Position numbers and translations under genes: made by a program
The notes under the pieces: model-generated
What the model was told of the DNA's origin: nothing
The model's input: the letters and a program-made list of their open reading frames with translations, nothing else
Databases searched by the model: none
NCBI GenBank assembly: GCA_026986155.1
Contig: JALSPC010000165.1
Location: 7,870-71,869, forward strand
Length of the DNA: 64,000 bases
Source of the DNA: a bacterium
Lineage (GTDB): Bacteria > Desulfobacterota > S145-22
Reading direction: 5' to 3'
Shown here: piece after piece, positions 1-64,000 of the stretch
How the letters are laid out: every line of letters starts with the position of its first letter
How positions within the stretch are numbered: the first letter of the stretch is position 1

Positions 1-378
1 ATGGTTCCCGTTCAACTGAAGGAATCGGCCTACGGGATGGGATCCACCACCTTCGAAGTGGCCCGCAAGGTCACCCTCCGTTACGGCATCGATGGTATCG
101 TGGGGGCCGCTTTCCTGGGCCTGGGACGCGCCCTGGGGGAGACCATGGCCGTGACCTTCGTCATCGGAAATTCTCACAAGATCTCCACGTCCCTCTTCAC
201 CGGCGCCAACAGTATTGCCTCCACCCTGGCAAACGAGTTCACCGAGGCCTCCGACCCTCTCTATCTCAGTTCCCTCGTGGAACTGGGGCTGATCCTCCTC
301 GTTATCACCATCGGGGTTCAGATCCTCTCCCAACTCTGGCTCAAGCGGATGCGCGGCAAATCCGGCAGGGGACTGTAG
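1..378 (+). CDS. pstC: Phosphate ABC transporter permease PstC, C-terminal part (5' end outside window)
   Basis: ORF open to the window start. Permease-like hydrophobic C-terminus. Followed by pstA-pstB-phoU with the stop overlapping the pstA start. Confidence 0.8.
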   Translation: MVPVQLKESAYGMGSTTFEVARKVTLRYGIDGIVGAAFLGLGRALGETMAVTFVIGNSHKISTSLFTGANSIASTLANEFTEASDPLYLSSLVELGLILLVITIGVQILSQLWLKRMRGKSGRGL

Positions 379-379
379 G

Positions 380-1228
380 ATGAAAAGAAGACCCGCCACG
401 TTTCGGAAGCTGACCAATCGCCTCGTCGTGGGTCTTTCCGGGGGTGCCGCCCTGCTGGGGCTCTTTTTCCTGGGTTGGATCCTCATGGGGGTCATTCTAC
501 GGGGAATCTCCGCCCTTTCACCCGATTTTTTCACGAAGCTCCCCACCCCGCCGGGGGTTCCGGGCGGGGGGCTGGTCAACGCCATCGTGGGAACCCTTCT
601 CATCACGCTGGCGGCGGTGTTGCTGGGGGTTCCGCTGGGAATCCTCGGGGGAATCTACCTCTCGGAATTCGGGGAACATTCAAGGGTCGCGGCCACCGTC
701 CGTTTCGCGGCGAACGTCCTGATGGGGACCCCGTCCATCATCGTCGGGGTGTTTATCTACGCAATCATCGTCTTCCCGACGGGGCACTTCTCGGGCTATG
801 CCGGCGCGGTCTCCCTCGCCGTCATCATGCTGCCCGTGGTGGTGCGCACCACGGAGGACATGCTGCGCCTCGTACCCAATACCCTTCGCGAATCGGCCCT
901 GGCTCTGGGCGCGCCCCGGTGGAAGGTCACCTTCCAGGTGGTCTTCCGGGCGGCCAAGTCGGGACTTTTGACGGGCGTGCTGCTGGCCGTGGCACGGGTT
1001 AGCGGGGAGACGGCCCCCCTGCTGTTCACCGCGCTGAACAGCCCCTACTGGGTGAAATCCCTCTCCGGGCCCACGGCCAACCTGACCGTGACCATCTTTA
1101 ACTACGCCATGTCCCCCTACCGGGATTGGCAGCGGCAGGCCTGGGGCGCCTCCCTCCTCATCATGGTGGGGGTTCTGCTGGCGACGCTCCTCGGCCGACG
1201 CGTTCTCAAGGAGAAAAAACGTAAATGA
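380..1228 (+). CDS. pstA: Phosphate ABC transporter permease PstA
   Basis: 282 aa multi-TM protein. ATG at 380 overlaps the pstC stop (TAG 376-378). Operon context with pstB and phoU. Confidence 0.88.
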
Positions 1229-2115
1229 GCCCTGTCATCAAACCCCTCTACTTCGATTCGGCGGACAAGCGGGGTTTTCGAAACGAGGTTTCGATCGAAA
1301 AGCCCGGTAACCGGCCAGGAAACGAGGAACCCCGGCACGGCGACCAGGCAAAAGACTCCCTGGCACCCAAGATCTCCGTGCGCCATCTCGATTTCTTCTA
1401 CGGAGACTTCCAGGCCCTGAAGGACAATACCCTGGACATCTACGACAAGAAGGTGACGGCCATCATCGGCCCTTCGGGCTGCGGCAAGTCGACACATATC
1501 CGGGTTTACAACCGCATCTACGACCTCTACCGGGAACAGCGGGCGTCCGGAGAGATAAGGATGGACGGAGAGAACATTCTCTCCCCGGGATACGACCTCA
1601 TCGAGCTGCGGCGCCGGGTGGGCATGATCTTCCAGAAACCCACGCCGTTTCCCATGAGCATCAAGGACAACGTGACCTACGGCCTCAAGATGCACTACAA
1701 GATGAGTCGATCGAAGATGATGGAACGGGTGGAGTGGGCGCTGAAACAGGCGGCCCTCTGGGACGAGGTCAAGGAAGACCTGGACCGTCCGGCCACCGCC
1801 CTGTCCGGGGGGCAGCAGCAGCGGCTCTGCATCGCCCGCGCCATCGCGGTGGAGCCGGAAATCCTCCTCATGGACGAACCCACCTCGGCCATCGATCCCA
1901 TCGCCACCTCCAAGATCGAAGACCTGGTGGTCAACCTGAAGGACCGTTTCACCATCGTGATCGTCACGCACAACATGCAGCAGGCGGCCCGCATCTCGGA
2001 CTTCACCGCCTTTTTCTACCGCGGGGTCATCGTGGAATACGGAGAGACGGAAAAGATCTTCACCAAGCCGGCCAAGAAGCAAACGGAGGAATACATCACG
2101 GGGCGGTTCGGGTAA
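1225..2115 (+). CDS. pstB: Phosphate ABC transporter ATP-binding protein PstB
   Basis: Walker [13 protein letters not shown] signature LSGGQQQR, Walker [15 protein letters not shown] overlap with the pstA stop. Confidence 0.93.
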
Positions 2116-2205
2116 GAGTCCCGAGCGCCATGTCCAACGGTTACCGTCCCGGGACCTTGCGTTTTGCGCCCAGTTGAATTAAAGATAGATGGAAAGGGAG
2201 AAAAG

Positions 2206-2892
2206 ATGTCGGTTCACCTGCAGAAAGAGATAGAAAAACTGAAAAAACTGATTATCGCCGAGGGAACGGTGGTGGAGGAATCGGTGGCCATGGCGGTCAG
2301 CGCCATCGAGAAACGGGACAGGGGCCTGGCCCGAGAAGTCATCGACATGGATGAAAAAATCGACCAGCTGGAGGTCAACCTGGAGGAGGAGGGCCTCAAG
2401 ATCCTCGCCCTCTACCAGCCGGTCGCCATCGACCTGAGGTTCATCGTGGCCGTCTTGAAAATCAACAACGACCTGGAGCGCATCGGCGACCTCTCGGTGA
2501 ATATCGCCGAGCGGGCCCTCTTCCTGGCGTCCCAGCCCCCCATCGACGTCCCGTTCGACTTCAAGACCATGGCAGCCAAGGCCCGGGAGATGCTTAAAAA
2601 CAGCCTGGACGCATTGGTGAAGATGGACACGGGAACTGCGAAGGAGGTCTGCGCCGCGGACGACGTGGTGGACGAAATTAACCGGCAGATGTATTCCCAG
2701 GTGAAGGAAGGCATTCGCGAGCAGCCCGCCCGGCTGGAATGTCTCATCCATTTTCTCCTCGTCTCGCGCCACCTGGAAAGAATCGCCGACCTGACCACCA
2801 ATATCGCCGAGGACGTCATCTACATGATCGACGGGATGATCGTCCGGCACAAGGTGGAAGATTACGTGGCGCAAGCGCCCTCAAGAGCCTGA
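2206..2892 (+). CDS. phoU: Phosphate signalling complex protein PhoU
   Basis: Two PhoU-type helical repeats (RIGDLSVNIAE / RIADLTTNIAED). ATG at 2206 preceded by GGGAG; the ORF track uses an upstream TTG at 2164. Immediately follows pstB. Confidence 0.88.
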   Translation: MSVHLQKEIEKLKKLIIAEGTVVEESVAMAVSAIEKRDRGLAREVIDMDEKIDQLEVNLEEEGLKILALYQPVAIDLRFIVAVLKINNDLERIGDLSVNIAERALFLASQPPIDVPFDFKTMAAKAREMLKNSLDALVKMDTGTAKEVCAADDVVDEINRQMYSQVKEGIREQPARLECLIHFLLVSRHLERIADLTTNIAEDVIYMIDGMIVRHKVEDYVAQAPSRA

Positions 2893-3572
2893 AAGGAACG
2901 GCACGCTACTTTTTATCCAGCGTTTTCCGGATTTGATTGCGAGGTCTCTCGCGTGAAAGACTTTTAAAAATCATATTGCCTCCTTCACGTTATTCACTGT
3001 CACCATTCCCAAGTTTCTCAAGAACCCCAGGGGGCACCACAAAGACATCTTTCTCGGTCTTGACCAGAACCCACAACCCGCGGGATCGGAACCATCAAAT
3101 GTGCAAGGTGGGCAGGAGAAGATACCGCTTCTGTTCCAAGGAGAAGAAGATCCACTTAACCGTGCTCCGCGCGGAGAAGAAGATCAAGATCTTTCGCGAG
3201 AAGTATCAATGGCGATTGGGGATTAAGGCGACATAGTCCGCCCTGAATCGGCTTAAAGGATCCAGGCGGTTGCGATCCAGAGGGATAGACGCGCGAAGAT
3301 GAGTGTCCTGCTTAGACTTCTTGGGTTAAAGCTGTGTAGCGGAAATTCTGCCTTGATAACCACAATGAGAGGTCAAACAGGCCGACAGAAGTCGTATTTT
3401 GGATTTTTATGGTATTTTTCAAGGCGTTTATGGTCGAAATCTGGGGCATGATGAACGAATCAAGGCTGTCCAAAACAGCTTTTCCACGGATTCAGCGTCC
3501 CAGGCTGCAAATGACAATTTGAACCCTTTTGGGGTCTCCCAAACCATCATGCTTGTCCTGTTGACGAAGGAA

Positions 3573-3601
3573 TTGACACCTCTTTTTGGATAGGTTAGAA
3601 A
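3573..3601 (+). promoter_or_regulatory. Candidate sigma70-like promoter of the low-GC cassette (TTGACA-N17-TAGAAA)
   Basis: TTGACA at 3573-3578, a 17-nt spacer, then TAGAAA at 3596-3601. GGAGG RBS at 3611-3615 and ATG at 3624. Confidence 0.3.
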
Positions 3602-3623
3602 TCATATTCTGGAGGCAACGATC

Positions 3624-4253
3624 ATGGCGAAATGGAAAATGAATTGCCCTTTTTCTGGAAAGGGTTGCAAGGAATGCTCAATATATCGGGGGAGACACTA
3701 TTTTCTTTGTTTTTCTAAGAGGTATAGAGGTGTCATTGGAGACCGGGTGGATAATTTCGAGGAGGTCTTGAAGAACACCTCCTTTTTCCCTTCGTCGAGA
3801 GACGAAAAAAGAGAGCCGAAAGTTTCCATGGAGAAGTGGGATAAATCCGTTTTCGGCACGGAGACGGTTTTAATTGTGGAAGACGACGATTTCTGGCAGG
3901 ATTTCCTGCGTTGGGCTCTTGACGACACGGGATACAATATTATCATTGCCAGTGGCAAGGAGGCTATTGATATCTTCGATAAGCGTTGCGATGAAATAGA
4001 CCTTGTCATCGCGGATGCGGCATCGTCGGGAAGAGGAATAATCCGTTACGCGAAGGAAAAGAAACCTTCCGTAAAGGCCATACTGACGACTGGAAACTAT
4101 TCCGCGGTTTCAGATTTTCACGATGAAAATCGGGTGGCCGCGGTTTTGCAAAAACCCTACAGCTCTTACACGCTGGTAAGGACGGTGCGAGATGTCTTGG
4201 ACGGGAAAGTTTTTTCTCGACAGGATCTTGAAACAGCAGCGGCAGTTTCGTAA
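3624..4253 (+). CDS. Orphan response-regulator receiver (REC) domain protein with an N-terminal four-cysteine motif and no output domain
   Basis: GGAGG 8 nt upstream of ATG 3624. N-terminus carries four cysteines spaced C-x6-C-x2-C-x10-C (CPFSGKGC KEC ... FLCF). Canonical receiver signatures: acidic EDDD, phospho-acceptor Asp in DLVIAD, conserved T in ILTTG, conserved K in LQKPY. Low GC compared with the flanks. Confidence 0.7.
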   Translation: MAKWKMNCPFSGKGCKECSIYRGRHYFLCFSKRYRGVIGDRVDNFEEVLKNTSFFPSSRDEKREPKVSMEKWDKSVFGTETVLIVEDDDFWQDFLRWALDDTGYNIIIASGKEAIDIFDKRCDEIDLVIADAASSGRGIIRYAKEKKPSVKAILTTGNYSAVSDFHDENRVAAVLQKPYSSYTLVRTVRDVLDGKVFSRQDLETAAAVS

Positions 4254-4293
4254 GAATCAAGACGGGGAAAACAACAAAAAAGGAGGAGATACC

Positions 4294-4569
4294 ATGCCTG
4301 ACGTTGAAAAAGCCAAATCTCTCATCCCGTATTTCGAGGAACAGTTGCCGGGGTACACCATTGAGTTCAAGTATGTCACCCACATGCGCTTTGAATACCG
4401 GTTTATCCAGAAGGGCAAGATTCAATACCGCGTGGCCTTGTCCATCGATCTGGTGGACAAACATTCTAAGGAAGAGATCATTGCCCATTTGGAAAAGAAA
4501 AACTGGAAGGCGGAACTGGAGAAGCTGGATCCCATAACCAACACGACAGCCTATTTTGGAGAGGATTAA
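4294..4569 (+). CDS. Hypothetical small protein (91 aa), second gene of the low-GC cassette
   Basis: AGGAGG at 4281-4286, 7 nt before ATG 4294. Lies 40 nt after gene 1. No family recognised by eye. Confidence 0.55.
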   Translation: MPDVEKAKSLIPYFEEQLPGYTIEFKYVTHMRFEYRFIQKGKIQYRVALSIDLVDKHSKEEIIAHLEKKNWKAELEKLDPITNTTAYFGED

Positions 4570-4583
4570 CCTCCTTTTCCATC

Positions 4584-4955
4584 ATGGTATTCAGGACACT
4601 GGACGATGTCAGAAAGGTGTGGGACCAGATACAATGGGATCTCACGCCCCAAAAGGTGACGCTCCGATTGAGGAAGGCCTTTGCGGAGCCCGATAAAAAT
4701 CAGGCATTGATTGCGTCCATGCGGGGGTACTATTTTTGTATCAACGTATGGGGATGCAAGGCTTATCTGGCCCTGGTGGATCATGTGGAGAATTTCGGGG
4801 AACCGTATATCCTGGAAGACGCTGGAATTCCAGAGGAAATTTTGGAGAAGGCCGTTTTCGAACAGGGGGGATCCATGCTGATAGCCGGCCTATATGCCAT
4901 TGACGACGCCATAAAAAAAATGATTATGGAAAGGATCGGGGGTGAACGGAAATGA
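4584..4955 (+). CDS. Hypothetical protein (123 aa), third gene of the low-GC cassette
   Basis: ATG 14 nt after the gene 2 stop. Ends 22 nt before a strong intrinsic terminator. No family recognised. Confidence 0.55.
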   Translation: MVFRTLDDVRKVWDQIQWDLTPQKVTLRLRKAFAEPDKNQALIASMRGYYFCINVWGCKAYLALVDHVENFGEPYILEDAGIPEEILEKAVFEQGGSMLIAGLYAIDDAIKKMIMERIGGERK

Positions 4956-4976
4956 AGAAATTCATGGGACACGACG

Positions 4977-5002
4977 GGAGGCCATGCGGCCTCCCTTTTT
5001 TG
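4977..5002 (+). terminator. Rho-independent terminator
   Basis: Perfect 8-bp GC-rich stem GGGAGGCC / GGCCTCCC with loop ATGC, followed by TTTTTT (4997-5002). Confidence 0.7.
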
Positions 5003-5169
5003 TGCGCCTGACAGGGTATCGATACAGCGAAATGAAAATCCTCTACGAACCGAGGTGATGGGAAACGTTAACTGAGGGCAAGAGTGTTTTTGCGAAGCGG
5101 GGTTTTTTATTTCTCTGTGTTTGTGTATAAAAACATAAAGAGATTTTGAAATAGAAGGAGACGAAAACC

Positions 5170-5931
5170 ATGCAATACGCGCTGGTTCGGGGTATCCCCG
5201 ATAGTTTCGACCAGTGTATCAAGCCCAAGGACAATCCGCGGCCCATCGACGTGGCACTGGCGAGGCGGCAGCACCAGCGTTACTGCGAGATTTTGTCCCA
5301 GTTGGGCTGGACGGTGATCCTGGCGCCCCCGGATGACCGGCTTCCCGATTGCCCCTTCACGGAGGACACGGCCGTGGTGGCAGGGAAACGGGTCCTTATC
5401 ACCCGTCCCGGCGCGGCCTCTCGGAGGGACGAGGTTAAGGTATCAGCGGAGATCTTAGGACATTTTCTGGACCTGACCCGCATGGCTTCCCCCGCCACCC
5501 TCGAGGGCGGGGATGTCCTCCAGGTGGGGAATACCCTCTTCGTGGGGCGGACGAAAAGGACCAATGACGCGGGAATCAAGGCGCTGTCGGACTGGGCGGG
5601 GGCCTCCCGCACCGTTGTTCCCGTCGCGCTCACCGGCGCGCTGCACCTGAAAACCATCGTGAACGTCCTGGACGCCGGGACCGTGGTTGTCTCGGGCGAC
5701 GGGGTTGACCCGGGGATCTTCTCGGCCTGTAAAGTTTTAAAGGCCCCGGAGGCGGAAGCCTCCCGGCTGAGCTTTCTTCCGCTGGGAAGGCAGGTTATTC
5801 TCCCCGCCGACTGCCCGGAAACGGCCCGGCTTTTCGAACGGGAGGGTTTTGCGACGATTCCCATCGACATCTCCGAGATACGCAAGGCCCAGGCGGGGCT
5901 GACCTGCATGTCTGTCTTGTTCGAGGCTTGA
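5170..5931 (+). CDS. N(G),N(G)-dimethylarginine dimethylaminohydrolase-like amidinohydrolase (amidinotransferase superfamily)
   Basis: GAAGGAG RBS upstream of ATG 5170. 253 aa. The C-terminal GLTCMSVL motif carries the active-site Cys typical of DDAH / arginine deiminase-fold enzymes. Confidence 0.75.
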   Translation: MQYALVRGIPDSFDQCIKPKDNPRPIDVALARRQHQRYCEILSQLGWTVILAPPDDRLPDCPFTEDTAVVAGKRVLITRPGAASRRDEVKVSAEILGHFLDLTRMASPATLEGGDVLQVGNTLFVGRTKRTNDAGIKALSDWAGASRTVVPVALTGALHLKTIVNVLDAGTVVVSGDGVDPGIFSACKVLKAPEAEASRLSFLPLGRQVILPADCPETARLFEREGFATIPIDISEIRKAQAGLTCMSVLFEA

Positions 5932-5938
5932 TCTGTCC

Positions 5939-7036
5939 ATGACACCCGCGGAAAAAATCCTTGCGGCACGCATTGCGCGCGAGGGCCCGATTCCCTTCCG
6001 GGACTTCATGGAAACCGCCCTCTATCACCCGGAGACGGGCTATTACACGGCCCAGGCGGGGCAGATAGGGGAGGCGGGCGATTACTACACGGCAAGTTCT
6101 CTGGGATCCCTGTTCGGAAGGATGCTGGCGCGTCAGTTCCAGGAGATGCTCTCCGGCATGGACGCGACCATGATTGTCGAGGCCGGGGCGGGTAAGGGCA
6201 TCCTGGCGCGCGATATCCTCGAGGCCTGGTCGGGGGGCAGGGATGAGGCGCGGTATGTCATCGTCGAAAGGAGCCCCGCGTTGCGGGCGGTCCAGGAAGA
6301 GGTCCTGGGCGGAAGGAAGGTGTCATGGGTTGAGACCGTGAACGACCTTCCAGAAATCGAGGGCGTCATCTTTTCCAACGAACTTTTCGACGCCTTCCCC
6401 GTTCACGTGGTGGAGATGACGGAGGACGGCCTGAAAGAGGTTTTCGTGGATTGGCGCGAGGGGTTCGAAGAGGTGCTGATGCCCCCGTCAACCCCTTTGC
6501 TCGCCGATTATTTCGAGACCCTCGGGGTTTTACTTCCGGCCGGCTTTCGCGCGGAGGTGAACCTGGAGGCCCGCGCGTGGCTGAAGGCGGCCGCTTCGAA
6601 ACTGGCGCGGGGGTATCTGGTCACCATCGATTACGGCTATCCCACGCGTGAACTCTACCAGGATTACCGGCGGCGCGGCACCCTCATGGCCTACGAGCGG
6701 CACCAGGCGCTGGAGGACCTTTACGAGAACGTGGGGCGCAGGGACCTGACGGCCCACGTCAATTTCTCCGCGCTGGCCACATGGGGGAAGGCGTTCGGAC
6801 TGAACGTGACGGGGTTCACTGACCAGGCCCATTTCCTGATGAGTCTGGGGATTCTGGATGTCTTGTCGGACGCCGGCACGCCGGAAGAGGTCAAGGCCCG
6901 CCTCAACGCCAAGTCCCTCCTCTTGCCGGGGGGGATGGGCGAGATCTTCAAGGTCCTCATCCAGCACAAGGGGCTCACGCCGCCGCCTCTTTCGGGATTG
7001 AGCCACTTGCCGAGACGGGCGAGCTGCCGGTTGTAA
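5939..7036 (+). CDS. Class I SAM-dependent methyltransferase, MidA / NDUFAF7-like (DUF185)
   Basis: 365 aa. Glycine-rich SAM-binding motif VEAGAGKGILARD and overall MidA-like layout. Starts 8 nt after the ddaH-like gene. Confidence 0.75.
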   Translation: MTPAEKILAARIAREGPIPFRDFMETALYHPETGYYTAQAGQIGEAGDYYTASSLGSLFGRMLARQFQEMLSGMDATMIVEAGAGKGILARDILEAWSGGRDEARYVIVERSPALRAVQEEVLGGRKVSWVETVNDLPEIEGVIFSNELFDAFPVHVVEMTEDGLKEVFVDWREGFEEVLMPPSTPLLADYFETLGVLLPAGFRAEVNLEARAWLKAAASKLARGYLVTIDYGYPTRELYQDYRRRGTLMAYERHQALEDLYENVGRRDLTAHVNFSALATWGKAFGLNVTGFTDQAHFLMSLGILDVLSDAGTPEEVKARLNAKSLLLPGGMGEIFKVLIQHKGLTPPPLSGLSHLPRRASCRL

Positions 7037-7054
7037 TAATTTTTGGAGATTAAG

Positions 7055-8544
7055 ATGTCGAAAAAAAAGAAGATTGGGCGGAATGACCCGTGTCCCTGCG
7101 GGAGCGGGAAGAAGTACAAAAACTGCTGTCTGAAAAAGGAGATCCAAACGGTGGATCTTTTTTGGCGGAGGACACGGGAAGCCCTGCAAGCCTCCTCGGA
7201 CGCGCTGCTGAATTTTGCTGAAAAAAGAGTGGGTGATTGGGGCCTGTCTGTTGCCGCGGGCGAGTTTTTTTTTTGTGGCCTGATGATCCTTTGGTTTTGA
7301 CTGATTTATTGAGAGGACACTTCGATATTTTTGCTCCGTGGTTTATCTACAATTGGGTCTACGACCCCGAGGAATTGGAAGATGAGGGCATAGAGTTGCC
7401 TATTCCTCCCAATATGACGCTTTCGCAGATCTTTCTGGAGAAGAGAGGGAAAAACCTGGACAGCCTTCAACGCCGCGTGCTGGAGGCGAATATAAGACGG
7501 CCCTACACCTTTTACGAAGTAAAAAGCTGCCGTCCGGGTGAGGGGGTTCAACTCGAAGATCTCATCCTTGGTGATGTCATCGATGTGTTTGAAGAGAAGG
7601 GATCGGAAAACTTGAATCCGGGAGATATCCTTTTCGCGCGAACCGTCACGATCGATCATGTCACCATGCTCGACGGGTGTGGCAAACATAAAATTCCGAG
7701 CGATTTCAAGGAAAACATCCTTGAGTTCAGGGATAGGATATTACAAGCTTACGATACGCTGACGTGGGAGGTTCTCGAGGAATATGACATGGAGATACGG
7801 GATTTTTATTTCTATGTCTGCGATGATTTTCTGGAGCCGCTTGTTTCCCAGAATACGGATGGCGATCCGCTTCTCTTCCATACCCTTTATTACGAAATTG
7901 ATGACCCGGGGGAGGCGTTTGAAAAATTGCGCCCGCTCGCCAAGGGCATCAGTAAGCAAAAGCTGCTGGACGAGGCCCTTTACGACAGAAACGGCAATCT
8001 GGTCGAGATTGAATTTCCTTGGCTGCGGAAGGGATTTAAGGGGAACGCGTTGTTTGACGATACCGTTCTTGGGAATATCTATATTAAGAAAGATATCTTA
8101 ATCATTGATGTGAATTCAGCTAAGCGGGCGGAGAAGATAAAAAATGAGATCACAAAACGTCTGAAGGGACATGCCAGGTTGCGTGACACGGATATCCAGA
8201 CCCTTGAAGAGGTCCGAGGCGGGGAGGAAGATGACTGGGATGAGGACTTGGAAGACGAGCTTGATGACGAAGCTTTGCTGAAGAGACCGGAAATCCAGGA
8301 AGGCCTCGTGAAAATACTCAACGGTAAATGGGAAGAATGGCTTGACGAGGAAGTCCCGTTCTTCGGCGGGAAAATACCCCGCGAAATGGTCAAGACAAAG
8401 GAGGGCCGCGATCGGGTGCGGGATTTCTTGAAGTTTATGGAAATGGAGGTGCGTAAAGATGAAGTGATGGGCGCCGCCCATCTGCGCGGTATCCAGAAAG
8501 TGAGAAAGGCCCTGGGGCTTCCCGTTGATGGCGAGGAGGAATAA
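7055..8544 (+). pseudogene. SEC-C metal-binding motif protein interrupted by a frameshift at a T10 homopolymer (85-aa and 435-aa ORFs)
   Basis: N-terminal SEC-C motif [15 protein letters not shown] from ATG 7055. The reading frame changes at T10 (7265-7274). Adding one T fuses the upstream frame to the downstream ORF (…[19 protein letters not shown]…). The C-terminal part is acidic (EEDDWDEDLEDELDDE). Low GC. Confidence 0.5.
7265..7274 (+). repeat. Poly-T (T10) homopolymer tract at the frameshift site
   Basis: Ten consecutive T's counted directly in the sequence. Confidence 0.9.
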
Positions 8545-8767
8545 GAGCTTAAAAGGTCCAAGCCTCGCCATTTCAAGGGCATTAAGCATTATTTACGGCT
8601 TCATAAAAAGTCCAATGCCCGCACCTGCCAGCGCGTGACCGCGCGCAGACAGGTCGCGTTGCGTCCCTCATATTGCGACTGGCTTCAAATGCGTTTCAGC
8701 CCTAACAAATCGCGCTTCTTGAACTACTTTGCCTTATAAAAATATAGGTTTGGCGAGATTATCAGAT

Positions 8768-8796
8768 TTGACATAACGGGAAAGGCGTGCTATTGA
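8768..8796 (+). promoter_or_regulatory. Candidate promoter of the marR-RND efflux operon (TTGACA-N17-TATTGA)
   Basis: TTGACA at 8768-8773, a 17-nt spacer, then TATTGA at 8791-8796. GAGG RBS at 8832-8835 and ATG at 8841. Confidence 0.4.
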
Positions 8797-8798
8797 TA

Positions 8799-8819
8799 GG
8801 CTCCTAATAATTAGGAGCC
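8799..8819 (+). promoter_or_regulatory. Perfect 10-bp inverted repeat GGCTCCTAAT-A-ATTAGGAGCC, putative MarR autoregulatory operator
   Basis: Perfect palindrome immediately downstream of the -10 element and 22 nt upstream of the marR start codon. Confidence 0.5.
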
Positions 8820-8840
8820 AAAATATCGTGTGAGGTAAAA

Positions 8841-9380
8841 ATGTTGGAAAAAATCAATGAAAAACTTCTCGCGAATTTGAAGCGGGAATTTCCCACGAGT
8901 GATACGGAGTTTCTTGTGACGTTCATTCGCGTGATTCACTTCCAACACGCGGTTCCCAGCCTTTTCGACCAGTATTTCTCACGGATGGGGCTGTCCAAGG
9001 CCCGGTTCATGGTTTTGATTCAGCTGTTTCTCCGCGGGGGCGAGGAAGGGCTGGGGATCTCGGAAATTAACCGCTTCTACGGCGTCAGCGCCGCCACGAT
9101 GACGGGGGTGGTGGATACCCTGGAACGGGAAGGGTATGTAAAACGCTCCCACAGCGCGAAGGACCGGCGTCGCGTCATCCTCAGGCTTACGAAGCACGGC
9201 GAGTTGTTTATGCGACGGTTCATCCCCGTTCACGCCTTGAACCTGAAGAATATGATGCGGTCTTTCTCGCGCGAGGACCTGACGAACCTGATGAATCTGA
9301 ACGCGCGGCTCGTGGAGAGTATCGAGTCGTTTTTGTCATCGGATCGGCTGAAAATTCCCGGGGAGGGGGTTGGGAAATGA
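8841..9380 (+). CDS. MarR family transcriptional regulator
   Basis: 179 aa. Winged-helix region EINRFYGVSAATMTGVVDTLEREGYVKRSHSAKDRRRVILRLT is typical of MarR. Its stop overlaps the start of the downstream efflux outer membrane factor gene. Confidence 0.85.
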   Translation: MLEKINEKLLANLKREFPTSDTEFLVTFIRVIHFQHAVPSLFDQYFSRMGLSKARFMVLIQLFLRGGEEGLGISEINRFYGVSAATMTGVVDTLEREGYVKRSHSAKDRRRVILRLTKHGELFMRRFIPVHALNLKNMMRSFSREDLTNLMNLNARLVESIESFLSSDRLKIPGEGVGK

Positions 9381-10852
9381 AATCGGTTAGTAGCGTGAGA
9401 ACAGGAATTCTTGAGAGGGCCTTGGCGTGGGCCGGCGCTGTGACGGCGTTTGCCCTGTTTTTGCCGTGGTTTTATGGGTGTTCGCTGGCCCCGCCGATGA
9501 AGAAGGTCGAGATTCCCGGCGCTGCACGGACGTCGTTTTCGGGGGACAAAACGGGGCGACCCTTCTCGGATTCCGCGTGGTGGACGCTTTTCGGGGACAC
9601 AAGACTGACCGATCTCATAGCCTACGCCCTGAAACAGTCCCCGGACGCGCGGCACGCCCTCCTCAACGTGGAGGCCTTTCGCCAGCAGATGATCATCGCG
9701 AGGGCCCCCCTCCTGCCGGGGGTTGATTTCAACGGAGACATCGGACGGAGCCGCCAGCCGGTCTATGACCGGAAGGGTAACCGAAAGGGCGAAGAGGTCA
9801 ACAATTTTGGCTTGCTTTTGACGGCCTCCTATGAGGTGGATCTTTGGAAGAGAATCGCCAACTCGGCGGAGATGGCCCGTCTCGCGCTTTTGTCCTCAAG
9901 GGAAAACCTGAACACGGTTTACCAGACCCTGACGGCGAATGTTTCCCGCCTCTACTTCGAGATTTCGGAACTGGAGGCGGAGCTTCCCCTTTGGGGGCAG
10001 CTATTGAAGATAACGAAGCTCCAGGCGGATGACGCGAAGCGCGGCTATTTCAACGGCATCATGGACGGAAACACCTATCTTACCATCCAGCAGCGGGAGG
10101 AGAAGGCGCGCCAAGACCTCTTCGCGAACCGAAGAAAACTTTCTGTCTCGCGGTTTGGGCTGAACACGCTCATGGGGAAGGAACCGGCCGCCCGCCTTGT
10201 CGTTTCCCCGTTTGACATCTTCGAGAAGGGGCTTGCCCCGGTTCCCGCGGGTTTGCCTTCGAAGCTGCTGGAGAGGCGGCCAGACGTTCGTATTGCCGAG
10301 CTTCGTGTCCGCCAGGCCCTGTTGAACATCGGGGTCAAGAAGGCGGCCCTGCTTCCCGCCTTGAGGCTCACCGCCAACGGGGGCTACCGGAGTCCCGAAC
10401 TCTCGGACTTGACCGGCGGGAGCTCCAAGGTCTGGGCGCTCCTGGGCGGGTTGACCCAACCGATTTTTCACCGGGGCGCCAAGAAGGCGGCGGTAAAAAA
10501 GGCGGAAATCGAGGCGCAGATGGCCGTGGAGGCGTATCGCAAGGTGGCCCTGAACGCCTTCAGGGAGGTGGAATCCGCCCTGACTGTCTACGAGGAGTTG
10601 GTCCTGCAGTTGGAGCAGGAAAAGAAGGCGTATAGAAACGAGGCTATCGTCTACCGCAGGGTTCACAACGGCTACCTCTCCGGGACGCGTTCGTTCCAGG
10701 GCTTTTTGTCCGCCAAGATTTCCCTCTTGAGCCGTCGAATCGTCGTCTTTCGCCTCTATCTCCGCCTGCTTCAGAATCGTGTCCAGCTCTACACGGCCCT
10801 GGGGGGCGGGATCGCGAAATTCAAAGAGATTGCGGGAGGTGGTCATGAATAG
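9377..10852 (+). CDS. RND efflux outer membrane factor lipoprotein (NodT / TolC family)
   Basis: 491 aa. Signal peptide with lipobox FYGC. Two outer membrane factor-type repeats. ATGA overlap with marR. Confidence 0.88.
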   Translation: MKSVSSVRTGILERALAWAGAVTAFALFLPWFYGCSLAPPMKKVEIPGAARTSFSGDKTGRPFSDSAWWTLFGDTRLTDLIAYALKQSPDARHALLNVEAFRQQMIIARAPLLPGVDFNGDIGRSRQPVYDRKGNRKGEEVNNFGLLLTASYEVDLWKRIANSAEMARLALLSSRENLNTVYQTLTANVSRLYFEISELEAELPLWGQLLKITKLQADDAKRGYFNGIMDGNTYLTIQQREEKARQDLFANRRKLSVSRFGLNTLMGKEPAARLVVSPFDIFEKGLAPVPAGLPSKLLERRPDVRIAELRVRQALLNIGVKKAALLPALRLTANGGYRSPELSDLTGGSSKVWALLGGLTQPIFHRGAKKAAVKKAEIEAQMAVEAYRKVALNAFREVESALTVYEELVLQLEQEKKAYRNEAIVYRRVHNGYLSGTRSFQGFLSAKISLLSRRIVVFRLYLRLLQNRVQLYTALGGGIAKFKEIAGGGHE

Positions 10853-11972
10853 ATTCATGAAGGTTTTCCTGCCGGTTGTCATTATCGTCACGGCCGTCTT
10901 TTCCGTTTACCTGTTCATCAAGTTCAAGAAGGTCCCGCCGAAAAAGGCGGCGCGCGCGAGGGGGCCCCTGGTAACCGTCGAGGTGGCGCGCAGGGTGAAA
11001 AACCCCATTGTCATTGTTGGATACGGAACGGTAAGACCGGTACACACGCTCAACCTGGTTCCGCAGGTTTCGGGAAAGGTCGTGGCTGTGTCGAAAAACT
11101 TCATCGAGGGCGGCTTCGTAAAACGCGGTGAGGTTCTCGTCCAGCTCGAAAAGACCGACTACGCGATCGCCCTGAAGCGGGCCGAGGCAAATCTCTTGAA
11201 CAGGGACGTGGCATATAAAAAGGCCTTGAAACAGGCCCATATCGCGAAAAAAGAATGGGAAGAGATCCTAAAAAACGTCCTTATGGATAAGAAGGTGGTT
11301 CCGGACGCCCTGACCTTCTATCTCCCACAGCTCAAGGCGGCCAAGGCGGCTTACGACGCGGCGGCGGCGGACCTCCGCCTCGCGAAGTTGAACCTGGAAA
11401 GGACAACATTACGTTCGCCCTACGACGCGCGGGTCTTGAAACGTCTCACCGACCTGGGGCAATTCGTCACACCGGGCAAGGTCATCGGACACCTTTTCAG
11501 CACGGGGGTGGCGGAGATCGAGGTCCCCCTCAGGTCCCGGGATGCGGCATGGCTCACGGTGCCCTCCACGGCGGAGGTGATATCGACCCTCACGGGAAAA
11601 AAGGTCCGGTACCCCGCGATGCTTGTCCGCACGGCGGGCGCTGTCGACCCGGGCTCACGGATGCTCCACGCCATTCTGCGGGTGAAGGCCCCTTACCGGT
11701 TCACTCCCCCCTTGGAAAACGGGGATTTTGTCACGGTCCGAATCCGGGGAAAGACGGGGGAAGGTTTCTGGATCTCCGCCAAGGCGGAGCGCGACGGCAA
11801 GGTCTGGATCGCCCGGGAGGGGAAACTCGTGATCCGAACCGTCAGAGTCCTCTACCGTGAGAAGGAGAAGGTCTTCGTTTCCGGTCTCCGTGAGGGAGAC
11901 CCGGTCATCACCACCTCCCTGTTTGCCGTGACGAACGGGATGCAAATCCGGGTGAGAAAGAGCGCGAAATGA
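10845..11972 (+). CDS. RND efflux membrane fusion (periplasmic adaptor) protein
   Basis: ATG at 10845 overlaps the outer membrane factor stop. N-terminal TM anchor, then a biotinyl-lipoyl-like and beta-barrel adaptor layout. Confidence 0.88.
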   Translation: MNRFMKVFLPVVIIVTAVFSVYLFIKFKKVPPKKAARARGPLVTVEVARRVKNPIVIVGYGTVRPVHTLNLVPQVSGKVVAVSKNFIEGGFVKRGEVLVQLEKTDYAIALKRAEANLLNRDVAYKKALKQAHIAKKEWEEILKNVLMDKKVVPDALTFYLPQLKAAKAAYDAAAADLRLAKLNLERTTLRSPYDARVLKRLTDLGQFVTPGKVIGHLFSTGVAEIEVPLRSRDAAWLTVPSTAEVISTLTGKKVRYPAMLVRTAGAVDPGSRMLHAILRVKAPYRFTPPLENGDFVTVRIRGKTGEGFWISAKAERDGKVWIAREGKLVIRTVRVLYREKEKVFVSGLREGDPVITTSLFAVTNGMQIRVRKSAK

Positions 11973-14900
11973 AACGGGCGATACGATGGATGGTGGAAAA
12001 CCCCGTTTCCGCTAATCTCCTGCTGGTCTTCATTATCGGGTTTGGGATCCTGCAGGCCCTTTCCATCAAGAAAGAGGTTTTTCCCGAGTATTCCCTCGAT
12101 ATGATCTCGGTCACGGTTCCTTATCGCGGTGCCACGCCGACGGACGTGGAGGAAGCCGTCTGTACGCGCATCGAGGAAGAGATCAGCGGCCTGGACGGCA
12201 TCAAGCGAATTACCTCCACGGCACGGGAAGGGCTCGGAACCGTCCTCGTGGAGGTTCAGAAAGGATACGACGCCAAGAAGCTGCGGGACGACGTCAAGAG
12301 CGCCGTGGACCGTATCACGAACTTTCCGAAGGATATCGATCAGCCCGTCGTGACCGAGGTGTCCCGGAAACGGGAGGTCTTGAAGGTGGTTCTCTACGGC
12401 GGCGTGGACGAGAAAGACCTGAAACGTTCGGGGGAACGGCTGCGGGACGATCTATCGTCTTTGAAGGGAATTTCTCTCGTCACCCTCGACGCGGTTCGCC
12501 CCTATGAGGTTTCCATCGAGGTGCCGGAGACAATGCTCGAGAAGTACAACCTTACCATCCCGCGCGTGGCTGCCATCGTGGCCGCCAATTGCCGGGACAT
12601 TCCGGCGGGGAAAATCCGTCAAAAGGGGGAAGAGATCCTGGTCAGGACAAAGGGGCTCAAGTATACCCGAAAGGATTTCATGGGCATCCCCGTCATCCGG
12701 GATCCGGCGGGGGGATATGTGCGCCTGTCGGATATCGCGAATATCGTGGATGGTTTCGAGGAGACCGACGCCGCCACCTATTTTGACGGCCAGCGCGCTG
12801 TCCTGCTGAAGGTTTATCGCATTGGGGAACAGTCGGCCCTGGATATCGAAAGGGCCGTCAAACGCCAATTGCCGCGTTTGACACAGACCCTGCCTGACGG
12901 GATTCACTGGGTGATTACGAACAACAGGGCCCGGATCCTGCGGGACAGGCTTGACCTCCTCGTCCGGAACGGCAAGTACGGGCTCATCCTCGTGGTTCTG
13001 CTCCTCGCCATGTTCCTGGAGCTTCGCCTGGCGCTCTGGGTGGCCATGGGTATCCCCGTGGCCTTCTTTGGATCCTTTATCCTCCTGCCATATTTCGGGG
13101 TCTCGGTCAACATGATTTCCCTTTTTGCCTTCATTATCTGCCTGGGAATCGTGGTGGATGACGCCATTATCATCGGGGAACATATCTTTACCAAGATTCA
13201 GGATGGCGTTCCTCGTAAAGAGGCCGCGGTGGAGGGGGCCTACGAGATGGCGGCGCCCGTCATCCTGACGGTCCTGACTACCATCGCCGCGTTTCTGCCC
13301 CTGCTGTTCGTGTCGGGGATCATGGGGAAATTCATGTTCGCCATTCCGGTAGTGGTCATCTCGGTCCTCTCCATCTCCCTGGTGGAGGCGATATTTATCC
13401 TTCCATCCCACTTGGCTCATCTCAAGGAACGGAAAGACAGCCACATCGTCCGGTTCCTGCCGAAATACTTCGATAGCTGGCTCGAGGCCTTCATCGAAAA
13501 GGTTTATCAACCCGTGCTGAAACTTGCCCTCTCTTGGCGGGTGACCGCGCTGGCGCTGGGCATCCTGATGCTTTGCCTGATGGTGGGATACGTAGCCTCG
13601 GGCCGGATAAAGATTGTCTTTTTCCCCAAGGTGGACGCGGATTTCGTCATCGCCGAGGTGAAGCTTCCAGAGGGGGCCAGCGCGGACCAGACTCTCCACG
13701 CGGTCCGGCGCCTCGCGAAGAGCGCGGACGCGGTCCAGGCCTACTACGAAAAGCGTTACGGTAAATCGATCGTGAAGCATCTCGTGCTGACAGTGGCGTC
13801 CCAGCCTTACGGTTCCCGTCACGAGGTTACCCGAAACGCCGCGCCGAACATCGGGGAGGCGGCCATCGAGCTGGTGGCGGCGAATGACCGGAAGGGCATC
13901 AACAGCAACGAGGTGGCGAACGTGTGGCGGCGGCTGACGGGGGAGGTCCCCGGCGCGGAGAGCGTGACTTACAACGCCAATCTCTTCTCCGGGGGCGCAG
14001 CCATCGATATCCAGCTTTCCTCCGACGACTTCGAACAGTTGAAACAGGCATCCGCGCGTCTGAAGCGGGAACTTGCCAGGTTCAACGGCGTCAAGGATAT
14101 TCACGACAACATCGAAGGGGGAAAACAGGAGATCAACCTGAAACTGACCGACCGGGGAAAGGCCTTGGGCCTGAACCTGATCGATCTGGGGTTGCAGGTC
14201 CGCGGAGCCTTCTACGGAACGGAGGCCGTTCGAATCCAGCGGGGGAAGGACGATGTCCGTATCATGGTTCGGTATCCCACAAACGGAAGGATCTCCCTCC
14301 TGGACCTTGAAAAGATGGAGATTGAAACCGCCAAGGGCGCGCGGATCCCCCTCCCTGAAGCGGCCACCTGGACTATCCGCCCGGGATATTCGGTGATAAC
14401 CCGTTCGAACCGGCGCCGAGTCGTCGATGTCAAGGCGGACGTGGTAAGAAGCATCTCCAACGCGGATGAAATCATCAAGGAACTCCAGGGGAGTTTTCTG
14501 GAGCGCCTCAAGGCTGATTACCCCGGATTGAACTACTCTCTTGAGGGTGAGGAGAAGGAAAGGCGGGATTCCATGCGGAGCATGATGTACGGCTTCATCG
14601 TGGCCTTGTTTCTCATTTTTGTTCTCCTGGCGATTCCCTTCAACTCCTACATTCAGCCTCTCGTCATCATGACGGCTATTCCCTTCGGGATCATCGGGGC
14701 CGTCCTGGGCCATCTCCTCCTGGGATTTAATCTCAGCATCGTGAGTTTTTTCGGTATCGTCGCCCTGGCGGGGGTTTTGGTCAACGATTCCCTCGTTTTG
14801 CTCGATGCCATCAACAAGCGGATGGCATCTGGGGCCCCCAACAAGATAGAGGCCGTGATTGAGGCGTCGAAATCACGTTTCCGGCCCGTCATCCTGACCT

Positions 14901-15079
14901 CCGTGACCACCTTTGGCGGCCTGCTCCCCATGATTACCGAGACCTCCGTGCAGGCGCGCGTCTTGATCCCCATGGCTATTTCCCTGGGGTTTGGCGTCCT
15001 TTTCGCCACGGGTATCACGTTGATTTTGATTCCCGCCCTCTATATGATGATTTCAAAGGACGAACAGGATGCGAGATAA
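11969..15079 (+). CDS. RND multidrug efflux transporter (AcrB/HAE1 family)
   Basis: 1036 aa with 12-TM RND architecture and two large periplasmic loops. ATGA overlap with the membrane fusion protein gene. Confidence 0.93.
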   Translation: MKRAIRWMVENPVSANLLLVFIIGFGILQALSIKKEVFPEYSLDMISVTVPYRGATPTDVEEAVCTRIEEEISGLDGIKRITSTAREGLGTVLVEVQKGYDAKKLRDDVKSAVDRITNFPKDIDQPVVTEVSRKREVLKVVLYGGVDEKDLKRSGERLRDDLSSLKGISLVTLDAVRPYEVSIEVPETMLEKYNLTIPRVAAIVAANCRDIPAGKIRQKGEEILVRTKGLKYTRKDFMGIPVIRDPAGGYVRLSDIANIVDGFEETDAATYFDGQRAVLLKVYRIGEQSALDIERAVKRQLPRLTQTLPDGIHWVITNNRARILRDRLDLLVRNGKYGLILVVLLLAMFLELRLALWVAMGIPVAFFGSFILLPYFGVSVNMISLFAFIICLGIVVDDAIIIGEHIFTKIQDGVPRKEAAVEGAYEMAAPVILTVLTTIAAFLPLLFVSGIMGKFMFAIPVVVISVLSISLVEAIFILPSHLAHLKERKDSHIVRFLPKYFDSWLEAFIEKVYQPVLKLALSWRVTALALGILMLCLMVGYVASGRIKIVFFPKVDADFVIAEVKLPEGASADQTLHAVRRLAKSADAVQAYYEKRYGKSIVKHLVLTVASQPYGSRHEVTRNAAPNIGEAAIELVAANDRKGINSNEVANVWRRLTGEVPGAESVTYNANLFSGGAAIDIQLSSDDFEQLKQASARLKRELARFNGVKDIHDNIEGGKQEINLKLTDRGKALGLNLIDLGLQVRGAFYGTEAVRIQRGKDDVRIMVRYPTNGRISLLDLEKMEIETAKGARIPLPEAATWTIRPGYSVITRSNRRRVVDVKADVVRSISNADEIIKELQGSFLERLKADYPGLNYSLEGEEKERRDSMRSMMYGFIVALFLIFVLLAIPFNSYIQPLVIMTAIPFGIIGAVLGHLLLGFNLSIVSFFGIVALAGVLVNDSLVLLDAINKRMASGAPNKIEAVIEASKSRFRPVILTSVTTFGGLLPMITETSVQARVLIPMAISLGFGVLFATGITLILIPALYMMISKDEQDAR

Positions 15080-15791
15080 GGATACGAGCGAAATCGATCC
15101 CCGGGGACTGGATGAACTCTGCGAGGCGCTGGGATACGCGTTCCGAGATCGTTCCCTCCTCATCCAGGCCCTGACACATAGCTCCTACCGCTACGAGACC
15201 ACGGGAAACATCCACGGAAGCAACGAGGTCTTGGAGTTCCTCGGGGATGCGGTGGTCAACCTGGTCACGGCGGCCATCTTGATAGCGTTGTTCCCGGAAA
15301 AAACGGAGGGGAGCCTTTCCAAGATGCGGGCGGAACTGGTCAACGAACGGTCCCTGGCGGACGTGGCAAAACAGTTCCGCCTGGAGGAAAGGCTCCTGGT
15401 GGGCAGGAGCGCGCGCGTTCAGAAAGAGGGGATTCCCCGCTCACTTCTGGCGGACGCCGTGGAGGCCTTGGTGGGTGCCGTCTTTCAGGACGGGGGATTC
15501 GAGGCCGCCTCCCGCATCGTGTCGGGTTTCATCCGCCCCCTCATAGACCTGGACGCGCTCGAAAAAGGGACGGATTACAAGACCCGACTCCAGGAATTCA
15601 CGCAAAAGACTTACAAGACCCTGCCCGAATATCGCCTGGTAGATACCTTTGGACCGGAGCACCAGAAAACGTTCGTGAGCTCCGTTTACGTCCAGGGGAA
15701 GAAACTGGGAACGGGAGAGGGGAGATCCATCAAGGCCTCCGAGCAGAAGGCGGCAAAGGTGGCCTTCGAGGCTTTAAGCGAAGCGGAATGA
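15069..15791 (+). CDS. rnc: Ribonuclease III
   Basis: RNase III signature ERLEFLGDAV and a C-terminal dsRBD. Start overlaps the RND gene stop by 11 nt. Confidence 0.9.
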   Translation: MRDKDTSEIDPRGLDELCEALGYAFRDRSLLIQALTHSSYRYETTGNIHGSNEVLEFLGDAVVNLVTAAILIALFPEKTEGSLSKMRAELVNERSLADVAKQFRLEERLLVGRSARVQKEGIPRSLLADAVEALVGAVFQDGGFEAASRIVSGFIRPLIDLDALEKGTDYKTRLQEFTQKTYKTLPEYRLVDTFGPEHQKTFVSSVYVQGKKLGTGEGRSIKASEQKAAKVAFEALSEAE

Positions 15792-15824
15792 TTCAAATAA
15801 ATACGAAGTTATATATTAATTTCC

Positions 15825-16844
15825 ATGTCTAACTATTGGATATTCCCAGTATTTATTCCAAATTACGGATGCCCCCAGCGGTGCGCGTTCTGCGACCAAA
15901 GTGCGGTGACGGGGGAATCTACACATTTTCCCGAAACGGCGGACCTGGAGGTGCTTTTTACCAAGGTGTGGTTTTCTGGAAAGCGGGCGAAGGATGCCGC
16001 CCTCGTCCGGCAGATCGCCTTCTACGGGGGGAACTTTACGGGGCTGCCCCGTGATACGCAGCGCCGCTACCTGGACTGGGCGGCAAAAAAGGTTGCGCAA
16101 GGTCTGGTCCATTCCATCCGTTTTTCCACGCGTCCCGACGCCCTGGGGAAAGATGAGATAGCGTTTTTGAAAGGGTATCCTGTTCATACCGTGGAGATCG
16201 GCGTCCAGTCCCTGAGCGACGCCGTGCTCGCGGGTGTAAGGCGGGGCCACACCGCCCTGGAGGCCAGGGAAGCGGTCTATAGGGTTCGGGACGCGGGGTG
16301 GGAAACGGGCGTGCAGTTGATGCCGGGGCTTCCGGGTGAGACCATGAATGGATTCCTCGATGGGGTGAGAAACATCGCCGACTGGAAGGTCCAATACGCG
16401 CGGCTCTACCCGACGGTGGTCTTGGAGGGAACCCGACTGGCCAGGGATTTCGAGGCGGGGACCTACGTGCCTTTAACCCTTAAGGAAGCCGTCACCTGGT
16501 GCGCCGCCGCCTGCCGAATCCTCGAGTCGGCCGGTATCGAGGTTATCCGCCTGGGGCTTCCCGCTTCACCGGGCCTCGAGTCGGCAGTCATGGCCGGTCC
16601 CTACCATCCCGCCTTCGGCTTTTTGGTTCAATCCTTTCGGTTCCATGAGGGAATTTGTGAAATGATTCGCGCCTTGCCCCGAGACGCAAGGAAGCTCCGA
16701 GTTCATCTTTCTTCCTCGGATCTATCGCGTTTCCTGGGACATCGCCGCGCGTCCTGGAAGGCCCTGTGCGAGACCTTCCCGGATAAAGAGATAGACTACG
16801 TGACCGACTGTGCGGTTGGGGAAGTTTCTATTGAAAGGGTTTAA
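15825..16844 (+). CDS. Radical SAM protein (ELP3/YhcC-like family)
   Basis: N-terminal CPQRCAFCDQ, a CxxxCxxC-type cluster motif. 339 aa. No obvious SD sequence. Confidence 0.75.
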   Translation: MSNYWIFPVFIPNYGCPQRCAFCDQSAVTGESTHFPETADLEVLFTKVWFSGKRAKDAALVRQIAFYGGNFTGLPRDTQRRYLDWAAKKVAQGLVHSIRFSTRPDALGKDEIAFLKGYPVHTVEIGVQSLSDAVLAGVRRGHTALEAREAVYRVRDAGWETGVQLMPGLPGETMNGFLDGVRNIADWKVQYARLYPTVVLEGTRLARDFEAGTYVPLTLKEAVTWCAAACRILESAGIEVIRLGLPASPGLESAVMAGPYHPAFGFLVQSFRFHEGICEMIRALPRDARKLRVHLSSSDLSRFLGHRRASWKALCETFPDKEIDYVTDCAVGEVSIERV

Positions 16845-17077
16845 AGACCGGTCGCCGGCCTTTCATCCCTTTTCCAAACGTGATTCCCGGATGAGCCTGG
16901 GTATCCCGGCGATGGGCCTTGAGGTCATTTGCCACGGCATCGATCTTGCGACCGTTTTTTGAGGCCTGCTTGACTGACTGTCCGATAGACACGTGGTTTT
17001 TGCGTGAGGCAAGAGGATGAGGAGGAGAGTCGGAGTGTGTGTTTTACCATGATTGAAGGACCCGGAAGGAATGGGTA

Positions 17078-17578
17078 TCAGGTCCTCTCATTTTTGCCTG
17101 TGACGTTCAGGTAGTGTTCGAGGGCTTTCTGAAGGGTTTCCGCGGCAAGAAATGCGCAGTGCCGGTCGTGGTCCGGCAACCCACCGAGGATATCTAAAAT
17201 GGTTTTCCCCGTGATGTTTGAAAGCTCCTCCAGCGTCTTGCCCCTGGCCAGTTCCGCGGCGTAGGAACCACAGACCATGCTCGAGGCGCAACCATCCGTC
17301 CAGAAGGAGGCTTCCTTGACCTGTCCCTCCTCGAATCTCAAAAAGATTTCCATCGTGTCTCCGCAGGAGCCAGTGACACGGGCGTAACCGTCCGCCAGGG
17401 CCATTCGACCCATGTAGAGTGGCTCCTGCCATCGCTTGAAAACCACTTCCCCATAGGTTTCAAGCGTGCCACGGTTTATTTCAGCCTGCAACTCGGCGAC
17501 GAACTTGTCCAGCGTATCTTCCAAATTCAATCCTTGTTCACAATCCATGTTATTGTCAAATATATTATATTCTATCAT
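17078..17578 (-). CDS. NifU/IscU-like Fe-S cluster assembly scaffold protein
   Basis: Conserved SCGD…, DGCASS and DRHC cysteine motifs of the IscU/NifU N-terminal domain. An alternative start is Met11 (17548). Confidence 0.8.
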   Translation of the reverse strand: MIEYNIFDNNMDCEQGLNLEDTLDKFVAELQAEINRGTLETYGEVVFKRWQEPLYMGRMALADGYARVTGSCGDTMEIFLRFEEGQVKEASFWTDGCASSMVCGSYAAELARGKTLEELSNITGKTILDILGGLPDHDRHCAFLAAETLQKALEHYLNVTGKNERT

Positions 17579-17706
17579 GGAAATTATTTTATGTCACGCG
17601 AGTTACTGGGATTTTATTTTAGGCTTGCCGATTTTTACCGTATGCTTTAGAATTCCCCATTGTTTGGTGCCTCGTGGTCCAGGGGCGAGTGAAGGGGAAC
17701 GAGAAG

Positions 17707-20700
17707 ATGCGCGAAGACGGCCCGCTGTTACAGGTCGATTCCCGGGGGTTGAAGGGGTTTTTCGAGGCGGTGAACCGCTTCGTGGAAGACCTGAAAGACG
17801 CGGCCGCCCTCCAATTGGCGGGCGTGAAGGGGGAGGCGCGCGCCTTTGTCGCCTGTGCCCTTTGGGCCGCGCGCCGGGGCCCGGTTGTCATGGTTTTGCC
17901 CGACATCCGAACGCGGAACCGGGTGGCCCAGGCGCTGGAGGCATTCCGCGATCTCTTGGGGCAGCCCCTGGATATTCCCTCCGAGGCCCGTATTCTGACC
18001 TTTCCCTCCTACGAGCTGACCCCCTACCTGGACGAATGGATGCAGCCCAGCGTGGCGTCCGGACGGGTCAAGGGACTCTTCGCGCTCCTGAAGGGGGCCC
18101 CGACGGCCCTGTTGACGACGCCGGAGGCCCTGGTGCCCCGTCTGGTGTCGCCGAAAGATTTCCAGAAGGGAATCATGACCCTGACCCCGGGTGATGCCTT
18201 GGGCGACCGAGACGCCTTTTTGCGCGAACTTTTCTACCGGGGCTACGCGGGCGTTCCCTCGGTGGAGCTGCCCGGAGATATGGCCGTGCGGGGAGGGGTC
18301 ATGGACGTGTTTTCCCCCATGGAGGAGGATCCCGTCCGTATCGAGTTGGAGGGGGACGAGGTGGCGAGCCTGCGGGTGTTCGACCCGGCGACCCAGAGGA
18401 CGACCCGGGTCGTCACGCGTTACGTCATCGGGCCCGCCCAGGAGCTGTTCCCCCAGAGCCCCGTTGCGGAGATAAGGAAACGTCTCTATGCCCTCCAGAC
18501 CACGCGGCGGGGAAAGAACGCGATCCGCAGGCTGCTGAAGTCTCTGGAAGCGGGGGAATCCTTCGAGAACCGCCTCTGGCTGTCTTCCTATCTTTTTGAG
18601 ATGACCTCGGACTTTTTTGCCTACATGCCCCCGGAAACCCCTGTTTTCTGGTGGGATCCGGAGGAATGTCTTACCAACCTGGAAAGGTTCCACGAATCGG
18701 CCCGGAAGCAACACGAGAGGAAGTCGGCGGAATTTCCCCTGTTTCCCCCGCCGAAGGCGCTTTTCCTGTCTCCCGGCGAGGCCGTTGGAAGGTTGGAGAA
18801 ACGGCCCCTCGTTAGCTTTGGCCTTTACGTGACGAAGCGGATGACACCGCGGACTGTTGATATCCTGGCGTCCGAGCCGTTCCAGCCGATGGGACCCGCG
18901 ACGGATCGCGCCGCCGCATGGCCGCCGCAGGTGGTGGCGGACGAGGCGCGCCGACTGCACGGGGAGGGCTACGAGGTCTGGATCGCCGAGCCGGAAAAAC
19001 GCCAGCGAGCGCGGTTGATAGAGATGTTGCTGGAGAGGGATCTTGCTTTTCCCGTTCTTGCCCACCCTGAGCCTGACAGGGAGGATAGCCGGGGCGGGAT
19101 CATCGAGGCGGCCGTCCCGGAGAGTTTTCTGCTTCCCCGGCTCAAACTTGCCCTTCTCACCCGGTCGCGCGCGCGGGAAGGGATTTTACGGCGCGGGAAG
19201 GAGAAGCCATCCGGGCTGCGGGTCTCCGACCTTGCGGTATTCAAGGAGGGGGATCCCCTGGTGCACGTGGATTACGGGATCGGTCTCTACCGGGGGCTGA
19301 AGCGGGTGGACGTCCTGGGGAAACCGGGGGAGTTTATGGTCATGGAATACGCCAAGGGCGACAAGCTCTTCGTGCCCATCGACCGATTGGACGCCGTTCA
19401 GCGTTACGTGGGGTCCAGCGACACGCCGCCGCCCCTCGACACACTTGGCACGGCCTCCTGGGAGAAGAAGAAGGCGCGCCTCCGGGAGGACGTGGCAAAA
19501 ATCGCCCGGGAGCTTCTGGATCTCTACGCCACGCGGAAGGCCGTCAAGGGATACGCCTTCGACGGCGCGACGGAGGGACTGCGTGAATTCGAGGGGTCGT
19601 TTCCCTACCAGGAAACGCCTGACCAGAAGCGGGCCATCGAGGAAATCTACCTGGACATGGCTTCAGAGACCCCCATGGACCGTCTCGTCTGCGGAGACGT
19701 GGGGTTCGGGAAGACGGAGGTGGCCATGCGGGCGGCCTTCAAGTCGGTGATGGAAGGTAAACAGGTTGCCATCCTCGTTCCCACCACGGTGCTCGCGGAA
19801 CAGCATTACGTCAACTTCTCCCGGCGCTTTTCCCCCTATCCCGTCCGCGTGGAGCTGTTGAGCCGGTTTCGGAGCCGCCAGGTCCAGAGGGAAGTGGTGG
19901 CGGACCTGAAGAAGGGGAAGGTGGACATCGTCATCGGGACCCACCGCCTGCTCCAGAAAGACGTGGCCTTCCGGGACCTGGGCCTCCTGATTATCGATGA
20001 GGAACACCGTTTCGGTGTCACTCACAAGGAACTTCTCAAGAAACTTTCGGCCACCGTGGATGTCCTGACCCTCACGGCCACGCCCATTCCCAGGACCCTC
20101 CAGATGTCCCTATCCGGGCTGCGGGACCTGAGCCTCATCAACACCCCGCCCAGGGCCCGCCTGCCGGTCATGACCAAGATCGCCCGGTTCCGGAAAGATG
20201 TCATCGCGGAGGGTATCGAACGGGAACTCGCCCGTGGCGGACAGGTATTCTTCGTTTACAACCGGGTCAAGACCATCGCAAAGATGGCGCGCCTGGTCCA
20301 GGAGCTCGTCCCAGAGACCCGTGTGACCTACGCGCACGGGCAGATGGACGAAAAGGCCCTGGAAGAGGTGATGCTCGCCTTCATGCGCCACGAAATCGAT
20401 GTCCTCGTCTGCACCACCATCATCGAATCGGGAGTGGATATCCCCAACGCCAACACACTTTTCGTCCATCACGCCGAACAGTTCGGCCTTTCCACGCTCT
20501 ACCAATTGCGGGGGCGCATCGGGCGCTCCGACCGGCAGGCCTACGCCTACTTCCTCGTCCCGCATCGCGCGATTCTTCCCAGGGAGGCCATCAAGCGTCT
20601 CCAGAGTCTCCAAGAGTTCTCAAACCTGGGATCGGGGTTCAAACTCTCCATGACGGACCTGAACATGCGGGGGGGCGGCGACCTCCTCGGGCGGCGCCAG

Positions 20701-21261
20701 TCCGGACGCATCGCGGAGGTGGGATTCGATCTTTACATGAAAATCATCGAGGAGGAGGTAAAGAAACTAAAGGGCGAGTGGGTGGAGCCCGCGCCCCAGG
20801 CGGATCTCACGCTCCCCTTCACCCTGTTGCTGCCCGAGTCCTATATCCCGGAGATGGGCCTTCGATTGATGTTCTACCGCCGTCTCTCTACGGCCACTCG
20901 GACCGGCGAGGTTACGGAGATCGCGGACGAAATGCGGGATCGGTTCGGGCCGCTTCCCCCTGAGGCGAACCGGCTTCTTGACATGGTCCGTCTCAAGATA
21001 TGGTTGACCGAGCAGGGTGTGATCACGCTCCACGGGAAGAAAAACGAGATCGTCGTGGGCTTTTCCGAGGGAAGCTCCCTCGACCGTTCCAGGCTTGTAG
21101 CCCTGCTCCAGGAAGACCCGCGCCATTACCGAATGGCGCCTTCCCAGAAACTGATTGTCCGGATGAAGATGCCCGATTCCTTTCCAGACTACCTTGAAAA
21201 ACTCACCTCCATCTTGAAGCAATTCCTGGGGTATGATAAAAATTCGAACAGCCCGATATGA
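17707..21261 (+). CDS. mfd: Transcription-repair coupling factor Mfd
   Basis: ~1180 aa. UvrB-homology N-terminus, RNAP-interacting domain and superfamily 2 helicase motifs (GDVGFGKTEVA, DEEH, QLRGRIGR). An upstream in-frame GTG at 17674 is also possible. Confidence 0.9.
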   Translation: MREDGPLLQVDSRGLKGFFEAVNRFVEDLKDAAALQLAGVKGEARAFVACALWAARRGPVVMVLPDIRTRNRVAQALEAFRDLLGQPLDIPSEARILTFPSYELTPYLDEWMQPSVASGRVKGLFALLKGAPTALLTTPEALVPRLVSPKDFQKGIMTLTPGDALGDRDAFLRELFYRGYAGVPSVELPGDMAVRGGVMDVFSPMEEDPVRIELEGDEVASLRVFDPATQRTTRVVTRYVIGPAQELFPQSPVAEIRKRLYALQTTRRGKNAIRRLLKSLEAGESFENRLWLSSYLFEMTSDFFAYMPPETPVFWWDPEECLTNLERFHESARKQHERKSAEFPLFPPPKALFLSPGEAVGRLEKRPLVSFGLYVTKRMTPRTVDILASEPFQPMGPATDRAAAWPPQVVADEARRLHGEGYEVWIAEPEKRQRARLIEMLLERDLAFPVLAHPEPDREDSRGGIIEAAVPESFLLPRLKLALLTRSRAREGILRRGKEKPSGLRVSDLAVFKEGDPLVHVDYGIGLYRGLKRVDVLGKPGEFMVMEYAKGDKLFVPIDRLDAVQRYVGSSDTPPPLDTLGTASWEKKKARLREDVAKIARELLDLYATRKAVKGYAFDGATEGLREFEGSFPYQETPDQKRAIEEIYLDMASETPMDRLVCGDVGFGKTEVAMRAAFKSVMEGKQVAILVPTTVLAEQHYVNFSRRFSPYPVRVELLSRFRSRQVQREVVADLKKGKVDIVIGTHRLLQKDVAFRDLGLLIIDEEHRFGVTHKELLKKLSATVDVLTLTATPIPRTLQMSLSGLRDLSLINTPPRARLPVMTKIARFRKDVIAEGIERELARGGQVFFVYNRVKTIAKMARLVQELVPETRVTYAHGQMDEKALEEVMLAFMRHEIDVLVCTTIIESGVDIPNANTLFVHHAEQFGLSTLYQLRGRIGRSDRQAYAYFLVPHRAILPREAIKRLQSLQEFSNLGSGFKLSMTDLNMRGGGDLLGRRQSGRIAEVGFDLYMKIIEEEVKKLKGEWVEPAPQADLTLPFTLLLPESYIPEMGLRLMFYRRLSTATRTGEVTEIADEMRDRFGPLPPEANRLLDMVRLKIWLTEQGVITLHGKKNEIVVGFSEGSSLDRSRLVALLQEDPRHYRMAPSQKLIVRMKMPDSFPDYLEKLTSILKQFLGYDKNSNSPI

Positions 21262-22250
21262 CGGGAAACGATACTTTTAAAGGGGTCGCCATTATTCTTC
21301 TGAAAAGATGTTCATGGTTCCTCGTCCTTGTTGTGGGAGGGATGTGTCTTTTTGCCTGTGGAAAGGAGGCGACTCTTTTCAAGAAGGAAAAGGTCATAGC
21401 GAAGGTGGATGGCGCCCGCATAACGAATAGGGATCTGGTAAGGTATTACCGATCCGTTGTCCCTACCATACCGGGGGATCCCGGTCAAAAGGATCCCGTT
21501 ACCCAGGACCTCAAGAAGTCCCTCCTCGAGAGGCTGATCGATGATAAATTACTGTTGATTCAGGCGGCCAAGTCGGGAATCACCGTGAGTGACGAGGAGG
21601 TTCAGAAACTCTATGAGGGAATAGCACGGGATTATGGCAAGGATTTTAAGACATACCTCAAGAGTCTCCATCTCACGCCGGAGGCGTGGAAGAAGGCCTT
21701 GCGCGAGGATCTTCTTATCGACAAGGTCATCAAGCGGCACATGCGGACGATCCAGGATGTAACCCGGAAAGAGATAGAGACCTATTACAATGCCCACCGG
21801 GACGAATTCCAGATTCCCATGGAGTATCACATCGCGCAAATCGTGGTGCCATCCAGAAAACTGGCCGAACAGGTTATGGAAGAGTTAAAAAAAGGAAAGG
21901 AATTTCAAAAACTTGCGAAACGTTTCTCCATATTCCCTGAGGGAAAGCGGGGCGGGGACCTGGGGTTCTGGCGCGAGGATCGCCTCCCGGAGGAGTTCGA
22001 GATGGTTCGGCAAATGCGGGTGGGGGAAGTCAGCGGGATCCTTCATTCCCCCTACGGTTACCACATCATCAAGCTGGAAGGGCTCAAGGAGTCGAGAATC
22101 CTCAGCTTGAAAGAGGCGGGACCCCGCATCGCGGAGAAACTTCGGCGCGAGATGCGCGAGAAGGAAAAGGCCCGGTGGCTCGAGGAACTCAAGAAGAAGG
22201 CGCACATCGTTCGTGACATGAAGGCGCTGGAGGACGTTTCGTTCAATTGA
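21258..22250 (+). CDS. PPIC-type peptidyl-prolyl cis-trans isomerase (SurA-like periplasmic chaperone), paralog 1
   Basis: Signal peptide / lipobox-like N-terminus. Parvulin domain (…FSIFPEGKRGGDLGFW…GYHIIKLEG…). ATGA overlap with mfd. Confidence 0.8.
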   Translation: MTGNDTFKGVAIILLKRCSWFLVLVVGGMCLFACGKEATLFKKEKVIAKVDGARITNRDLVRYYRSVVPTIPGDPGQKDPVTQDLKKSLLERLIDDKLLLIQAAKSGITVSDEEVQKLYEGIARDYGKDFKTYLKSLHLTPEAWKKALREDLLIDKVIKRHMRTIQDVTRKEIETYYNAHRDEFQIPMEYHIAQIVVPSRKLAEQVMEELKKGKEFQKLAKRFSIFPEGKRGGDLGFWREDRLPEEFEMVRQMRVGEVSGILHSPYGYHIIKLEGLKESRILSLKEAGPRIAEKLRREMREKEKARWLEELKKKAHIVRDMKALEDVSFN

Positions 22251-22267
22251 AAAGGGGGGAACTAAAG

Positions 22268-23233
22268 ATGAAAACCGGTTGCAGAACCTTGTTTTTTCTA
22301 TTCCTGTTCGTTTTAGGTCTGAACCAGGTCGTACACGCGAGAATCGTGGACCGGGTGGTCGCCAAGGTCAATGAAAAGATTATTACCCTGTCAGACGTGA
22401 CACGGGAGGCGAAGGTCATGAAGCTGGAAAATCCCGGGAGATTCAAACACCTGAACCTGAATGATCCCCGGATGTTGAAATTCTTCCTGGACCAGATGAT
22501 CTCGACGATCCTTATAGAAAGTGAGTTGAAGAAAATCGGCCGCCAGGTTACGGACAAGGAGGTCGAGGCCGCCTACGCGTCGATCAAAAGAAAAAACAAG
22601 ATGTCAGACGAGCAGTTCAAGGCCTTCCTGAAAAAAAAGGGACTGACGCTGGAGGAATACAAGGTCGCATTAAAGCAGCGGATAGAGAGAATACGTTTTT
22701 TCAGTTTTACCATCAAGAGCCATATCACGATCACGGACGCGCAGGTCAAGGCCTACTACGAAAAGCACAAGGAGGAATTCGGCGGCGATGAGCGGGTCCG
22801 GATCGCCCAGATATTCGTTCCCGTTCCGAAGGATCTGCCCGGAGACGAGCGGCTTCAGCGGCAAAACATCATCATGAAGATCCAGGGCGAGCTTTACAAG
22901 GGAAAGGATTTTTTCGATATCATAAAGAAATACGCGAAGAATCCCCTCGTGAGGGGATACGCCGACATGGGGTGGTTCAAGCGGAAAGACCTGATGAAAC
23001 CCATCGCGGACGTGGCGTTCAAGCTGAAGAAGGGAGCGGTTTCAGACGTCATCGAAACCAAGCTGGGGTTTCACATCATCAAGGTTCTGGGTATCCAGCG
23101 GACAAAAGGAAGAAAGTTAGAAGACGTGAGACCTAAAATCGAGCGGATTCTCTACCAGGAAGAATCTGAGAAACGCCTGGACCGGTGGCTCGAAAACGCC
23201 AAGAAACAGGCCAACGTCCAGATTATGCTGTAA
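22268..23233 (+). CDS. PPIC-type peptidyl-prolyl cis-trans isomerase (SurA-like), paralog 2
   Basis: AAGGGGGG RBS before ATG 22268. Signal peptide, then parvulin domain (…GYADMGWF…GFHIIKVLG…). Confidence 0.8.
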   Translation: MKTGCRTLFFLFLFVLGLNQVVHARIVDRVVAKVNEKIITLSDVTREAKVMKLENPGRFKHLNLNDPRMLKFFLDQMISTILIESELKKIGRQVTDKEVEAAYASIKRKNKMSDEQFKAFLKKKGLTLEEYKVALKQRIERIRFFSFTIKSHITITDAQVKAYYEKHKEEFGGDERVRIAQIFVPVPKDLPGDERLQRQNIIMKIQGELYKGKDFFDIIKKYAKNPLVRGYADMGWFKRKDLMKPIADVAFKLKKGAVSDVIETKLGFHIIKVLGIQRTKGRKLEDVRPKIERILYQEESEKRLDRWLENAKKQANVQIML

Positions 23234-23296
23234 AAAAGATCCAGATTGCCGTTCGGGGGATGAAGCGATAAATCTGTCCTGTGAAAGGATAAAATC

Positions 23297-24544
23297 GTGA
23301 GAGAGATCGTTATCATCGGCGGAGTTCGAACCCCAGTGGGAAGATACCTCGGCGCCCTGAGGGAGGTGGAGGCCTACGACCTGGCCGCCCTGGTTTTGAA
23401 CGAGGCGATCCGCCGCGCGGGAGTTGCCCCCGGCGCGGTGGACGAGGTCATCATGGGCCAGTCCTACCAGAGCGGGGAATATGTCAATATCGCGCGGATG
23501 GCCCTGCTCAAGGCGGGGTGGCCCGAGGAAATCCCAGGGGTGACCATCGACCGCCGGTGCTGCACGGGGCTGGACGTGGTCAAGATGGCCGCCGCCGTCA
23601 TCCAGGCGGAGCAGGCCGAGATCGTCGTGGCCGGCGGGGTGGAGTGCATGAGCCGCGCCGAGTTTTACCTTCCCGGGACCATCAAGTGGGGCGTGGGCGG
23701 AACGGGAGGGATGCCCAGGGGACACGGGGACCTATCCATCTGGGGCCTTCCTTTCTTTGACCGCATCCAGCGGGCACGCGTCATGTCACAGCCCGTAGAG
23801 CGGTTCGGCGTGCTTCCCTCCATGATGTCGTGGGCGGAGACCGCCGCGAGGGAGGAAGGTATTTCGAGGGAGGCGTGTGACCGGTGGGCGTTGGAAAGCC
23901 ACCGGAAGGCCTGCGCGGCGATGGAAGACGGGAAGTTCGACGAGGAAATCGTTCCGGTTCTTGTTCCGCATAAAAAGGGAGACCCGGAGATCTTCGGCAG
24001 GGACGAAACGCCCCGCCCCGATACCTCCCTTGAAAAGCTCGCGCGCCTGCGTCCCGTGCTGGGGGGGGTCTGCACGGCGGGGAACTCTTCCAGCGAGAAC
24101 GACGGGGCCGCGGCGGTGGTGGTGACGCACGCGGAGAAGGCCGCGGAGCTCGGCGTGGAACCCCTGGCCCATTTCCGGGCGTGCGCGGTGGCGGGAGCCG
24201 ACCCGAGAAAGGCCTACGAAACCGTTCCCCGCGCCGTTTCCAAGGCGCTGGCGATGACGGGCCTTTCCCTCGATGCCATCGAGCTCATCGAGATCCAGGA
24301 GGCCTTCGCAGCCCAGGTACTGGCAGACCTGAAGGGCATGGGGGTCGAACCCGGGGACTATCACAAGGTCAACGTGAATGGGTCGGGGATTTCGCTGGGG
24401 CATCCCATCGCCTGCACCGGGACCCGGGTGCTCGTAACCCTCCTGCACGAGATGCGCAGGCGCGGGACGCGGTTCGGCCTGGAGTGTATCTGCGGCGGCG
24501 GCGGACTGGGGATCGCCGCGATTCTCGAGCGAGAAACAACATGA
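23297..24544 (+). CDS. Thiolase family protein (acetyl-CoA C-acyltransferase-like)
   Basis: GTG start. Active-site Cys region DRRCCTGLD. C-terminal thiolase motif CICGGGGLG. Confidence 0.85.
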   Translation: MREIVIIGGVRTPVGRYLGALREVEAYDLAALVLNEAIRRAGVAPGAVDEVIMGQSYQSGEYVNIARMALLKAGWPEEIPGVTIDRRCCTGLDVVKMAAAVIQAEQAEIVVAGGVECMSRAEFYLPGTIKWGVGGTGGMPRGHGDLSIWGLPFFDRIQRARVMSQPVERFGVLPSMMSWAETAAREEGISREACDRWALESHRKACAAMEDGKFDEEIVPVLVPHKKGDPEIFGRDETPRPDTSLEKLARLRPVLGGVCTAGNSSSENDGAAAVVVTHAEKAAELGVEPLAHFRACAVAGADPRKAYETVPRAVSKALAMTGLSLDAIELIEIQEAFAAQVLADLKGMGVEPGDYHKVNVNGSGISLGHPIACTGTRVLVTLLHEMRRRGTRFGLECICGGGGLGIAAILERETT

Positions 24545-24564
24545 GATAATAAGGATAACTTACC

Positions 24565-25713
24565 TTGGATTTTGAACTTTCTGATGAACAAAAGGATATT
24601 ATCAGAGCCGCCAGGGAATTTGCCGAGGGGGAATTCCCCGCCTACGCGGACGAAGCGGACGCAACCGAGACGTTCCCGCGGCCCCTATGGAAAAAGGGGT
24701 GTGACCTGGGATTCGTCGGCGTGTTCTGGGACGAGGCCTACGGCGGTGCAGGGCTTGGATTTTTCGAGCATGCCCTCATTATGGAGGAATTCTGGCGCGT
24801 GGATCCCGGGTGCGGGCAGGCGGTACTCGGCGCGCTTTTTGGCTCCCAGATGATTCACCTCTTTGGCACGGAGGAACAGAAGCGCCGCTACCTTACGCCC
24901 CTCGCGAGGGGGGAGGCCATTATGGGTTCCGCCATCACCGAGCCTGACGCGGGAAGCGACGTGGCCTCCGGAACGACCCGCGCCGAATTGAAGGACGGCC
25001 GCTACGTCATCAACGGCAACAAGATGTTCATCTCCAATGGAAGCATCGCCGATTACATGACCGTCCTGTGCGTGACCCATCCCGAGGGGGAAAACCGGCA
25101 TCGCCGGCAGAGCGTCCTGATCGTGGAGACGGACCGGGAGGGATTTGAGGCGAACAAGTTGAAAGGAAAACTCGGCATCCGCGCCTCGGACACGGCGGAG
25201 GTCACCTTCAGCAACGTGGCTGTTCCCGCGGATCACATCGTCGGTGAACCGGGGCGGGGATTCTACCATTTCATGGAATTCTTCAACCATACCCGGATCC
25301 ATATCTGCGCCCAGGGGGTTGGGGTCGCCCAGGGAGCCCTGGAGCGGTCGATCCGCCACGTGAAAACGCGGCGGCAATTCGGGAGACCCCTGGGGAGTTT
25401 CCAGGCGATCCAGTTCAAGCTGGCGGAGATGGCGACACGGATAGAAGCGGCCCGCTCACTCTACTGGCGGGCGGGATGGAACATCGATCACGGCATCGTG
25501 GACCACCGACTGGTGGCCATGGCCAAGTGGTTTGCCGGGGAGGTCGGCGTTTACGTCACGAACGAGGCCCTGCAGATTCATGGGGGATACGGATATCTCA
25601 GGGAATACGGAATCGAACGCCTCTACCGGGACGCAAAGATCGTGGAGATCTACGAGGGCACTCGGGAGATCGAGAAGCTCATCGTGGCGAGAAACATCCT
25701 GGGAAGACTGTAA
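24565..25713 (+). CDS. Acyl-CoA dehydrogenase
   Basis: TTG start. 382 aa. Typical acyl-CoA dehydrogenase motifs (…TEPDAGSDVAS…, C-terminal YEGTREI…). Confidence 0.88.
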   Translation: MDFELSDEQKDIIRAAREFAEGEFPAYADEADATETFPRPLWKKGCDLGFVGVFWDEAYGGAGLGFFEHALIMEEFWRVDPGCGQAVLGALFGSQMIHLFGTEEQKRRYLTPLARGEAIMGSAITEPDAGSDVASGTTRAELKDGRYVINGNKMFISNGSIADYMTVLCVTHPEGENRHRRQSVLIVETDREGFEANKLKGKLGIRASDTAEVTFSNVAVPADHIVGEPGRGFYHFMEFFNHTRIHICAQGVGVAQGALERSIRHVKTRRQFGRPLGSFQAIQFKLAEMATRIEAARSLYWRAGWNIDHGIVDHRLVAMAKWFAGEVGVYVTNEALQIHGGYGYLREYGIERLYRDAKIVEIYEGTREIEKLIVARNILGRL

Positions 25714-25721
25714 CATCCGCG

Positions 25722-26714
25722 ATGATCACCCTGAAGAAACAGTCCAAGGTCATGAGCGCCCGGGAGGCGATCGCGGAATTCGTTCACGACGGGGATCTCA
25801 TCACCTTTGGCGGGTTTACCATCACGCGGAACCCCATGGGGTTGTGCCACGAAATCATCCGTCAGAATAAAAAGAACCTTCACGTAGCCGTCCATTCCCA
25901 GGGCCAGGCCTTTGATCTGCTCGTCGGGGCGGGGTGCGTGGCGGTCCTCGAGGTTGCCTACGGTGGCACGGCGCGTTTCTCTCCCGGCGGGGGGCCCTGC
26001 TTCAGGCGGGCGATCGAGAAGGGGCGGGTCCTATTCGAGGATTACACCAATTTCCAGATGACCCTTCGATTTCTGGCGGGGGCTATGGGGGTTCCCTTTC
26101 TGCCCCTGCGCGGATCGCTGGAGATCGACGTTGTAAAAAAATGGGGGATCCCTCCCGAGATCCGGCGGCGAAACCCGAAACTTACCAACGAAAAGATAGC
26201 CCTTGTGGAGAATCCTTTCAGTGAATCGGAAGAAAAAGAGACACTGGTTGCGGTTCCAGCTCTTCGTCCCGACGTGGCATTGATCCACGCCCAGCAGGCG
26301 GACCCGGAGGGGACGGTGAGATTCGGGGGCTTGACCTTTACCGACGTGGAGCAGGTAAAGGCCGCGGAAAGGGTCATCGTGAGCTGCGAGGAGCTGGTAG
26401 ACCCGGAAACGTTGCGGAAAGACCCCGTTCGGAACCAGGTTCCCTTCTTCCTGGTGAACGCCGTGGTTCCCATACCCTTTGGCGCGCATCCGACGGCCTG
26501 TTACGGCTACTACGACTACGACCCCGTCCACCTGAAGCGCTACGCGGAGGCGGCCAGGGAGGAAGCGTCGCTGAGGGAATACTTGAAGACCTACATCCAC
26601 GGGACGCGAGACCACGGGGAATATCTCGCCCTTATCGGCGACCAGGCCCTGGACAAGCTCCGGGCCGAACCGAGCGTGGGATACGCTCCCGGTCTCGACA
26701 GGAGCGGCCGATGA
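25722..26714 (+). CDS. CoA-transferase subunit A (glutaconate / 3-oxoacid CoA-transferase family)
   Basis: ATG at 25722, 9 nt after the acyl-CoA dehydrogenase stop. The longer ORF from 25476 overlaps the dehydrogenase and is rejected. Alpha-subunit-like sequence. Confidence 0.8.
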   Translation: MITLKKQSKVMSAREAIAEFVHDGDLITFGGFTITRNPMGLCHEIIRQNKKNLHVAVHSQGQAFDLLVGAGCVAVLEVAYGGTARFSPGGGPCFRRAIEKGRVLFEDYTNFQMTLRFLAGAMGVPFLPLRGSLEIDVVKKWGIPPEIRRRNPKLTNEKIALVENPFSESEEKETLVAVPALRPDVALIHAQQADPEGTVRFGGLTFTDVEQVKAAERVIVSCEELVDPETLRKDPVRNQVPFFLVNAVVPIPFGAHPTACYGYYDYDPVHLKRYAEAAREEASLREYLKTYIHGTRDHGEYLALIGDQALDKLRAEPSVGYAPGLDRSGR

Positions 26715-27466
26715 GGGAAGTCACGCCGAGGGAGCGGATGGTCCTGGCGGCGGCCCGCCGTATCCGCGACGGGGAGATCGTCTTTTGCGGCACGGGCATC
26801 TCCATGATCGCAGCCATGGCGGCCAAGCGGATTCACGCCCGAAGCAGTGTCATCTTTTTTGAGACGGGGGCCATCGACTCGCGTCTCGAGGAACTGCCGC
26901 TCTCTGTGGGTGATCCACGGGTCGTGACGGGGGCGAGCGTGGGAACGGGTCTGGTCGATTCCTTTGCCATCCTCCAGAATCCCCGCACGGCCTCGCGCGT
27001 GGTGGCCGTCCTGGGGGCGGCGCAGATCGACCCCTACGGGAATCTCAACTCCACCTGTATAGGGGATTACGCGCGTCCGAAGGTCCGTTTCCCTGGCAGC
27101 GGCGGGGCCAGCGACGCGGCGGTTTACGCGGCCAGGACCATCATCTTCATGCGCCTGGAGAAGCGGCGGTTCGTCGAGCGGCTGGACTACTTTTCGACAC
27201 CCGGCTGGAGGAACCCGGGCGGCGAGCCGTCACTGGCGCACGGCAGGCCGGAGGTGGTCATCACGGACGAGGGAACGTTCATGTTTAATGAAAGCTCACG
27301 CAGGATGTATCTTGCCTCCTACTTTCCAGGGAGTAGCCCGGAATCGATAGAGGATAAGGTGGGATTCGACATTGACACGGGTCGGGCCGTCGAGGAGCCT
27401 TCCCCTGCACACGAGTCCGTAGATCTTCTCCGGAAACATATTGACCCGCAGCATTTGATTCTGTAA
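26711..27466 (+). CDS. CoA-transferase subunit B
   Basis: ATGA overlap with subunit A. Beta-subunit-like (…IVFCGTGISMIAAMAAK…). Confidence 0.8.
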   Translation: MREVTPRERMVLAAARRIRDGEIVFCGTGISMIAAMAAKRIHARSSVIFFETGAIDSRLEELPLSVGDPRVVTGASVGTGLVDSFAILQNPRTASRVVAVLGAAQIDPYGNLNSTCIGDYARPKVRFPGSGGASDAAVYAARTIIFMRLEKRRFVERLDYFSTPGWRNPGGEPSLAHGRPEVVITDEGTFMFNESSRRMYLASYFPGSSPESIEDKVGFDIDTGRAVEEPSPAHESVDLLRKHIDPQHLIL

Positions 27467-27511
27467 AATGAAAATCAAAAGGGGTTAACATTTCACAAAG
27501 GAGGGAACATC

Positions 27512-28495
27512 ATGAAAAAGAAAGCGTTTTTGTTCAGTGTGTTGGCGGTTTGCTCTGTGGCATTGGTGGTCTCTGGAACGGCGTTTGCCGGTAAGTACAA
27601 CCGCAAGTTCCTCAAGATGGTATCGGGACCGGAGGGGGGCTCCTGGTATCCGCTGGGATCCGGCATCATGAAGCTGGTGGAGCAGGCCACGGGCATTTCC
27701 ACCTCCAACGGTCCTGGGGGCGGGGTCGGGAACTGCAAGGCCATTCAGCGGGGGAACGCGGATCTCGGATGGACCTATTCGCACACGGCCTACAATGCCT
27801 ACAACGGCAAGGGAAAGTTCAAGAAGCCCCATAAGAAACTGCGTTATCTCTGCTCCCTCTATCCGGGAATCTTCCAGGTGGCGGTGCCGAAAAAGAGTAA
27901 GATCTTTTCCTTCGCCGACCTGAAGGACAAGCGTATCGTTCCGGGTAAGGTGGGATTCACCGGGACGGCCATCGCGGAAGTGGTCCTCAAGGCCTACGGA
28001 ATTACCTTCGACAGCATCAAGAAGAACGGCGGGAAGGTGGACTTTGTGGGCTACGCCGACGCGGCGGCCCTGATGAAAGACGGGCACACGGACGCCTACA
28101 TGGCGGTGACCTCCTGCCCGCAGTCGACCATCATCGATCTCAACTTCCGCCCCGGCATTCGCTTCCTCGGCATCGACAAGGAACACATGAAGAAGGTGCT
28201 TGCACTTGAGCCCGGTCTCTTCGCCACTGTTATCCCGAAGACGGCCTACAAGGGCATGGACAAGGATGTTCCGACCGTAGGGACGGTGACCAGTATCGTG
28301 ATTTCTTCTGACGTGGAAGACGACGTAGCCTATGCCATCGTCAAGGCAATCTTCGAGCACCTGGACGAACTGGCCAAGATCAAAAAGAAGGCCATCTCCC
28401 AGGTCAGCCTGGAAAACGCCTTGCGCGGGTGCAAGATTCCTGTTCACCCGGGTGCCATGAAGTATTACACGGAAAAGGGCGTCAAGATAAAGTAA
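27512..28495 (+). CDS. TAXI-family TRAP transporter solute-binding protein
   Basis: AAGGAGGG RBS. Signal peptide. TAXI-type (Imm/TRAP-associated) periplasmic binding fold. Confidence 0.85.
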   Translation: MKKKAFLFSVLAVCSVALVVSGTAFAGKYNRKFLKMVSGPEGGSWYPLGSGIMKLVEQATGISTSNGPGGGVGNCKAIQRGNADLGWTYSHTAYNAYNGKGKFKKPHKKLRYLCSLYPGIFQVAVPKKSKIFSFADLKDKRIVPGKVGFTGTAIAEVVLKAYGITFDSIKKNGGKVDFVGYADAAALMKDGHTDAYMAVTSCPQSTIIDLNFRPGIRFLGIDKEHMKKVLALEPGLFATVIPKTAYKGMDKDVPTVGTVTSIVISSDVEDDVAYAIVKAIFEHLDELAKIKKKAISQVSLENALRGCKIPVHPGAMKYYTEKGVKIK

Positions 28496-28512
28496 GAAGC
28501 CTATCAATCGTG

Positions 28513-28546
28513 GGGCCCCTGGGTTTGTAATCCAAGGGCCCTTTTT
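28513..28546 (+). terminator. Candidate intrinsic terminator / attenuator between the TAXI binding protein and permease genes
   Basis: Imperfect GC stem (GGGCCCCTGG… / …CCAAGGGCCC) followed by TTTTT. Confidence 0.4.
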
Positions 28547-28573
28547 CCATCTTTCTTTAATAGGTTCACGGGA

Positions 28574-30541
28574 ATGCCCGTGGAATTTTTGCAGGAGGTG
28601 GCGTTGGCGGGAACGGTTGCCTACGAGGAAGAAAAGAATCCGACGATCTTACAGACCCTTTTCCGGGAGAAACCTCCCCATTACATTGTCGCGTTCTTCG
28701 CGGCCTCCCTGAGCATTTCCCTCTCCCTTTATCACCTGTTCATTTCTTACGCGGGGACGGTAGAGGCCCACGCCTTCCGATCGACGCACCTCGCCTTCGT
28801 GCTCGTCATCGCCTTCCTCATCAAGCCCCTGGGCAGGAAGACTTGGCGGGACCCCTACAAGTGGTATTCCTTCATCGATTTTATTCTCGTCGGGGCGGTC
28901 ATTGCCATCCAGGTTTACACCCTCTACGACATCGAGGCATTCATCTTTCGCCGGGGCGACCTGACGAACTGGGATATCTGGATGGGAACAGCCATGATCT
29001 TCATCCTCCTGGAGGCGACCAGAAGAACCGTCGGGTGGGCCATGGTGCTCATTTCCGGTTTTTTCCTCCTACACACCGCCTTTTCCAACCATTTCTTCTG
29101 GATCTTTTACGGCCCTCCCAACTCGTGGTTTACTATCGTCGATTATCTCTTCATGCGCGAGAACGGGATTTACGGCATCCCTCTCATGGTTATGGCGACC
29201 TATATCTTTCTCTTCATTCTCTTCGGGGCTATCCTGATGGAATCGGGGGCGGGAAAATTCTTCATCAACCTGGCCCTCGCGCTTACGGGGAGCCGGCGCG
29301 GCGGTCCCGCCAAGGCCTCTATCGTATCCAGCGCCTTGATGGCGACAGTCTCCGGAAGCGCCGTGGCCAACGTGGTCACGACGGGCACGTTTACCATCCC
29401 CCTCATGAAAAAGATAGGCTACCGCCCCCGGTTTGCCGCCGCCGTGGAGGCCTGTTCCTCCAGCGGAGGCCAGATTATGCCGCCGGTCATGGGAGCGGCT
29501 GCCTTCATCATCGCCGAGTTCCTCTCAATCCCCTACCTGAAGGTCTGCCTCGCGGCCTTCTTTCCCGCCATCCTCTACTTTTTCTCCATCTTTGTCATGG
29601 TGCATTTCGAGGCCGCGAAACACGATCTTGCCATGCTGGAAAAGGATGAGCTTCCCAACGCGAAGGAGGAGCTGAAACGGGGAGGACACCTATTCATCTC
29701 CCTCGCCGTCATCATCGGACTGCTGGTGGTGGGATACACGCCCATGTACGCGGCGTTCTGGGCCATCGTTTCCGTCCTGGTCTTGAGCTTTATCAAGAAG
29801 GAGACGCGCATGACGCCCCAGCGTCTTCTGTCGGCACTGGAGGACGGGGCGACCAAGGCCATTCCCGTGTCCATCGCGTGCGCCTGTGCCGGCATCATCA
29901 TCGGATCCGTCTTCGTTTCCGGCCTTGGGCTCAAGTTTACCAACCTCATCGTGACCATCGCGGCGGGAAGGCTCTGGATGGCCCTGTTTCTTACCATGAT
30001 TGCCTCCCTGATCCTGGGCATGGGCCTGACCACGACGGCGGTCTACATCACCGTGGCGGCCCTGGTGATTCCCGCTTTGGTCAAGATGGGCGTGGAGCCC
30101 ATCGCAGCGCACCTCTTCGCCTTCTATTTCGGCTTGGTGTCCGCCATCACTCCGCCGGTGGCTCTGGCGGCCTTCGCCGCGGCCGGAATCGCCGGATCCA
30201 ATCCCATGGAGACGGGGTTTTCCTCTTTTCGACTGGGAATTGCCAAGTATATCCTTCCCTTCGTTTTCGTTTACGGCCCGGGGCTGGTCTTCGTGGGCTC
30301 GTGGATCGACATCTTTCGGGCGATCGTGGCGACGACTCTGGGACTGTTCGCCCTGACTGTCGTCACGGAGGGTTGGCTCTATGGCCATGTTAACCTTGGG
30401 GCAAGGATCCTGATGTTCATTCCATCGGTTTTCCTCTTCCTGCCCCACATCCATTACAATTTGCTTGGAGTAGTTATCTTTGTGATTTTGGTTGTTTACT
30501 TGAAGAAAAAGAGCCGCCGGTCCGCGGCTTACACCACGTGA
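28574..30541 (+). CDS. TRAP transporter fused permease (TAXI-associated DctQM-like)
   Basis: 655 aa polytopic membrane protein. Fused small and large TRAP permease arrangement typical of TAXI systems. Confidence 0.85.
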   Translation: MPVEFLQEVALAGTVAYEEEKNPTILQTLFREKPPHYIVAFFAASLSISLSLYHLFISYAGTVEAHAFRSTHLAFVLVIAFLIKPLGRKTWRDPYKWYSFIDFILVGAVIAIQVYTLYDIEAFIFRRGDLTNWDIWMGTAMIFILLEATRRTVGWAMVLISGFFLLHTAFSNHFFWIFYGPPNSWFTIVDYLFMRENGIYGIPLMVMATYIFLFILFGAILMESGAGKFFINLALALTGSRRGGPAKASIVSSALMATVSGSAVANVVTTGTFTIPLMKKIGYRPRFAAAVEACSSSGGQIMPPVMGAAAFIIAEFLSIPYLKVCLAAFFPAILYFFSIFVMVHFEAAKHDLAMLEKDELPNAKEELKRGGHLFISLAVIIGLLVVGYTPMYAAFWAIVSVLVLSFIKKETRMTPQRLLSALEDGATKAIPVSIACACAGIIIGSVFVSGLGLKFTNLIVTIAAGRLWMALFLTMIASLILGMGLTTTAVYITVAALVIPALVKMGVEPIAAHLFAFYFGLVSAITPPVALAAFAAAGIAGSNPMETGFSSFRLGIAKYILPFVFVYGPGLVFVGSWIDIFRAIVATTLGLFALTVVTEGWLYGHVNLGARILMFIPSVFLFLPHIHYNLLGVVIFVILVVYLKKKSRRSAAYTT

Positions 30542-30553
30542 GGGGGGGAAGGT

Positions 30554-30742
30554 ATGAAGCGAAAAATCGTATCCTGGTTTCCATTGATTCTATGGGTTGT
30601 CCTGTTCTACTTCATCGCCGTTTACCACGTGGCGAGCATCCACTACAATCTCTTCCTGCTTTCACTGATTGCGTCTGCGTTTCTCATCGTGGGGATCTAC
30701 GTTTTGGGGTCGAAAAGACCGACAGGGAAGGACGGCGTTTAG
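30554..30742 (+). CDS. Small two-TM membrane protein (62 aa) downstream of the TRAP permease
   Basis: GGAAGG RBS 3 nt before ATG 30554. Two hydrophobic helices. Low certainty. Confidence 0.4.
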   Translation: MKRKIVSWFPLILWVVLFYFIAVYHVASIHYNLFLLSLIASAFLIVGIYVLGSKRPTGKDGV

Positions 30743-31167
30743 GCCACGCCAGCGCGGTGTTTTGGGTTCGTCAACTCTTCGATCAAAGATACCAGCTGTG
30801 TGATACGAAAGGGTTTTTTCAGGAAGTTCAGGGTAGGGGAAAGGTTGTTTTTCAGGGTGAGGGCCGCATCTTTCCCCTCGGCCTCCCGGCTCGCGTCGAA
30901 CCAGCCGCTGATAAAGAGGATGGGCATTGTAGGATCCAGGTCGTGGATTTCCTTTGCCATCTGAAAGCCGTTTTTGCGCGGCATGCGGATATCCGCGATG
31001 ACAAGATCGATTTCCTTTTCTTTCTTGAAAACTTCGATGCCTTCTTCGCCATCTCGGGCCTGAATGATTTCGTAGCCCTTGAATTCGAGGATTTCAACGA
31101 GCATGTTGCGAAAGAGGGGATCGTCGTCCACAACGAGGAGTCTTTTCGGCATGGTGCTTTTTTCCAT
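30739..31167 (-). CDS. Single-domain CheY-like response regulator
   Basis: …KRLLVVDDDPLF…DLVIADIRMP…FISGW…KP… receiver signatures. Start at 31167 (MEKST…) or 31152 (MPKRLL…). Lies immediately downstream of the MEMO1-AMMECR1 gene. Confidence 0.75.
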   Translation of the reverse strand: MEKSTMPKRLLVVDDDPLFRNMLVEILEFKGYEIIQARDGEEGIEVFKKEKEIDLVIADIRMPRKNGFQMAKEIHDLDPTMPILFISGWFDASREAEGKDAALTLKNNLSPTLNFLKKPFRITQLVSLIEELTNPKHRAGVA

Positions 31168-31168
31168 T

Positions 31169-32572
31169 TCAAAAGATATCCGCGGAGAAGACGTAGATCT
31201 TCGCGTCCGGGTCCTTATAGGCCATGGGATGGAGGCCCGCCTTGAGACAGGTCTGCTGCAGGAACTCTTCCCGGTTCCACCCGTATTCCGTGGCAACCTG
31301 GGGGAGAAGCAACCCTGAGTAGAGGCCTTTTTGGATGTAGAGGCCGTGGGTGCCTACCTGGATCTCAGACAGGTCCGCAATCTCCTTGAAAGGGGTGAGC
31401 GCGGAGATCTCTATCTCGACGGACGGCCATTCATCTTTGGTAAGCGGAGGGAATCTCGGGTCCTGGAAGGCGGCAGCCACGGCCATCTCCTGGACGGAGG
31501 CGGCCAGGGGTTTGACGGGCTGGATCAGACCGATGCAGCCCCGCAGGTACCCGTTTTTCGTGAGGGTAACGAAGGCGCCCCGGGTTTCCTCGAGGGTGGG
31601 TGTGAGCGGGGGAAGGGGCGGCATGGGTTTGCCTTCCAGCCTGCTCTCGATGGCTTCCCGCGCGATGGTGTGGAGGATCCGTTTCTCTTCATCCGTCAGA
31701 CCCAGATCAACCCCGACCTTTTTGCCTGATTTTCCATCTTCAGGTTTGAAAAAGACGGCGGACAGGTATCCTACCACGGCCTGGCGGTCTCCCGTAATGT
31801 CCCCGGAGTTCGCGTAGGCCAGAACCTTGGCGCTCGTGGCCCCCAAGGCGCGGGCCGTGAGCATGGCGGTGATCATGGGCCCGCCGCCGCAAGCCTCGGC
31901 CTTTCCCGAGTTGAGAACCTCGTGCAGCCCCGCCGGATCAAAACGATCCAGGGCTTCAGCCACCCGCGCGTCCAGCTTTCGTGCCTCCCCGTCGGGATGG
32001 TAGTGGGAGAGGTCGGAGCTGGCCACCACGAGGGCCTTTTTCCCCTCGAGAACCTGGGTAAGCGCCGCTTTCAATCGCTCACACGTGGCATAGTCCTGGG
32101 ATCCCATCACGATGGGCAGGAGCCTGAACTCGGCAAGCGCCCTTTGGAGGAAGGGCACCTGAACCTCGAGGGCGTGTTCCTGCTCGTGGACCTGGGGATG
32201 GAACTGGATAACAGGATCCTGCGCCATCAGGGCCTCGCAGGCCTCCCGGTCCACACGGGCCGTGCCGAGAGGCGTGAGGTAATCCCCCGCGGCGTAGACC
32301 GAGGCCCCCTTGAAATAGGCACGGTGGCTCGGCGAGATGACCACCACGAGGTCGTAACGGTTGCCTCGGACGGTTTTATAGCCGTAGGCGGCGATTTGCC
32401 CGGAATAGATGTATCCCGCGTGGGGACTGACGAGCGCGAGGATCTCTCCTTCAACGGGGGGAGGGTCGGCGTTTTCCAGAAAGGTGTCGATCTGCGCGGA
32501 GAGTTCATCGGGCGCACCGGGGTAGAACATCCCGGCCACGGCCGGCCGCCTGTCTCTCTTGATCTTTTCCAT
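31169..32572 (-). CDS. Fused MEMO1-like (AmmeMemoRadiSam protein B) and AMMECR1 (protein A) domain protein
   Basis: N-terminal half carries …HAGYIYSGQIAAYGY… (MEMO1). C-terminal half carries …RGCIGLIQP… (AMMECR1). GGGAGGTG RBS. Confidence 0.8.
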   Translation of the reverse strand: MEKIKRDRRPAVAGMFYPGAPDELSAQIDTFLENADPPPVEGEILALVSPHAGYIYSGQIAAYGYKTVRGNRYDLVVVISPSHRAYFKGASVYAAGDYLTPLGTARVDREACEALMAQDPVIQFHPQVHEQEHALEVQVPFLQRALAEFRLLPIVMGSQDYATCERLKAALTQVLEGKKALVVASSDLSHYHPDGEARKLDARVAEALDRFDPAGLHEVLNSGKAEACGGGPMITAMLTARALGATSAKVLAYANSGDITGDRQAVVGYLSAVFFKPEDGKSGKKVGVDLGLTDEEKRILHTIAREAIESRLEGKPMPPLPPLTPTLEETRGAFVTLTKNGYLRGCIGLIQPVKPLAASVQEMAVAAAFQDPRFPPLTKDEWPSVEIEISALTPFKEIADLSEIQVGTHGLYIQKGLYSGLLLPQVATEYGWNREEFLQQTCLKAGLHPMAYKDPDAKIYVFSADIF

Positions 32573-32629
32573 TTTTGCACCTCCCGTAAGAGGTTTCTGA
32601 GTCCTCCATGCTTCCAGAGGAGGCTTTCG

Positions 32630-33079
32630 TCAGGCGCGGGGCGGGCTTTCCAAGAGGAGCGTGAAGGGCCCGTCGTTGACGAGGGTCACCTCCATCATCT
32701 CCCGGAAGACCCCTTCCTGGATGGGAACGCCCTTCAAGGCCAACCTGCTCACGAAGTCCCTGTAAAGGGCCTCGGCCCGCTCGGGGGATTCCGCTTCCGT
32801 GAATGAGGGGCGCCGTCCCTTGCGGCAGTCTCCGTAGAGGGTGAACTGGGACACCACGAGAATCTCGCCCCCCACGTCTCGGACGCTGAAATGGATATGC
32901 CCCCGGGTGTCCTCGAACATGCGAAGCTCCGGTATCTTCTTCGCCAAGGTCTCGGCGTCTGATTCCGTGTCGCCTCTGCCGATGCCGACAAAAACGAGCA
33001 GGCCCCTGCCGATGGCGGCGACGGTTCTTCCCGTCACCTTGACGCCTGCCTGAGACACCCTTTGGAGCACCGCTTTCAT
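32630..33079 (-). CDS. dtd: D-aminoacyl-tRNA deacylase
   Basis: MKAVLQRVS…SQFTLYGD… conserved Dtd motifs. 149 aa from Met at 33079. Confidence 0.85.
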
Positions 33080-33142
33080 ATTATATCCCGATGTCGCGGG
33101 TTGCAAGTGGCGGGAATCGTGCCGGAAAAGGGGAGATGCGGC

Positions 33143-35233
33143 CTATTCCTCTTCCGCCGCCTGCTTCTGCGCCACGATCTTGTCCTTGAGGTGGGCGGGG
33201 ACCTCCTCGTAGTGAGAGAACTCCATGGTGAAGTTCCCGCGCCCCCCCGTCATGGACCGCAGGTCCGGGGCGTATTTGAGGACCTCCGCCATGGGCACCA
33301 GGGCTTTGACAATCTGGTATTTCCCCTTGGAGTCCATGCCCAGGACCTTGCCCCTCCGGCTGTTGATGTCGCCCATGATATCCCCGAGGTTTTCTTCGGG
33401 TGTGATAATTTCCATCTTCATGATGGGCTCGAGCAGGATGGGACTGGCTTCCTGGACTCCCTTCTTGAAACACATGGACGCGGCGATCTTGAACGCCATC
33501 TCCGAGGAGTCGACCTCGTGGGACTTTCCGTCGTAGAAACGGACCTTGACGTCCACGACCGGATACCCCGCCACAACGCCGCTGGCCATGGCCTCCAGGA
33601 TTCCCTTTTCCACCGCCGGGACGAACCCGCGGGGAACGTTCATTCCCGTCAGGGCGTTTTCGAACTCGAAGCCCTTGCCGCGGGGCAGGGGAGAGATATC
33701 GAAATGGACCTCGGCGAACTGTCCATGCCCTCCGGTCTGCTTCTTGTGGCGGTAAATGACGCCCTTGGCAGTTTTCTTAATGGTTTCTTTATAAGGGACC
33801 TTGGGGATGCTCAAATCCACTTCCACCCCGAACTTCCGTTTCATCTTTTCCAGGGTTGTTTCGATGTGCAACTGTCCCATCCCCGTGATGAGGATTTCGC
33901 GGGTTTGCTCGTCACGGCCCAACTGGATGGTGAGATCCTCTTCCATCAGGCGCTGGAGGGACGAGGCGACCTTGTCTTCGTCTCCCCGAGACTTGGGCCT
34001 GAGGGCGAAGGTAATCATGGGGTTGGGGAGCCTGGCGGGCTCGTAGACAATGGGATCTCCCTCGTCGCAGAAGGTATCTCCCGTGGTGGTTTCCTTTAGT
34101 TTGGCCACGGCGATCAGCTCACCCACCGAGGCGGACCCGACCCCTTCTTGTTTCTTGCCGACGAGGCGGAAGATCTGTCCGATGCGCTCCTTCGCGTCCT
34201 TGGTGACATTGTAGAGGGTGGTATCGGCTTGGACCGTTCCGGAATAGACCCGAAAGATGGTAAGTCGTCCCGCGAAGGGATCACTGATGGTTTTGAAGAC
34301 GAATGCGGAAAAGGGGGCGTCCGGGCTCGGTTCACGGGTGATCTCTTCATCCGTTCCCGGTTTTTTGCCCTTGACGGGACCCCGGTCGATGGGCGAGGGG
34401 AGGGCGGCTGTTACCAGGTCGATGAGATGTGAAATCCCGATGTTTTTTGCGGCGGAACCGCAAAGGACGGGAACGAACTGACGTTCACACGTTCCTTTCT
34501 TGAGGCAGCCGAGGAGCTCCTCGTCGGTTAGTTCGTTGCCTTCCAGGTATTTCTCCATCAGTTCGTCGTCGGCTTCCACGAGGGCCTCCACCATCCGTTC
34601 CCGGAACGTGGCGACCGTGTCCGTAAACTCCTCGGGAACATCCTGTTTTTCGAACTTGCCGGACGCGTCATCAGAGAAGATATAGGCCTCCCGGGACAAA
34701 AGATCGACGAAGCCCTTGAAGTCGGATTCCTTCCCGATGGGGTAGACGAGGGGCACCATGCGCGTGCCCTTGAAGTTAGCCTCCAGGTCCTCGAGCGCGG
34801 ATTCAAAGTTCGATCGTTCCGCATCCATCCGGTTGATGAAGACGACCCTTGGAATTTCGTATTCGTCGGCGAAGTCCCAGACGGTGCTGGTCTGAACCTT
34901 GACGCCGTCGTTGGCCGAGACAACCACCACGGCCCCGTCCACGACCCGCATGCAGGCCTTGGTATCCCCGATGAAGTTGGCGTAACCGGGGGTGTCGATC
35001 CAGTAAACGAGGTGACTGTTCCATGGGAAATTGGCGATGGAGGCGAGAATGGAGCCCCCGCGTTTGATTTCTTCCGGCTCGAAGTCCATCAGGGAGGTTC
35101 CGTCATCCACTCTTCCAAGCCGGGTGTTGACGCCCGAAAGAAAGAGGGCGGCTTCCGTTATCGAGGTCTTTCCGTCTCCCCCGTGTCCAATGATCGCGAT
35201 GGTCCTGATGAATTCCGTGTCAACACTTTTCAT
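33143..35233 (-). CDS. Elongation factor G paralog (EF-G family translational GTPase)
   Basis: G-domain motifs (AIIGHGGDGKTS, DTPG, NRMD). 696 aa with EF-G domains II-V. Confidence 0.88.
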   Translation of the reverse strand: MKSVDTEFIRTIAIIGHGGDGKTSITEAALFLSGVNTRLGRVDDGTSLMDFEPEEIKRGGSILASIANFPWNSHLVYWIDTPGYANFIGDTKACMRVVDGAVVVVSANDGVKVQTSTVWDFADEYEIPRVVFINRMDAERSNFESALEDLEANFKGTRMVPLVYPIGKESDFKGFVDLLSREAYIFSDDASGKFEKQDVPEEFTDTVATFRERMVEALVEADDELMEKYLEGNELTDEELLGCLKKGTCERQFVPVLCGSAAKNIGISHLIDLVTAALPSPIDRGPVKGKKPGTDEEITREPSPDAPFSAFVFKTISDPFAGRLTIFRVYSGTVQADTTLYNVTKDAKERIGQIFRLVGKKQEGVGSASVGELIAVAKLKETTTGDTFCDEGDPIVYEPARLPNPMITFALRPKSRGDEDKVASSLQRLMEEDLTIQLGRDEQTREILITGMGQLHIETTLEKMKRKFGVEVDLSIPKVPYKETIKKTAKGVIYRHKKQTGGHGQFAEVHFDISPLPRGKGFEFENALTGMNVPRGFVPAVEKGILEAMASGVVAGYPVVDVKVRFYDGKSHEVDSSEMAFKIAASMCFKKGVQEASPILLEPIMKMEIITPEENLGDIMGDINSRRGKVLGMDSKGKYQIVKALVPMAEVLKYAPDLRSMTGGRGNFTMEFSHYEEVPAHLKDKIVAQKQAAEEE

Positions 35234-35420
35234 GGATAGTAGACTCCTTTCTCCGGGGCCGGGCCTTGCGCCCTCCCGCCGTATTTTTGTCGTGTCTCTT
35301 TTTATGCGAGTATAAATACCTACCGATAATTCCCCTAAAAGTCAAGCGTAAAGGATTTGATCCGTTGGGAAGCAAAGGCCTTTCCGGTCAAGGTTTTTTA
35401 CGCCAGCGAGGCGTCGCGTA

Positions 35421-35449
35421 TTGACAGGAAACCCTCTTGTGGTAAATTT
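35421..35449 (+). promoter_or_regulatory. Candidate promoter (TTGACA-N17-AAATTT) for the NMT1-like binding protein gene
   Basis: TTGACA at 35421-35426. AAAGGAGGG RBS at 35461-35469. ATG at 35474. Confidence 0.3.
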
Positions 35450-35473
35450 CCAAAAAAAGAAAAGGAGGGTTTT

Positions 35474-36457
35474 ATGAAGAAGGGAATGATTGGAATTTTG
35501 ATGGTGGTTTTATGCTTGGCCGCCGTCGTTCCGATGGCATCCGCCGGGGACCCGCTGGTCATCGGCCTTCCCACGTGGGTGGGGAACGGTCCTCTCTACC
35601 TGGCGCGTGACAAGGGATACTTCGGAGACCTGAAGGTCGATCTTAAGATCATGGACGACATCACTATGCGTTTCGCCGCCCTGTATTCCAAGAAGCTCGA
35701 CGGGGTTTCCACTGTCATCAGCTCTTTCGTCCTGTTGAGCAAGAAACACGTGCCCTGCAAAATGGTCATGGCTCTGGACGACTCCTACGGGGGGGACGGC
35801 ATCCTGGCCAAAAAGAGCATCAAGTCCCTTAAGGACCTGAAGGGAAAGAAGGTCGCCTACAAGTTCGGCTCCGCTTCCGAGTGGTTTCTCGTCCACCTTT
35901 TGAAAAAGGTGGGGCTGAGCATCAAGGATATCAAGAGCATCAACATGGAGCCGGGCGCCGCGGGTACCACCTTCATCGCTGGCAAGGTCGACGCCGCCGT
36001 GACCTGGGAACCCTACCTGACCAAGGGTAAGAACACGCCCCACGGACACTTGCTCATCGACAGCCGGAAGACCCCAATGCTCATTATGGACACGGTCCTC
36101 TTCCGCGACGAGGTCATCAAGAAGCGGCCGGCCGACGTCAAGAAGTTCGTCAAGGGTGTCCTCAAGGCCATCGATTTCTACAAAAAACACCCGGACCAGT
36201 CCTATGCCATTATGGCAAAGGGTATCGGCGGCTGGCTGAAGAAGCCAAAGGCATTCGCCGAGACCATGAAAGGCGTCCGGCTGTATGACTTAAAGTTCAA
36301 CAAGAAGTTCTTTGGAACACCCCAGAAACCGGGAGACGTCTACAAGGCCCTGAAGGATCGAATCGAGGTCTGGGAAAGCCTGAAGAAATTGACGTGGCAT
36401 CCCAAGCCGGAGGATTTCTTTGACAGTTCCTTCATCGCGGGGATCAAGGGATTGTAG
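35474..36457 (+). CDS. ABC transporter substrate-binding protein, NMT1/THI5-like (nitrate/sulfonate/bicarbonate family)
   Basis: Signal peptide MKKGMIGILMVVLCLAAVVPMASA. Periplasmic binding fold. No adjacent cognate permease or ATPase. Confidence 0.75.
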   Translation: MKKGMIGILMVVLCLAAVVPMASAGDPLVIGLPTWVGNGPLYLARDKGYFGDLKVDLKIMDDITMRFAALYSKKLDGVSTVISSFVLLSKKHVPCKMVMALDDSYGGDGILAKKSIKSLKDLKGKKVAYKFGSASEWFLVHLLKKVGLSIKDIKSINMEPGAAGTTFIAGKVDAAVTWEPYLTKGKNTPHGHLLIDSRKTPMLIMDTVLFRDEVIKKRPADVKKFVKGVLKAIDFYKKHPDQSYAIMAKGIGGWLKKPKAFAETMKGVRLYDLKFNKKFFGTPQKPGDVYKALKDRIEVWESLKKLTWHPKPEDFFDSSFIAGIKGL

Positions 36458-36483
36458 AAATACCAGATAGCATTTTACCGCAA

Positions 36484-36511
36484 GGGGAGGCGTGACGCTT
36501 CCCCTTTTTTT
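36484..36511 (+). terminator. Rho-independent terminator
   Basis: 9-bp stem GGGGAGGCG / CGCTTCCCC with loop TGA, then T7. Confidence 0.7.
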
Positions 36512-36639
36512 ATGGATGACAGGTTACGTTCTTGAATTCCCTTATTGACATGCGACAAACGTTGTATTAAAGTCAGACTTATGTTAAATATGAAAAATAA
36601 CAAAACTAAGAAAACAGATCAGAAAAGAGGAGGAGAAAC

Positions 36640-37887
36640 ATGGGTAAAAAGCAGTGGGCGGTAATCTTCAGTATTGCGGTGATGGCCGTCTTTTTCATCA
36701 CCGGGGCGGGGCATGCCGCGGGCGGTACCTGGCGGATCGGGACGATCTATCCCCTCACGGGCCCCCTTTCCAAGAACGGGGTGAAGAATTTTGACGGGGT
36801 CAAGATCGCGACCCAGATGATCAACGACGCTGGAGGCGTCTTGGGGAAAAAGGTGGTGCTGGTCAGCGCCGACGCGCCCAATCCCCAGGCGGCGGCGAGC
36901 GAGGCGAACCGCCTCATCACAAACGAAAAGGTGACCTGCATCATCGGGACACAGGCCAGCAGCCTTTCCCTGGCGGCCACCGTGGTGGCGGAGAAGAACA
37001 AGGTCTTCTACATTGAAACGGAGGGGGTCTCCGGCCTCATCACGGCGCGTGGTTTCAAGTACCTCTTTCGGACCACGTTCAGCAGTGGGATGATGTCCGC
37101 CCAGATGGTGGACTACATCGCCAAGGTAGTTGCCCCCAAGATGGGCAAGAAGCCTTACGATTTGAAGATCGCGGTCATCCACGAGGACGGGGGATTCGGA
37201 ACGGCCATCAGCAAGGGATTGAAGGCGCGGGCCGAGGGCCTGAAGCTGAACATCGTCTCGGACCTGAGTTACAGCGCCAAGGCGACGGATCTCTCAGGCC
37301 TGGTGTTGAAGCTCAAGCAGGTCAAACCGGATATCGTCCTGGCCGTGCAGTATATCAACGACGCCATTCTCTTCCACCGTCAGGCCAAAGAGCTCCGCCT
37401 GAAGAGCATCATCATGGGAACGACGGCTGGGCAGGGCAATCCCGATTTCGTCAAGGCCCTGGGAAAGGACGCCGACGGGGTGATCGCCTTCGGAATTCCC
37501 TCGGAGTTTTCCATCAAGAATCTTTCCTCCCAGCCAAAAACGGACGCGGCAGAGTTCGTGAAGCGCTACAAGGACTCCCATAACGGGGCGTATCCCAGCC
37601 CCACCTCGTTCGTGGGGTTTGCCGGTGCGTGGATTCTCTACAAGTTCATCCTGCCACGTGCCAAGAGCCTCGATCCCGAGAAGCTCCGCGAGGCGGCGCT
37701 GAGTTTGGACGTTCCCAAGGGCCAGGGGGTGTTGAATTGGGGGATCAAGTTCGCCGGTCCCGGCGCGAAAAACGCCGGCCAAAACCTGCGGGCCTCCGCC
37801 GGGATCAACCAGTGGCAGAAGGGGAAATTGCGCCTCATCTGGCCCAAGGAAGTGGCCACGGCAGACCTTATTGTGAAGGTCAAGTAG
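36640..37887 (+). CDS. livK: Branched-chain amino acid ABC transporter substrate-binding protein (LivK/LivJ family)
   Basis: GAGGAGGAG RBS. Signal peptide. Leu/Ile/Val-binding protein fold. Confidence 0.85.
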   Translation: MGKKQWAVIFSIAVMAVFFITGAGHAAGGTWRIGTIYPLTGPLSKNGVKNFDGVKIATQMINDAGGVLGKKVVLVSADAPNPQAAASEANRLITNEKVTCIIGTQASSLSLAATVVAEKNKVFYIETEGVSGLITARGFKYLFRTTFSSGMMSAQMVDYIAKVVAPKMGKKPYDLKIAVIHEDGGFGTAISKGLKARAEGLKLNIVSDLSYSAKATDLSGLVLKLKQVKPDIVLAVQYINDAILFHRQAKELRLKSIIMGTTAGQGNPDFVKALGKDADGVIAFGIPSEFSIKNLSSQPKTDAAEFVKRYKDSHNGAYPSPTSFVGFAGAWILYKFILPRAKSLDPEKLREAALSLDVPKGQGVLNWGIKFAGPGAKNAGQNLRASAGINQWQKGKLRLIWPKEVATADLIVKVK

Positions 37888-37951
37888 TCTGAAACCCTCC
37901 TGACCGCGGGTTCGGGATGGTCATGGTGTCCCGAACCCGCGCGAGTTTTTT

Positions 37952-38881
37952 ATGAGTTCAACCCTGGTCGTGCAGCTTGTGATTTCGGGTATCCTGCTGG
38001 GGGGAATCTACGCCCTTTCCAGCATCGGCCTGACCTTGATCTTCGGGGTGATGAAGATCGTCAATTTCGCCCACGGCGAGTTTCTCATGCTGGCCATGTA
38101 TGTCTCCTTCTGGCTGTTTCACTGGGCGCATCTCGACCCCTACCTCTCCATGCTCATCAGCGTTCCCCTCTTTTTCATCATCGGCATCCTCACCTACAAG
38201 GTCTTTATCAAGAAGACCATCGGCGCGCCCATCCTCTCGCAGATATTCGTGACGGTGGGGCTTTCCATCATCATCGAGAACCTCGCACTGTTGTTCTGGT
38301 CCGCCGACTTCAGGACGGTCTCCCTTTCTTACCTGAGTCGTCCCATCATCCTGGGCCCCTTTTCCGGCCTGGGGCTGGAGGAAATTATCGTCAACAAGGC
38401 CCGGCTCATCGCGTTCATCCTGGGGATTTCCCTTTCCATCGCCTTCTACCTCTTTATGCGGTTCAGTTACCTTGGGAAGGTAATTCGTGCCACGTCCCAG
38501 GACCGCACCACGGCGCTGCTCATGGGAATCAATATCGACCGGGTCTACACGATAAGTTTCGCCATGGGGATCCTGCTGGTGGGGATCGCGGGGGCGCTGA
38601 TGATTCCCATCTACACGGTGCATCCCTTCGTGGGATTCGAGTTCGTGCTGATTATGTTCGTGGTGGTGGTTTTGGGGGGCATGGGGAGCATCGTGGGCGC
38701 GGTAGTCGCGGGTCTTTTCATCGGGGTGGTGGAGGTCTTTTCGGGGTTCTTCATCGGGCCCGAGAGCAAGCAGGCCGTCTATTTCCTGGTCTTCATCGCC
38801 GTTTTGGTGCTTAAGCCCTCCGGGCTGTTCGGTGAGAAGGGGGAAGAGGAACTTGAACGCATCGAGGCCATCGGTGAGTAG
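37952..38881 (+). CDS. livH: Branched-chain amino acid ABC transporter permease LivH
   Basis: 309 aa polytopic permease with the LivH-type conserved region. Confidence 0.85.
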   Translation: MSSTLVVQLVISGILLGGIYALSSIGLTLIFGVMKIVNFAHGEFLMLAMYVSFWLFHWAHLDPYLSMLISVPLFFIIGILTYKVFIKKTIGAPILSQIFVTVGLSIIIENLALLFWSADFRTVSLSYLSRPIILGPFSGLGLEEIIVNKARLIAFILGISLSIAFYLFMRFSYLGKVIRATSQDRTTALLMGINIDRVYTISFAMGILLVGIAGALMIPIYTVHPFVGFEFVLIMFVVVVLGGMGSIVGAVVAGLFIGVVEVFSGFFIGPESKQAVYFLVFIAVLVLKPSGLFGEKGEEELERIEAIGE

Positions 38882-39848
38882 CGGCGGAAAGCGGGACGGG
38901 ATCATCCTGCTGGCGGGAATGGCCGTTTTCGCCCTGCTGCCGCTGTTCGTGAAGAACGATTTTTACCTGGACGGCTTCATCCTGATCTTCGTCTGGGGGG
39001 CTTTCGCCGGAGCCTGGAACATCATTTCCGGTTACGGTGGGATGGTTTCCCTGGGACACAACGCATTCTTCGGGATCGGGGCGTATACCTCCACCCTCCT
39101 CTTTCTCCGGCAGGGGGTGAGCCCCTGGATCGGGATGTGGGCGGGGGCGGCCATCGCATCGGCATTGGGAATTGTTCTTGGCGTGATATGTTTCAGGCTA
39201 AGGAGCCACTATTTCGCGTTGGCGACCCTCGCCTTCGGGCAGGTGGCCTCCATCATCGCGCTGAACTGGCGGGGGCTCACGGAGGGCGCCGAGGGGCTGA
39301 CCCTTCCCATCCGCCCGGGTTTCGCGAAAATGATTTTCGCCACCAAGTTGGGATACGTTTACATGGGACTAGGTCTTCTCGTCGCGGTTCTGCTGATAAC
39401 CTATCTCATCGATAACTCCAAGCTGGGCTACTACCTCGTCGCCTTCAGGGAGAACGAGGACGCGGCGCGCGCCCTGGGTGTCCGGACGGGGAGGGTGCGG
39501 CTGGCCGCCATGGCTATCAGTTCGGCCCTTTCCGCCCTGATCGGCTCCTTTTACGCGCAGTACCTCCTCTACATCGACCCGAGCAGCGTCATCCGGATAC
39601 AGATTGCCGTGCAGGTAGCCTTATTTGCCATCGTGGGCGGGGTAGGAACCGTGTTTGGCCCCTTTGTCGGAGCCCTGATTTTCATCCCCATCACCATTTT
39701 TCTCAGGGCGAGGCTGGGGACCGCCCTGCCAGGGTTGCACATGGTCATCTACGGGGGCATCCTCATTCTTGTGCTCTTCTACATGCCCAAAGGAATCTAC
39801 GGGATGCTGCGCGAAAGGTTTTTCCCCTCGTCAAGGATATTTAAATGA
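38874..39848 (+). CDS. livM: Branched-chain amino acid ABC transporter permease LivM
   Basis: GTG at 38874 overlaps the livH stop. An alternative start is ATG 38919. Polytopic permease. Confidence 0.8.
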   Translation: MSSGGKRDGIILLAGMAVFALLPLFVKNDFYLDGFILIFVWGAFAGAWNIISGYGGMVSLGHNAFFGIGAYTSTLLFLRQGVSPWIGMWAGAAIASALGIVLGVICFRLRSHYFALATLAFGQVASIIALNWRGLTEGAEGLTLPIRPGFAKMIFATKLGYVYMGLGLLVAVLLITYLIDNSKLGYYLVAFRENEDAARALGVRTGRVRLAAMAISSALSALIGSFYAQYLLYIDPSSVIRIQIAVQVALFAIVGGVGTVFGPFVGALIFIPITIFLRARLGTALPGLHMVIYGGILILVLFYMPKGIYGMLRERFFPSSRIFK

Positions 39849-39869
39849 ATGGGGTAACGGGATTACCTA

Positions 39870-40589
39870 ATGCTTGAAGTAAGAAACGTGAGCAAGTGGT
39901 TCGGGGGCAATCCGGTTCTGAAAGACATCTCCTTCGAGATCCACAAGGGGGAGATCGTGGGCCTCATCGGACCTAACGGGGCGGGCAAAACGACCCTGTT
40001 CAACGTCATCAGTGGATTTTATCGCCCGAAGACTGGGGACATCTTTTTCCAGGGTGAAAACATCTCACGTCTTACGCCGGAGGATATCTGCCGCAGGGGA
40101 CTTTGCCGGACCTTCCAGATTACGAAACCCTTCAGTAACCTGACGGTCTTCAAGAACGTGGTCATCGGGGCGCTGAGCCGGGAAAAGGGGATACGGGAAG
40201 CGGAAAATAAGGCGGAAGAAATCCTCGAGTTAGTTGAGATGACTCCGAAGAGGGATCTCCTGGGGCGGAGTCTCACGATCGCCGATAGGAAGCGGCTGGA
40301 GGTCGCCCGGGCCCTGGCGACGTCTCCCGATTTGCTACTCCTGGACGAGGTCATGGCCGGGCTCAATCCCAATGAATTGAAAGAAATGATTGCCCTGGTG
40401 AAAAAACTGTCGCAACGCGGGATCACCCTTTTCGTGATCGAGCATATCATGACCGTAATCATGGGGATTTCCCACCGGATCATCGCCCTGGACCACGGGG
40501 AACAGATATGCGTGGGGTCACCCTGCGACGTTGCCGAAGACCCGAAGGTTCTCGAGGCGTATCTTGGAGAGGACTATGTCGCTCCTTAA
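39870..40589 (+). CDS. livG: Branched-chain amino acid ABC transporter ATP-binding protein LivG
   Basis: Walker A GPNGAGKTT, ABC signature, Walker B LLLLDEVMAG. Confidence 0.9.
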   Translation: MLEVRNVSKWFGGNPVLKDISFEIHKGEIVGLIGPNGAGKTTLFNVISGFYRPKTGDIFFQGENISRLTPEDICRRGLCRTFQITKPFSNLTVFKNVVIGALSREKGIREAENKAEEILELVEMTPKRDLLGRSLTIADRKRLEVARALATSPDLLLLDEVMAGLNPNELKEMIALVKKLSQRGITLFVIEHIMTVIMGISHRIIALDHGEQICVGSPCDVAEDPKVLEAYLGEDYVAP

Positions 40590-41286
40590 AATTGAAAAAC
40601 TCAATGTTTTCTATGGAGATGTCCAGGTCCTGCGCGATGTTTCCCTGGAGGTGAAGAAAGGAGAGGTCGCAACCATCGTGGGGGCGAACGCGGCGGGAAA
40701 GAGCACCCTCCTTCGCGCCCTTTCGGGATTGTTGAAAAAGGCATCCGGTTCGATTCGATTCAATTCCGAGGAGTTGCTTGGTCTGCCCGCCTTCGAAATC
40801 GCGGCGAAGGGATTGATTCATGTCCCGGAAGGACGGCGGATTTTTCCCCTGCTAACCGTCCAGGAGAACCTGGAGATCGGGGCCTACACGCGGAGGACCG
40901 AAGGGAATCTGAAAAAGAAGTTAGACGAGGTGTATGCGATATTTCCCGTTTTGGCGGAACACAAGGGACAGGCGGCCGGGTCCCTGAGCGGCGGGGAGCA
41001 GCAGATGCTGGCCATCGCCCGGGGCCTGATGGCGGAGCCGACCCTTTTGATGATCGATGAACCCTCCCTGGGGCTCGCCCCCCTGCTCGTGGCCAAGACC
41101 TTCCAAGTGCTTGAGAGGATCAAGGGTGAAGACGTAACCATCCTTCTCGTGGAGCAGAACGTGGTCAGGGCCCTCGAATTTTCCGACCGGGCTTACGCCC
41201 TGGAAAACGGGCGAATCACACTCCATGGAACCGGCCTGGACCTCTTGAAGGATCCCTACCTCAAAAAGGCTTACTTGGGCCTTTAA
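40576..41286 (+). CDS. livF: Branched-chain amino acid ABC transporter ATP-binding protein LivF
   Basis: ATG at 40576 overlaps the livG end. Walker A GANAAGKST, signature LSGGEQQM. Confidence 0.9.
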   Translation: MSLLKIEKLNVFYGDVQVLRDVSLEVKKGEVATIVGANAAGKSTLLRALSGLLKKASGSIRFNSEELLGLPAFEIAAKGLIHVPEGRRIFPLLTVQENLEIGAYTRRTEGNLKKKLDEVYAIFPVLAEHKGQAAGSLSGGEQQMLAIARGLMAEPTLLMIDEPSLGLAPLLVAKTFQVLERIKGEDVTILLVEQNVVRALEFSDRAYALENGRITLHGTGLDLLKDPYLKKAYLGL

Positions 41287-41333
41287 TTCCATTATCCGTC
41301 TCAACAGCCAGACGCGCTTTTCCCGCGAGTTAA

Positions 41334-41362
41334 TTGACAAAGTCCGGGGACTTTGTTAGGTT
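41334..41362 (+). promoter_or_regulatory. Candidate promoter (TTGACA-N17-TAGGTT) of the XRE-cupin regulator gene
   Basis: TTGACA at 41334-41339. AAGGAGG at 41381-41387. GTG start at 41393. Confidence 0.35.
41337..41356 (+). promoter_or_regulatory. Inverted repeat ACAAAGTCC-GG-GGACTTTGT overlapping the promoter; putative operator of the XRE-cupin regulator
   Basis: Perfect 9-bp arms separated by 2 nt, overlapping the -35 element and spacer. Confidence 0.45.
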
Positions 41363-41392
41363 CATCGGCAAGAAATCTGAAAGGAGGCGCGC

Positions 41393-41941
41393 GTGGCAAG
41401 CGACAAAGGGATCAATATCGGGTCCAAGATTAAGAAGATGCGTCGGTCGAGGAAGATGACCTTCGAGGAACTGGGCGCGGAGTCCGGCTTAACCCCTGAC
41501 ACTATTCGGGAGATCGAGCGGGGCGATATTCTCCCCCCCGTTTCGTCCATTATCAAGATCGCCAAGGCCCTCCAGATAGATTCCGGCGACCTGTTGAGCG
41601 AAGAGGAGCGGGAAAGCGCGGAGAAGCGGAAGGTCGAAAGTTACGAGAAACGGACACGGGAATACGCCTACCGGCCCTTGACACCCAACGCCAGAAACAA
41701 GCACATGAAGGCCTTTCATGTGACCATCGAGCCGGAGCAGGCCCACAAGATGGTGGAATACCAGCACGAGGGCGAGGAATTCATCTACGTCCTGAAGGGG
41801 AACCTGGAAATATCGGTGGGCGACAACACCTGGACCTTGAAAGAGGGCCAGTCCATCCATTTCAATTCCGCGCTGGTTCATAAGTTGAACAATCCCAAGC
41901 CGGTGACCACGGAACTTCTCGTCGTCGTTTACACGCCGTAG
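41393..41941 (+). CDS. XRE-family HTH transcriptional regulator with a C-terminal cupin domain
   Basis: N-terminal HTH (…KIKKMRRSRKMTFEELGAESGLTPDTIREIERG…). C-terminal cupin-like beta region (…EFIYVLKGNLEISVGD…). Confidence 0.8.
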   Translation: MASDKGINIGSKIKKMRRSRKMTFEELGAESGLTPDTIREIERGDILPPVSSIIKIAKALQIDSGDLLSEEERESAEKRKVESYEKRTREYAYRPLTPNARNKHMKAFHVTIEPEQAHKMVEYQHEGEEFIYVLKGNLEISVGDNTWTLKEGQSIHFNSALVHKLNNPKPVTTELLVVVYTP

Positions 41942-42000
41942 CCGTACCGGGCCCGCGATTACGACCGGGCGAAACATTCACGAGACAAGGAACTTGAGAT

Positions 42001-43965
42001 ATGCTAACGGGCAAATTCGCGCGAAAAGCGCTGAGCGAAGAGGAATTTAGCAATCTGAACGAAATGGCGCGGCAAGTGCGGGGGGATATCCTACGCATGA
42101 CCACCCTTGCTGGATGCGGCCATCCGGGGGGCTCCATGTCCTCGGCGGATATCTACGTGACGGTCTGGTCCCAGGCCAATATCAATCCGGACAATCAGAT
42201 GATGGACCCGGCGAGGGATCGTGTCGTCGTGAGCCATGGTCACACCTCGCCCGGCGTCTATGCCGTTCTGGGCCGGCTGGGTTTTTTTGACCTTAAGCAG
42301 GCGGTGGCCACATTCCGCCTGGCGGGAAGTCCCTTCGAGGGGCATATCGAGCGGAGCGTGCCCGGCGTCGAATGGAGCACGGGGAACCTGGGCCAGGGAT
42401 TGTCCGCGGGGTGCGGGTTCGCCCTTTCGTCGCGTCTGAAGGGAATCGAGACGAACCATGTCTTCGTTCTCATGAGCGACGGTGAACAGCAAAAGGGCCA
42501 GGTTTCCGAGGCGCGCCGTTTCGCCAAGAAGTTTGGCCTGAACAACCTGACCGTCATTATCGACACAAACAAGATACAAATCAGCGGCGCCACCGAAGAA
42601 GTAATGCCCCAGCGATTGCGAGAGAACTACGAATCGGACGGCTGGCGGGTCCTGGAGGTGGACGGCCACGATATCCGGGCCCTTTATGAGGCCATCGTGG
42701 AAGCCCAGTGGGACGAAAGCACGCCAGTGGCCATTCTTGCGCGGACCATTATCGGCAAGGGGGTCTCTTTCATGGAGGGAACCCCGACCTACCACGGTAA
42801 GGCCCTTTCGGCGGAGGAGTTCGAGAAGGCCATGGGGGAACTGGGATTGTCGCCGGACCTGACAGAATACAGGAACCTGCGCGAGACTGCCGAGTTCGAA
42901 CCTATTAGCTTCCCGGAGGTGAATTGGCCCAAGGTCGTGATGGGGACTCCGAGGATCTATGCGCCGGATGTCAAGACGGACAACCGATCGGCCTACGGAG
43001 CGGCCCTCGCCGACCTGGCCGAGGCCAACGATCCGAAGACTGTTCCTTTCGCTGTCTTCGACTGTGACCTGGCTTCGTCTGTCAAGACGGATGGGTTTGC
43101 CAAGGTGCGGCCGGGGCAGTTCTTCGAAAGTGGTGTCCAGGAGCACAGCACGGCCACCACGGCCGGGGCGGTCTCAGCCGACGGCATTGTGACCTTCTTT
43201 TCCGATTTCGGGGTCTTCGGTGTGGATGAGACCTACAACCAGCACCGCCTCAATGATATCAACCACGCCAATCTAAAACTCGTCTGCACCCACAACGGCC
43301 TGGACGTGGGAGAGGACGGGAAAACCCATCAGTGCATCGATTACCTCGGTCTCTTGCGGAATCTTTTTACCTTTAAGGTCATCGTTCCGGCCGATCCCAA
43401 CCAGACCGACCGGGTCATCCGCGCCATTGCCTCGGAACCGGGGAACGTCTTCGTGGGGATGGGGCGTTCCAAGACCCCTGTCGTGACCACGGAAGAGGGG
43501 GCGCCCTTCTTTGGGGAGGATTATGTCTTCGAATACGGTCGAATCGATCGCCTGCGGGACGGCGACAAGGGAGCGATCTACTGTTACGGCGCCATGGTGC
43601 CCCGCGCCCTCCAGGCCTGGAAGACTTTGAAGGCAAAGGGAATTCGGGTCAAGGTGTTCAACGTTTCCTGCCCCCTTGACCTGGACATGGAGAAGGTGGC
43701 GGAAGGGGCTACGACGGGCCTGCTGTTTTCCTATGAAGACCACAACAGGAACACGGGCCTCGGGGCCTCCCTTGCCCTCGCCCTGTGCAGCATCGACCGT
43801 CCGGTCCGCCTGATGCGGATGGGGGTGCGCGCCTACGGGGAATCGGGCAAGCCCGACGCCATCATGGCCCGGATGGGCATGGCGGCAGAGGACCTGGTCC
43901 GCCTGGTGGAATCCGCCCTGGCGGCCAGCGCCACGAAGATCGTGGAAAAACCGGAAAAAACCTGA
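42001..43965 (+). CDS. Transketolase-family enzyme (single-chain, TPP-dependent)
   Basis: N-terminal TPP motif …GCGHPGGSMSSADIY… and GDG-type …MSDGEQQKG…. 654 aa with pyrimidine-binding and C-terminal domains. Confidence 0.82.
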   Translation: MLTGKFARKALSEEEFSNLNEMARQVRGDILRMTTLAGCGHPGGSMSSADIYVTVWSQANINPDNQMMDPARDRVVVSHGHTSPGVYAVLGRLGFFDLKQAVATFRLAGSPFEGHIERSVPGVEWSTGNLGQGLSAGCGFALSSRLKGIETNHVFVLMSDGEQQKGQVSEARRFAKKFGLNNLTVIIDTNKIQISGATEEVMPQRLRENYESDGWRVLEVDGHDIRALYEAIVEAQWDESTPVAILARTIIGKGVSFMEGTPTYHGKALSAEEFEKAMGELGLSPDLTEYRNLRETAEFEPISFPEVNWPKVVMGTPRIYAPDVKTDNRSAYGAALADLAEANDPKTVPFAVFDCDLASSVKTDGFAKVRPGQFFESGVQEHSTATTAGAVSADGIVTFFSDFGVFGVDETYNQHRLNDINHANLKLVCTHNGLDVGEDGKTHQCIDYLGLLRNLFTFKVIVPADPNQTDRVIRAIASEPGNVFVGMGRSKTPVVTTEEGAPFFGEDYVFEYGRIDRLRDGDKGAIYCYGAMVPRALQAWKTLKAKGIRVKVFNVSCPLDLDMEKVAEGATTGLLFSYEDHNRNTGLGASLALALCSIDRPVRLMRMGVRAYGESGKPDAIMARMGMAAEDLVRLVESALAASATKIVEKPEKT

Positions 43966-43973
43966 CATCTATT

Positions 43974-44882
43974 ATGTCCGGGATCATGCCCTATGCGGGG
44001 TTGGTTTCCTTCCTGAGGGCGACAGCGCATCTTGAAGACGTTGCTCCCCAGGCCGTGGTTCTGGGGATTCCCACCGATTTTGGGGCCAGTCACCGTCCCG
44101 GGACCCGTTTCGGCCCCCGGGTGATCCGTGAGGCCTCCCTGCAATATGCCTACGATCCAGTCGCGGAGGGTCTTTACGATATCGAGCTGGGCAAGACGAT
44201 TCTCAGTGGGCTGAAGATAGAAGACCGGGGAGACGTGCCGGTAGAGCCCGCGGCGATAGAGGCCAACCTCGCCGCCATCGAGGCGGCAGCGGGGACACTG
44301 TTCCGGCAGGGGGTGTTCCCCGTCTTCCTGGGCGGAGATCACAGCATTACGTATCCCATCCTGAAGGGCTTGGCTCACCCGTCGGTCTTCCTCGTGCACC
44401 TGGACGCCCACGCCGATTTCGACAGCACCTTCGAGAGTCCTTATACCCATGGGAGCGCCATGCGCCGGGTGATGAAAAACGGCCTGGTTTCCGGTATCGT
44501 CCAGGTAGGATTGCGAGGGCTGCTGAGCGACAAGGCGGACGTGGAGACGGCGCGCCGGCACGGCGCGCGGCAGTTCACCGCTTTCCAGGTGGAGGAAAAG
44601 GGGATCGGGCCGGTCCTGGAGGTCATCCCCGAGGGCGCAGAGGTTTACCTCTCCCTCGATATTGATGTCTTCGACCCCACCGTCGCCCCTGGAACGGGAA
44701 CCCCCGAGCCGGGGGGACTTTCGTACCGGCAGGTCACGGCCCTGCTCCGGGGAATCGCCCGAAAGGCCAGGATCAAGGGCCTGGACGTGGTGGAGGTCAA
44801 TCCCCTGTATGACCCCGCGGGGATCACGGCACTTCTGGCCGCCCGGGTGATTATCGATGTCATGGGGATGATTTTGGGTTAA
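43974..44882 (+). CDS. Agmatinase / arginase-family ureohydrolase
   Basis: Mn-binding motifs …GGDHSITYP…, …LDAHADF…, …SLDIDVFDP…. ATG 43974 lies 9 nt after the transketolase stop. The longer upstream ORF is rejected. Confidence 0.85.
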   Translation: MSGIMPYAGLVSFLRATAHLEDVAPQAVVLGIPTDFGASHRPGTRFGPRVIREASLQYAYDPVAEGLYDIELGKTILSGLKIEDRGDVPVEPAAIEANLAAIEAAAGTLFRQGVFPVFLGGDHSITYPILKGLAHPSVFLVHLDAHADFDSTFESPYTHGSAMRRVMKNGLVSGIVQVGLRGLLSDKADVETARRHGARQFTAFQVEEKGIGPVLEVIPEGAEVYLSLDIDVFDPTVAPGTGTPEPGGLSYRQVTALLRGIARKARIKGLDVVEVNPLYDPAGITALLAARVIIDVMGMILG

Positions 44883-45168
44883 CGAATATCACTGATATCA
44901 TAAACGGATTTTAAAACTGGATCAGGATGGTTGCCAAAAACGGTATGATCATCCGCAAAAAGCAGATAACTGGCGGAAGGTGTCAGGAGGAAGGTATAAA
45001 GATGAAGATGAAAGTGAAACCTTTTGGACGTATTCATCAAGGAATCTAAGCCTACCTTTTAGAATTTTTATTAAAAGTGGCGCGGTTTGGTCCGATTTGT
45101 CAGGCCAATTTTTTGAACATCTATGCAGGTAAATTTACGTGAGTGGAATGAAATACCCAGGAGGAAAC

Positions 45169-46071
45169 ATGGATAAATCCCGGACTTGGGAATCGGACCT
45201 GCTATTGCTTATAACCGCCATGATCTGGGGATTCGCGTTTGTTGCTCAGCGGGTCGGGATGAAGTACGTAGGGCCCTTTACCTTCAACGGCGTCCGTTTT
45301 TTTCTCGGATGCCTTCCCTTGCTTCCCTTCCTGGCGCGCAGCCGCCGGAAGACCTCCCCTGAGATTCCCTTCGCATCGAAAACAGTCTTGTTGGGAGGTA
45401 TTCTCGCGGGTTTGATTCTCTTTACCGGGGCCTCTCTCCAGCAGGTGGGCCTGGTCTATACCACGGCGGGTAAGGCTGGGTTTATCACGGGTCTTTACGT
45501 GGTCATCGTGCCGATCCTGGGGCTCTTATGGCGGGACAAAACAACCCACCCGGGCACCTGGGCGGGCGCTTTTCTGGCGGCGGCGGGAATGTATTTCCTG
45601 AGTGTGACCAGCCGTTTCACCGTTTCGAAGGGGGATTTTCTCGTCCTGCTCGGAGCCTTTCTCTGGGCGGCGCACGTCCAGTTTGTTGGGTGGCTGGCGC
45701 CACGGATTGGCGCGACCCGCCTCGCGGTGCTTCAGTATTGCGTCTGCGGGGGATTAAGCCTGCTTGTCGCCTTTTTTCTGGAGTCCATCACGGTAAGCGG
45801 CCTTGGAAACGCGGCGGTTCCTATTCTCTATGGGGGTTTCCTGTCCGTGGGCGTTGCCTATACCCTGCAATTAGTGGCCCAGAAGAGGGCGCCGGCGGCC
45901 CACGCGGCAATCCTCATGAGTTTGGAGACGGTCTTCGCCGCGGTGGGTGGTTGGCTTATCCTCGGAGAGGTTCTTGCTCCCCGCGCCCTATTCGGCTGCG
46001 CCCTCATTCTGGTGGGGATGCTTGCCTCACAGTTGTATCCTATGGTGCACAGAGATAGACGGAGCGGGTGA
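45169..46071 (+). CDS. DMT superfamily (EamA-like) transporter
   Basis: AGGAGG RBS 6 nt before ATG 45169. Ten predicted TM helices with duplicated EamA halves. Confidence 0.8.
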   Translation: MDKSRTWESDLLLLITAMIWGFAFVAQRVGMKYVGPFTFNGVRFFLGCLPLLPFLARSRRKTSPEIPFASKTVLLGGILAGLILFTGASLQQVGLVYTTAGKAGFITGLYVVIVPILGLLWRDKTTHPGTWAGAFLAAAGMYFLSVTSRFTVSKGDFLVLLGAFLWAAHVQFVGWLAPRIGATRLAVLQYCVCGGLSLLVAFFLESITVSGLGNAAVPILYGGFLSVGVAYTLQLVAQKRAPAAHAAILMSLETVFAAVGGWLILGEVLAPRALFGCALILVGMLASQLYPMVHRDRRSG

Positions 46072-46178
46072 TGCCGATTCAAGTATAGTTCGACCATCGT
46101 GGCTGATGGTTGACGGCCGGTGGGGGAGGCATTAAATTAGATGGTGACCGTTGGAAAAATCGACATCGAGGTTTTTTT

Positions 46179-47306
46179 ATGACAAAAAAAGATTACTATA
46201 AAATCCTCGGGGTGAAGAAAGACGCCTCGCAGGACGAGATAAAGAAGGCCTTCAGGAAGCTGGCGCGGAAGTATCACCCGGACGTGAACCCCGGCGACAA
46301 GGAAGCCGAGGCGAAATTCAAAGACATCTCCGAGGCCTACGAGGTCTTGAGCGACCCGAAGGCGCGGGAGGAATACGACACGCGGGATTCCTTCGATTTC
46401 AGCGACTTCTTCAAGCAGCGGGGCGCGGGTCCCGGGGGATTCCACGCGGGGGCCTCCGGCCGGGGGTTCCGAACCGGTTTCACCCACGTGGATTTGAGTG
46501 ATATCTTCGGGGACATCTTCGGCGAGGGGATGTCCGGGGGCGGCGCCGAGTCCGCCTATCGGGCCGGGCCGATGCCGCGGAAAGGGCGCGACGTCTATTA
46601 CAAGATGTGGGTCGATTTCATGGACGCCATCCGGGGAACGCGCACGGAGATCTCCCTGGACCACGAGGTGCCCTGCGCCGTTTGCGGGGGGACCGGCGTC
46701 AGCCCTTCCGGGAAATGGGAAACCTGCCCGGACTGCGGCGGCAGCGGCCGCATCCAGATGACGGGGCTTGGAATCCCCGTCCAGCAGACCTGCCCCACCT
46801 GCCAAGGAACGGGCCGTGTCAACACGACGCCCTGCGCCGCCTGCGGCGGGACGGGGCGCCGGCGGAAGGCGGAGCGTATTTCCGTCAGGATTCCCCCCGG
46901 GGTGGACAACGGCTCGAAGATCCGCCTGGCGGGGAAGGGGGAACCCGGCCTCAACGGGGGACCCTCGGGCGATCTCTACATCGAGATACAGTTGCGACCT
47001 CACCCCGTCTTCACCCGTAAGGGGGGGGATCTCTACTGCAAGGTTCCCATATCCATCCCCGAGGCGGTCCTGGGGGCGAGGATCGAGGTGCCGACCATCG
47101 ACGGCACGGTGAAGATGCGTATTCCCCCCGGCACCCCCAACGGAAAAAAATTCCGCCTGGCGGGAAAGGGGGTCAAGCCCCTCAAGGGGAGCAAGAAGGG
47201 TGACCAGTACGTGGAGGTGGAGGTTGTGATTCCCAAGAAGGTGAATGACCGGGCGAAGAAGCTTTTCGAGGAACTTTCAACGCTCTTGCCGAAGGTGCGA
47301 GGATGA
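46179..47306 (+). CDS. dnaJ: Molecular chaperone DnaJ
   Basis: J domain with HPD (…[10 protein letters not shown]…). Gly/Phe-rich region. Four CxxCxGxG zinc-finger repeats. C-terminal substrate-binding domains. Confidence 0.9.
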
Positions 47307-47693
47307 TGGCGGGAAAGGTGAATCGGAAGATGGAGGAGACCTACACCATTGGGTTCGTGGCGAGGGAACTGGGCATCAGCCCCTCCACCCTCCGTTACTA
47401 CGAGCGCGAAGGCTTCCTGGAACCCCTCGTGACGGAGAGCGGCGTCCGACGCTATACGCGGGAGGATATCGAAAAATTGCTGGTGCTCCGGCGGCTGCGG
47501 GAGGACCTCGGCGTGAACCTGGCAGGGGCCGAGGTGATTTACGAGATGCGAAGAAAGATGGAACTGATGCAGGAGGAGATGAACCGGTTCGTGGAGGAGC
47601 TCGTCCGCGGCGTGCGGCAGCAACTGCGGAGAATGGAGGCGGAGGTTCAAAAGCCCCTGATTCCGTCTGAGCGGCGGACCATCATTCCCGTAG

Positions 47694-47713
<20 letters not shown>
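47303..47713 (+). CDS. hspR: MerR-family heat-shock repressor (HspR-like)
   Basis: MerR HTH (…[24 protein letters not shown]…). Immediately follows dnaJ with ATGA overlap, as in dnaJ/cbpA-hspR operons. Confidence 0.78.
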
Positions 47714-52335
<4,622 letters not shown>

Positions 52336-52419
52336 TTACTTATAGTCTATACTTCATATGTGAATATAGCATAAATAGAAATCGATCCATGTTCCTCCCA
52401 TATTTCGAAATTATATTAT

Positions 52420-52436
52420 ATAAGAATTATTCTTAT
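52420..52436. promoter_or_regulatory. Perfect palindrome ATAAGAAT-T-ATTCTTAT, putative Fur/PerR box upstream of katG
   Basis: 8-1-8 AT-rich inverted repeat in the fur-katG intergenic region. It resembles PerR/Fur-box half-sites. Confidence 0.4.
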
Positions 52437-52457
52437 TTTTTGCCAAAAAAAAATGGT

Positions 52458-52901
52458 TTATTCTTTCCCCTCTTTCAAGCAGTCCCGGCAAATGCCTCGC
52501 AGCTCCACGTATCGGTCTTCCACGCTTCCCCACTGGGAAACCCCTTCCGGCATGGGAACACGGTCTAGTTCTTCCCAGGTGAAATCGATGATTTTCTTGC
52601 ACCGGACGCAGACGAAGTGATGGTGGTGCATCATGTTCGTGTCGTAGCGGGTCTTGTCGGCCAGGTGGTGGACCTTTTTTATCAGGCCGTGTTTCTCGAA
52701 CTGGGAGAGGGTCCGGTAGACCGTATCGAAGGAGATGCTGGGAAAGCGTTTCCTGACCCGTTCATAGATGTCTTCGGAGGCGGGGTGACCGTCGATCTCG
52801 TTCAGGATCTCGTATATCTCGAGCCGTTGGGGCGTCGCCCGCAGGCCGATTCTCTTGAAGACCTCGCGGGGTGACGCGGCAGGCTTGTTGTCCTTTTTCA
52901 T
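52458..52901 (-). CDS. Fur family transcriptional regulator (PerR/FurA-like, adjacent to katG)
   Basis: Fur-family layout (…ATPQRLEIYEIL…HHHHFVCVRCKKIIDF…CRDC). Two CxxC pairs. Confidence 0.85.
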   Translation of the reverse strand: MKKDNKPAASPREVFKRIGLRATPQRLEIYEILNEIDGHPASEDIYERVRKRFPSISFDTVYRTLSQFEKHGLIKKVHHLADKTRYDTNMMHHHHFVCVRCKKIIDFTWEELDRVPMPEGVSQWGSVEDRYVELRGICRDCLKEGKE

Positions 52902-52986
52902 AATTAAGAATATATCCTATCTAAAAACGAATGTCAAGAAAAATTTTTCCGGTCCGACAGTGATACCGTGCACTGGGAGATCCGCG

Positions 52987-54189
52987 CTATGCCGGTTGGA
53001 AAAAGTCCCGGATGAGCTTGAGAAAAAGGTTTACACCGTATAACAGAGCACGTTCATCCAGGTCGAACCGGGGGGAGTGGAGGGGATGGGTCAGGCCCTT
53101 TTCCGGGTTTCCGCAGCCGAGGCGGGCGATGGCGGCGGGGCACTTTTCCCCGTAGAAGGCGAAGTCCTCGCCGCCCATGGTCGGCGGCTCCTCGATGATG
53201 TTTTCCTTTCCAAAGGCCTTTTCAGCGGCACTGCGAAGCAGATTAGCCGCATCGGGGTCGTTCTTTATGGGGGGACAGCCAGAGTGGAGCTCGAAGGTGG
53301 GAGTCACTTGGAAGGCGCCGGCGATTCCCTCCGCCATCTCCTTGAGCCGGTTCACAAGGGTTTCCCGGACGTCGGGATTGAGGGCCCGGAGGGTTCCCTC
53401 GAGGGTGAGGGATTCGGGAATGATGTTGGGGGCCCGGCCCGCCTGGAGCCTGCCGACGGAGACGACGGCGGAATGGAGGGGTTTCACGTTCCGGCTCACG
53501 ATGGTCTGGACGGCGGTGATGAAGTAAGCCCCCGCCGTGATGGGGTCCCTTCCCTCGTCCGGGCGGGCGCCGTGCGTGCCCCGGCCTGTCAAAGTGAGTC
53601 CGAAGGTGTCGGTGGCGGCGTAGGCCAGCGACCCGTAGAGGCCGATCTTGCCGGCGGGGATGTGGGGACCGAGGTGCAGGGCGTAGATACGGTCCACGGG
53701 CGGGGATTGTAGGGCGCCCCGCGCGATGAGGCGCCGCGCTCCCTGGAGGGTTTCCTCCGCCGGCTGGAAGATGAGCCTGACCGCGCCACCGGCGTGGTTC
53801 ATGACGTCGCTTTCCGCCAGTTTCTTTGCCACACCCAGGAGGATGGTCGCGTGGGCGTCGTGCCCGCAGGCGTGCATGACGCCGGGCACCTCCGAGGCGT
53901 AATCGGCCCCCGTTTGCTCCTCCAGAGGAAGGGCATCCATGTCCGCGCGCAGGGCCAGCGTGGGCCCCGGTTCCTTTCCCCTCAGAAGGCCCAGCACGCC
54001 GGGCATGTCCTCAAAAGTAGTCACCTCCCAGCCAAATGCCTCCAGGTATTCGGCGATGCGTTGGGTGGTTCTTTTCTCCAGCATGGAGAGCTCGGGGTGG
54101 CGATGAAAGTCCCTCCGCGTTTCCACCAGCCAGCGGAAGAATTCGTCGTCTCCGGAATTCATATTTGTCTTTTCATTGATCCCGTCCAT
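52987..54189 (-). CDS. M20 family amidohydrolase (hippurate hydrolase / N-acyl-amino acid amidohydrolase-like)
   Basis: M20D metal-binding motifs (…MHACGHDAH…, …GGEDFAFY…). Start ambiguous: 54198, 54189 or 54162. Confidence 0.78.
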   Translation of the reverse strand: MDGINEKTNMNSGDDEFFRWLVETRRDFHRHPELSMLEKRTTQRIAEYLEAFGWEVTTFEDMPGVLGLLRGKEPGPTLALRADMDALPLEEQTGADYASEVPGVMHACGHDAHATILLGVAKKLAESDVMNHAGGAVRLIFQPAEETLQGARRLIARGALQSPPVDRIYALHLGPHIPAGKIGLYGSLAYAATDTFGLTLTGRGTHGARPDEGRDPITAGAYFITAVQTIVSRNVKPLHSAVVSVGRLQAGRAPNIIPESLTLEGTLRALNPDVRETLVNRLKEMAEGIAGAFQVTPTFELHSGCPPIKNDPDAANLLRSAAEKAFGKENIIEEPPTMGGEDFAFYGEKCPAAIARLGCGNPEKGLTHPLHSPRFDLDERALLYGVNLFLKLIRDFFQPA

Positions 54190-54330
54190 CCTTGACATCC
54201 CCCTTCCGCTTTTCTATAAATAGAAAGTATACAGGAAAGTCGGGAAAAGACCAAGAATACAAGGAAAATGGAAAGGGCCGTTTCCCGCTATAGGGTGTAA
54301 TTATCTAATTTGAAAGGAAAGGTGGAAGAA

Positions 54331-55875
54331 ATGAGAAAGGGTTGGCGCAAGGTTTTGATGGGAGTGGTGGCAACGGTCATCACGGTCGTTTTCGTGGCGG
54401 CTCCCGTCCAGGCGGGAAAGAAGGATGATACCCTGAACATCGCCTTTACGAAGGAACTGGAAACCCTGGACCGCTATTTCAACACGGCCCGGGAGGGAAT
54501 TGTCTTCGCCCGGCACGTCTTCGATAATCTCCTTTGGCGGGATCCCAAGACGTTCGAATACAAGCCGTTGCTTGCCAAGTCTTACCGGTGGGTCGACAAC
54601 CTGACCCTCGAAGTAACCCTGCGAAAAGGTGTCAAGTTCCACGACGGCACTGAGATGACGGCGGACGACGTGGTCTATACGCTGAATTTCGCCGCCAATC
54701 CCGCCAACAAGGTCAAGACCCAGCGTTATTCAAACTGGATCAAGAAGGTGGTCAAGGAAGGGCCCTACAAGGTAAAGATCCTCCTCAAGACCCCCTTCCC
54801 GGCGGCGCTCGAGTTTCTGTCCGGGGCAAACCCCATTTATCCAAAGCATTACTACGCTAAGGTGGGTCCCAAGAAGTTCGGACTCAAGCCCATCGGGACG
54901 GGCCCCTACAAAGTGGCGGAGGTGGAGCCGGGGAAACGGATCGTCCTGGTCAAGAATCCGGACTACTTCAAGGACAGCCCCAAGGGACAGCCCCACATCG
55001 GCAAGATCGTCTGGCGGACGCTGCCGGAGAAGAATACGCAGGTGGCGGAACTGATGACCGGCGGGCTCGACTGGATTTGGATGGTGCCGCCCGACCAGGC
55101 GAAGAAACTGGCGGCTATGCCCAACATCAAGGTGATCGCGGCGGAGACCATGCGGATTGGTTATCTCACCATGGACGCGGCCGGCGTGACCCTGAAACAC
55201 GGGATGAAGAACGATCCTTTCACGAAATTGAAGGTGCGTCAGGCGGTCAACTATGCCGTCAACCGGGAGGCCATTGCCAAGAACCTGGTGGGGGGGCAGT
55301 CTAAACCCGTCTACTCGGCCTGTTTTCCCAGCCAGTTCGGCTGCACCCAGGACGTTGTGAAATACGAATACAACCCCGCCAAGGCGAGGAAGCTCCTGGC
55401 CGAGGCCGGGTATCCCGACGGGTTTACCACGACCCTCTATGGCTACCGGAACCGGGATTTCGCCGCGGCCATCGTGGGTGACCTGGCGGCCGTCGGGATC
55501 AAGGCCAAGCTGGTCATGATGAAGTATTCCGCGCTGCGGGAAAAACTCCGGGGCGGCAAGGTCCAGTTCGCCTTCCTGACCTGGGGGTCCTACTCCATCA
55601 ACGACGTCTCGGCGATCACCAGCAACTTTTTCGAGTTCCAGGAAGACGACCTGGCCCGGGACCCGGTGGTGCGGGACCTGCTGCTCAAGGGGGATACGAG
55701 CATCGATCCCAAGGTCCGGAAAGAGGCCTACCGGAAGGCCCTCCAGCGCATCGCCGCGCAAGCCTACTGGGCGCCCCTGTTTACCTACGTCTCCAATAAC
55801 TGTTTCACGAAGGATCTCGATTTCACGCCGTATCCGGACGCCGTCCCCAGATTCTACCAGGCCAGGTGGAAATAG
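54331..55875 (+). CDS. ABC transporter substrate-binding protein, family 5 (peptide/nickel/opine type)
   Basis: AAGGTGG RBS. Signal peptide. 500+ aa cluster-C binding protein. Confidence 0.85.
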   Translation: MRKGWRKVLMGVVATVITVVFVAAPVQAGKKDDTLNIAFTKELETLDRYFNTAREGIVFARHVFDNLLWRDPKTFEYKPLLAKSYRWVDNLTLEVTLRKGVKFHDGTEMTADDVVYTLNFAANPANKVKTQRYSNWIKKVVKEGPYKVKILLKTPFPAALEFLSGANPIYPKHYYAKVGPKKFGLKPIGTGPYKVAEVEPGKRIVLVKNPDYFKDSPKGQPHIGKIVWRTLPEKNTQVAELMTGGLDWIWMVPPDQAKKLAAMPNIKVIAAETMRIGYLTMDAAGVTLKHGMKNDPFTKLKVRQAVNYAVNREAIAKNLVGGQSKPVYSACFPSQFGCTQDVVKYEYNPAKARKLLAEAGYPDGFTTTLYGYRNRDFAAAIVGDLAAVGIKAKLVMMKYSALREKLRGGKVQFAFLTWGSYSINDVSAITSNFFEFQEDDLARDPVVRDLLLKGDTSIDPKVRKEAYRKALQRIAAQAYWAPLFTYVSNNCFTKDLDFTPYPDAVPRFYQARWK

Positions 55876-55947
55876 GCCGGTTCGCGGAGGGTCGCGGCGT
55901 TTCCCGTTGCCGCGGCCCTCTTTTCTGATGGAATCATTGGACGAGAC

Positions 55948-56865
55948 ATGCTCCAGTACACGCTCAAACGACTCGTCGTAACCTTCTTCGTCATCCTGGT
56001 CGTTTCCCTGGTGAGCTTCATGCTGATCCGGGTTTCGGGAGATCCCGCCATCGCCCTGGCCGGGGAGGGGGCCACCCAGCAGGAGATCGAGTATGTCCGG
56101 CACCACTACGGGTTCGACCGCCCCCTGATTATCCAGTACGTCGATTGGGCAAAGAAGGCCCTCCAGGGTGACCTGGGGGAGTCCCCCTATTTCAACGAGC
56201 CTGTCCTCAAGATGATCAGGGAACGCATCGGTGTGACCATGACCTTGGGCGTCTCCGCCCTTCTCTTCGCTCTCTTCGTTTCGATTCCCCTGGGGGTGCT
56301 GGCGTCCATACGGCCCAACACCTGGATAGACCGGGTGGCCCTCACTATTTCCGTGATGGGTCAGGCCATGCCTTCCTTCTGGTTCGGCCTGATCATGATC
56401 ATCTTCTTCGGCGTGACCCTTCGATGGCTTCCCATCTCGGGGAGCGGGTCGCCGGCCCACTACGTCATGCCGACCATCGCCCTGGGATACTATGCAACGC
56501 CGGCTTTCATGCGGCTGATCCGTTCCGGCATGCTCGAGGTCCTGAGTTCCGACCACATCCGGACCGCCCGGGCCAAGGGCCTGCGTTGGGGGAAGATCCT
56601 CTACAAGCACGCCCTCAGGAACGCCATCATTCCCGTGGTAGCCCTGGCGGCGGTGCAGCTCGGGTTCATGCTGGGGGGATCCATCGTCATTGAGTCGGTG
56701 TTTGCCCTGCACGGCATTGGCTACCTGGCCTGGGTCTCCATCGGCCGGTCGGACCTACCTGTAGTCCAGGCCATCATCCTGCTTCTGTCCATGATTTACG
56801 TGGTCTTGACCTTCCTCGGCGACCTTTTGAACGCCTTTCTTGATCCGAGGATCCGGGTGCGATGA
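55948..56865 (+). CDS. ABC transporter permease (DppB/OppB-like)
   Basis: Six TM helices with an EAA-type loop (…IRTARAKGL…). Confidence 0.85.
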   Translation: MLQYTLKRLVVTFFVILVVSLVSFMLIRVSGDPAIALAGEGATQQEIEYVRHHYGFDRPLIIQYVDWAKKALQGDLGESPYFNEPVLKMIRERIGVTMTLGVSALLFALFVSIPLGVLASIRPNTWIDRVALTISVMGQAMPSFWFGLIMIIFFGVTLRWLPISGSGSPAHYVMPTIALGYYATPAFMRLIRSGMLEVLSSDHIRTARAKGLRWGKILYKHALRNAIIPVVALAAVQLGFMLGGSIVIESVFALHGIGYLAWVSIGRSDLPVVQAIILLLSMIYVVLTFLGDLLNAFLDPRIRVR

Positions 56866-57797
56866 GCGACGCGGCGACACACCCGGGCCCAAACGGCGCC
56901 GTGGCACCGGACGAAGGACTGGGACGGCAGGTGGTTTTTCCCACGCCGGGCCAGGTGATGCGCATGCGCATGCGGCACCACAAAGGATTCATCTTTGGGG
57001 CCGTTTTCGTTCTCGCCATCTTTCTGATGGCCGTCTTTGCCCCCATGCTTACCTCCTACAACCCATACACCCAGCATCTCTCGCACCGGCTTGTTCCCCC
57101 CGTCTGGGATGCCAAGGGGACATGGAAACACCCACTTGGCACCGACAATCTGGGTAGGGACTACCTGAGCCGCCTGGTTTACGGAAGCCGGGTTTCCCTT
57201 CTCATCGGGTTTTCCTGCATGCTCATCGCCATGGTGATAGGAACCCTCCTGGGCATGTCGGCGGGGTATTTCGGGGGGAAGGTGGACATGCTCGTGGGAT
57301 TTATCATCACGGTGCGTCTCGCCCTGCCCGCCGTTCTCGTGGCGGTGGCCGTGGTGGCCCTCATCGGGGGATCCATGCAGGTGGTCATCCTGGTCTTGGG
57401 ATGCCTCATCTGGGACCGTTTCGCCGTCGTTCTCAGGACCAGCACCCAGCAGGTCTGTTCCATGGACTACGTGGACGCGGCGCGGGCGGCGGGATGCTCC
57501 ACGCTTCGCATCATGTTCCGGGAGATCCTGCCCAACCTGTTCAACAACCTGATGGTCATCGCCACCTTGGAGATCGGGCGTGCCATCCTCCTCGAGGCGG
57601 CCCTCTCCTTCCTGGGAATGGGGGTTCAACCGCCCACTCCTTCCTGGGGATTAATGATCTCCGAAGGGAAGGAATACATGCTTTTTCAGCCCTACCTGAT
57701 TACCGTTCCCGGGGTGGCCCTCTTCATCCTCGTGTTGGGGATGAACCTCCTGGGCGACGGGCTCAGGGACGTGACGGCCCCGGAGGGACAGGCGTGA
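56862..57797 (+). CDS. ABC transporter permease (DppC/OppC-like)
   Basis: ATGA overlap with the previous permease. OppC-like N-terminal extension and EAA loop (…VDAARAAG…). Confidence 0.85.
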   Translation: MSDAATHPGPNGAVAPDEGLGRQVVFPTPGQVMRMRMRHHKGFIFGAVFVLAIFLMAVFAPMLTSYNPYTQHLSHRLVPPVWDAKGTWKHPLGTDNLGRDYLSRLVYGSRVSLLIGFSCMLIAMVIGTLLGMSAGYFGGKVDMLVGFIITVRLALPAVLVAVAVVALIGGSMQVVILVLGCLIWDRFAVVLRTSTQQVCSMDYVDAARAAGCSTLRIMFREILPNLFNNLMVIATLEIGRAILLEAALSFLGMGVQPPTPSWGLMISEGKEYMLFQPYLITVPGVALFILVLGMNLLGDGLRDVTAPEGQA

Positions 57798-58789
57798 CCG
57801 CGCTTCTCGAGGTGGAGGGACTGCGCGTTGATCTCTCCCTTCCCGCGGGCGTCCTGCACGCTGTCCAGGACGTGAGTTTTCACGTGGAGAAGGGGGAGAC
57901 CTTCAGCCTGGTGGGCGAATCAGGGTGCGGCAAGACCATGACCGCCCTGGCCGTGATGGGACTGTTGCCCCGCAGCGCGACGCGGTCCGCCGAACGGATT
58001 CTCTTCGAGGGAGAGGACATCACCCACGCGCACGAAAGGCGGATGACGGCGATCCGCGGCGCCCGGATGACCATGATCTTCCAGGAACCCATGACCTCCC
58101 TCGACCCCTGTTACACCATCGGGGACCAGTTGGAGGAGGTACTCTTGGAACATCGCCGGGTGAGCCGGCGCGAAGCCCGCGAGAGGGCCGTCTTTCTCCT
58201 GGAGAAGGTGGGTATCACGGCGGCGGCTTCCCGCCTGAAACAGTATCCCCACCAGCTTTCCGGGGGGCTGCGCCAGCGGGTCATGATCGCCATGAGCCTC
58301 ATGTGCGGTCCGAGCCTCATCATTGCGGACGAGCCCACCACGGCCCTCGACGTGACTATCCAGGCCCAGATCCTGAGCCTGCTCGTTTCCGTCCAGAAGG
58401 AGTACGAGACGGGAATGATCCTTATCACGCACGACCTCGGAGTAGTGGCCCGGACGGCGGATCGTCTGGCCGTGATGTATTGCGGACAGGTGGTGGAAAC
58501 CGGCACCGTCGCGGAGGTTTTTACCCGACCCCTTCACCCCTACACGCGGGGATTGATGCGGTGCATCCCCATCCCCGGGAAGACGCGGCCCGGCCAGAAG
58601 CTGGACACGATTCCGGGAATCGTGCCCACACCCATCGGCGACCTGCGAGGATGCCTCTTCCGCAACCGGTGTCCTCATGCCAGACCGGCGTGCGCCGGGG
58701 AGGGAATCGAGGAGGTCCGGCTGACGCCTGGGAGATCCTACCGGTGCATCTTGCAGCCTGAAGAAAACCCGGAAAAGGCGGCGGCATGA
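57794..58789 (+). CDS. Peptide ABC transporter ATP-binding protein (DppD/OppD-like)
   Basis: GTG start overlaps the permease stop. Walker A GESGCGKT, signature LSGGLRQR, C-terminal oligopeptide-type extension. Confidence 0.85.
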   Translation: MTALLEVEGLRVDLSLPAGVLHAVQDVSFHVEKGETFSLVGESGCGKTMTALAVMGLLPRSATRSAERILFEGEDITHAHERRMTAIRGARMTMIFQEPMTSLDPCYTIGDQLEEVLLEHRRVSRREARERAVFLLEKVGITAAASRLKQYPHQLSGGLRQRVMIAMSLMCGPSLIIADEPTTALDVTIQAQILSLLVSVQKEYETGMILITHDLGVVARTADRLAVMYCGQVVETGTVAEVFTRPLHPYTRGLMRCIPIPGKTRPGQKLDTIPGIVPTPIGDLRGCLFRNRCPHARPACAGEGIEEVRLTPGRSYRCILQPEENPEKAAA

Positions 58790-59745
58790 ACGCCGGGATC
58801 CTCCGCGTCGAAAACGCCGCGAAGGTTTACCGCGTCAGCGCGGGGATGTTCCGAGGAGGACTTGACCTCCACGCTGTCAGCGACGTTTCATTCAGGGTGG
58901 GAGAGGGAGAGGTCCTGGGGCTCGTGGGGGAATCGGGCTGCGGCAAGACCACCATGGCGAAACTTATCCTGGGCCTGGAGGCGCTCACGCGCGGGAATAT
59001 CTTCCTCGAGGGGCGTTCCGTCCGAAAAATGGGTCATCGGGAGATCGCCCGCCGGGTGCAGCCCATATTCCAGGATCCTTACGCCTCCCTGAACCCCCGG
59101 AAGAGCATCGGGGCCATCATCTCCCTGCCGCTGCGGGCCCTCGGGATGGGGAACCGCGGGGAATGGGACGAGAAGGTTCGGGAGATCATGAACCTGGTGG
59201 GGCTGCCTCCCCGACTCCGGCACAACTACCCGAACCAGCTTTCCGGAGGACAGCGCCAGCGGGTGGCCGTGGCCCGGGCCCTCATCATGCGGCCCAGGAT
59301 CGTTTTGTGCGATGAGCCCACCTCGGCCCTCGATGTCTCGGTGCAGGCACAGATCCTGAACCTCCTCATCGACATGCGGGAGGCGATGGGGGTGACCTAT
59401 ATCCTCATCAGTCACGATCTCGCCGTCGTGGAACACCTGGCCACGTCGGTGGCGGTCATGTACCTGGGGCGGATCGTAGAGAGCGGGCCGGCGGCGGAGA
59501 TCTTCCGGCATCCCCTCCATCCCTACACGCAAACCCTCCTGGCCTCGGTCCTCACGCCGGATCCCCGGAAGGGACTTCCCAAGGTCAGCCTCGACGCGGA
59601 ATATCCTAACCCCATCCGCATGCCCCCGGGATGCAGCTTCCATCCCCGTTGCCCCAGGGCGCAAGAAATCTGCCGGTCACAGCGCCCCGAGGCCCGGGAG
59701 GACGGCGGCCGCCGGGTGGCGTGCCACTTTCCTGGACCGGCGTGA
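58786..59745 (+). CDS. Peptide ABC transporter ATP-binding protein (DppF/OppF-like)
   Basis: Walker A GESGCGKTT, signature LSGGQRQR. ATGA overlap with the previous gene. Confidence 0.88.
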   Translation: MNAGILRVENAAKVYRVSAGMFRGGLDLHAVSDVSFRVGEGEVLGLVGESGCGKTTMAKLILGLEALTRGNIFLEGRSVRKMGHREIARRVQPIFQDPYASLNPRKSIGAIISLPLRALGMGNRGEWDEKVREIMNLVGLPPRLRHNYPNQLSGGQRQRVAVARALIMRPRIVLCDEPTSALDVSVQAQILNLLIDMREAMGVTYILISHDLAVVEHLATSVAVMYLGRIVESGPAAEIFRHPLHPYTQTLLASVLTPDPRKGLPKVSLDAEYPNPIRMPPGCSFHPRCPRAQEICRSQRPEAREDGGRRVACHFPGPA

Positions 59746-59758
59746 AAGGAAGGCACCT

Positions 59759-61144
59759 ATGACCCGAAACGATGCCATTCGATGTGCGGAAAAGAGGCTC
59801 GATGACGGGCGGTTTTTCTTGGACCTCGCCCGGCGGGTGGCCTACCCAACGGAAAGCCAGAACCCGGCGCGGGCGGAGGATATCAGGCGTTTCCTGGCCG
59901 AGGAGATGATGTCCTCGCTTGCGTCCCTGGGGTTTAGGTGCCGGGTCCTGGAAAACCCCGTGATGTCCCGTCTCCCATTTCTCGCGGGTCGCCGTGTCGA
60001 GGATGAAAACCTCCCCACGGTCCTGCTCTACGGCCACGGGGATACCGTTTGGGGCATGAAAGGTCAGTGGGATGCGGGGCTTTCACCCTGGCGGCTGACG
60101 GCCCGGGGCGGCCGATGGTACGGGCGCGGCGCGGCGGACAACAAAGGTCAGTTCTCCATCAACCTGGCGGCCTTGGATTGTCTCCTGGAGACCCGAGGCG
60201 CGCTGGGATTCAACGCTGTCTTCCTGCTGGAGACGGGAGAGGAGATGGGATCTCCGGGGCTTCGCGAGGTTTGCGAGCGGGAGAGGGCGTTTCTCTCGGC
60301 GGACGTCCTCATCGCATCGGACGGCCCTCGGGTGAATCCGGACAGGGTGACCCTCTACGGCGGCAGCCGGGGCGTCTTCAACTTCGACCTCATCGTGAAG
60401 CTTCGAGAGGGGGCGCACCATTCCGGCAACTGGGGCGGTTTGTTGGCCAATCCAGGGATCATCCTCGCCAACGCCATCGCGGCCCTGGTGGATGGGAAGG
60501 GGCGGATCCTCGTGGACGCTCTCAAGCCCGGCGGGATCCCGGAAAATGTCCGGGAGGCCATAGGCAGGCTGTCGCTTCCCGAGAACACGGCCCCCCCCAT
60601 CGATACCTGGTGGGGAGAACCGGGATTGACCCCGGAAGAGAAAGTCTATGGCTGGAATACCCTGGAGGTTCTGGCCCTCTCGTGCGGGAACCCGGAGAAT
60701 CCCGTCCACGCCATCCCCGCCGAGGCTTGGGCCCGGTGCCACATTCGTTACGTGAAGGGATGCGATCCGGAGGCCTTCCTCCCGGCCGTTCGCCGGCGCC
60801 TCAAGGAGAAGGGGTTGGATGCCGTGGAGGTTCGGCCCGTCCGTGAAAGCCTCTATGCCGCCACCCGGATGGACCCGGATGACCCCTGGGTGCGGTGGGC
60901 CATGAACTCCCTCAAGCGGACTACCGGAACTCCGCCCGATTTTCTTCCCAACCTGGGGGGAAGTATCCCCAACGAGGCCTTCGCGGAGATCCTCGGCCTT
61001 CACACCCTTTGGGTTCCCCATTCCTACGCCGGCTGCGGCCAGCATGCCCCCAATGAGCACCTCCGCGTTCCTATCGTCCGGGAGGGCCTCCGGGTGATGG
61101 CGGGTCTCTTTTTTGACCTGGCGGAAGGGGGACGTCCGGCGTAA
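59759..61144 (+). CDS. M20/M25/M40 family peptidase (dipeptidase-like)
   Basis: GAAAGGAAGG RBS. M20A metal-binding motifs (…LLYGHGDTV…, …GRGAADNKG…, …ETGEEMGS…). Confidence 0.8.
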   Translation: MTRNDAIRCAEKRLDDGRFFLDLARRVAYPTESQNPARAEDIRRFLAEEMMSSLASLGFRCRVLENPVMSRLPFLAGRRVEDENLPTVLLYGHGDTVWGMKGQWDAGLSPWRLTARGGRWYGRGAADNKGQFSINLAALDCLLETRGALGFNAVFLLETGEEMGSPGLREVCERERAFLSADVLIASDGPRVNPDRVTLYGGSRGVFNFDLIVKLREGAHHSGNWGGLLANPGIILANAIAALVDGKGRILVDALKPGGIPENVREAIGRLSLPENTAPPIDTWWGEPGLTPEEKVYGWNTLEVLALSCGNPENPVHAIPAEAWARCHIRYVKGCDPEAFLPAVRRRLKEKGLDAVEVRPVRESLYAATRMDPDDPWVRWAMNSLKRTTGTPPDFLPNLGGSIPNEAFAEILGLHTLWVPHSYAGCGQHAPNEHLRVPIVREGLRVMAGLFFDLAEGGRPA

Positions 61145-61287
61145 AGCGCGTGCTTGGGTCCTCAAGTCCCCGTTTCCTTGAAAGGTATGGATTTCGCCCC
61201 CGTTTCCGTGTAGAGATAAGGACAGTCCGCGCTTCGCGAGGTTCAGGGATTCCTGATTGAGGGCGGGCATGGTGACGGGGAGGTTTC

Positions 61288-63066
61288 TTGGGCGAAAGCG
61301 AAAAAAATCGAGCGAGAAAAGGAGAAGGGCTCCGGTCGTTTACGCTCCTCGTCCCGTATCTTCGGCAATACAAGGCGTGGCTCTTTCTGGGGATCTTTTC
61401 CCTGGCCGTGGTGGATTCCCTCCAGCTCTGTATTCCCCTCATCATCAAGTGGGCCGTGGACGACCTGACGGAGGGGCGGGCGACCCCGGGTGGATTTCTC
61501 GACTATGCCGGGTGGATTCTCCTTTTGGCCCTCGGGATCGGAGGGTTCCGCTACCTTTGGCGGGTTTCCCTCATGACCCCTACCCGGCGGATCGAGGAGA
61601 GGCTCCGGAACCGCCTCTTCCAGCACATCCTTGCCATGTCGGAAGACTTCTTCATGCGCCATTCCTCCGGGGACCTCATGGCCCGGATGGTCAACGACCT
61701 TAGGATGGTGCGGATGGCGGTGGGTTTCGGGATGGTGGGGATGATGGACGCCTTCGTGATGGGGTCAGCGACCCTCGTCTTCATGGTCTGGATAAGCCGT
61801 TCCCTGACCCTCTACGTCCTGATCCCCATGCCGTTTCTCGCCCTGACGACGGCGCTCATCAGCCGGAAGATTCATGCCCGGGCCCAGCGGGTCCAGAGGC
61901 AGTTTTCCACCTTGACGGAGACGGTCCGCGAGGGGATCAGCGGCATCCGGGTCATCCGGGCCGCCCGCGCCGAGGCGTTCCAGGGGCGAAAGGTGGAAGA
62001 GGAAGGAAAAAGGCTCCTCGAGGAAAACCTCGCCCTGGCGAAGGTGCGGGGGATCTTCTTTCCCGTCCTCATGCTTCTCGTGAACCTGAGCATGGTCATC
62101 GTCCTCTATTTTGGGGGAAAGGACACGATTCTCGCGCGCATCAGCCCGGGGGATTTCGTCGCCTTTACCAACTACCTGATGCTCTTGACGTGGCCCATGA
62201 TGGCCATGGGGTGGGTCATCTCCCTCATCCAGCGCGGCGCCGCGTCGCTGGTACGCATCAAGGAGGTCCTGGACAGCCGGCCCGCTCTCCGTTCGACCGG
62301 CCGGACCTTATTGCCCGAAGCGTCGCCGGGAGATTTGCGGGCGCAACAGGTGGCCTTTTCTTATGGCCCCCGGCAGCGGGTCCTTGACGACTGCACGCTG
62401 ACCGTGACGCGGGGGAAGATGACGGCCATCGTCGGGGAGATCGGGTGCGGCAAGACGACCCTCCTCTTGCTTTTGATGCGCGTCTTCGATCCGGAGGCGG
62501 GGCGGGTAACCCTCGGGGAGAGGGATGTCCGGGACTTCAACCTGGCGGACTACCGGGGCCTTTTCGCCTACGTTTCCCAGGAACCGGTCATTTTTTCCCA
62601 GACCATCTTCGAGAACGTGGCCTTCGGTCGGGACGGTGTCACGGAGGCGGAGGTGGAACGGGTCTTGGAGATCGTCCAGCTCGGCGGGGAGGTGAGGGGG
62701 TTTCCGGACGGGCAGAAAACCCTGGTGGGGGAAAAGGGAGTGACCCTCTCCGGCGGGCAGAAACAGCGTCTCGCCCTGGCGCGGGCCTTGATTTCCCGTC
62801 GGCCGTTCCTGGTCCTGGATGCCCCCTTCTCCTCGGTGGACGTGGCCACGGAGCAGAAAATCCTCGAGGCCATCCGGTCGGAATACGGGGATGTTACCCT
62901 CGTGATGAGCTCCCAGCGGGTCGCCTCCTTCATGAAGGCGGACCGGATTTTCATGATGGCGTCGGGGACCGTGATTGCCAGTGGCACCCACGACGACCTC
63001 CTGGCGCAGAGCGAGGCCTACCGGACCCTCATCCAGGAATTTTCCCTCGGGATAGGAAAGAGATAG
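61288..63066 (+). CDS. ABC transporter ATP-binding/permease fusion (type I exporter half-transporter)
   Basis: TTG start is the only in-frame start. Six-TM exporter domain, then an NBD (GEIGCGKTT, LSGGQKQR, FLVLDAPFSS). Confidence 0.82.
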   Translation: MGESEKNRARKGEGLRSFTLLVPYLRQYKAWLFLGIFSLAVVDSLQLCIPLIIKWAVDDLTEGRATPGGFLDYAGWILLLALGIGGFRYLWRVSLMTPTRRIEERLRNRLFQHILAMSEDFFMRHSSGDLMARMVNDLRMVRMAVGFGMVGMMDAFVMGSATLVFMVWISRSLTLYVLIPMPFLALTTALISRKIHARAQRVQRQFSTLTETVREGISGIRVIRAARAEAFQGRKVEEEGKRLLEENLALAKVRGIFFPVLMLLVNLSMVIVLYFGGKDTILARISPGDFVAFTNYLMLLTWPMMAMGWVISLIQRGAASLVRIKEVLDSRPALRSTGRTLLPEASPGDLRAQQVAFSYGPRQRVLDDCTLTVTRGKMTAIVGEIGCGKTTLLLLLMRVFDPEAGRVTLGERDVRDFNLADYRGLFAYVSQEPVIFSQTIFENVAFGRDGVTEAEVERVLEIVQLGGEVRGFPDGQKTLVGEKGVTLSGGQKQRLALARALISRRPFLVLDAPFSSVDVATEQKILEAIRSEYGDVTLVMSSQRVASFMKADRIFMMASGTVIASGTHDDLLAQSEAYRTLIQEFSLGIGKR

Positions 63067-64000
63067 ATGCAAGCGGATTTCGGATACTACGAGGAAGGAC
63101 ACCTGGGCAAACCGTACGACTTGCGGTTATTGCGGCGGCTCTACCGGTTTGTTCGCCCCTACCGGAAATGGTTTGTGCTCTCCGTCCTGTTGGCCCTTTT
63201 GACGACCGCGGTGGATCTTTCCTTTCCCTACCTGGTCAAGGAGGCCATCGACCGCTACATCGTCCGGATGTCCTATCCCGTCCGGGTCAGGGCCCTGAAA
63301 GGGAAAAAGGGGAAGGCGTTTTCCGCCGTTGCCATCGTTCCGACCGCCGATCCCGACGTCGGGATGCTGCCCGGGAGGGATTTCAAGCGGATGGATCCCC
63401 GCGCGCGGCGCCGCTTGATACGCGCCGGCCTCATCGCTGAGACCCCCTTCGTGGCCCTTCCGGCGGACGCGTCGATTCGACGGATTTTGAGGGAGAAAGG
63501 GGAGGCCCTCTACCAGGGGCGGGGGACACTCTATATCCCCTACCGAGCCCTAAAGTGGATTCCCGCCCGGCAGCTGGTGCGGTTGCGCGCCGAGAACCTG
63601 CGCGGGGTAGGTCTCATCGCAGGCATCTACCTGATTTTGCTGATGTTGGGGTTCGTCTTCCAGTTTTTCCAGGTCGTGGCCCTGGAGACGATGGGGCAGC
63701 GGGTCATGCAGGACCTGCGGGTGTCCCTCATCCGTCACCTCCTGCGCCTGGAGGTCGCCTTTTTCGACCGGACCCCCGTGGGCCGCCTCGTGACCCGCGC
63801 CACTAACGACATAGAGAACCTCCACGACCTCTTCACGGCCATTCTGGTGAACCAGTTCAAGGACATCTTCATCCTCCTCGGGATCCTGGCGATCCTGCTG
63901 AAGATCCAGCCCCGCCTCGCCCTCTACGTGGTCGCTCTCCTTCCTCTGGTGGCGGTGGTAAGTTTCCTCTTCAGCCGCTGGGCCCGGGATGTTTTCCGGG
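63067..64000 (+). CDS. ABC transporter ATP-binding/permease fusion, second half-transporter (3' end outside window)
   Basis: ATG at 63067 directly abuts the previous stop. Exporter TMD motifs (…TRATNDIENL…). Open to the window end. Carries a ~110-aa hydrophilic insertion after TM1. Confidence 0.78.
   Translation, partial: MQADFGYYEEGHLGKPYDLRLLRRLYRFVRPYRKWFVLSVLLALLTTAVDLSFPYLVKEAIDRYIVRMSYPVRVRALKGKKGKAFSAVAIVPTADPDVGMLPGRDFKRMDPRARRRLIRAGLIAETPFVALPADASIRRILREKGEALYQGRGTLYIPYRALKWIPARQLVRLRAENLRGVGLIAGIYLILLMLGFVFQFFQVVALETMGQRVMQDLRVSLIRHLLRLEVAFFDRTPVGRLVTRATNDIENLHDLFTAILVNQFKDIFILLGILAILLKIQPRLALYVVALLPLVAVVSFLFSRWARDVFR

Follow-up and report, generated by a model that had tools for sequence, protein, structure and literature searches.

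Three small genes (g1, g2 and g3) located between phoU and ddaH were studied within a stretch of bacterial DNA of 64,000 nucleotides, hereafter called the window. It is well supported that these genes form an operon with one promoter and one terminator that encodes three cytoplasmic proteins. It is also well supported that a small set of genomes with lower GC is the native home of the trio and that the trio entered the phoU-ddaH gap of this higher-GC chromosome by lateral acquisition or by relocation. The way in which the operon works can be proposed with low confidence: the g1 product may be an adaptor, gated by a metal or Fe-S centre and by phosphorylation, that acts through the products of g2 and g3. 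The full explanation, which combines the acquired operon with this adaptor mechanism, was given a probability of approximately 0.45, i.e., slightly below even odds.

Organization of the operon

The three co-oriented ORFs extend from a promoter to a terminator and are separated by gaps of 40 and 14 nt (Table 1). Such a compact unit had been described in an earlier sequence-only reading of this DNA, and its coordinates were found to be correct, except that the ATG of g2 is at position 4294 and not at 4295. The promoter TTGACA-N17-TAGAAA reported there was present, and its layout upstream of g1 (-35 element, 17 nt, TAnnn[T/A]) was kept in 8/8 loci compared; a consensus scan missed it solely because position 6 of the -10 element is not T. 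The DNA 5' of the promoter could not be aligned among these eight loci, and DNA homology between the window copy and other loci extended from approximately 3553-3572, at the promoter, to the g3 stop codon. A conserved GATAGGT box (3589-3595) directly abuts the -10 element and may be an operator. The perfect GC-rich hairpin followed by a T run was also verified: the terminator reads GGGAGGCC-ATGC-GGCCTCCC and then T6, with a folding energy of -24.4 kcal/mol (z = -3.3). Analogous GGAGG...CCTCC hairpins were found 3' of g3 at three other loci (L006, L013 and L015). The conserved promoter, the terminator and the colinearity of the trio at every sufficiently long locus agree with the view that the unit is autonomous.

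Ribosome-binding sites had been ascribed to the genes of this unit in general. Those of g1 and g2 were confirmed, but g3 has no well-placed Shine-Dalgarno sequence. The AUG of g3 lies inside a weak hairpin that spans the g2 stop codon, and translation of g3 is probably coupled to that of g2. A longer version of g2, starting from MSWTGK inside g1, was considered and rejected, as it is what the conserved g1 C-terminus and the ribosome-binding site yield when read out of frame; moreover, it is broken at locus L009.

The spacer between phoU and the promoter may be a donor-derived flank. It had no homology to other trio loci and contained neither NicO nor other remnants of the genes that adjoin the trio in relatives. 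The ORF at 2937-3233 within it matched no family, and an Rfam scan of positions 1-12000 gave no match.

Table 1. Features of the operon and of the adjoining spacer (window positions)
Feature	Position	Strand	Description
AT-richer spacer, phoU to promoter	2893..3572		No called gene, no RNA family
Sigma-70-type promoter	3573..3601	+	-35 TTGACA 3573-3578, spacer 17 nt, -10 TAGAAA 3596-3601; read from sequence
g1	3624..4253	+	209 aa; RBS GGAGG 3611-3615
g2	4294..4569	+	91 aa; RBS AGGAGG 4281-4286
g3	4584..4955	+	123 aa; DVU0772-family protein (by profile match)
Intrinsic terminator	4976..5001	+	8-bp GC-rich stem, 4-nt loop, T6 run

The g1 product

Judged from its sequence, the g1 product is a divergent receiver domain located behind a Cys4 module that matches no family. 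Residues 1-42 form the basic Cys4 module (pI 9.9), residues 43-80 a conserved linker and residues 81-195 the receiver (REC) domain. The cysteine motif noticed previously (C8-x6-C15-x2-C18-x10-C29) was invariant across 16 orthologue clusters, and residues 6-41 were mostly invariant in the same clusters. No match to the N-terminal 78 aa was found in Pfam or in the PDB.

The C-terminal part was matched by PF00072 over profile positions 1-110 of 111 (E = 1.3e-5), with a score of 25.8 bits, which is below the gathering score of 30.2. Precomputed Pfam matches were present in just 3 of 18 close g1 orthologue clusters. NCBIfam models that contain receivers matched g1 with E-values down to 2.1e-18, and the best PDB match was a hybrid-kinase receiver (E = 5.9e-8). 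The sole PADLOC match, PD-T4-6 (E = 2.6e-7), covered residues 45-195 only, i.e., the linker and the REC domain. The acceptor D131 together with T155 and K177 was invariant in the 16 clusters; E86, D88 and the entire KPYSSYT..R.VRDVLDGK helix were also invariant among orthologue clusters. The acidic pair E86-D87 is present in the window copy. However, D87 was replaced by Asn in 2 of the 16 clusters (P0039 and P0040) and at loci L009, L010 and L017. Because this Mg-binding Asp is Asn in the 199-aa subgroup, some orthologues may be phosphorylation-independent. The sequence-only reading had described g1 as a canonical receiver with all key residues; this was correct for D131, T155 and K177, but "canonical" was too strong for the Pfam score and for position 87.

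No output domain, whether DNA-binding or enzymatic, was found in g1, as had been stated. It had also been stated that there was no kinase, integrase or tRNA gene nearby. None was found near the trio, and a scan of all 64 kb gave no tRNA, but a PhoR-type kinase, a member of the pho operon, is located approximately 7 kb upstream, just outside the window, and is the only kinase in the vicinity of the window copy. As to a co-occurrence of the trio with histidine kinases, no HisKA/HATPase_c gene was called in the DNA examined around any trio locus; an unlinked kinase may exist.

The g2 and g3 products

The g2 product is a soluble alpha/beta protein of 91 aa. It was the most conserved of the three, with 85-99% identity at saturated synonymous divergence. 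It matched no family and nothing in PADLOC or PHROGs, and a sequence search of the PDB returned nothing meaningful. Paralogy of g2 and g3 was rejected (hhalign probability of 0.3%).

The g3 product belongs, on the evidence of profile alignment, to the DVU0772 family, although it scored marginally under the cut-off. NCBIfam NF045682 (DVU0772_fam) matched g3 with 43.2 bits (cut-off of 45) and E = 3.7e-11, and the alignment covered profile positions 1-98 of 100. A profile built from the g3 proteins of the trio clade retrieved 69 representatives, and all 34 aligned members of the g3 family matched NF045682 (best E = 1.5e-21). Conserved residues of the family are W18, P22, G48, F51, V55, W56, G95, G96 and Y104, and the motifs W-x-L-T-P, G-Y-Y-F-x-I-x-V-W and G-G-x5-G-x-Y were common to g3 and 33 relatives. 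On the other hand, the trio proteins form a distinct branch with at most 44% identity to other NF045682 members. These other members are encoded by stand-alone genes, often in mobile elements, that have neither g1 nor g2 as a neighbour. No conserved partner for the distant DVU0772-family genes was found in 55 metagenome loci. Because these distant relatives never adjoin a receiver gene or a g2-like gene, the g3 domain can work without g1 and g2. No match to g3 was found in PADLOC or PHROGs, a PDB sequence search returned nothing meaningful, and a literature search on DVU0772 found no papers.

Therefore, of the earlier statement that genes 2 and 3 match no family, the part concerning g2 stood and the part concerning g3 did not. 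The interpretation of the trio as a module had been made to depend on neither gene falling into a well-characterized family. g3 was placed in a named family and g2 in none; since the DVU0772 family has no known function, the membership of g3 does not refute that interpretation.

Proposed mechanism and comparison with known systems

In the proposed mechanism, g1 would be an orphan, output-less receiver whose C-terminal REC domain retains phospho-acceptor chemistry, as the conserved acceptor residues suggest. Its basic Cys4 module would be a metal-binding site: Zn is one option, and a [4Fe-4S]-type cluster is the likelier one from the cysteine pattern. The phosphorylation signal would come from an unlinked kinase or from a small phosphodonor. 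With both a REC domain and a metal-binding Cys4 module, g1 would therefore join phosphorylation with a metal or redox signal. The output would be transmitted by protein-protein contacts, through the invariant alpha4-beta5-alpha5 face, onto the co-transcribed g2 and g3 products, which would act as partner or effector subunits. Alternatively, the basic Cys4 module could bind nucleic acid, for example, the GATAGGT box in its own promoter.

CpdR of Caulobacter and Brucella is a stand-alone CheY-like receiver that acts as a protein-protein adaptor. g1 resembles orphan receivers of the CpdR type in having a REC domain with the acceptor Asp, Thr and Lys, no output domain and no adjacent kinase. The best NCBIfam matches of g1 included the CpdR model as well as the C-terminal receivers of the hybrid kinases CckA and PRK13557. 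However, its score against the CpdR model was 39.7, compared with an equivalog cut-off of 180, and g1 was far under every equivalog cut-off. In addition, g1 differs from CpdR in its extra invariant 80-residue N-terminal part (the Cys4 module and linker), for which no family match was found, and, judging from the operon layout, in being always co-transcribed with two specific small proteins.

In the partner switch of the PhyR-NepR type, an N-terminal output module is gated by a C-terminal receiver, and small partner proteins take part. By analogy, g1 could be compared with PhyR, as it would consist of a small N-terminal module, a linker and a C-terminal REC domain, with small partners co-encoded. 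In contrast to PhyR-NepR, a sigma-like domain is lacking in g1, neither g2 nor g3 resembles NepR, and no sigma factor gene is linked to the trio. A partner-switch design had been among the earlier suggestions, but no STAS, HATPase_c or anti-sigma match for g2 or g3 was obtained from Pfam or NCBIfam at E <= 1.

The [4Fe-4S] cluster motif of endonuclease III and MutY is Cys-X6-Cys-X2-Cys-X5-Cys (PMC11138216). The first three cysteines of g1 share the C-x6-C-x2-C spacing of this motif and also lie in a basic segment, but the last spacing is 10 and not 5, and g1 had no match to HhH-GPD or any other Fe-S profile. This likeness in spacing is a lead for possible cluster binding, not a sign of membership, and a Zn site would be equally possible. 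BPSL1050 of Burkholderia pseudomallei (PDB 2mpe), a protein of unknown function, was also among the closest known systems.

If the mechanism is true, g1 adds a new Cys4 (possibly Fe-S) input/output module to the receiver-domain repertoire, and the operon offers a first way into the function of the DVU0772 family, named by NCBI but uncharacterized, and into that of g2, a 91-aa protein nearly frozen in sequence. The locus is, in addition, a clean small example of a regulatory operon that moved, promoter included, from one anaerobe to a related one of different GC. As it stands, uncultured bacteria have many conserved operons whose function is unknown, and the trio is one more such case; it has no bearing on a long-standing question.

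The trio in related genomes

At 11 other non-identical loci, the three genes were found in the order seen here and behind the same promoter, so that the conserved synteny sought in metagenomes was established. Where labelled, these loci belong to uncultured Thermodesulfobacteriota MAGs, i.e., to relatives of sulfate reducers. As a set, the trio was absent from all libraries searched, which agrees with its earlier description as a candidate for an undescribed system. For all three genes, synonymous sites were saturated (pS of 0.66-0.91) and pN was low (0.007-0.24); therefore, strong purifying selection acts on each of them. In most relatives, the trio occupies one stable syntenic chromosomal position, not an island, and the usual neighbours are a NicO transporter gene, isochorismatase, PEBP and Mo-hydroxylase operons.

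Origin of the window copy

The sequence-only reading had described positions 2893-5169 as AT-richer than their flanks, and indeed, GC was 0.44-0.51 across 2801-5200 versus 0.60-0.65 in the flanks. Codon usage pointed in the same direction: GC3 was 0.51 for g1, 0.64 for g2 and 0.60 for g3 (z = -4.0, -1.9 and -2.7, respectively), compared with a mean of 0.757 (sd of 0.060) for the 43 other genes of the window. In six relatives, GC3 of the trio was host-like (z from -2.4 to +1.9). The window copy has phoU and ddaH as neighbours, and no NicO or Mo-hydroxylase gene was found in the 64 kb. Because GC3 is host-like and the neighbours are different in relatives, it can be concluded that the trio is foreign in this genome; its presence between phoU and ddaH is thus best explained by lateral acquisition or relocation, as had been supposed. 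No donor was identified among the sampled copies, and no integrase or bounding repeats were found around the cassette. When target-site duplications and terminal inverted repeats were sought, just short matches were seen, and such matches often arise by chance.

A second foreign pair, SEC-C and DUF7986/Xre_MbcA_ParS_C, is located 2 kb downstream; its members are the sole other genes in the window with an equally deviant GC3.

A functional link to the Pho regulon was rejected, since the adjacency to phoU is unique to this genome.

Alternative explanations

That the trio is not foreign but ancestral here and vertically inherited, with its low GC resulting from gene-specific constraint or low expression, appears very unlikely. 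The overall GC of the trio indeed varied little (0.43-0.49) among hosts with a GC of 0.44-0.59; in several relatives, it was slightly lower than in the flanks. The lack of mobility genes and repeats would fit vertical descent, as would the lack of a close donor: the closest sampled copy had 78% nucleotide identity, and all sampled copies differed by at least 22%, with saturated synonymous sites. However, GC3, which is unconstrained by amino-acid content, is 2-4 sd below the host mean here but host-like in six relatives, the site in this genome does not correspond to the one shared by the relatives, and the sole other equally deviant genes are another accessory-looking pair. A different proposal concerns function. 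The trio could be a regulator of metal homeostasis (Ni/Co or related to Mo enzymes), in which g1 would sense metal through its Cys4 module, and a divergent NicO/DsbD_2 transporter gene or adjacent Mo-hydroxylase operons would be under the control of the trio. Besides the invariance of the Cys4 motif, this proposal is favoured by the neighbours: the NicO/DsbD_2 gene is divergent from g1 at a distance of 139-186 nt in L018, L077 and L078/79 and lies within a few kb of the trio in L009-L012, L014 and L080/81, and CoxSML-like Mo-hydroxylase operons, COXG and rhodanese flank the trio in most relatives. Nevertheless, the window copy keeps an intact promoter and reading frames with no such gene in the 64 kb, inserted genes separate the trio from NicO in L080/81, as does a liv operon in L014, and no known metal-regulator family was matched. 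The adjacency to NicO may be mere conserved synteny of close relatives because the proteins encoded next to the trio hardly differ among those loci. A metal regulator is thus improbable, although somewhat less so than vertical inheritance.

It had further been suggested that the trio is a conflict module or that g2 and g3 are a toxin-antitoxin-like pair. According to this explanation, the operon came from mobile elements (defence, anti-defence or addiction) and spread by horizontal transfer, g3 and perhaps g2 being domesticated phage or plasmid accessory proteins whose activity is gated by g1. In addition to the foreign composition of the trio and the second foreign pair downstream, the surroundings of distant DVU0772-family genes are consistent with such an origin. 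Around these genes are small ORFs in one shared orientation, and hallmarks of mobile elements were present there (Mu portal, Mu F, MobA/MobL relaxase, AAA_24, rve transposase, three phage integrases, LAGLIDADG and Endo VII); one IMG/VR contig carries a distant family member. For g2, an uncultured phage of 735 kb gave a marginal match (tblastn E = 0.03; pairwise hhalign probability of 92.6%). As to a possible association with defence islands, the results were divided: the stable site in most relatives spoke against it, whereas variable or toxin-antitoxin-like genes adjoin the trio at some loci, namely, PIN in L018, an Xre_MbcA_ParS_C-like 84-aa ORF in L077 and an AAA_14/DUF4143 and UDG insertion in L080/81. 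On the other side, Pfam, NCBIfam, PADLOC and PHROGs showed no toxin, antitoxin or defence signature in g2 or g3, and the PADLOC match of g1 concerned just the REC-like region. None of the proteins showed an effector domain, be it a nuclease, an NTPase, a pore or another type, and integrase, tRNA and flanking repeats were all lacking. Searches by tblastn found no relative on plasmids (g2, g3, the g1 N-terminus and a distant g3-family member as queries) or in phages (g3 and two distant g3-family members), and IMG/VR scans found no relative of g1, g2 or trio-clade g3. Finally, the trio has a syntenic site with native GC3 in most relatives, and its very low dN/dS, above all for g2, is unusual for arms-race genes. 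Thus, a conflict module is unlikely, and still more doubtful is an undescribed signalling or conflict module in which a receiver with an Fe-S (redox-, NO- or O2-sensing) Cys4 head would combine phosphorylation with redox state and control two fold-novel small proteins of phage or plasmid origin (the DVU0772-family protein and the huge-phage-like g2), i.e., a domesticated mobile-element effector pair under two-component control; this version was nonetheless judged less improbable than the metal regulator.

Low GC as such was not unique to the operon and its spacer: other low-GC stretches were observed in the window at 7001-9000, 21001-23000 and 52001-53000.

Organization of the operon

A self-contained cassette of three genes (g1, g2 and g3) with its own promoter, intergenic gaps of 40 and 14 nt and a terminator had been proposed in the phoU-ddaH gap by the sequence-only reading, and all of these elements were confirmed in the sequence. 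The three genes were co-oriented. The promoter was skipped by the consensus scanner solely because its -10 element ends in a base other than T. Ribosome-binding sites had been claimed as well; they were found for g1 (GGAGG, 8 nt 5' of the ATG) and g2 (AGGAGG, 7 nt 5' of the ATG) but not for g3. Because g3 had no well-placed SD sequence and its AUG lay within a weak hairpin (-14 kcal/mol, z = -1.8) that covers the stop codon of g2, translational coupling of g3 to g2 is suggested.

Features of the three-gene operon (nucleotide positions in the window; residue numbers for parts of the g1 protein)
Feature	Position	Strand	Remarks
Promoter	3573-3578, 3596-3601	+	TTGACA - 17 nt - TAGAAA; read from sequence
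g1	3624-4253	+	209 aa
g1, Cys4 head	residues 1-42		C8-x6-C15-x2-C18-x10-C29
g1, linker	residues 43-80		conserved, acidic
g1, receiver domain	residues 81-195		PF00072, E = 1.3e-5, 25.8 bits
g2	4294-4569	+	91 aa
g3	4584-4955	+	123 aa
Terminator	4976-5001	+	GGGAGGCC-ATGC-GGCCTCCC + T6; found by scanner; -24.4 kcal/mol, z = -3.3

The spacer that separates phoU from the cassette promoter (2893-3572; 680 nt) was also AT-richer. It contained no called gene and no Pfam or Rfam match, and it had no counterpart in related loci. A 13-nt sequence, GGAGAAGAAGATC, is repeated in it directly and without mismatch (3140-3152 and 3173-3185); a 14-nt near-copy of the promoter -10 region lies at 2964-2977.

Conservation of the trio

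Exact and homologous copies were traced across metagenome contigs and MAGs, the source contig being ENA ERZ27262668 k141_547103. The complete trio was found, colinear, at 11 non-identical loci beyond the source (L006-8/16, L009, L010-12, L013, L014, L017, L018, L077, L078/79, L080 and L081), and the order and strand of g1-g2-g3 were constant at all of them. Locus L015 begins inside the trio. Organism labels, where given, were uncultured Thermodesulfobacteriota bacterium and, for L013, Proteobacteria. The trio occurred in just 6 of 185,579 species-representative genomes. In two public assemblies, the trio or its promoter region is broken by stretches of N that reflect masking or scaffold gaps (L018 3242-3685 and L010 about 6700-6800), and a g2-g3 fusion ORF in L018 was rejected as an artefact of such a stretch.

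In pairwise Nei-Gojobori comparisons with the window copy as reference, synonymous sites were saturated in all three genes (pS 0.66-0.91), and pN was low (0.08-0.24 for g1, 0.007-0.105 for g2 and 0.07-0.24 for g3). Therefore, g1, g2 and g3 are protein-coding genes under strong purifying selection, with g2 the most constrained; dN/dS was at most 0.14 in the comparisons where it was computable. Phylogenetic footprinting showed that the promoter was kept in 8/8 loci as an invariant TTGACA, 17 nt and TAnnn[T/A], with a conserved GATAGGT/TTTAGGT box abutting the -10 element, and that DNA 5' of about -45 was unalignable. At the DNA level, the window could be matched to the other loci from 3553-3572 as far as the stop codon of g3 (about 4953), and GGAGG...CCTCC hairpin terminators followed g3 in several loci. 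Thus, the conserved unit extends from the promoter to g3. These findings demonstrate that the trio is an autonomous, conserved and selected three-gene operon.

In relatives, the usual upstream neighbourhood consisted of a CoxSML-like Mo-hydroxylase operon followed by PEBP and by opposite-strand isochorismatase and NicO/DsbD_2 genes; downstream lay another, convergent Mo-hydroxylase operon together with COXG, rhodanese and GlnE. In L080 (3312-6612) and L081 (591-4212), three genes were inserted between NicO and the trio: one for an AAA_14/DUF4143 ATPase, one UDG-like and one unknown gene of 343-404 aa. The trio thus has a variable spot on its upstream side. A liv operon occupied this position in L014. 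Downstream of the trio, an rRNA dimethylase gene was found in L017 and a PIN gene in L018.

The encoded proteins

PF00072 aligned end to end on g1, but its score was below the gathering score of 30.2. Among NCBIfam models, g1 matched best the receivers at the C-termini of two hybrid kinases, PRK13557 (2e-18) and CckA, and also CpdR; the closest solved structure by sequence was a hybrid-kinase receiver (E = 5.9e-8). Comparison of 16 orthologue clusters showed no variation at the acceptor D131, T155, K177, E86 or D88, nor in any part of the KPYSSYT..R.VRDVLDGK segment (beta5-alpha5); the Mg-binding D87 was Asn in a 199-aa subgroup. The receiver is probably phosphorylatable, but it is divergent and not canonical as described earlier. 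No kinase gene was called in the DNA fetched around any trio locus.

The four Cys and most adjoining residues of the g1 head were invariant in the same 16 clusters, and the head was basic (pI 9.9; 10 K+R against 2 D+E). Residues 1-78 had no match in Pfam or PDB, and full-length search found no other architecture with this head. The head is a new Cys4 module, and g1 has no output domain. The [4Fe-4S] motif of Endo III/MutY is Cys-X6-Cys-X2-Cys-X5-Cys (PMC11138216). The first three g1 Cys share this spacing, whereas the last is separated by x10 instead of X5. Cluster binding by the g1 Cys4 site is only a lead from this motif, and Zn is equally possible.

Genes 2 and 3 had been thought to lack a family. 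This held for g2, an orphan, but not for g3, which belongs to the DVU0772 family (NCBIfam NF045682). By comparison, g2 and g3 were unrelated, and a relationship between them was rejected. A possible remote homologue of g2 is a 92-aa ORF of a 735-kb uncultured huge phage (LR756501.1, about 167.3 kb; L082 3944-4222), with tblastn E = 0.03, a pairwise hhalign probability of 92.6% and an alignment of 66 columns at 41% identity in which one strand is deleted; the apparent relationship is a lead only. A neighbour of this ORF carries a DnaJ-like CxxCxGxG zinc motif.

Distant DVU0772-family members were studied at 55 fetched metagenome loci. None of the 55 had a g1- or g2-like neighbour, and no partner gene recurred in more than 4. 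Many of the genes lay in strings of small ORFs that point the same way and bear hallmarks of mobile elements, such as Mu portal and Mu F (L053), MobA/MobL relaxase (L038), AAA_24 with DUF2201 (L019), rve transposase (L046), three phage integrases, LAGLIDADG and Endo VII. It may be concluded from this survey that the g3 domain is a free-standing module, often borne on mobile elements, and that only in the trio clade is it coupled to g1 and g2. One family member was found on an IMG/VR contig, and none among the deposited phages or plasmids. Among representatives P0080, P0110 and P0092/P0095, fusions to PNP_UDP_1 phosphorylase, guanylate kinase or Lcl_C domains, with weak g3-domain matches (E 1.6e-7 to 5.5e-4), may hint at a nucleotide-related role.

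Origin and possible function of the operon

The AT-richer stretch reported earlier was confirmed, with GC of 0.44-0.51 across 2801-5200 against 0.60-0.65 in both flanks. Other low-GC stretches occurred at 7001-9000, 21001-23000 and 52001-53000, so the low GC of the trio was not unique in the window. GC3 was a sharper test and bore out the deviation: relative to 43 other window genes (mean 0.757, sd 0.060), GC3 was 0.51 for g1 (z = -4.0), 0.64 for g2 (z = -1.9) and 0.60 for g3 (z = -2.7). In contrast, trio GC3 was within the neighbours' spread in six relative loci (z -2.4 to +1.9; host GC3 0.51-0.61). The window trio lies between pstAB-phoU and ddaH/Methyltransf_28 in a host background of GC3 0.76, and the rest of the window is core chromosome (mfd, surA, fusA, dnaJ, katG, fur). 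The trio is thus foreign in this genome, and with its own conserved promoter and foreign GC3 it answers to the autonomous, horizontally acquired unit proposed previously. Absence of any lateral acquisition is unlikely because of the GC3 contrast between the window and the relatives. As a caveat to a lateral origin, neither a target duplication nor a mobility gene was found to mark the insertion; the cassette had no bounding repeats. The window contained no tRNA, as had been noted, and positions 1-12000 gave no Rfam match. A further caveat is that the sampled copies had at most 78% nucleotide identity to the window trio, and no donor was present among the loci compared. Most simply, the operon would be native to relatives of lower GC and would have come into this lineage, or changed place within it, by lateral movement together with its own promoter.

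The operon joins an orphan receiver that bears a novel head domain to two partners that are uncharacterised, and it is undescribed as a trio, as had been suspected. We tentatively infer, with low confidence, that g1 integrates phosphoryl and metal/redox signals and acts via g2/g3 or nucleic acid. The phosphoryl signal would reach g1 from an unlinked donor and be combined in g1 with a metal/redox signal read at the Cys4 site; output would consist of protein contacts with g2 and g3, or else the basic head might bind nucleic acid, possibly the GATAGGT box of its own promoter. The toxin-antitoxin-like, partner-switch and conflict designs put forward earlier were unsupported. A conflict module retains some weight, since g3 and perhaps also g2 have a mobile-element character and accessory genes abut the trio in some relatives; however, it is unlikely, as no toxin, effector, defence-model or mobility signature was found and stable synteny with very low dN/dS fits it poorly. 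Regulation of the neighbouring NicO or Mo-hydroxylase genes is possible but less probable again, since the intact window copy has no homologue of either within the 64-kb window. Signal integration by g1 remains the preferred, if tentative, reading.

Other features of the window

A second compositionally foreign pair was found at 7055-8544 (+). Its two overlapping genes encode an SEC-C-motif protein of 81 aa (GC3 z = -2.5) and a DUF7986/Xre_MbcA_ParS_C protein of 415 aa (z = -2.8). This pair and the trio are foreign segments on either side of native ddaH-Methyltransf_28. The SEC-C protein matched PADLOC E2/PDC-S12 models via its C-terminal motif only. Directly 3' of the trio in MAG GCA_053937425.1 (L077 8459-8713, +), an 84-aa Xre_MbcA_ParS_C-like ORF (21.2 bits) had 42% identity to the C-terminus of the window DUF7986 protein (window 8329-8520). 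Therefore, an antitoxin-like domain recurs close to the trio in two settings that otherwise differ.

Another stand-alone receiver (30739-31167, -; 142 aa, PF00072) adjoins a Memo/AMMECR1 gene; this receiver and an adjacent 62-aa ORF had somewhat low GC3 (z = -1.7 and -1.2). The low-GC patch at 21-23 kb (GC 0.50-0.52) is explained by a tandem pair of genes for SurA-like peptidyl-prolyl isomerases that lies downstream of mfd (21258-23233, +; GC3 z = -1.6 and -0.8).

Follow-up and report, generated by a model that had tools for sequence, protein, structure and literature searches.

A SEC-C gene broken at a T10 run

The window, a stretch of 64,000 nucleotides of bacterial DNA, carries a gene of the SEC-C + DUF7986 family (~485 amino acids) whose reading frame is broken inside a run of ten T's at 7265–7274. 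The break is probably a real slippage indel that inactivates one accessory gene, recent and reversible. Homology to the family is collinear and full-length, but instead of one uninterrupted ORF two are found, of 81 and 415/435 amino acids. The frameshift in the T10 run thus makes the window copy a disrupted family member as sequenced. The features of the locus are as follows.

7045..7048, + strand: Shine-Dalgarno-like GGAG, 6 nt 5' of the ATG at 7055, read from the sequence
7055..7300, + strand: upstream reading frame, 81 codons plus TGA at 7298–7300
7079..7132, + strand: SEC-C (SecA-type) metal-binding motif, residues 9–26, [18 protein letters not shown]
7265..7274, + strand: T10 homopolymer, where the frame breaks; homology passes from frame 0 to frame −1 within the run
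7273..8544, + strand: downstream reading frame, −1 relative to the first, family residues 73–495, TAA at 8542–8544
7507..7680, + strand: predicted five-stranded beta-barrel of OB-fold topology (b1-b2-b3-helix-b4-b5), residues 151–208
8203..8286, + strand: acidic, predicted disordered linker, residues 383–410, 15 D+E in 28
8329..8430, + strand: C-terminal helical domain like the toxin-binding domain of Xre/MbcA/ParS antitoxins (DUF2384), PF09722
8545..8840, no strand: non-coding spacer of low GC (0.46) that separates the SEC-C gene from a MarR-family gene

The gene starts 18 nt after the stop codon of MidA (7034–7036). A promoter scan gave no sigma-70-like promoter within 6900–8900, and co-transcription with the upstream gene is therefore likely. 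The upstream product from ATG 7055 starts [25 protein letters not shown] and aligns with the N-termini of 27 homologues and, in a larger alignment, of 83. It was first described as an 85-residue ORF, a length which is counted from TTG 7043; from the ATG it has 81 residues. These are family residues 1–72, comprising the zinc knuckle and helix alpha-1, followed by nine out-of-frame residues, FCGLMILWF. The T10 run lies inside E-F-[FL]-L-W-P, a conserved motif that closes helix alpha-1 on its C-terminal side, and it breaks the frame at exactly the position originally noted. The downstream frame is open from 7237 to 8544 and encodes 435 amino acids, as had been noted, but it is the −1 frame (equivalently +2) and not +1. 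Gene callers begin this gene at TTG 7297, overlapping the upstream TGA, which yields a 415-residue product. No additional stop or frameshift is present in the downstream frame, and every family-invariant residue is retained.

The joined protein and its family

The joined protein has 918 homologues, nearly all of 480–500 amino acids, with 98% coverage and an N-terminal SEC-C motif. Because these are single chains matched over 98%, one gene is the ancestral state. The suggestion that the two ORFs are halves of one protein is borne out by these full-length homologues, the break in the window copy falling within the T tract, and the comparison with orthologues that it called for reveals essentially only unsplit single chains. 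The best non-self homologue is 49% identical (P0002, E = 2e-142, 98% coverage). P0002 and P0003, both 49% identical, and the SEC-C proteins P0023, P0030 and P0063 from Deltaproteobacteria bacterium are equal in length to the window protein and collinear with it over 98%. Common to the window protein and the family are the [13 protein letters not shown] knuckle, E-F-x-L-W-P, NTDGDP, VNS..RA and the DUF2384-like C-terminal end. The window protein is the lone member of its 90% cluster, with nothing related to it between 49% and 100% identity. When the C-terminal part was used by itself, an exhaustive search gave 2,593 clusters at 50% identity, the match almost always starting at residue 70–90 of the hit. 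A genome-contig scan with the family alignment lists at least six distant members (24–30% identical) among its matches. A precomputed DUF7986 (PF25948) match, marked weak, exists for the 415-residue product; the local Pfam scan of the window protein does not list PF25948 at E ≤ 1.

The predicted order of domains is a SecA-type zinc knuckle, a helical domain, the OB-fold barrel, a ferredoxin-like alpha+beta domain, the acidic linker and a DUF2384-like helical domain. Modelling of the joined protein, one of the checks originally proposed, gives a confident multi-domain structure, in which linker residues 390–402 have pLDDT < 50. The SEC-C motif scores 38.1 bits in the Pfam scan against a cut-off of 20.4 (PF02810, E = 1.4e-9), and its residues C13, C15, C24 and C25 are invariant across the family. 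The motif had been called unusual for its N-terminal placement; the motif itself stands, but that placement is the rule in this family. The family profile matches the structures of SecA and YchJ metal-binding domains (1ozb, 1sx0, 9l6b). With the C-terminal metal-binding domain of SecA and with YchJ/YecA the window protein shares the 18–20-residue Cys-rich knuckle (PF02810, SecA/YchJ peptide structures); unlike in SecA, YchJ and YecA the motif is N-terminal, and over the other ~470 residues there is no resemblance to them. In the defence-system and phage libraries PADLOC and PHROGs, the zinc knuckle is the sole part matched, and no whole-chain match to the family model was found among solved or viral structures.

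The part behind the junction is indeed acidic (pI 4.6). It is not free of domains, as had been thought, given the PF09722 match, the DUF7986 matches and the multi-domain model. PF09722 is marginal at 26.0 bits against a cut-off of 24.5 (E = 9.1e-6); the NCBIfam model Xre_ParS_antitoxin reaches 23.8 bits, under its cut-off of 90, and the family profile matches ParS 6d0h_B weakly (E = 0.013). The likeness to Xre/MbcA/ParS type II antitoxins is thus confined to the C-terminal ~35–40 residues, whereas the N-terminal Xre HTH of those antitoxins has no match in the window protein, which is four times larger. No adjoining RES, ParT or MbcT toxin gene accompanies this marginal DUF2384 domain, RES and ParT having been looked for in the window and in the inspected homologue loci.

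Family members are usually solo genes in variable surroundings, often among toxin–antitoxin, Abi and restriction–modification genes. Longer members carry DUF6398, either fused or as a separate overlapping downstream gene, while the window copy lacks this module and no DUF6398 remnant was found in the spacer 8545–8840. A literature search on DUF6398, DUF7986 and their PF numbers gave no papers, and a general search on SEC-C gave nothing relevant.

Tract length and the ancestral allele

Insertion of one T restores a single continuous protein of 496 residues, in agreement with the ~500 originally predicted. Removal of two T's restores the frame as well and yields E-F-F-L-W-P in a protein of 495 residues, which is closer to the family length. 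T8 and T11 being in frame and T10 out of frame, the length of the tract sets the frame. T11 had been put forward as the likely intact state. It would insert one extra Phe that is absent from all 27 aligned homologues, and the family alignment favours T8 as the ancestral in-frame allele. Homologues encode the site as GAG TTT TTC CTG TGG, GAA TTC CTG TTG TGG and similar codons, with T5 at most in the nearest ones. Among the homologue genes with readable DNA, to which the tract comparison is limited and of which the nearest is only 49% identical, no homopolymer of eight or more was found; the longest has seven nucleotides and none lies at the junction. The tract is thus specific to this lineage and not a device of the family.

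T10 is the sole homopolymer of ten or more nucleotides in the window. That 64 kb should contain a T10 run is no great surprise (0.15 expected by chance, at least one in 11 of 100 shuffles); that the run coincides exactly with the frame break in a protein that has 918 full-length homologues is far beyond chance.

We propose the following course of events. In this lineage E-F-F-L-W-P would have become encoded by the T-rich run GAG TTT TTT TTG TGG (T8), and replication slippage from T8 to T10 would then have shifted the 423 codons that follow into the −1 frame. In its sequenced state the gene is genetically OFF, standard decoding giving an 81-residue zinc-knuckle peptide and, at best, also a C-terminal fragment devoid of the knuckle and helix alpha-1. 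The fully open downstream frame and the retention of every family-invariant residue point to a recent break. DNA polymerase, RNA polymerase and ribosomes (U_UUU_UUU) are all prone to slip on a T10 run, and the break is therefore probably reversible in the DNA and leaky in expression. We regard reversibility and leakiness as a by-product and not as an evolved switch.

In terms of steps, the change from T8 to T10 needs two nucleotides at once or two events, and a T11 ancestor needs just one step.

A compositionally foreign islet

The low-GC stretch noticed originally at about 7040–8840 is present: GC is 0.49 in the SEC-C gene and 0.46 in 8545–8840, compared with 0.59 for the window. GC3 is 0.58–0.64 in the islet versus 0.73–0.81 in neighbouring genes. 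The spacer is probably part of the same foreign islet; Rfam and tRNA scans of the window were both empty. The neighbours of the gene are the MidA methyltransferase and a MarR/efflux operon. Related species, with MidA 68–74% and EF-G 81–90% identical, keep the ADI-MidA pair and have other genes downstream, and no SEC-C homologue was found in the retrieved flanks of their ADI-MidA pairs. From composition and synteny, the gene most likely represents a horizontally acquired accessory gene in a low-GC islet downstream of the conserved ADI-MidA pair.

At 12 of 93 strongly conserved columns, where the mean is 5.5, the window protein has a residue other than the consensus, and only 6 of 83 members deviate as much. 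All 12 departures fall in the C-terminal part; the number is high for the family yet still inside its range. They could mean that constraint has been relaxed for longer than a recent break implies, or, just as well, that the protein belongs to a divergent clade.

Probable presence of the frameshift in the cells

We infer that the organism itself carries the indel. The exact products of the T10 state, of 81 and 415 amino acids, are on record in NCBI, JGI, ENA and Logan. T10 is found on at least three contigs of different size, including a MEGAHIT contig of 64,494 bp and a JGI/NCBI contig of 76,747 bp; the former, from ENA (assembly ERZ27262668, contig k141_547103), matches the window without a difference over 7.5 kb. 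All contigs found have T10 and are identical in sequence. As the truncated products recur exactly on contigs from several assembly pipelines, an assembler artefact is argued against, and simple assembly error, one of the readings first offered, is weakened.

An error further upstream, in the sequencing or the consensus, is the alternative that survives best, though we consider it unlikely. The organism would then have T8 or T11 and an intact gene of 495 or 496 residues, and T10 would be a homopolymer miscall or library-PCR stutter copied into all assemblies. The consensus may also mask a population with mixed tract lengths. Homopolymers are a classic site of indel errors, the gene is otherwise wholly undamaged and keeps all invariant residues, and the T10 assemblies may all come from one sample and one read set, and so may not be independent; L087 and L088, two of the loci retrieved, are 100% identical to the window. 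The metagenome scans revealed no independent strain either: the protein-based scan found no relatives, and the exact-flank DNA pattern returned nothing, not even the window itself. Against such an error stands the agreement of at least three contigs from different pipelines on T10. The k141 MEGAHIT contig implies short reads, and in short-read data errors at a 10-mer seldom become the majority call. Moreover, no other long gene of the window looks frameshifted, the long housekeeping ORFs for Mfd (1195 aa), EF-G (695 aa), KatG (747 aa) and ComEC (799 aa) being intact. A real indel remains our preferred explanation.

Possible alternatives: evolved switch, recoding or two genes

The T10 run could also have been selected, either as a phase-variation tract or as a site of programmed transcriptional slippage or −1 ribosomal frameshifting that fixes the proportion of the 81-residue peptide to the full-length protein. 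We judge this rather improbable. The run does exceed the ~9-nt length for efficient RNA polymerase slippage in many bacteria, which is documented for coding-strand runs of nine or more A or T (PMC1088944), and in Citrobacter rodentium transcriptional slippage on a run of A11 rescues the interrupted tssM1 (Gueguen et al. 2014, PMC4256274). Further sites of this kind are the A9 of Thermus thermophilus dnaX and the A/T9 runs of IS elements (Baranov et al. 2005, PMC1088944). The window gene resembles them in that a long A/T homopolymer lies within its coding sequence and the distal portion of a conserved protein is encoded in a different frame, reached by one additional transcript nucleotide. A slippery heptamer of the X_XXY_YYZ kind, U_UUU_UUU, lies at 7267–7273 in zero-frame register, where a −1 shift would give E-F-F-F-L-W-P. 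The upstream ORF has a good Shine-Dalgarno sequence and the downstream frame is wholly preserved.

However, slippage at the tssM1, dnaX and IS sites was demonstrated experimentally and the sites are conserved or functionally required, whereas slippage at the window tract is a prediction from its sequence and the run is present in none of the homologues with DNA at hand; every other member of the family is encoded by one plain ORF. The stimulators of a programmed −1 frameshift are not seen. No stimulatory structure is found downstream, the folding of 7275–7374 giving z = +0.66 with 146 of 200 shuffles folding as well or better, and no Shine-Dalgarno-like stimulator (GGAG/AGGA) is present in the 15 nt ahead of the run. 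The hairpin 5' of the run is weak.

That hairpin was also considered as an intragenic terminator or slippage-stimulating element and was rejected, with ~−6 kcal/mol, three G-U pairs and a stability no better than that of shuffles.

Homopolymer contingency loci, which undergo slipped-strand phase variation, occur in host-adapted Neisseria, Haemophilus, Campylobacter and Helicobacter. The window gene shares with them a frame-setting mononucleotide run of at least nine nucleotides near the 5' part of the coding sequence. It differs in that the tract is the only one of its length in 64 kb, the rest of the window gives no hint of contingency loci, the orthologues lack the tract and all contigs found have T10. 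In addition, such loci are typically surface or restriction–modification genes and are not typical of free-living, high-GC environmental lineages, while the protein described here is cytoplasmic and its host is such a lineage, Thermodesulfobacteriota-like. Phase variation as an evolved device, raised in the original prediction, thus finds no backing here. The T10 run is mechanically hypermutable all the same; reversible switching is possible and leaky rescue by slippage on U10 is plausible.

A specific form of selection can be envisaged, in which RNA polymerase or ribosomes slip on U10 so that one gene gives a free 81-residue zinc-knuckle peptide together with small, adjustable quantities of the full-length OB-fold/DUF2384-like protein. 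We hold this to be very unlikely. Under this reading the protein could also be part of a stress or defence module of one gene that has so far gone unrecognised, since its homologues often lie among toxin–antitoxin, Abi and restriction–modification genes.

A genuine two-gene arrangement, with a SEC-C knuckle protein and a 415-residue protein as two subunits coupled at TGA/TTG 7297–7300, is close to refuted and effectively excluded: although callers annotate two genes with a 4-nt overlap and DUF6398 in this family occurs both fused and as a separate overlapping gene, the frame switches partway through a conserved motif, the family has no counterpart to the 9 residues that close the upstream ORF or the 12 codons that open the downstream one, no Shine-Dalgarno sequence precedes TTG 7297, essentially all homologues are single chains, and the 415-residue piece would miss a structural element, helix 32–71, which belongs to a confidently modelled helical domain.

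Annotation and outlook

For annotation, the 81- and 415-residue calls should be merged and flagged as one frameshifted SEC-C/DUF7986 gene. With the slippage indel as the preferred reading, the locus is a routine case, an ordinary event in which a horizontally acquired accessory gene is broken at a self-generated homopolymer. It would be of interest only if reads or transcripts showed regulated heterogeneity in tract length or slippage. The family is possibly a better target than this broken copy, with its ~2,600 clusters, a confident multi-domain model and neighbourhoods often rich in defence and toxin–antitoxin genes.

Structure of the interrupted gene

The window gene belongs to a known, uncharacterised family (SEC-C plus DUF7986) and is disrupted. 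Its locus contains the following features.

7045–7048, +, GGAG ahead of the ATG, read from sequence
7055 (ATG) to 7298–7300 (TGA), +, first ORF, 81 aa, running through T10
7265–7274, +, T10 homopolymer, read from sequence
7237 to 8542–8544 (TAA), +, second open frame, read from sequence

This layout agrees with the original prediction of a SEC-C ORF entering T10 at 7265–7274 and a second frame open from 7237; the first ORF, given there as 85 aa, has 81 aa counted from its ATG, and the second frame, described there as +1, lies at −1 (or +2) from the first. The first ORF matches the SEC-C motif PF02810 with 38.1 bits (cut-off 20.4). Insertion of one T restores a protein of about 500 aa as proposed (496 aa), and removal of two T's works too (495 aa). 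T10 is the sole homopolymer of at least 10 in the 64-kb window, where 0.15 are expected by chance and 11 of 100 shuffles contain at least one; its occurrence somewhere in 64 kb is unremarkable in itself. The second-longest run, A9 at 52445–52453, is intergenic, upstream of katG (50080–52326, minus strand). An A8 run at 7061–7068 (Lys codons 3–5) of the SEC-C gene holds an in-frame A_AAA_AAG heptamer, a classic dnaX-type slippery motif. Since the −1 frame there reaches a stop after about six codons, this run is probably a mere consequence of the Lys-rich N-terminus.

A search with the joined protein (both ORFs fused across T10) found 918 homologues. Among the best 120, almost every one is a single chain of 480–500 aa with 98% query coverage and SEC-C at the N-terminus, the intact fused ORF to be looked for in orthologues; longer members (630–720 aa) carry an additional DUF6398 module. 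A second search, using only the portion 3′ of the tract against all 1.84 billion cluster representatives, gave 2,593 clusters at E ≤ 0.001 and 417 at E ≤ 1e-30. The alignment begins at residue 70–90 in nearly every match, and therefore the zinc knuckle and first helix normally lie on the same chain. In family alignments of 27 and 83 homologues, the first frame is homologous through A-A-G-E-F-F and the second from L-W-P-D-D, which places the frame switch inside the T run, within the conserved E-F-[FL]-L-W-P. A T8 version (GAG TTT TTT TTG TGG) fits the family without gaps, and the T11 version has one Phe more than any of the 27 homologues. By these searches and alignments, 7055–8544 is one gene and not two. 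A homologue outside the window (P0368; JGI, 2,070-bp contig, 414 aa) starts exactly at the junction motif L-L-W-P-E, which could reflect truncation at the contig edge or another break that arose independently at this motif.

Origin and age of the break

The nearest homologues (L081–L086, 46–49% identical) encode the motif as GAG TTT TTC CTG TGG or GAA TTC CTG TTG TGG, and more distant ones as GAA TTT CTG CTT TGG and similar. No homologue gene with readable DNA has a homopolymer of at least 8 (longest 7, none at the junction). Because the motif is encoded there without a long T run, the tract is not a family device; it originated in the window's own lineage.

The 423 codons downstream of the break contain zero further stops or frameshifts, and all family-invariant residues are kept. 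The window copy departs from consensus at 12 of 93 strongly conserved columns (family mean 5.5), all 12 in the C-terminal part; six of 83 members are as far off, which puts it at the high end but still within range. This count fits a young break and a divergent clade alike.

Real indel, artefact or switch

The original prediction left phase variation, pseudogenisation and artefact side by side. The disruption holds, and we rank as most probable that an acquired gene suffered a slippage indel which is both real and recent, followed by a read-level artefact and then an evolved switch or recoding site. Indirect evidence favours T10 being real in the organism. The exact T10-state products (81 and 415 aa) are recorded in NCBI, JGI, ENA and Logan, on at least three contigs, including a 64,494-bp MEGAHIT contig (ENA ERZ27262668) and a 76,747-bp contig, and the contig stretches retrieved show no difference from the window across 7.5 kb. 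Housekeeping ORFs elsewhere in the window are long and uninterrupted (Mfd 1195 aa, EF-G 695 aa, KatG 747 aa, ComEC 799 aa), so indels do not pervade the assembly. Both observations weaken the case for a simple assembly error, although the assemblers, which differ yet agree, may share one read set. A protein-based scan of the metagenome collection found no other strains; an exact-flank DNA pattern scan missed even the window itself.

The tract is slippery: its U_UUU_UUU heptamer has the register needed for a −1 shift, and with ten T's it is longer than the roughly 9 nt from which slippage by bacterial RNA polymerases sets in (PMC1088944). A likewise interrupted gene, tssM, is rescued by slippage at an A11 run (PMC4256274). 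Thus some full-length protein would plausibly be produced. Even so, we consider an evolved switch or a recoding site improbable: the slippage site is not conserved in homologues, no downstream stimulatory structure (folding versus shuffles, z = +0.66) or upstream SD-like stimulator was found, and the hairpin before the T run folds weakly and does not outdo shuffled sequence. We treat the leakiness as incidental to the indel.

Protein architecture and family

Such a break is commonplace, and more interest attaches to the family than to the broken window copy. Modelling of the fused protein, as proposed, gave a confident multi-element AlphaFold2 model (84 sequences; pLDDT 89.9, pTM 0.70) with these predicted elements.

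Residues 1–28, zinc knuckle
Residues 32–145, helical domain, first helix (32–71) ending at the break
Residues 151–208, five-stranded barrel, OB topology
Residues 215–258, helices
Residues 274–381, alpha+beta domain
Residues 383–410, acidic disordered linker
Residues 411–485, helical C-terminal domain

Foldseek found no whole-chain match in PDB or BFVD, and the defence and phage libraries matched the knuckle and nothing else. The C-terminal domain is marginally above the cut-off of PF09722 (Xre/MbcA/ParS toxin-binding domain) and aligns weakly to ParS; unlike those antitoxins, the protein lacks an HTH domain, and no toxin gene adjoins it. From domain content alone, our best guess is a cytoplasmic accessory protein associated with nucleic acid or the ribosome.

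Homologues are solo genes in varying surroundings, with toxin-antitoxin, Abi, restriction-modification or transposase genes in three of the six distinct neighbourhoods inspected. This recurrence of intact members among abortive-infection and toxin-antitoxin genes hints at a link to defence islands. At L090 and L091, AbiEi_4 lies upstream and a caspase-like C14 peptidase downstream; at L092, AbiEi/AbiEii, Fic, HigB/HTH and Gp49 surround the member. At L084 and L085 (9518–9871), DUF6398 is a separate 117-aa gene overlapping the SEC-C stop by 4 nt, whereas it is fused in the 630–720-aa members, a natural fission or fusion; this island holds ORC/Cdc6-like, PIN, restriction-modification and Y1-transposase genes.

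Probable acquisition and surroundings

The SEC-C gene is compositionally foreign, with a GC of 0.49 (downstream spacer 0.46, window 0.59) and a GC3 of 0.58–0.64 versus 0.73–0.81 for flanking genes. By its EF-G the organism falls among Thermodesulfobacteriota/Desulfobacterota-like MAGs, with relatives at 81–90% identity and named ones at about 64–65%. Related species keep the upstream ADI-MidA pair (MidA 68–74% identical). The genes after MidA differ in each of three related genomes, and no SEC-C homologue occurs in their retrieved MidA flanks. The joined-protein search returned no homologue between 49% and 100% identity, which points to an accessory gene that is specific to this lineage and was acquired horizontally. 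Acquired accessory genes are the class most often found broken.

The closest homologues at L081 and L086 lie below local GC (0.46 vs 0.55; 0.48 vs 0.53), consistent with horizontal movement of the family; L084 is the opposite. In the window's other low-GC stretch (3000–5000, GC 0.48) lie three small genes that can hardly be assigned to a family, if at all, directly upstream of ADI-MidA, where relatives have other genes. The stretch probably represents another acquired islet.

3624–4253, small gene, Cys-rich N-terminus, weak receiver-domain match
4294–4569, small gene
4584–4955, small gene

Downstream, a MarR-family gene (8841–9380) heads an efflux operon.

9377–10852, outer-membrane factor
10779–11972, adaptor
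11969–15079, RND pump

A perfect palindrome, GCTCCTAAT-A-ATTAGGAGC, at 8800–8818, 22 nt 5′ of the MarR-family gene, is probably its operator.

What the first reader, a model, noticed from the sequence alone, without database searches (positions are those of the whole stretch)
23297..30742. Thiolase / acyl-CoA dehydrogenase / two-subunit CoA-transferase module directly coupled to a TAXI-TRAP transporter
Seen in sequence:
- Five co-directional genes (thiolase, acyl-CoA dehydrogenase, CoA-transferase A and B with overlapping or 9-nt junctions) are followed after 45 nt by a TAXI binding protein, a fused TRAP permease and a small 2-TM protein.

Established knowledge:
- Glutaconate-type CoA-transferases together with an acyl-CoA dehydrogenase and thiolase form beta-oxidation-like routes for dicarboxylic or alicyclic acids in anaerobes.
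- TAXI-TRAP systems are the least characterised TRAP class and have very few known substrates.

Inference:
- Genetic linkage predicts that the TAXI transporter imports the organic acid activated by the CoA-transferase (for example a C5-C7 dicarboxylate or cyclohexane-carboxylate-type compound). This would give a substrate assignment for an orphan TAXI system.
Basis: partly seen in the sequence, partly recalled or inferred. Interest (0 to 1): 0.5.

Follow-up and report, generated by a model that had tools for sequence, protein, structure and literature searches.

The report
CoA-transferase operon with TAXI-TRAP importer
An uncultured sulfate-reducer-type bacterium carries a real operon in which an uncharacterised TAXI-type uptake system sits directly behind a glutaconate-type CoA-transferase, a pairing conserved in related bacteria; this narrows what the transporter imports to a small non-amino organic acid, most likely glutarate-like, but does not prove it.

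Summary
At 23297-30742 (+) lie a thiolase, an acyl-CoA dehydrogenase (ACAD), CoA-transferase subunits A and B, a TAXI binding protein, a fused TRAP permease and a 62-aa 2-TM protein. That is four catabolic genes, not five.

The conserved core is gctAB plus TAXI-TRAP. The same order recurs in relatives with about 60% GctA and 67% TAXI identity. In a further Gct clade a DctPQM TRAP transporter occupies the same slot after gctB, beside a glutaconyl-CoA decarboxylase subunit.

The substrate proposal is only partly supported. GctB keeps its catalytic Glu. The ACAD is a generic short-chain (Bcd-like) enzyme, not a glutaryl-CoA or cyclohexanecarboxyl-CoA dehydrogenase, and its linkage, like the thiolase's, is lineage-specific. 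The TAXI pocket lacks the residues that bind the amino group of glutamate.

My best guess is a C5 dicarboxylate of the glutarate, glutaconate or 2-hydroxyglutarate type (about 0.45). C4-C6 (hydroxy)monocarboxylates come second (about 0.3). Alicyclic acids are unlikely.

One addition: the small 2-TM protein is conserved and translationally coupled in this TAXI clade across two phyla.

Overall this is a new member of a known kind, of moderate interest.

The parts
23297..24544 (+). Thiolase (acetyl-CoA C-acyltransferase), 415 aa, a long form with an internal insertion
   Evidence: PF00108 and PF02803; TIGR01930 scores 388.7 against 240.55. The best PDB matches are acetoacetyl-CoA thiolases at about 1e-87. 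It is 58-59% identical to the 419-421-aa thiolases that follow a CoA-transferase or ligase near TAXI orthologues in L112 and L115. The catalytic Cys (RRCCTG), His (GHP) and Cys (CICGGGG) were read from the sequence.
24565..25713 (+). Short-chain (Bcd/SCAD-like) acyl-CoA dehydrogenase, 382 aa, TTG start
   Evidence: Three ACAD domains. No NCBIfam equivalog cut-off is reached: AcrC 379 against 640, GlutCoADH_Des 283 against 470, cyclohexane-1-carbonyl-CoA dehydrogenase 267 against 650. The best PDB matches are T. thermophilus ACAD 1ukw and A. fermentans Bcd 4l1f at about 290-300 bits; Desulfococcus GDH 3mpi gives 221 and CHC-CoA dehydrogenase 7xp7 gives 165. The catalytic Glu364 is conserved. 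The Arg of the SSS[IL]RVQ motif is replaced (DPGCGQAV).
25722..26714 (+). Gct-family (family I) CoA-transferase subunit A, 330 aa
   Evidence: PF01144. 1poi_A glutaconate CoA-transferase gives E 2.7e-68 and 38.9% identity. This is much stronger than the matches to AibA (1e-31) and IpdA (1e-27).
26711..27466 (+). Gct-family CoA-transferase subunit B, 251 aa, with the catalytic glutamate
   Evidence: 1poi_B gives E 5.8e-61 and 44% identity. E51 (FFETG) aligns with the ESG glutamate of A. fermentans GctB, whereas the decarboxylase AibB has Asn at that position. A 4-nt ATGA overlap with subunit A suggests translational coupling.
27512..28495 (+). TAXI-family TRAP solute-binding protein, 327 aa, with an N-terminal signal peptide
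   Evidence: TIGR02122 scores 247.8 against 84.35; PF16868. PDB: TtGluBP 1us4 at 6.6e-41 and VcGluP 8s4j at 3e-33. The positions equivalent to the VcGluP ligand residues differ (S75 to G71, Q93 to Y89, E125 to G119, Y200 to A198) and are invariant across all Desulfobacterota orthologues.
28574..30541 (+). Fused TRAP (Q-M) permease of the TAXI type, 655 aa
   Evidence: TIGR02123 scores 687.6 against 320.65; PF06808 at 1.5e-99. It is 67-93% identical in all loci that carry the TAXI orthologue.
30554..30742 (+). Conserved 62-aa two-helix membrane protein, a candidate accessory subunit of this TAXI-TRAP clade
   Evidence: No Pfam or NCBIfam match. An equivalent 55-75-aa ORF overlaps or closely follows the permease stop in every orthologous locus with enough sequence, including SAR116 and other Alphaproteobacteria. 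It has an invariant Trp and a [YF]-N-x-F motif. dN/dS is 0.13-0.23 among close relatives.
27441..27469 (+). Sigma-70-like promoter match (TTGACC-17-TAAAAT) at the end of gctB, upstream of the TAXI gene; weak evidence only
   Evidence: It matches 10 of 12 positions, but the region holds 6 such sites against 3.6 +/- 1.9 expected from shuffles, so it is not significant.

Best explanation
This is an uptake-and-activation operon for a small non-amino organic acid in an uncultured Thermodesulfobacteriota bacterium.

Proposed mechanism:
1. The periplasmic TAXI protein captures the acid. The fused TRAP permease, probably together with the conserved 62-aa hairpin protein, imports it using an ion gradient.
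2. The two-subunit Gct-family CoA-transferase, through its beta-subunit glutamate (E51), moves CoA from acetyl-CoA or succinyl-CoA onto the acid.
3. The resulting acyl-CoA enters the crotonyl-, butyryl- and acetoacetyl-CoA trunk. There the Bcd-like ACAD and the thiolase act, yielding acetyl-CoA.

Shown by computation: the gene identities, the catalytic residues, and the conserved gctAB-transporter synteny.
Inferred: the direction of flux, the CoA donor and the substrate.

The conserved functional unit is gctAB plus the transporter. Thiolase and ACAD are lineage-specific additions.

My single best guess for the substrate is a C5 dicarboxylate of the glutarate, glutaconate or 2-hydroxyglutarate type. 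The dehydrogenase, dehydratase and decarboxylase steps to crotonyl-CoA would then be encoded elsewhere in the genome.

Probabilities: functional coupling of transporter and transferase about 0.85; C5 dicarboxylate about 0.45.
For: Coupling:
- All seven genes are syntenic in four related MAGs (L004-L007).
- The order gctA-gctB-TAXI-permease is kept in 7 of 9 informative loci of a sister clade (L008, L028, L029, L032, L034, L036, L040).
- The two units are divergent in L111 and in the same 10-kb neighbourhood in L112.
- In L061 and L083 the position after gctB holds DctP-DctQ-DctM instead of TAXI, next to OAD_beta/GcdB. This is a non-orthologous displacement of the transporter.

The transferase is genuine:
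- It is 39% and 44% identical to A. fermentans GctAB, and the catalytic Glu is retained.

Leaning towards a C5 dicarboxylate:
- The only characterised transferase of the family uses glutaconate, glutarate and 2-hydroxyglutarate (established knowledge).
- Neighbouring Gct clades sit beside equivalog-level glutaryl-CoA dehydrogenase Acd (L085 scores 792 against 470) and GcdB.
- One TAXI orthologue (L010, 74% identical) lies directly behind an Acd scoring 743 against 470.
- No charged residue conserved in the Acd/GcdB-linked clade plus A. fermentans is changed in the TAXI-linked clade.
- Characterised TAXI ligands are glutamate, glutamine, 2-oxoglutarate and 2-hydroxyglutarate (PMC11574862, PMC12344293).
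- A SAR116 homologue faces an itaconate-like set: lyase, family III CoA-transferase and hydratase.
- GlcD/CCG and 2-oxoacid:ferredoxin oxidoreductase genes recur beside orthologues.
- Gct, Bcd, thiolase and Hbd together form the lower part of the A. fermentans hydroxyglutarate pathway (established knowledge); its Bcd, 4l1f, is the second-best PDB match of the ACAD.

Not an amino acid:
- The residues that bind the glutamate amino group in VcGluP (Q93, E125) are Y89 and G119 here.
Against: - The window ACAD is not a glutaryl-CoA dehydrogenase: 283 against 470, and no Arg motif.
- No gcd, hgd, etf, crotonase or hbd gene lies in the 64 kb, so the route from a C5-CoA ester to crotonyl-CoA is unseen.
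- The TAXI-linked GctB clade is separate from the Acd/GcdB-linked clades on the NJ tree.
- TAXI orthologues with an identical pocket also occur without gctAB, next to GntR, 3HCDH, BKACE and Zn-ADH (L023, L026, L027, L114, L115). This fits beta-hydroxy or beta-keto acids at least as well.
- The pocket is rich in aromatic and Gly residues and has only one conserved Lys.
- No regulator is present in the window, and there are no expression data.
- Only 19 genome loci and 80 metagenome loci were sampled.
Confidence: 0.45

Rival explanations
1. The architecture is the same, but the substrate is a C4-C6 monocarboxylate: butyrate, crotonate, 3-hydroxybutyrate, acetoacetate or a longer 3-hydroxyalkanoate. 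The TAXI system imports it and GctAB makes the CoA ester. The Bcd-like ACAD oxidises butyryl-CoA, or a 3-hydroxy acid is oxidised to the beta-keto acid. The thiolase then cleaves acetoacetyl-CoA.
For: - The ACAD belongs to a generic short-chain orthogroup. Its closest structures are 1ukw, A. fermentans Bcd and C. difficile Bcd, and its orthologues sit alone near enoyl-CoA hydratases.
- TAXI orthologues with an identical pocket are followed directly by a 3HCDH gene (L010, L027, L112, L115).
- They also lie near BKACE (L026, L027, L112) and near 'CoA-transferase or AMP/ADP-forming ligase plus long thiolase' pairs, as in ato- or sco-type acetoacetate use.
- The pocket is lined with W, Y, F, A, V and G.
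- A Psychrobacter TAXI mutant was impaired on butyrate and acetate (cited in PMC11574862).
Against: - No Gct-family enzyme is known to act on acetoacetate or butyrate (A. fermentans Gct does take propionate and acrylate; established knowledge).
- An Acd glutaryl-CoA dehydrogenase sits next to the L010 orthologue.
- GcdB and DctPQM flank gctAB in L061 and L083.
- The OFOR and GlcD/CCG neighbours are unexplained by this reading.
- No charged-residue change distinguishes the TAXI-linked Gct clade.
Confidence: 0.3
2. The transporter imports 2-oxoglutarate or 2-hydroxyglutarate, as the Proteus TAXI does. GctAB does not activate the imported acid. Instead it passes CoA on from the product acyl-CoA, for example succinyl-CoA made by a 2-oxoacid:ferredoxin oxidoreductase, to acetate or another acid.
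For: - In the sister clade gctAB is followed by a hexapeptide-repeat protein and a five-subunit 2-oxoacid:ferredoxin oxidoreductase with a GltD-like subunit, with or without the TAXI cassette (L033, L034, L035, L108-L110).
- OFOR and GlcD/CCG genes flank TAXI orthologues (L023, L027, L112, L115).
- PmTAXI binds 2-oxoglutarate and 2-hydroxyglutarate (PMC12344293).
Against: - The window has no OFOR, GlcD or hexapeptide gene in 64 kb.
- ACAD and thiolase have no role in this scheme.
- In L061 and L083 the Gct-TRAP pair sits with GcdB, which points to direct activation of a glutaconate-type acid.
Confidence: 0.12
3. One reading: the module degrades an alicyclic or C7 acid (cyclohexanecarboxylate, pimelate) imported by the TAXI system.
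For: Only the general precedent that CoA-transferase, ACAD and thiolase occur in such pathways. The ACAD gives sub-threshold hits to cyclohexanecarbonyl-CoA dehydrogenase models.
Against: - Those hits are far below their cut-offs: 267 against 650, 214 against 575, and pimeloyl-CoA dehydrogenase 135 against 653 and 94 against 624.
- PDB 7xp7 gives 165 bits against about 300 for short-chain ACADs.
- No second dehydrogenase, ring hydrolase or hydratase lies in the window or in any of the related loci examined.
- The known cyclohexanecarboxylate CoA-transferase is not of the Gct type (my knowledge).
Confidence: 0.03
4. The transporter and the catabolic genes are merely neighbours with unrelated functions. 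The thiolase and ACAD would be housekeeping genes next to an independent TAXI-TRAP unit with its own promoter.
For: - A promoter-like match lies just upstream of the TAXI gene.
- TAXI orthologues occur without gctAB (L023, L026, L027, L114, L115), and gctAB orthologues occur without TAXI (L033, L035, L108-L110).
- ACAD orthologues stand alone.
Against: - The gctAB-TAXI adjacency recurs across lineages in three different arrangements, and with a different TRAP subtype in the same slot.
- The promoter match is not above the shuffle expectation.
Confidence: 0.1

Closest known systems
Glutaconate CoA-transferase GctAB of Acidaminococcus fermentans (PDB 1POI)
   Same: A two-subunit family I (Gct-family) CoA-transferase with similar subunit sizes. 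Identity is 38.9% for subunit A and 44% for subunit B. The beta-subunit catalytic Glu is conserved.
   Different: A. fermentans falls outside all the environmental clades on the GctB tree. Here the enzyme is not next to hgdCAB or gcdA but is followed by a TAXI-TRAP transporter. Substrates are untested.
AibAB (Myxococcus 3-methylglutaconyl-CoA decarboxylase, 5MZW) and IpdAB (Mycobacterium ring-opening hydrolase, 6CO6)
   Same: The same Gct-like fold and two-subunit organisation. The matches are weaker: 1e-31 and 1e-15 for AibAB, 1e-27 and 1e-7 for IpdAB.
   Different: AibB has Asn where the window protein and Gct have the catalytic Glu. The window enzyme should therefore be a true transferase, not a decarboxylase or hydrolase.
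Characterised TAXI-TRAP systems: VcGluP (VC0430), TtGluBP (1US4), the Proteus mirabilis 2-oxoglutarate/2-hydroxyglutarate TAXI, and the Azoarcus orthophthalate TAXI
   Same: A TAXI binding protein plus a single fused permease (TIGR02122, TIGR02123). Identity to the solved glutamate binders is about 30%.
   Different: Almost every ligand-contacting position of VcGluP is changed. The operon carries an extra conserved 2-TM protein that is absent from the three glutamate-type loci examined (L021, L022, L074). It is linked to a CoA-transferase, not to amino-acid genes.
gcdB-gctA-gctB-dctPQM loci in sediment metagenomes (L061, L083) and gctAB-iclR-acd loci (L064, L081, L084, L085, L087, L089)
   Same: A Gct-family transferase about 50-55% identical, immediately followed by a binding-protein-dependent TRAP transporter. 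The operon logic is the same.
   Different: These have a DctP-type rather than a TAXI-type transporter. They are linked to glutaconyl-CoA decarboxylase and to bona fide glutaryl-CoA dehydrogenase, both missing from the window. They are themselves uncharacterised.
Transporter plus CoA-transferase plus thiolase operons: E. coli atoDAEB and Pseudomonas pcaIJF (from my knowledge, not tested here)
   Same: The same logic: an acid is taken up, activated by a two-subunit family I CoA-transferase, and the 3-oxoacyl-CoA is cleaved by a thiolase.
   Different: Those transferases belong to the 3-oxoacid (OXCT/Ato) family, to which the window proteins match only at E about 1e-6. Their transporters are not TRAP systems.

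Membership tests
Gct-family (family I) CoA-transferase | Two separate subunits, A of about 320 aa and B of about 260 aa, both of the CoA_trans fold | tested here: met
   330 aa and 251 aa. PF01144 hits at 9e-29 and 5e-24. 1poi_A at 2.7e-68 and 1poi_B at 5.8e-61.
Gct-family (family I) CoA-transferase | Catalytic glutamate in the beta subunit, which forms the enzyme-CoA thioester | tested here: met
   E51 in FFETG aligns with the Glu of the ESG motif in 1poi_B. AibB has Asn at that position.
Gct-family (family I) CoA-transferase | CoA transfer to glutaconate, glutarate or (R)-2-hydroxyglutarate | not testable with these tools
   This needs an enzyme assay. Only indirect context evidence is available.
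Non-decarboxylating glutaryl-CoA dehydrogenase (Acd) | Reaches the NCBIfam equivalog NF045552 cut-off of 470 bits | tested here: not met
   The window ACAD scores 283 bits. Controls score well above the cut-off: L010 743 and L085 792.
Non-decarboxylating glutaryl-CoA dehydrogenase (Acd) | Arg in the SSS[IL]RVQ motif, taken as the binding site for the distal carboxylate | tested here: not met
   The window ACAD and its orthologues have DPGCG(Q/L)(A/S)V at these columns. The role of the Arg comes from my knowledge of glutaryl-CoA dehydrogenase structures.
Cyclohexanecarboxyl-CoA / cyclohexane-1-carbonyl-CoA dehydrogenase | Reaches the NCBIfam equivalog cut-offs (NF043006 650; TIGR03207 575) | tested here: not met
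   267 and 214 bits. PDB 7xp7 gives only 165 bits.
Butyryl-CoA / short-chain acyl-CoA dehydrogenase type | Three ACAD domains, a catalytic Glu in the C-terminal YEG motif, and closest similarity to Bcd/SCAD structures | tested here: met
   (E364 is invariant). No equivalog model is reached, however: AcrC scores 379 against 640.
Butyryl-CoA / short-chain acyl-CoA dehydrogenase type | Adjacent etfAB genes, as in bifurcating Bcd-Etf complexes | tested here: not met
   No Etf genes were found among the annotated ORFs of the 64-kb window. They could lie elsewhere in the genome.
TAXI-TRAP transporter | A TAXI binding protein (TIGR02122) plus a single fused permease (TIGR02123) | tested here: met
   247.8 against 84.35 and 687.6 against 320.65.
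Glutamate-specific TAXI (VcGluP/TtGluBP type) | Ligand residues S75, Q93, E125 and Y200 (VcGluP numbering) | tested here: not met
   The equivalent residues are G71, Y89, G119 and A198. All are invariant in the orthogroup.
Complete beta-oxidation module | Enoyl-CoA hydratase and 3-hydroxyacyl-CoA dehydrogenase encoded alongside the ACAD and thiolase | tested here: not met
   Neither is in the cluster or elsewhere in the window.
Thiolase | TIGR01930 cut-off reached and the Cys/His/Cys catalytic residues present | tested here: met
   388.7 against 240.55. The residues were read from the translation.

The most novel reading that the evidence does not exclude
This TAXI-TRAP clade, defined by a PEGGSWY / GGGV / GKVGF pocket signature, may be a distinct subclass with two unusual features. 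First, it may need a third membrane component: a 55-75-aa two-helix hairpin protein with an invariant Trp and a [YF]-N-x-F motif, translationally coupled to the permease and conserved from Desulfobacterota to SAR116 Alphaproteobacteria. Second, it may serve CoA-transferase-initiated catabolism of a substrate class not yet assigned to any TAXI system, such as glutarate/glutaconate-type or 3-hydroxy acids.
Probability: 0.35. Interest if true: 0.55.

Novelty: new member of a known kind. Interest (0 to 1): 0.4.

Why it matters
TAXI-TRAP transporters are widespread, yet only a handful of ligands are known: glutamate, glutamine, 2-oxoglutarate, 2-hydroxyglutarate and orthophthalate.

This study defines a large TAXI orthogroup in Desulfobacterota.
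- Its predicted binding pocket is invariant.
- It recurs beside Gct-type CoA-transferases.
- The realistic ligand list is short: glutarate-type C5 dicarboxylates or C4-C6 (hydroxy)acids. It can be screened with one purified protein.

A confirmed ligand would annotate over a thousand environmental homologues. It would also clarify how sediment anaerobes scavenge low-concentration fermentation acids.

The conserved small membrane protein could be an overlooked TAXI subunit, which would matter for structural work on these transporters.

Nothing here overturns current understanding. It is a useful lead that can be tested.

Tried and rejected
- RNA features. No tRNA and no Rfam family occur in the window.
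- Companion enzymes in the window. I looked for Etf, hydratase, Hbd, Gcd, Hgd, OFOR, BKACE and a regulator. None was found.
- The ACAD as glutaryl-CoA, cyclohexanecarboxyl-CoA or pimeloyl-CoA dehydrogenase. Rejected on family cut-offs and on the missing Arg motif.
- The transferase as an AibAB-like decarboxylase or an IpdAB-like hydrolase. Rejected because the catalytic Glu is present and similarity to 1POI is far higher.
- The TAXI protein as a glutamate binder. Rejected on pocket residues.
- Specificity-determining residues in GctA and GctB. Contrasting the Acd/GcdB-linked clade with the TAXI-linked clade gave only nine small, uncharged differences, so the test was uninformative.
- A 2-hydroxyacyl-CoA dehydratase reading of the 1404-aa BcrAD_BadFG-DUF2229 protein upstream of sister-clade gctAB. 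No HGD-D domain was found, so it remains only a lead.
- A lactate/acrylate-pathway reading, based on AcrC as the top ACAD hit and LUD-domain neighbours. It does not explain the thiolase, 3HCDH or Acd neighbours.
- A phmmer search with the 62-aa protein against 1.8 billion representatives. It found only 5 hits, so the family is visible only through synteny.
- Literature. I found no paper that links glutaconate CoA-transferase with a TRAP or TAXI system.
- Promoter and terminator scans. The counts were not above shuffle expectation.

Full report
**1. Observation**

The interval 23297-30742 holds seven tightly packed + strand genes. The independent gene calls on the source contig are identical. 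That contig is ENA ERZ27262668 k141_547103, and its nearest genome hits are uncultured Thermodesulfobacteriota MAGs.

The seven genes:
- Thiolase, 23297-24544.
- Acyl-CoA dehydrogenase (ACAD), 24565-25713, TTG start.
- CoA-transferase subunit A, 25722-26714.
- CoA-transferase subunit B, 26711-27466.
- TAXI binding protein, 27512-28495.
- Fused TRAP permease, 28574-30541.
- A 62-aa two-helix protein, 30554-30742.

The junctions, in order, are 20 nt, 8 nt, a 4-nt overlap, 45 nt, 78 nt and 12 nt.

The flanks are housekeeping genes. Upstream and co-directional are mfd and two SurA-like genes. Downstream and convergent are a CheY-like receiver, a Memo-AMMECR1 fusion, a Dtd-like gene and an EF-G paralogue. 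GC content is unremarkable.

There is no regulator, Etf, hydratase, 3-hydroxyacyl-CoA dehydrogenase, glutaconyl-CoA decarboxylase or 2-hydroxyacyl-CoA dehydratase anywhere in the 64 kb.

**2. What the parts are**

CoA-transferase. It is much closer to Acidaminococcus glutaconate CoA-transferase than to the non-transferase relatives. 1POI gives 2.7e-68 and 5.8e-61, with 38.9% and 44% identity. AibAB gives 1e-31 and 1e-15, and IpdAB gives 1e-27 and 1e-7. The beta-subunit glutamate is present: E51 in FFETG aligns with the ESG motif of GctB, whereas AibB has Asn there. It should be an active family I, Gct-type CoA-transferase.

ACAD. It reaches no curated equivalog cut-off:
- AcrC, 379 against 640.
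- Glutaryl-CoA dehydrogenase Acd, 283 against 470.
- Cyclohexane-1-carbonyl-CoA dehydrogenase, 267 against 650.
- Cyclohexanecarboxyl-CoA dehydrogenase, 214 against 575.

Its best structural relatives are short- and medium-chain enzymes: 1ukw, A. fermentans Bcd 4l1f and C. difficile Bcd, at 277-300 bits. Desulfococcus glutaryl-CoA dehydrogenase gives 221 and 7xp7 gives 165.

I aligned it with Acd enzymes that do pass the equivalog threshold (L010 743, L085 792). It lacks their SSS[IL]RVQ arginine motif but keeps the catalytic Glu364. Orthologues at 66-75% identity in other lineages stand alone among unrelated genes, near an enoyl-CoA hydratase. It is therefore a generic short-chain ACAD.

Thiolase. 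It is a 415-aa long form. It is 58-59% identical to thiolases that follow a CoA-transferase or an AMP-forming ligase near TAXI orthologues in L112 and L115.

**3. Is the linkage meaningful?**

- All seven genes are syntenic in four related MAGs (L004-L007) and in L069.
- A sister clade has about 60% GctA and 65-69% TAXI identity. There gctA-gctB-TAXI-permease is kept in L008, L028, L029, L032, L034, L036 and L040.
- In that same clade, L033, L035 and L108-L110 have gctAB followed directly by a hexapeptide-repeat protein and a five-subunit 2-oxoacid:ferredoxin oxidoreductase. The transporter therefore behaves as a cassette inserted after gctB.
- In L111 the two units are divergent. In L112 they share a 10-kb island.
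- The GctB neighbour-joining tree groups all these sequences into one clade, apart from the clades linked to Acd or GcdB.
- In L061 and L083, which belong to another Gct clade (about 50% identity), the order is gcdB-gctA-gctB-dctP-dctQ-dctM. A different TRAP subtype fills the same slot. This is the strongest evidence that the transporter supplies the transferase.

Thiolase and ACAD are joined to this core only in the window's own lineage.

**4. What might the substrate be?**

I mapped the VcGluP ligand residues (PMC11574862) onto the window protein:

| VcGluP residue | Window residue |
|---|---|
| S75 | G71 |
| Q93 | Y89 |
| E125 | G119 |
| Y200 | A198 |
| Y45 | W45 |

The NPGSG loop becomes KVGFT. 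The two residues that hold the amino group of glutamate are therefore gone.

These positions are invariant in all Desulfobacterota orthologues, whatever their neighbours. The neighbourhoods can therefore be pooled. Beside gctAB, the pooled neighbours are:
- GntR/FCD regulators.
- A 3HCDH gene directly after the small ORF.
- BKACE.
- Zn-ADH.
- A hexapeptide-repeat protein.
- OFOR with a GltD-like subunit.
- GlcD/CCG.
- Long thiolases.
- Once, a bona fide Acd directly upstream (L010).

A SAR116 homologue (48% identical) faces an operon of HMGL-like lyase, family III CoA-transferase, hydratase and PrpF. That set resembles itaconate or citramalate catabolism.

Two readings fit.

(a) A C5 dicarboxylate of the glutarate, glutaconate or 2-hydroxyglutarate type.
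- It matches the known Gct substrates.
- It matches the Acd, GcdB and DctPQM contexts of neighbouring Gct clades, and L010.
- It matches the known TAXI ligands, all of which except orthophthalate have a C5 dicarboxylate skeleton (PMC11574862, PMC12344293).
- Gct, Bcd, Hbd and thiolase together form the lower hydroxyglutarate pathway (established knowledge).
- No charged residue differs between the Acd/GcdB-linked and the TAXI-linked Gct clades.

(b) A C4-C6 (hydroxy or oxo) monocarboxylate such as butyrate, 3-hydroxybutyrate or acetoacetate.
- It matches the generic short-chain ACAD.
- It matches the 3HCDH and BKACE neighbours.
- It matches the 'activation plus thiolase' pairs.
- It matches the aromatic, glycine-rich pocket.

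I rank (a) at about 0.45 and (b) at about 0.3. Alicyclic or C7 acids have no positive evidence (about 0.03).

**5. The small protein**

A 55-75-aa ORF overlaps the permease stop by 4 nt or follows it within about 12 nt. It is present in every orthologous locus with sequence downstream, including SAR116 and other Alphaproteobacteria. It is absent in the three glutamate-type TAXI loci at hand.

The alignment shows two hydrophobic helices, an invariant Trp at the start of helix 1 and a [YF]-N-x-F motif at the start of helix 2.

dN/dS among close relatives is 0.13-0.23 where dS is not saturated.

It matches no Pfam or NCBIfam model. A single-sequence search of 1.8 billion representatives finds only five relatives. 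The TAXI papers I read describe a single fused membrane component and do not mention such a protein. It is a credible but untested accessory subunit.

**6. Comparison with known systems, and verdict**

Each part belongs to a known family, as the membership table shows. The operon logic of importer, family I CoA-transferase and thiolase is familiar from the ato- and pca-type operons (my knowledge).

What is new is the specific pairing of a Gct-type transferase with an uncharacterised TAXI orthogroup that is common in Desulfobacterota: 1157 homologues at E no greater than 1e-3, with the top 120 at 66-100% identity.

The proposed beta-oxidation-like route for dicarboxylic or alicyclic acids is only partly supported.

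This is a new member of a known kind. It carries a well-defined biochemical test and a side observation, the small subunit, that could be of independent interest. Interest: 0.4.

Noticed in passing
L029, L034, L036, L040; L033, L035, L108-L110: A recurrent 'superlocus' occurs in sediment Desulfobacterota. Its order is MFS, gctA, gctB, an optional TAXI-permease-small cassette, a hexapeptide-repeat (gamma-CA/PaaY-like) protein, an optional Bcd-like ACAD, then a five-subunit 2-oxoacid:ferredoxin oxidoreductase with a GltD-like subunit. It is often preceded by a 1404-aa BcrAD_BadFG-DUF2229 protein, an Fe-S protein and a LUD-domain protein. Its pathway is unknown.
   Followed up: partly
L061 577-5484; L083 300-7844: These loci read iclR(-), OAD_beta (glutaconyl-CoA decarboxylase beta-like), gctA, gctB, dctP, dctQ, dctM. 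This looks like a predicted glutaconate/glutarate uptake and activation module with a DctP-type TRAP. Other loci (L064, L081, L084, L085, L087, L089) have gctAB next to equivalog-level glutaryl-CoA dehydrogenase Acd, with an iclR in between in L064, L084 and L085.
   Followed up: partly
L016 3645-13250 (SAR116 single-cell genome): A TAXI-permease-small ORF unit (48-52% identical to the window's) is divergent from an operon of HMGL-like lyase, family III CoA-transferase, enoyl-CoA hydratase, an Iso_dh-family dehydrogenase, PrpF and AbrB. That set resembles itaconate/citramalate-type C5 dicarboxylate catabolism.
   Followed up: partly
L112 6932-20681; L115 4937-20156; L027 3470-15983: TAXI orthologues sit in islands with GntR/FCD, a 3HCDH gene directly after the small ORF, BKACE (the best model, Kce, scores 306 against a cut-off of 382), a DAO-family oxidase, Zn-ADH, and IclR plus a CoA-transferase or AMP-forming ligase plus a long thiolase plus a hexapeptide protein. 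This suggests a beta-hydroxy or beta-keto acid route that releases acetoacetate.
   Followed up: partly
window 31169-32572 (-): One 467-aa gene fuses a Memo-like domain to an AMMECR1 domain; these two components of the AmmeMemoRadiSam system are usually separate. A single-domain CheY-like receiver gene lies immediately downstream (about 30739-31152, -). Its stop codon overlaps the stop of the small TAXI-associated ORF.
   Followed up: no
window 33143-35233 (-): A stand-alone 696-aa EF-G paralogue, not in a str operon context, with a D-Tyr-tRNA deacylase-like gene between it and the Memo-AMMECR1 gene (gene calls).
   Followed up: no
window 50080-52326 (-): A 748-aa peroxidase-family (PF00141) protein lies beside a ComEC-like competence gene in what is presumably a strict anaerobe.
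   Followed up: no
L010 2591-3612: The TAXI gene of this Deltaproteobacteria MAG, the one directly behind an Acd glutaryl-CoA dehydrogenase, is split into two overlapping ORF fragments. This is either a frameshift, an assembly error or a pseudogene.
   Followed up: no
L034 9501-10373: An IS200-like (Y1 transposase) gene sits between the ACAD and the OFOR genes of the sister-clade locus. This hints that these catabolic islands are rearranged by mobile elements.
   Followed up: no
L067 262-3214: A gctA homologue is followed directly by a 655-aa fused TAXI-type permease (DctM plus DUF3394, 38% identical). No gctB and no binding-protein gene lie in between on this short contig.
   Followed up: no

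Follow-up and report, generated by a model that had tools for sequence, protein, structure and literature searches.

The minus-strand gene at 31169..32572 of the 64-kb stretch of DNA analysed here (the window) encodes a Memo–AMMECR1 fusion that is an ordinary member of a widespread and already annotated family, AmmeMemoRadiSam system protein B/A. Taking the evidence together, we consider it likely that this common fused protein sits in an inherited operon with an EF-G paralog and the D-aminoacyl-tRNA deacylase Dtd, that the receiver gene behind it is a recent, lineage-specific add-on rather than a conserved partner, and that its radical SAM (rSAM) partner is encoded elsewhere or absent.

The fusion and its operon

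The fusion is the third gene of the operon, 467 aa long, leaderless, with an ATG start and a TGA stop codon at 31171-31169. Profile searches upheld the sequence-only reading of the ORF as a MEMO1-type half joined to an AMMECR1 half. The N-terminal Memo domain (MEMO1-like, LigB superfamily; aa 10-273, 31754..32545, minus strand) scored 239.7 bits against PF01875 (Memo; cut-off 27) and 293.7 bits against TIGR04336 (AmmeMemoSam_B; cut-off 26), the latter over profile positions 1-270 of 270. The C-terminal AMMECR1 domain (aa 302-467, 31172..31669, minus strand) scored 198.7 bits against PF01871 (AMMECR1; cut-off 25) and 191.5 bits against TIGR04335 (AmmeMemoSam_A; cut-off 99). These matches are strong and far beyond chance level, and the two motifs on which the earlier assignment was based, SPHAGYIYSGQIAAYGY and RGCIGLIQP, are both present and lie within invariant blocks of the family alignment.

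Residues of the two putative active sites are also preserved. In human MEMO1 the active-site and metal-site residues are H49, H81, D189, H192, and C244. H51, H83, D187, and H190 of the fusion align with the MEMO1 motifs 'APHAGY', 'PSHH', and 'SSDFCH' and, together with C228, are invariant among 16 aligned homologs; C228 corresponds to C244 by motif only, as the pairwise alignment stops at aa 193. Compared with human MEMO1 (PDB 3BCZ, 7KQ8), the fusion gave an E-value of 2e-17 over aa 9-193, with the His/Asp positions kept. In the AMMECR1 half, R344-G-C346-I-G348 and D371-P-R373-F374 are invariant in the same 16-homolog alignment and represent the RGChG and DxR-aromatic motifs that, besides the profile cut-off, mark this domain (Balaji and Aravind, 2007; PMC2034487). 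Among the archaeal AMMECR1 homologs compared (PH0010, MM0484, and ST0229; PDB 1VAJ, 1ZQ7, and 1WSC), PH0010 matched aa 293-467 with an E-value of 1.8e-38, and the RGCxG cysteine is kept. MEMO1 and the archaeal AMMECR1 homologs are separate single-domain proteins, whereas both domains form one polypeptide in the window.

The inter-domain linker (aa 274-301, 31670..31753, minus strand) varies in sequence and length across the family alignment. Structure prediction, proposed earlier as a means of viewing the fusion interface, yielded an AlphaFold2 model with a mean pLDDT of 89.4 and a pTM of 0.61, in which both domains are confident but the linker is disordered (pLDDT <50 at aa 280-285). No fixed arrangement of Memo against AMMECR1 can therefore be claimed from the model. 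The protein would thus be a two-domain enzyme in which a flexible linker of ~28 residues joins a metal-binding, dioxygenase-like half of MEMO1 type to an AMMECR1 half with a cysteine cleft, the two presumably acting successively on one shared substrate. Since it has no signal peptide, it is presumably cytoplasmic.

A fusion of this kind is real, yet far from rare. All of the best 120 of 7,922 matches carry Memo plus AMMECR1 and bear JGI names of the type 'system protein B/system protein A', and the fused form is encoded by at least 598 species genomes from many phyla, including Thermodesulfobacteriota, Acidobacteriota, Zixibacteria, Ignavibacteria, Latescibacterota, Omnitrophota, and others. 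The statement that the system normally comprises three separate genes is hence inaccurate. The window protein shares its B/A architecture with thousands of database proteins and with the fusions described by Balaji and Aravind (2007; PMC2034487), and because that work had already reported Memo–AMMECR1 fusions and deduced cooperation of the two proteins from them, the present fusion does not newly confirm such cooperation. PMC2034487 was the only relevant paper in the literature searched, where we found no functional characterisation of AmmeMemoRadiSam, or of AMMECR1 together with radical SAM enzymes, MEMO1, or tRNA.

Two genes precede the fusion on the minus strand. The first encodes an EF-G paralog (33143..35233, 696 aa) with the full set of EF-G Pfam domains and above-cut-off scores for NF009381 (933 bits) and TIGR00484 (741 bits). 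The second encodes Dtd (32630..33079), likewise above cut-off for PF02580 (188 bits) and TIGR00256 (175 bits); its mechanically defined ORF begins at TTG 33106, while gene callers take the 149-aa form from ATG 33079. The order EF-G paralog, Dtd, fusion was found in 15 independent loci (the window, L004, L005, L006, L010, L012, L014, L015, L016, L018, L029, and L175-L178), whose fusions are 51-100% identical to the window protein. This synteny shows that the operon is inherited within one Thermodesulfobacteriota lineage.

Such persistent company could conceivably be functional, with the fusion modifying or repairing a component of translation, i.e., a tRNA, an rRNA, or a translation factor. The 15 syntenic loci, spanning fusion identities from 100% down to 51%, are consistent with this idea, as are the tRNA-modification genes (TruA, TadA-like, Trm5-like) upstream in L005 and L176. 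In addition, AMMECR1 belongs to the RAGNYA fold, which groups proteins that bind to nucleotides or nucleic acids, and a role in RNA base modification has been predicted for it (Balaji and Aravind, 2007; PMC2034487). However, the synteny is limited to one lineage and may be no more than inherited gene order, and in other phyla the fusion has quite different neighbors, either DUF362 and ferredoxin genes or Band7/NfeD genes with an epimerase and an aminotransferase. Moreover, the more distant EF-G/Dtd-linked fusions (L006, L012, L014-L016, and L029) have signal-peptide-like leaders and so would be extracytoplasmic, separated from EF-G and tRNA. A translational role thus appears improbable to us.

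The receiver gene behind the fusion

The fourth gene (30739..31167, minus strand) encodes a stand-alone receiver and lies, as the earlier reading held, directly behind the fusion on the same strand. Its in-frame ATGs at 31167 and 31152 give proteins of 142 or 137 aa, not the 140 aa first reported, and leave a gap of 1-16 nt; the ATG at 31152 fits the starts of orthologs better. The description as receiver-only was accurate: PF00072 matched with 77.1 bits (cut-off 30.2) and Pfam searches revealed no output domain. D9/D10, D54, a Ser, and K113 align with D12/D13, D57, T87, and K109 of CheY, so that the protein has the full residue set needed for phosphorylation, as in the single-domain regulators CheY, CpdR, and DivK/DVU0259. 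It differs from these types in a 9-12 aa insertion before beta5, an unusual feature shared by the receiver clade that lies near the alpha4-beta5 face and could be a specialised interaction surface, and in having no chemotaxis, cell-cycle, or kinase genes nearby. Its best NCBIfam similarities are to CpdR (68 bits) and the DVU0259 family (59.8 bits). As its scores stay far short of all curated equivalog cut-offs, it is not a member of any named subfamily.

Neither a sigma-70-like promoter nor a terminator-like site was predicted between fusion and receiver, and the spacing is tight in all three receiver-bearing lineages (16, 18, and 17-35 nt). This makes co-expression with the fusion likely, and the 1-16 nt spacing suggests that the receiver is probably co-transcribed by read-through. 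A lineage-specific regulatory interaction with the fusion is possible on these grounds.

The distribution of the gene was less favorable to a partnership. The survey that the sequence-only reading had called for, i.e., how often such fusions are followed by receiver genes, found the receiver in three of eight sampled close-clade lineages whose fusions are 69-100% identical (the window, L004/L094, and L010). The remaining five lack it, namely L178 (fusion identity 82%), L175 (78%), L176 (75%), L005 (74%), and L177 (69%); in L178, only a 77-nt gap follows the fusion and tblastn detected no trace of the receiver. In all 80 other, more distant species loci, no receiver lies within 500 nt of the fusion, and in one of these an unrelated REC-HD_5 protein is encoded 528 nt downstream. 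A search of 5.8 billion proteins recovered only two ortholog clusters above 45% identity, those of L004/L094 (61%) and L010 (54%). The next-best homologs are ≤45% identical, and the one examined in context (P0124, 41%) is surrounded by unrelated genes (PatA-type regulator, GGDEF, and CsgG). The corresponding identities in L004/L094 and L010 are 90% and 88% for EF-G, 84% and 76% for the fusion, and 75% and 73% for Dtd, and the receiver, at 61% and 54%, is thus the fastest-evolving and least conserved gene of the operon.

A dedicated regulator, phosphorylated by a kinase and binding the Memo–AMMECR1 enzyme to switch it, would accord with the 1-16 nt gap on the same strand with neither promoter nor terminator predicted in it, the complete phospho-acceptor set, the clade-specific insertion before beta5, and the linkage retained in three lineages. 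Against this, the linkage is missing from five of eight close lineages, including one with 82% fusion identity, and from the 80 other species loci, and within the operon the receiver shows the lowest conservation. Furthermore, no histidine kinase (HisKA/HATPase_c) was found, either in the Pfam lists for genes called up to 10 kb to each side or in a scan of the other large ORFs, and the presence of the receiver is nested within that of a neighboring TRAP block. We therefore regard a dedicated regulator as very unlikely. The proposal that the reaction is under two-component control had named two ways in which it might fail, namely profile HMMs that do not support both domains, or a receiver that has its own promoter and is unlinked in relatives. 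Both domains are upheld and no such promoter is predicted; nevertheless, the proposal falls by its own test because the receiver is unlinked in relatives.

The neighboring block (TRAP/TAXI–CoA-transferase–acyl-CoA dehydrogenase–thiolase) is inserted between the fusion and SurA/Mfd and runs convergent to the receiver. Among the eight lineages, the receiver occurs in three of the four with the block and in none of the four without it, and there is a 4-nt overlap between its stop codon and the end of a 62-aa membrane ORF, the last of the TRAP operon. It might accordingly be asked whether the receiver functionally belongs to this block and stands behind the fusion by position only. However, it lies on the opposite strand and close up to the fusion, the block occurs in L178 with no receiver, and eight lineages are a small sample, all of which leaves this a distinctly unlikely explanation. 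The receiver would rather be a recent, lineage-specific fourth gene at the junction with the inserted block.

Radical SAM partners and signal leaders

As defined by TIGR04335 (A), TIGR04336 (B), and TIGR04337 (the rSAM, typically adjacent), the AmmeMemoRadiSam system is represented in the window by A and B, whose cut-offs are exceeded and whose catalytic motifs are intact. An HMM built from 31 confirmed rSAM enzymes gave no match at E ≤ 1e-3 in a six-frame translation of the 64 kb, TIGR04337 was not found, and no DUF362 gene is present there. Across all six reading frames, the only ORF of at least 100 aa that contains a CX3CX2C motif lies at 15825..16844. It adjoins RNase III, its best matches are to ELP3/MnmL-type models (below their cut-offs), and it matched neither TIGR04337 nor the related HMM; it is ruled out as the missing partner, in agreement with its earlier assignment to a different family. 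The window fusion thus differs from the rSAM-linked systems in lacking TIGR04337 within 64 kb, a leader, and DUF362/ferredoxin neighbors, and in lying in an EF-G–Dtd operon followed by a receiver.

The earlier remark that the fusion occurs without its radical SAM partner holds for the window, but not as an oddity, as 33 of 66 evaluable fusion loci have no rSAM within 3 kb. Conversely, 16 of 49 evaluable rSAM loci have no Memo or AMMECR1 gene within 3 kb. Ten of these 16 orphans were checked further; none has Memo or AMMECR1 within 5-10 kb of flank, and all ten pass TIGR04337 (358-468 bits; cut-off 220). Split rSAM and fusion loci are hence normal. The partner of the window fusion may be encoded elsewhere, which would be the normal arrangement, or may be absent, as in eukaryotes.

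An unplanned result bears on this choice. All 33 rSAM-adjacent fusions have a signal-peptide-like leader, and none of the 24 leaderless fusions has an adjacent rSAM (leader/rSAM-adjacency counts 33/0/9/24; Fisher p about 1e-10 on plain counts uncorrected for phylogeny, with leaders called by a hydrophobicity heuristic). Neighbors were clustered using HMM-anchored domain boundaries, replacing an ORF-based set that contained spurious antisense ORFs in high-GC loci. In this sample, signal leader and rSAM adjacency are linked in an all-or-none manner, a pattern (including the twin-arginine motif noted below) for which we found no description in the literature searched. The majority of partner rSAMs of leader-bearing fusions carry a twin-arginine motif, and a DUF362 Fe-S protein is often encoded ahead of the rSAM. 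DUF362 and ferredoxin genes recur as neighbors. Leaderless fusions also occur in closed genomes (CP070766.1 and CP070717.1). In the window clade, the leader kept by its EF-G/Dtd-linked relatives has been lost.

Is the lack of an rSAM then a matter of real biology and not of gene location? A leaderless, cytoplasmic fusion might work without any rSAM, like eukaryotic MEMO1 and AMMECR1. The separation of 0/24 leaderless from 33/33 leader-bearing fusions beside an rSAM, the shedding of the leader in the window clade, and the lack of both rSAM partner and DUF362 in 64 kb all point in this direction. However, the fusion clears the cut-offs of the rSAM-linked subfamily models TIGR04335 and TIGR04336 by a wide margin, leaderless orphan TIGR04337 rSAMs (L165, L167, L168, and L171-L174) could be unlinked partners, and the leader-bearing relatives of the same synteny L006, L012, L014, and L016 also have no adjacent rSAM. 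Independence from an rSAM is thus a possibility to be taken seriously, though we lean against it.

Less probable still, and offered only tentatively, is a wider scheme of two kinds of fusion. The first would be extracytoplasmic or membrane-directed, with a Sec- or lipoprotein-type leader, and the only kind to stand beside an rSAM (usually twin-arginine, often following DUF362). The second would be leaderless and cytoplasmic, never clustered with an rSAM, and might work without one as in eukaryotes. Under this scheme, the window lineage would be a recent convert to the second kind, in which a few genomes gained a tuning receiver.

AMMECR1 is located in a human disease region. Since, to our knowledge, no biochemical reaction is known for AmmeMemoRadiSam, MEMO1, the AMMECR1 homologs, or the fusion, a true regulatory partner would have offered a useful way into the system. 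The survey showed that the receiver does not offer one and, since its association with the fusion is not conserved, provides no general information on how the system is controlled. The link between leader and rSAM, together with the DUF362/ferredoxin neighbors, suggests instead an Fe-S-dependent process that is apparently directed to the envelope, and these leader and neighbor patterns indicate that leaderless forms without an adjacent rSAM may be natural variants worth comparing.

Domain composition and distribution of the fusion

The 467-aa minus-strand ORF (31169..32572, ATG start) had been read from sequence as a Memo half joined to an AMMECR1 half, and profile HMMs confirmed both. Pfam placed Memo (PF01875, 239.7 bits) at aa 10-273 in the N-terminal half and AMMECR1 (PF01871, 198.7 bits) at aa 302-467 in the C-terminal half, and NCBIfam assigned the halves, above cut-offs, to AmmeMemoRadiSam system proteins B (TIGR04336, 293.7 bits; cut-off 26) and A (TIGR04335, 191.5 bits; cut-off 99), respectively. 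H51, H83, D187 and H190 of the Memo half aligned with the MEMO1 motifs APHAGY, PSHH and SSDFCH and, together with C228, were invariant among the 16 homologs compared, as were the RGCIG and DPRF motifs of the AMMECR1 half, the putative active site defined by Balaji and Aravind (PMC2034487). Structure prediction had been named as a check on the fusion interface. Since the AlphaFold2 model had a pLDDT of 89.4 overall, dropping below 50 at aa 280-285, and a pTM of just 0.61, it indicates two well-folded domains, confidently predicted, that are joined by a flexible linker, and does not support a fixed interface.

The sequence-only reading also held that the AmmeMemoRadiSam genes are normally three separate ones, which is inaccurate for the phyla considered here. 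Balaji and Aravind (2007; PMC2034487) reported that AMMECR1 persistently neighbours Memo, which they called a "ring-opening dioxygenase", and a radical SAM (rSAM) enzyme, already described fusions of AMMECR1 with Memo, and inferred a single pathway for all three, possibly RNA base modification. Searching 5.8 billion proteins at E<=1e-10 returned at least 7,922 matches to the fusion; all of the best 120 carried both Pfam domains, and many of these bore the JGI label [quoted passage not shown]. Full-length relatives were found in at least 598 genomes when one genome per GTDB species was scanned, the best 80 belonging to Thermodesulfobacteriota, Acidobacteriota, Zixibacteria, Ignavibacteria, Latescibacterota, Omnitrophota, Nitrospiraceae, KSB1 and others. 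Considering these numbers and the 2007 report, the fusion is neither novel nor rare, and that of the window is a real but ordinary member of a well-populated, already annotated family.

The operon and the receiver gene

Upstream (5') of the fusion lie Dtd (32630..33079, minus; TIGR00256, 175 bits) and then an EF-G paralog (33143..35233, minus; NF009381, 933 bits), with intergenic gaps of 57 and 63 nt in this stretch. Downstream, the fusion's stop codon (31171-31169) is abutted, as had been noted, by a same-strand ORF with in-frame ATGs at 31167 and 31152, which encodes a receiver-only response regulator (PF00072, 77.1 bits) of 142 aa (30739-31167, minus) or 137 aa (30739-31152). Prediction gave no sigma-70-like promoter for the minus strand between 30400 and 35600 and two terminator-like hairpins on that strand: one is within the operon, in the Dtd gene, and is no more than expected by chance, and the other lies 3' of the receiver. 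The unit thus comprises EF-G paralog, Dtd, fusion and receiver, in that order, and from their spacing we infer co-transcription.

The order EF-G paralog–Dtd–fusion recurred in 15 independent loci (the window, L004, L005, L006, L010, L012, L014, L015, L016, L018, L029 and L175-L178), all from Thermodesulfobacteriota/"Deltaproteobacteria" MAGs or metagenome contigs, with fusion identity to the window protein down to 51%. This synteny agrees loosely with the 2007 RNA-modification idea and may be inherited gene order; signal-peptide-like leaders on the fusions of its more distant members speak against direct cooperation with translation factors, which are cytoplasmic. At L005 and L176, TruA, TadA-like and Trm5-like tRNA-modification genes lay farther 5'.

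The receiver looks functional in its own right, judging from the alignment of D9/D10, D54, a Ser at the T87 position and K113 with CheY. The three orthologous receivers, that of the window included, share an insertion of 9-12 aa between alpha4 and beta5 (aa ~95-108, e.g., LTLKNNLSPTLN), which is missing from CheY and the next-closest receiver homologs. No histidine kinase gene is encoded within +-10 kb. Elsewhere in the window, a 209-aa ORF (3624-4253, plus) with a Cys-rich N-terminus (CPFSGKGCKEC) was weakly similar to this receiver (phmmer E 4e-7) and matched no Pfam family at E<=1e-5.

Linkage of the receiver to the fusion had been proposed as a clue to two-component control of the AmmeMemoRadiSam reaction. 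Among eight close lineages (identities are to the window fusion), a receiver followed the fusion in three: the window, L004/L094 (84%) and L010 (76%). It was missing at L178 (82%), where the next gene was 77 nt away and a tblastn search for remnants was empty, and at L175 (78%), L176 (75%), L005 (74%) and L177 (69%). These last four have convergent SurA-SurA-Mfd genes directly 3' of the fusion, except that at L175 two small ORFs without annotation intervene; this order is evidently the older one. In the window, the fusion operon is separated from SurA/Mfd by a TRAP/TAXI transporter–CoA-transferase–acyl-CoA dehydrogenase–thiolase block (23297-30742; DctM, 28574-30541; TAXI, 27512-28495; CoA-transferase, 25476-27466; thiolase, 23297-24544) that is present in only some close relatives, and the receiver occurred in three of the four lineages with the block and in none of the four without it. 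A conserved hydrophobic ORF of 60-65 aa (62 aa in the window, 30554-30742) closes the block, its end overlapping the receiver stop codon by 4 nt.

Across 80 species-level loci, phmmer detected no receiver within 500 nt of the fusion. The sole near case, in a Latescibacterota MAG, lay 528 nt 3' of an rSAM–fusion pair (L055:11959-13422, plus) and encodes 488 aa that combine receiver domains with an HD_5 (HD-GYP-like) domain. The receiver is also the operon's least conserved gene, its orthologs being 61% and 54% identical versus 90% and 88% for EF-G, 84% and 76% for the fusion, and 75% and 73% for Dtd. Beyond the orthologs, database relatives reached at best 45% identity, and P0124 (41%), the one homolog whose context was checked, had unrelated neighbours. 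The receiver is missing from five of eight close lineages and, within 500 nt of the fusion, from all 80 species loci; it is thus largely unlinked in relatives, which had been named beforehand as a ground for refutation, and is not a conserved partner of the fusion. Its linkage is narrow, patchy and lineage-specific and does not supply the proposed clue; a private, lineage-specific regulatory role is possible but unsupported.

Radical SAM and putative DUF362 partners

Searching the window with an HMM trained on 31 verified AmmeMemoRadiSam rSAM enzymes gave no match. The CX3CX2C motif occurred in a single ORF across six frames, a 339-aa gene (15825..16844, plus) 34 nt 3' of RNase III (the pair spans 15069-16844). 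Its best matches were to the tRNA-modification models ELP3 (82 bits) and MnmL/YtqA (70 bits), both far below cut-offs, and its protein fell within no curated NCBIfam family. The earlier statement that the window lacks the AmmeMemoRadiSam rSAM, its sole rSAM being of another kind, thus held. In a fusion-centred genome sample, 33 loci had a same-strand TIGR04337 gene that was the fusion's immediate neighbour on either side or lay no more than ~2 kb away (e.g., L017, 370 bits, and L069, 387 bits; cut-off 220), and another 33 fusion loci, all flanked by 2.5 kb or more at either end, had no adjacent rSAM. A reverse metagenome scan with the rSAM profile found Memo/AMMECR1 within 3 kb in 33 loci and 16 well-flanked orphans; the 10 orphans examined all passed the TIGR04337 cut-off (358-468 bits) and had no Memo/AMMECR1 in the available 5-10 kb flank. 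Since orphan rSAM genes and rSAM-less fusion loci are both frequent, it is normal for the rSAM to be unlinked, and finding none in 64 kb is unremarkable.

Nine leaderless fusions of Ignavibacteria/Zixibacteria (L032, L039, L044, L048, L051, L059, L071, L080 and L082) had another conserved neighbourhood and no rSAM gene nearby; depending on the locus, this included NfeD–Band7 upstream and, usually downstream, a trio of NAD-epimerase, an unknown 140-aa protein and a class-V aminotransferase.

In 32 of 89 evaluable loci (e.g., L069:7431-8555, L074:7521-8588, L099:6078-6998, L146:8922-9947), several orphan rSAM loci among them, the gene immediately 5' of the rSAM, in the same orientation, encodes DUF362 (+4Fe-4S). 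Acidobacterial clusters ran polyferredoxin (e.g., L061:5212-6876)–DUF362–rSAM–fusion–DUF362. DUF362 is likely a fourth component; the 64-kb window contains no such gene.

Leader sequences and rSAM adjacency

In both samples, a twin-arginine motif ([STD]RRxFL) with a hydrophobic stretch behind it was present at the start of most TIGR04337 proteins (L017:11491-12654, MKNSISRREFLKQCG...; L069:8703-9854, MARELDRRSFLQGALASGAALG...; L152:10007-11125), and many fusions start with a Sec- or lipoprotein-type leader (L072:8799-10271, MKKIFTLLIALLLCSCARS; L091:9884-11404, MRSKISWLVVPLIAILAIAAVRCARA). A leader was scored when 15 or more residues preceded the Memo domain and some 10-residue window among them averaged >=2.0 in Kyte-Doolittle hydropathy. 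By this heuristic, 33 of 66 evaluable loci combined a leader with an adjacent rSAM, nine had a leader and no adjacent rSAM, none had an adjacent rSAM without a leader, and 24 had neither (Fisher p ~1e-10, uncorrected for phylogeny). That an rSAM system should appear export-directed is unexpected. We found no description of the leader/twin-arginine and DUF362 patterns, which are heuristic-based, in the searchable literature. In two Omnitrophota MAGs, a leaderless rSAM (starting MKKVRCLLCP; L072:7626-8600, L075:8727-9698) adjoins a fusion with a lipoprotein-type leader (L072:8799-10271, L075:9926-11407); conceivably, the rSAM acts on the fusion product prior to export.

The window fusion starts MEKIKRDRRPAVAGMFYP and is leaderless, since its stop-to-stop frame adds only 19 upstream codons, without a start codon. 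Its close relatives are leaderless as well and EF-G/Dtd-linked relatives at 51-56% identity carry leaders; the leader was apparently lost in the window's clade.

The recurrent fusion and its neighbourhood suggest that the Memo and AMMECR1 domains work one after the other on a single substrate; the Memo half would contribute metal-dependent redox chemistry, and a reactive cysteine would come from the AMMECR1 half. In canonical clusters, a radical step would come from the PflA-like rSAM, probably fed by DUF362/ferredoxin. The window has a leaderless fusion whose Memo and AMMECR1 signature residues are intact; it belongs to an EF-G–Dtd operon, has a complete receiver 3' of it and is accompanied in the window by neither the partner rSAM gene nor a DUF362 gene; in this lineage the rSAM may have been dispensed with or may act from another locus, and the receiver would be co-expressed through read-through, most probably with no conserved role in the reaction. 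The remaining value of the locus lies in the leader/rSAM dichotomy among its relatives, the window fusion being one of the leaderless forms with no rSAM next to it.
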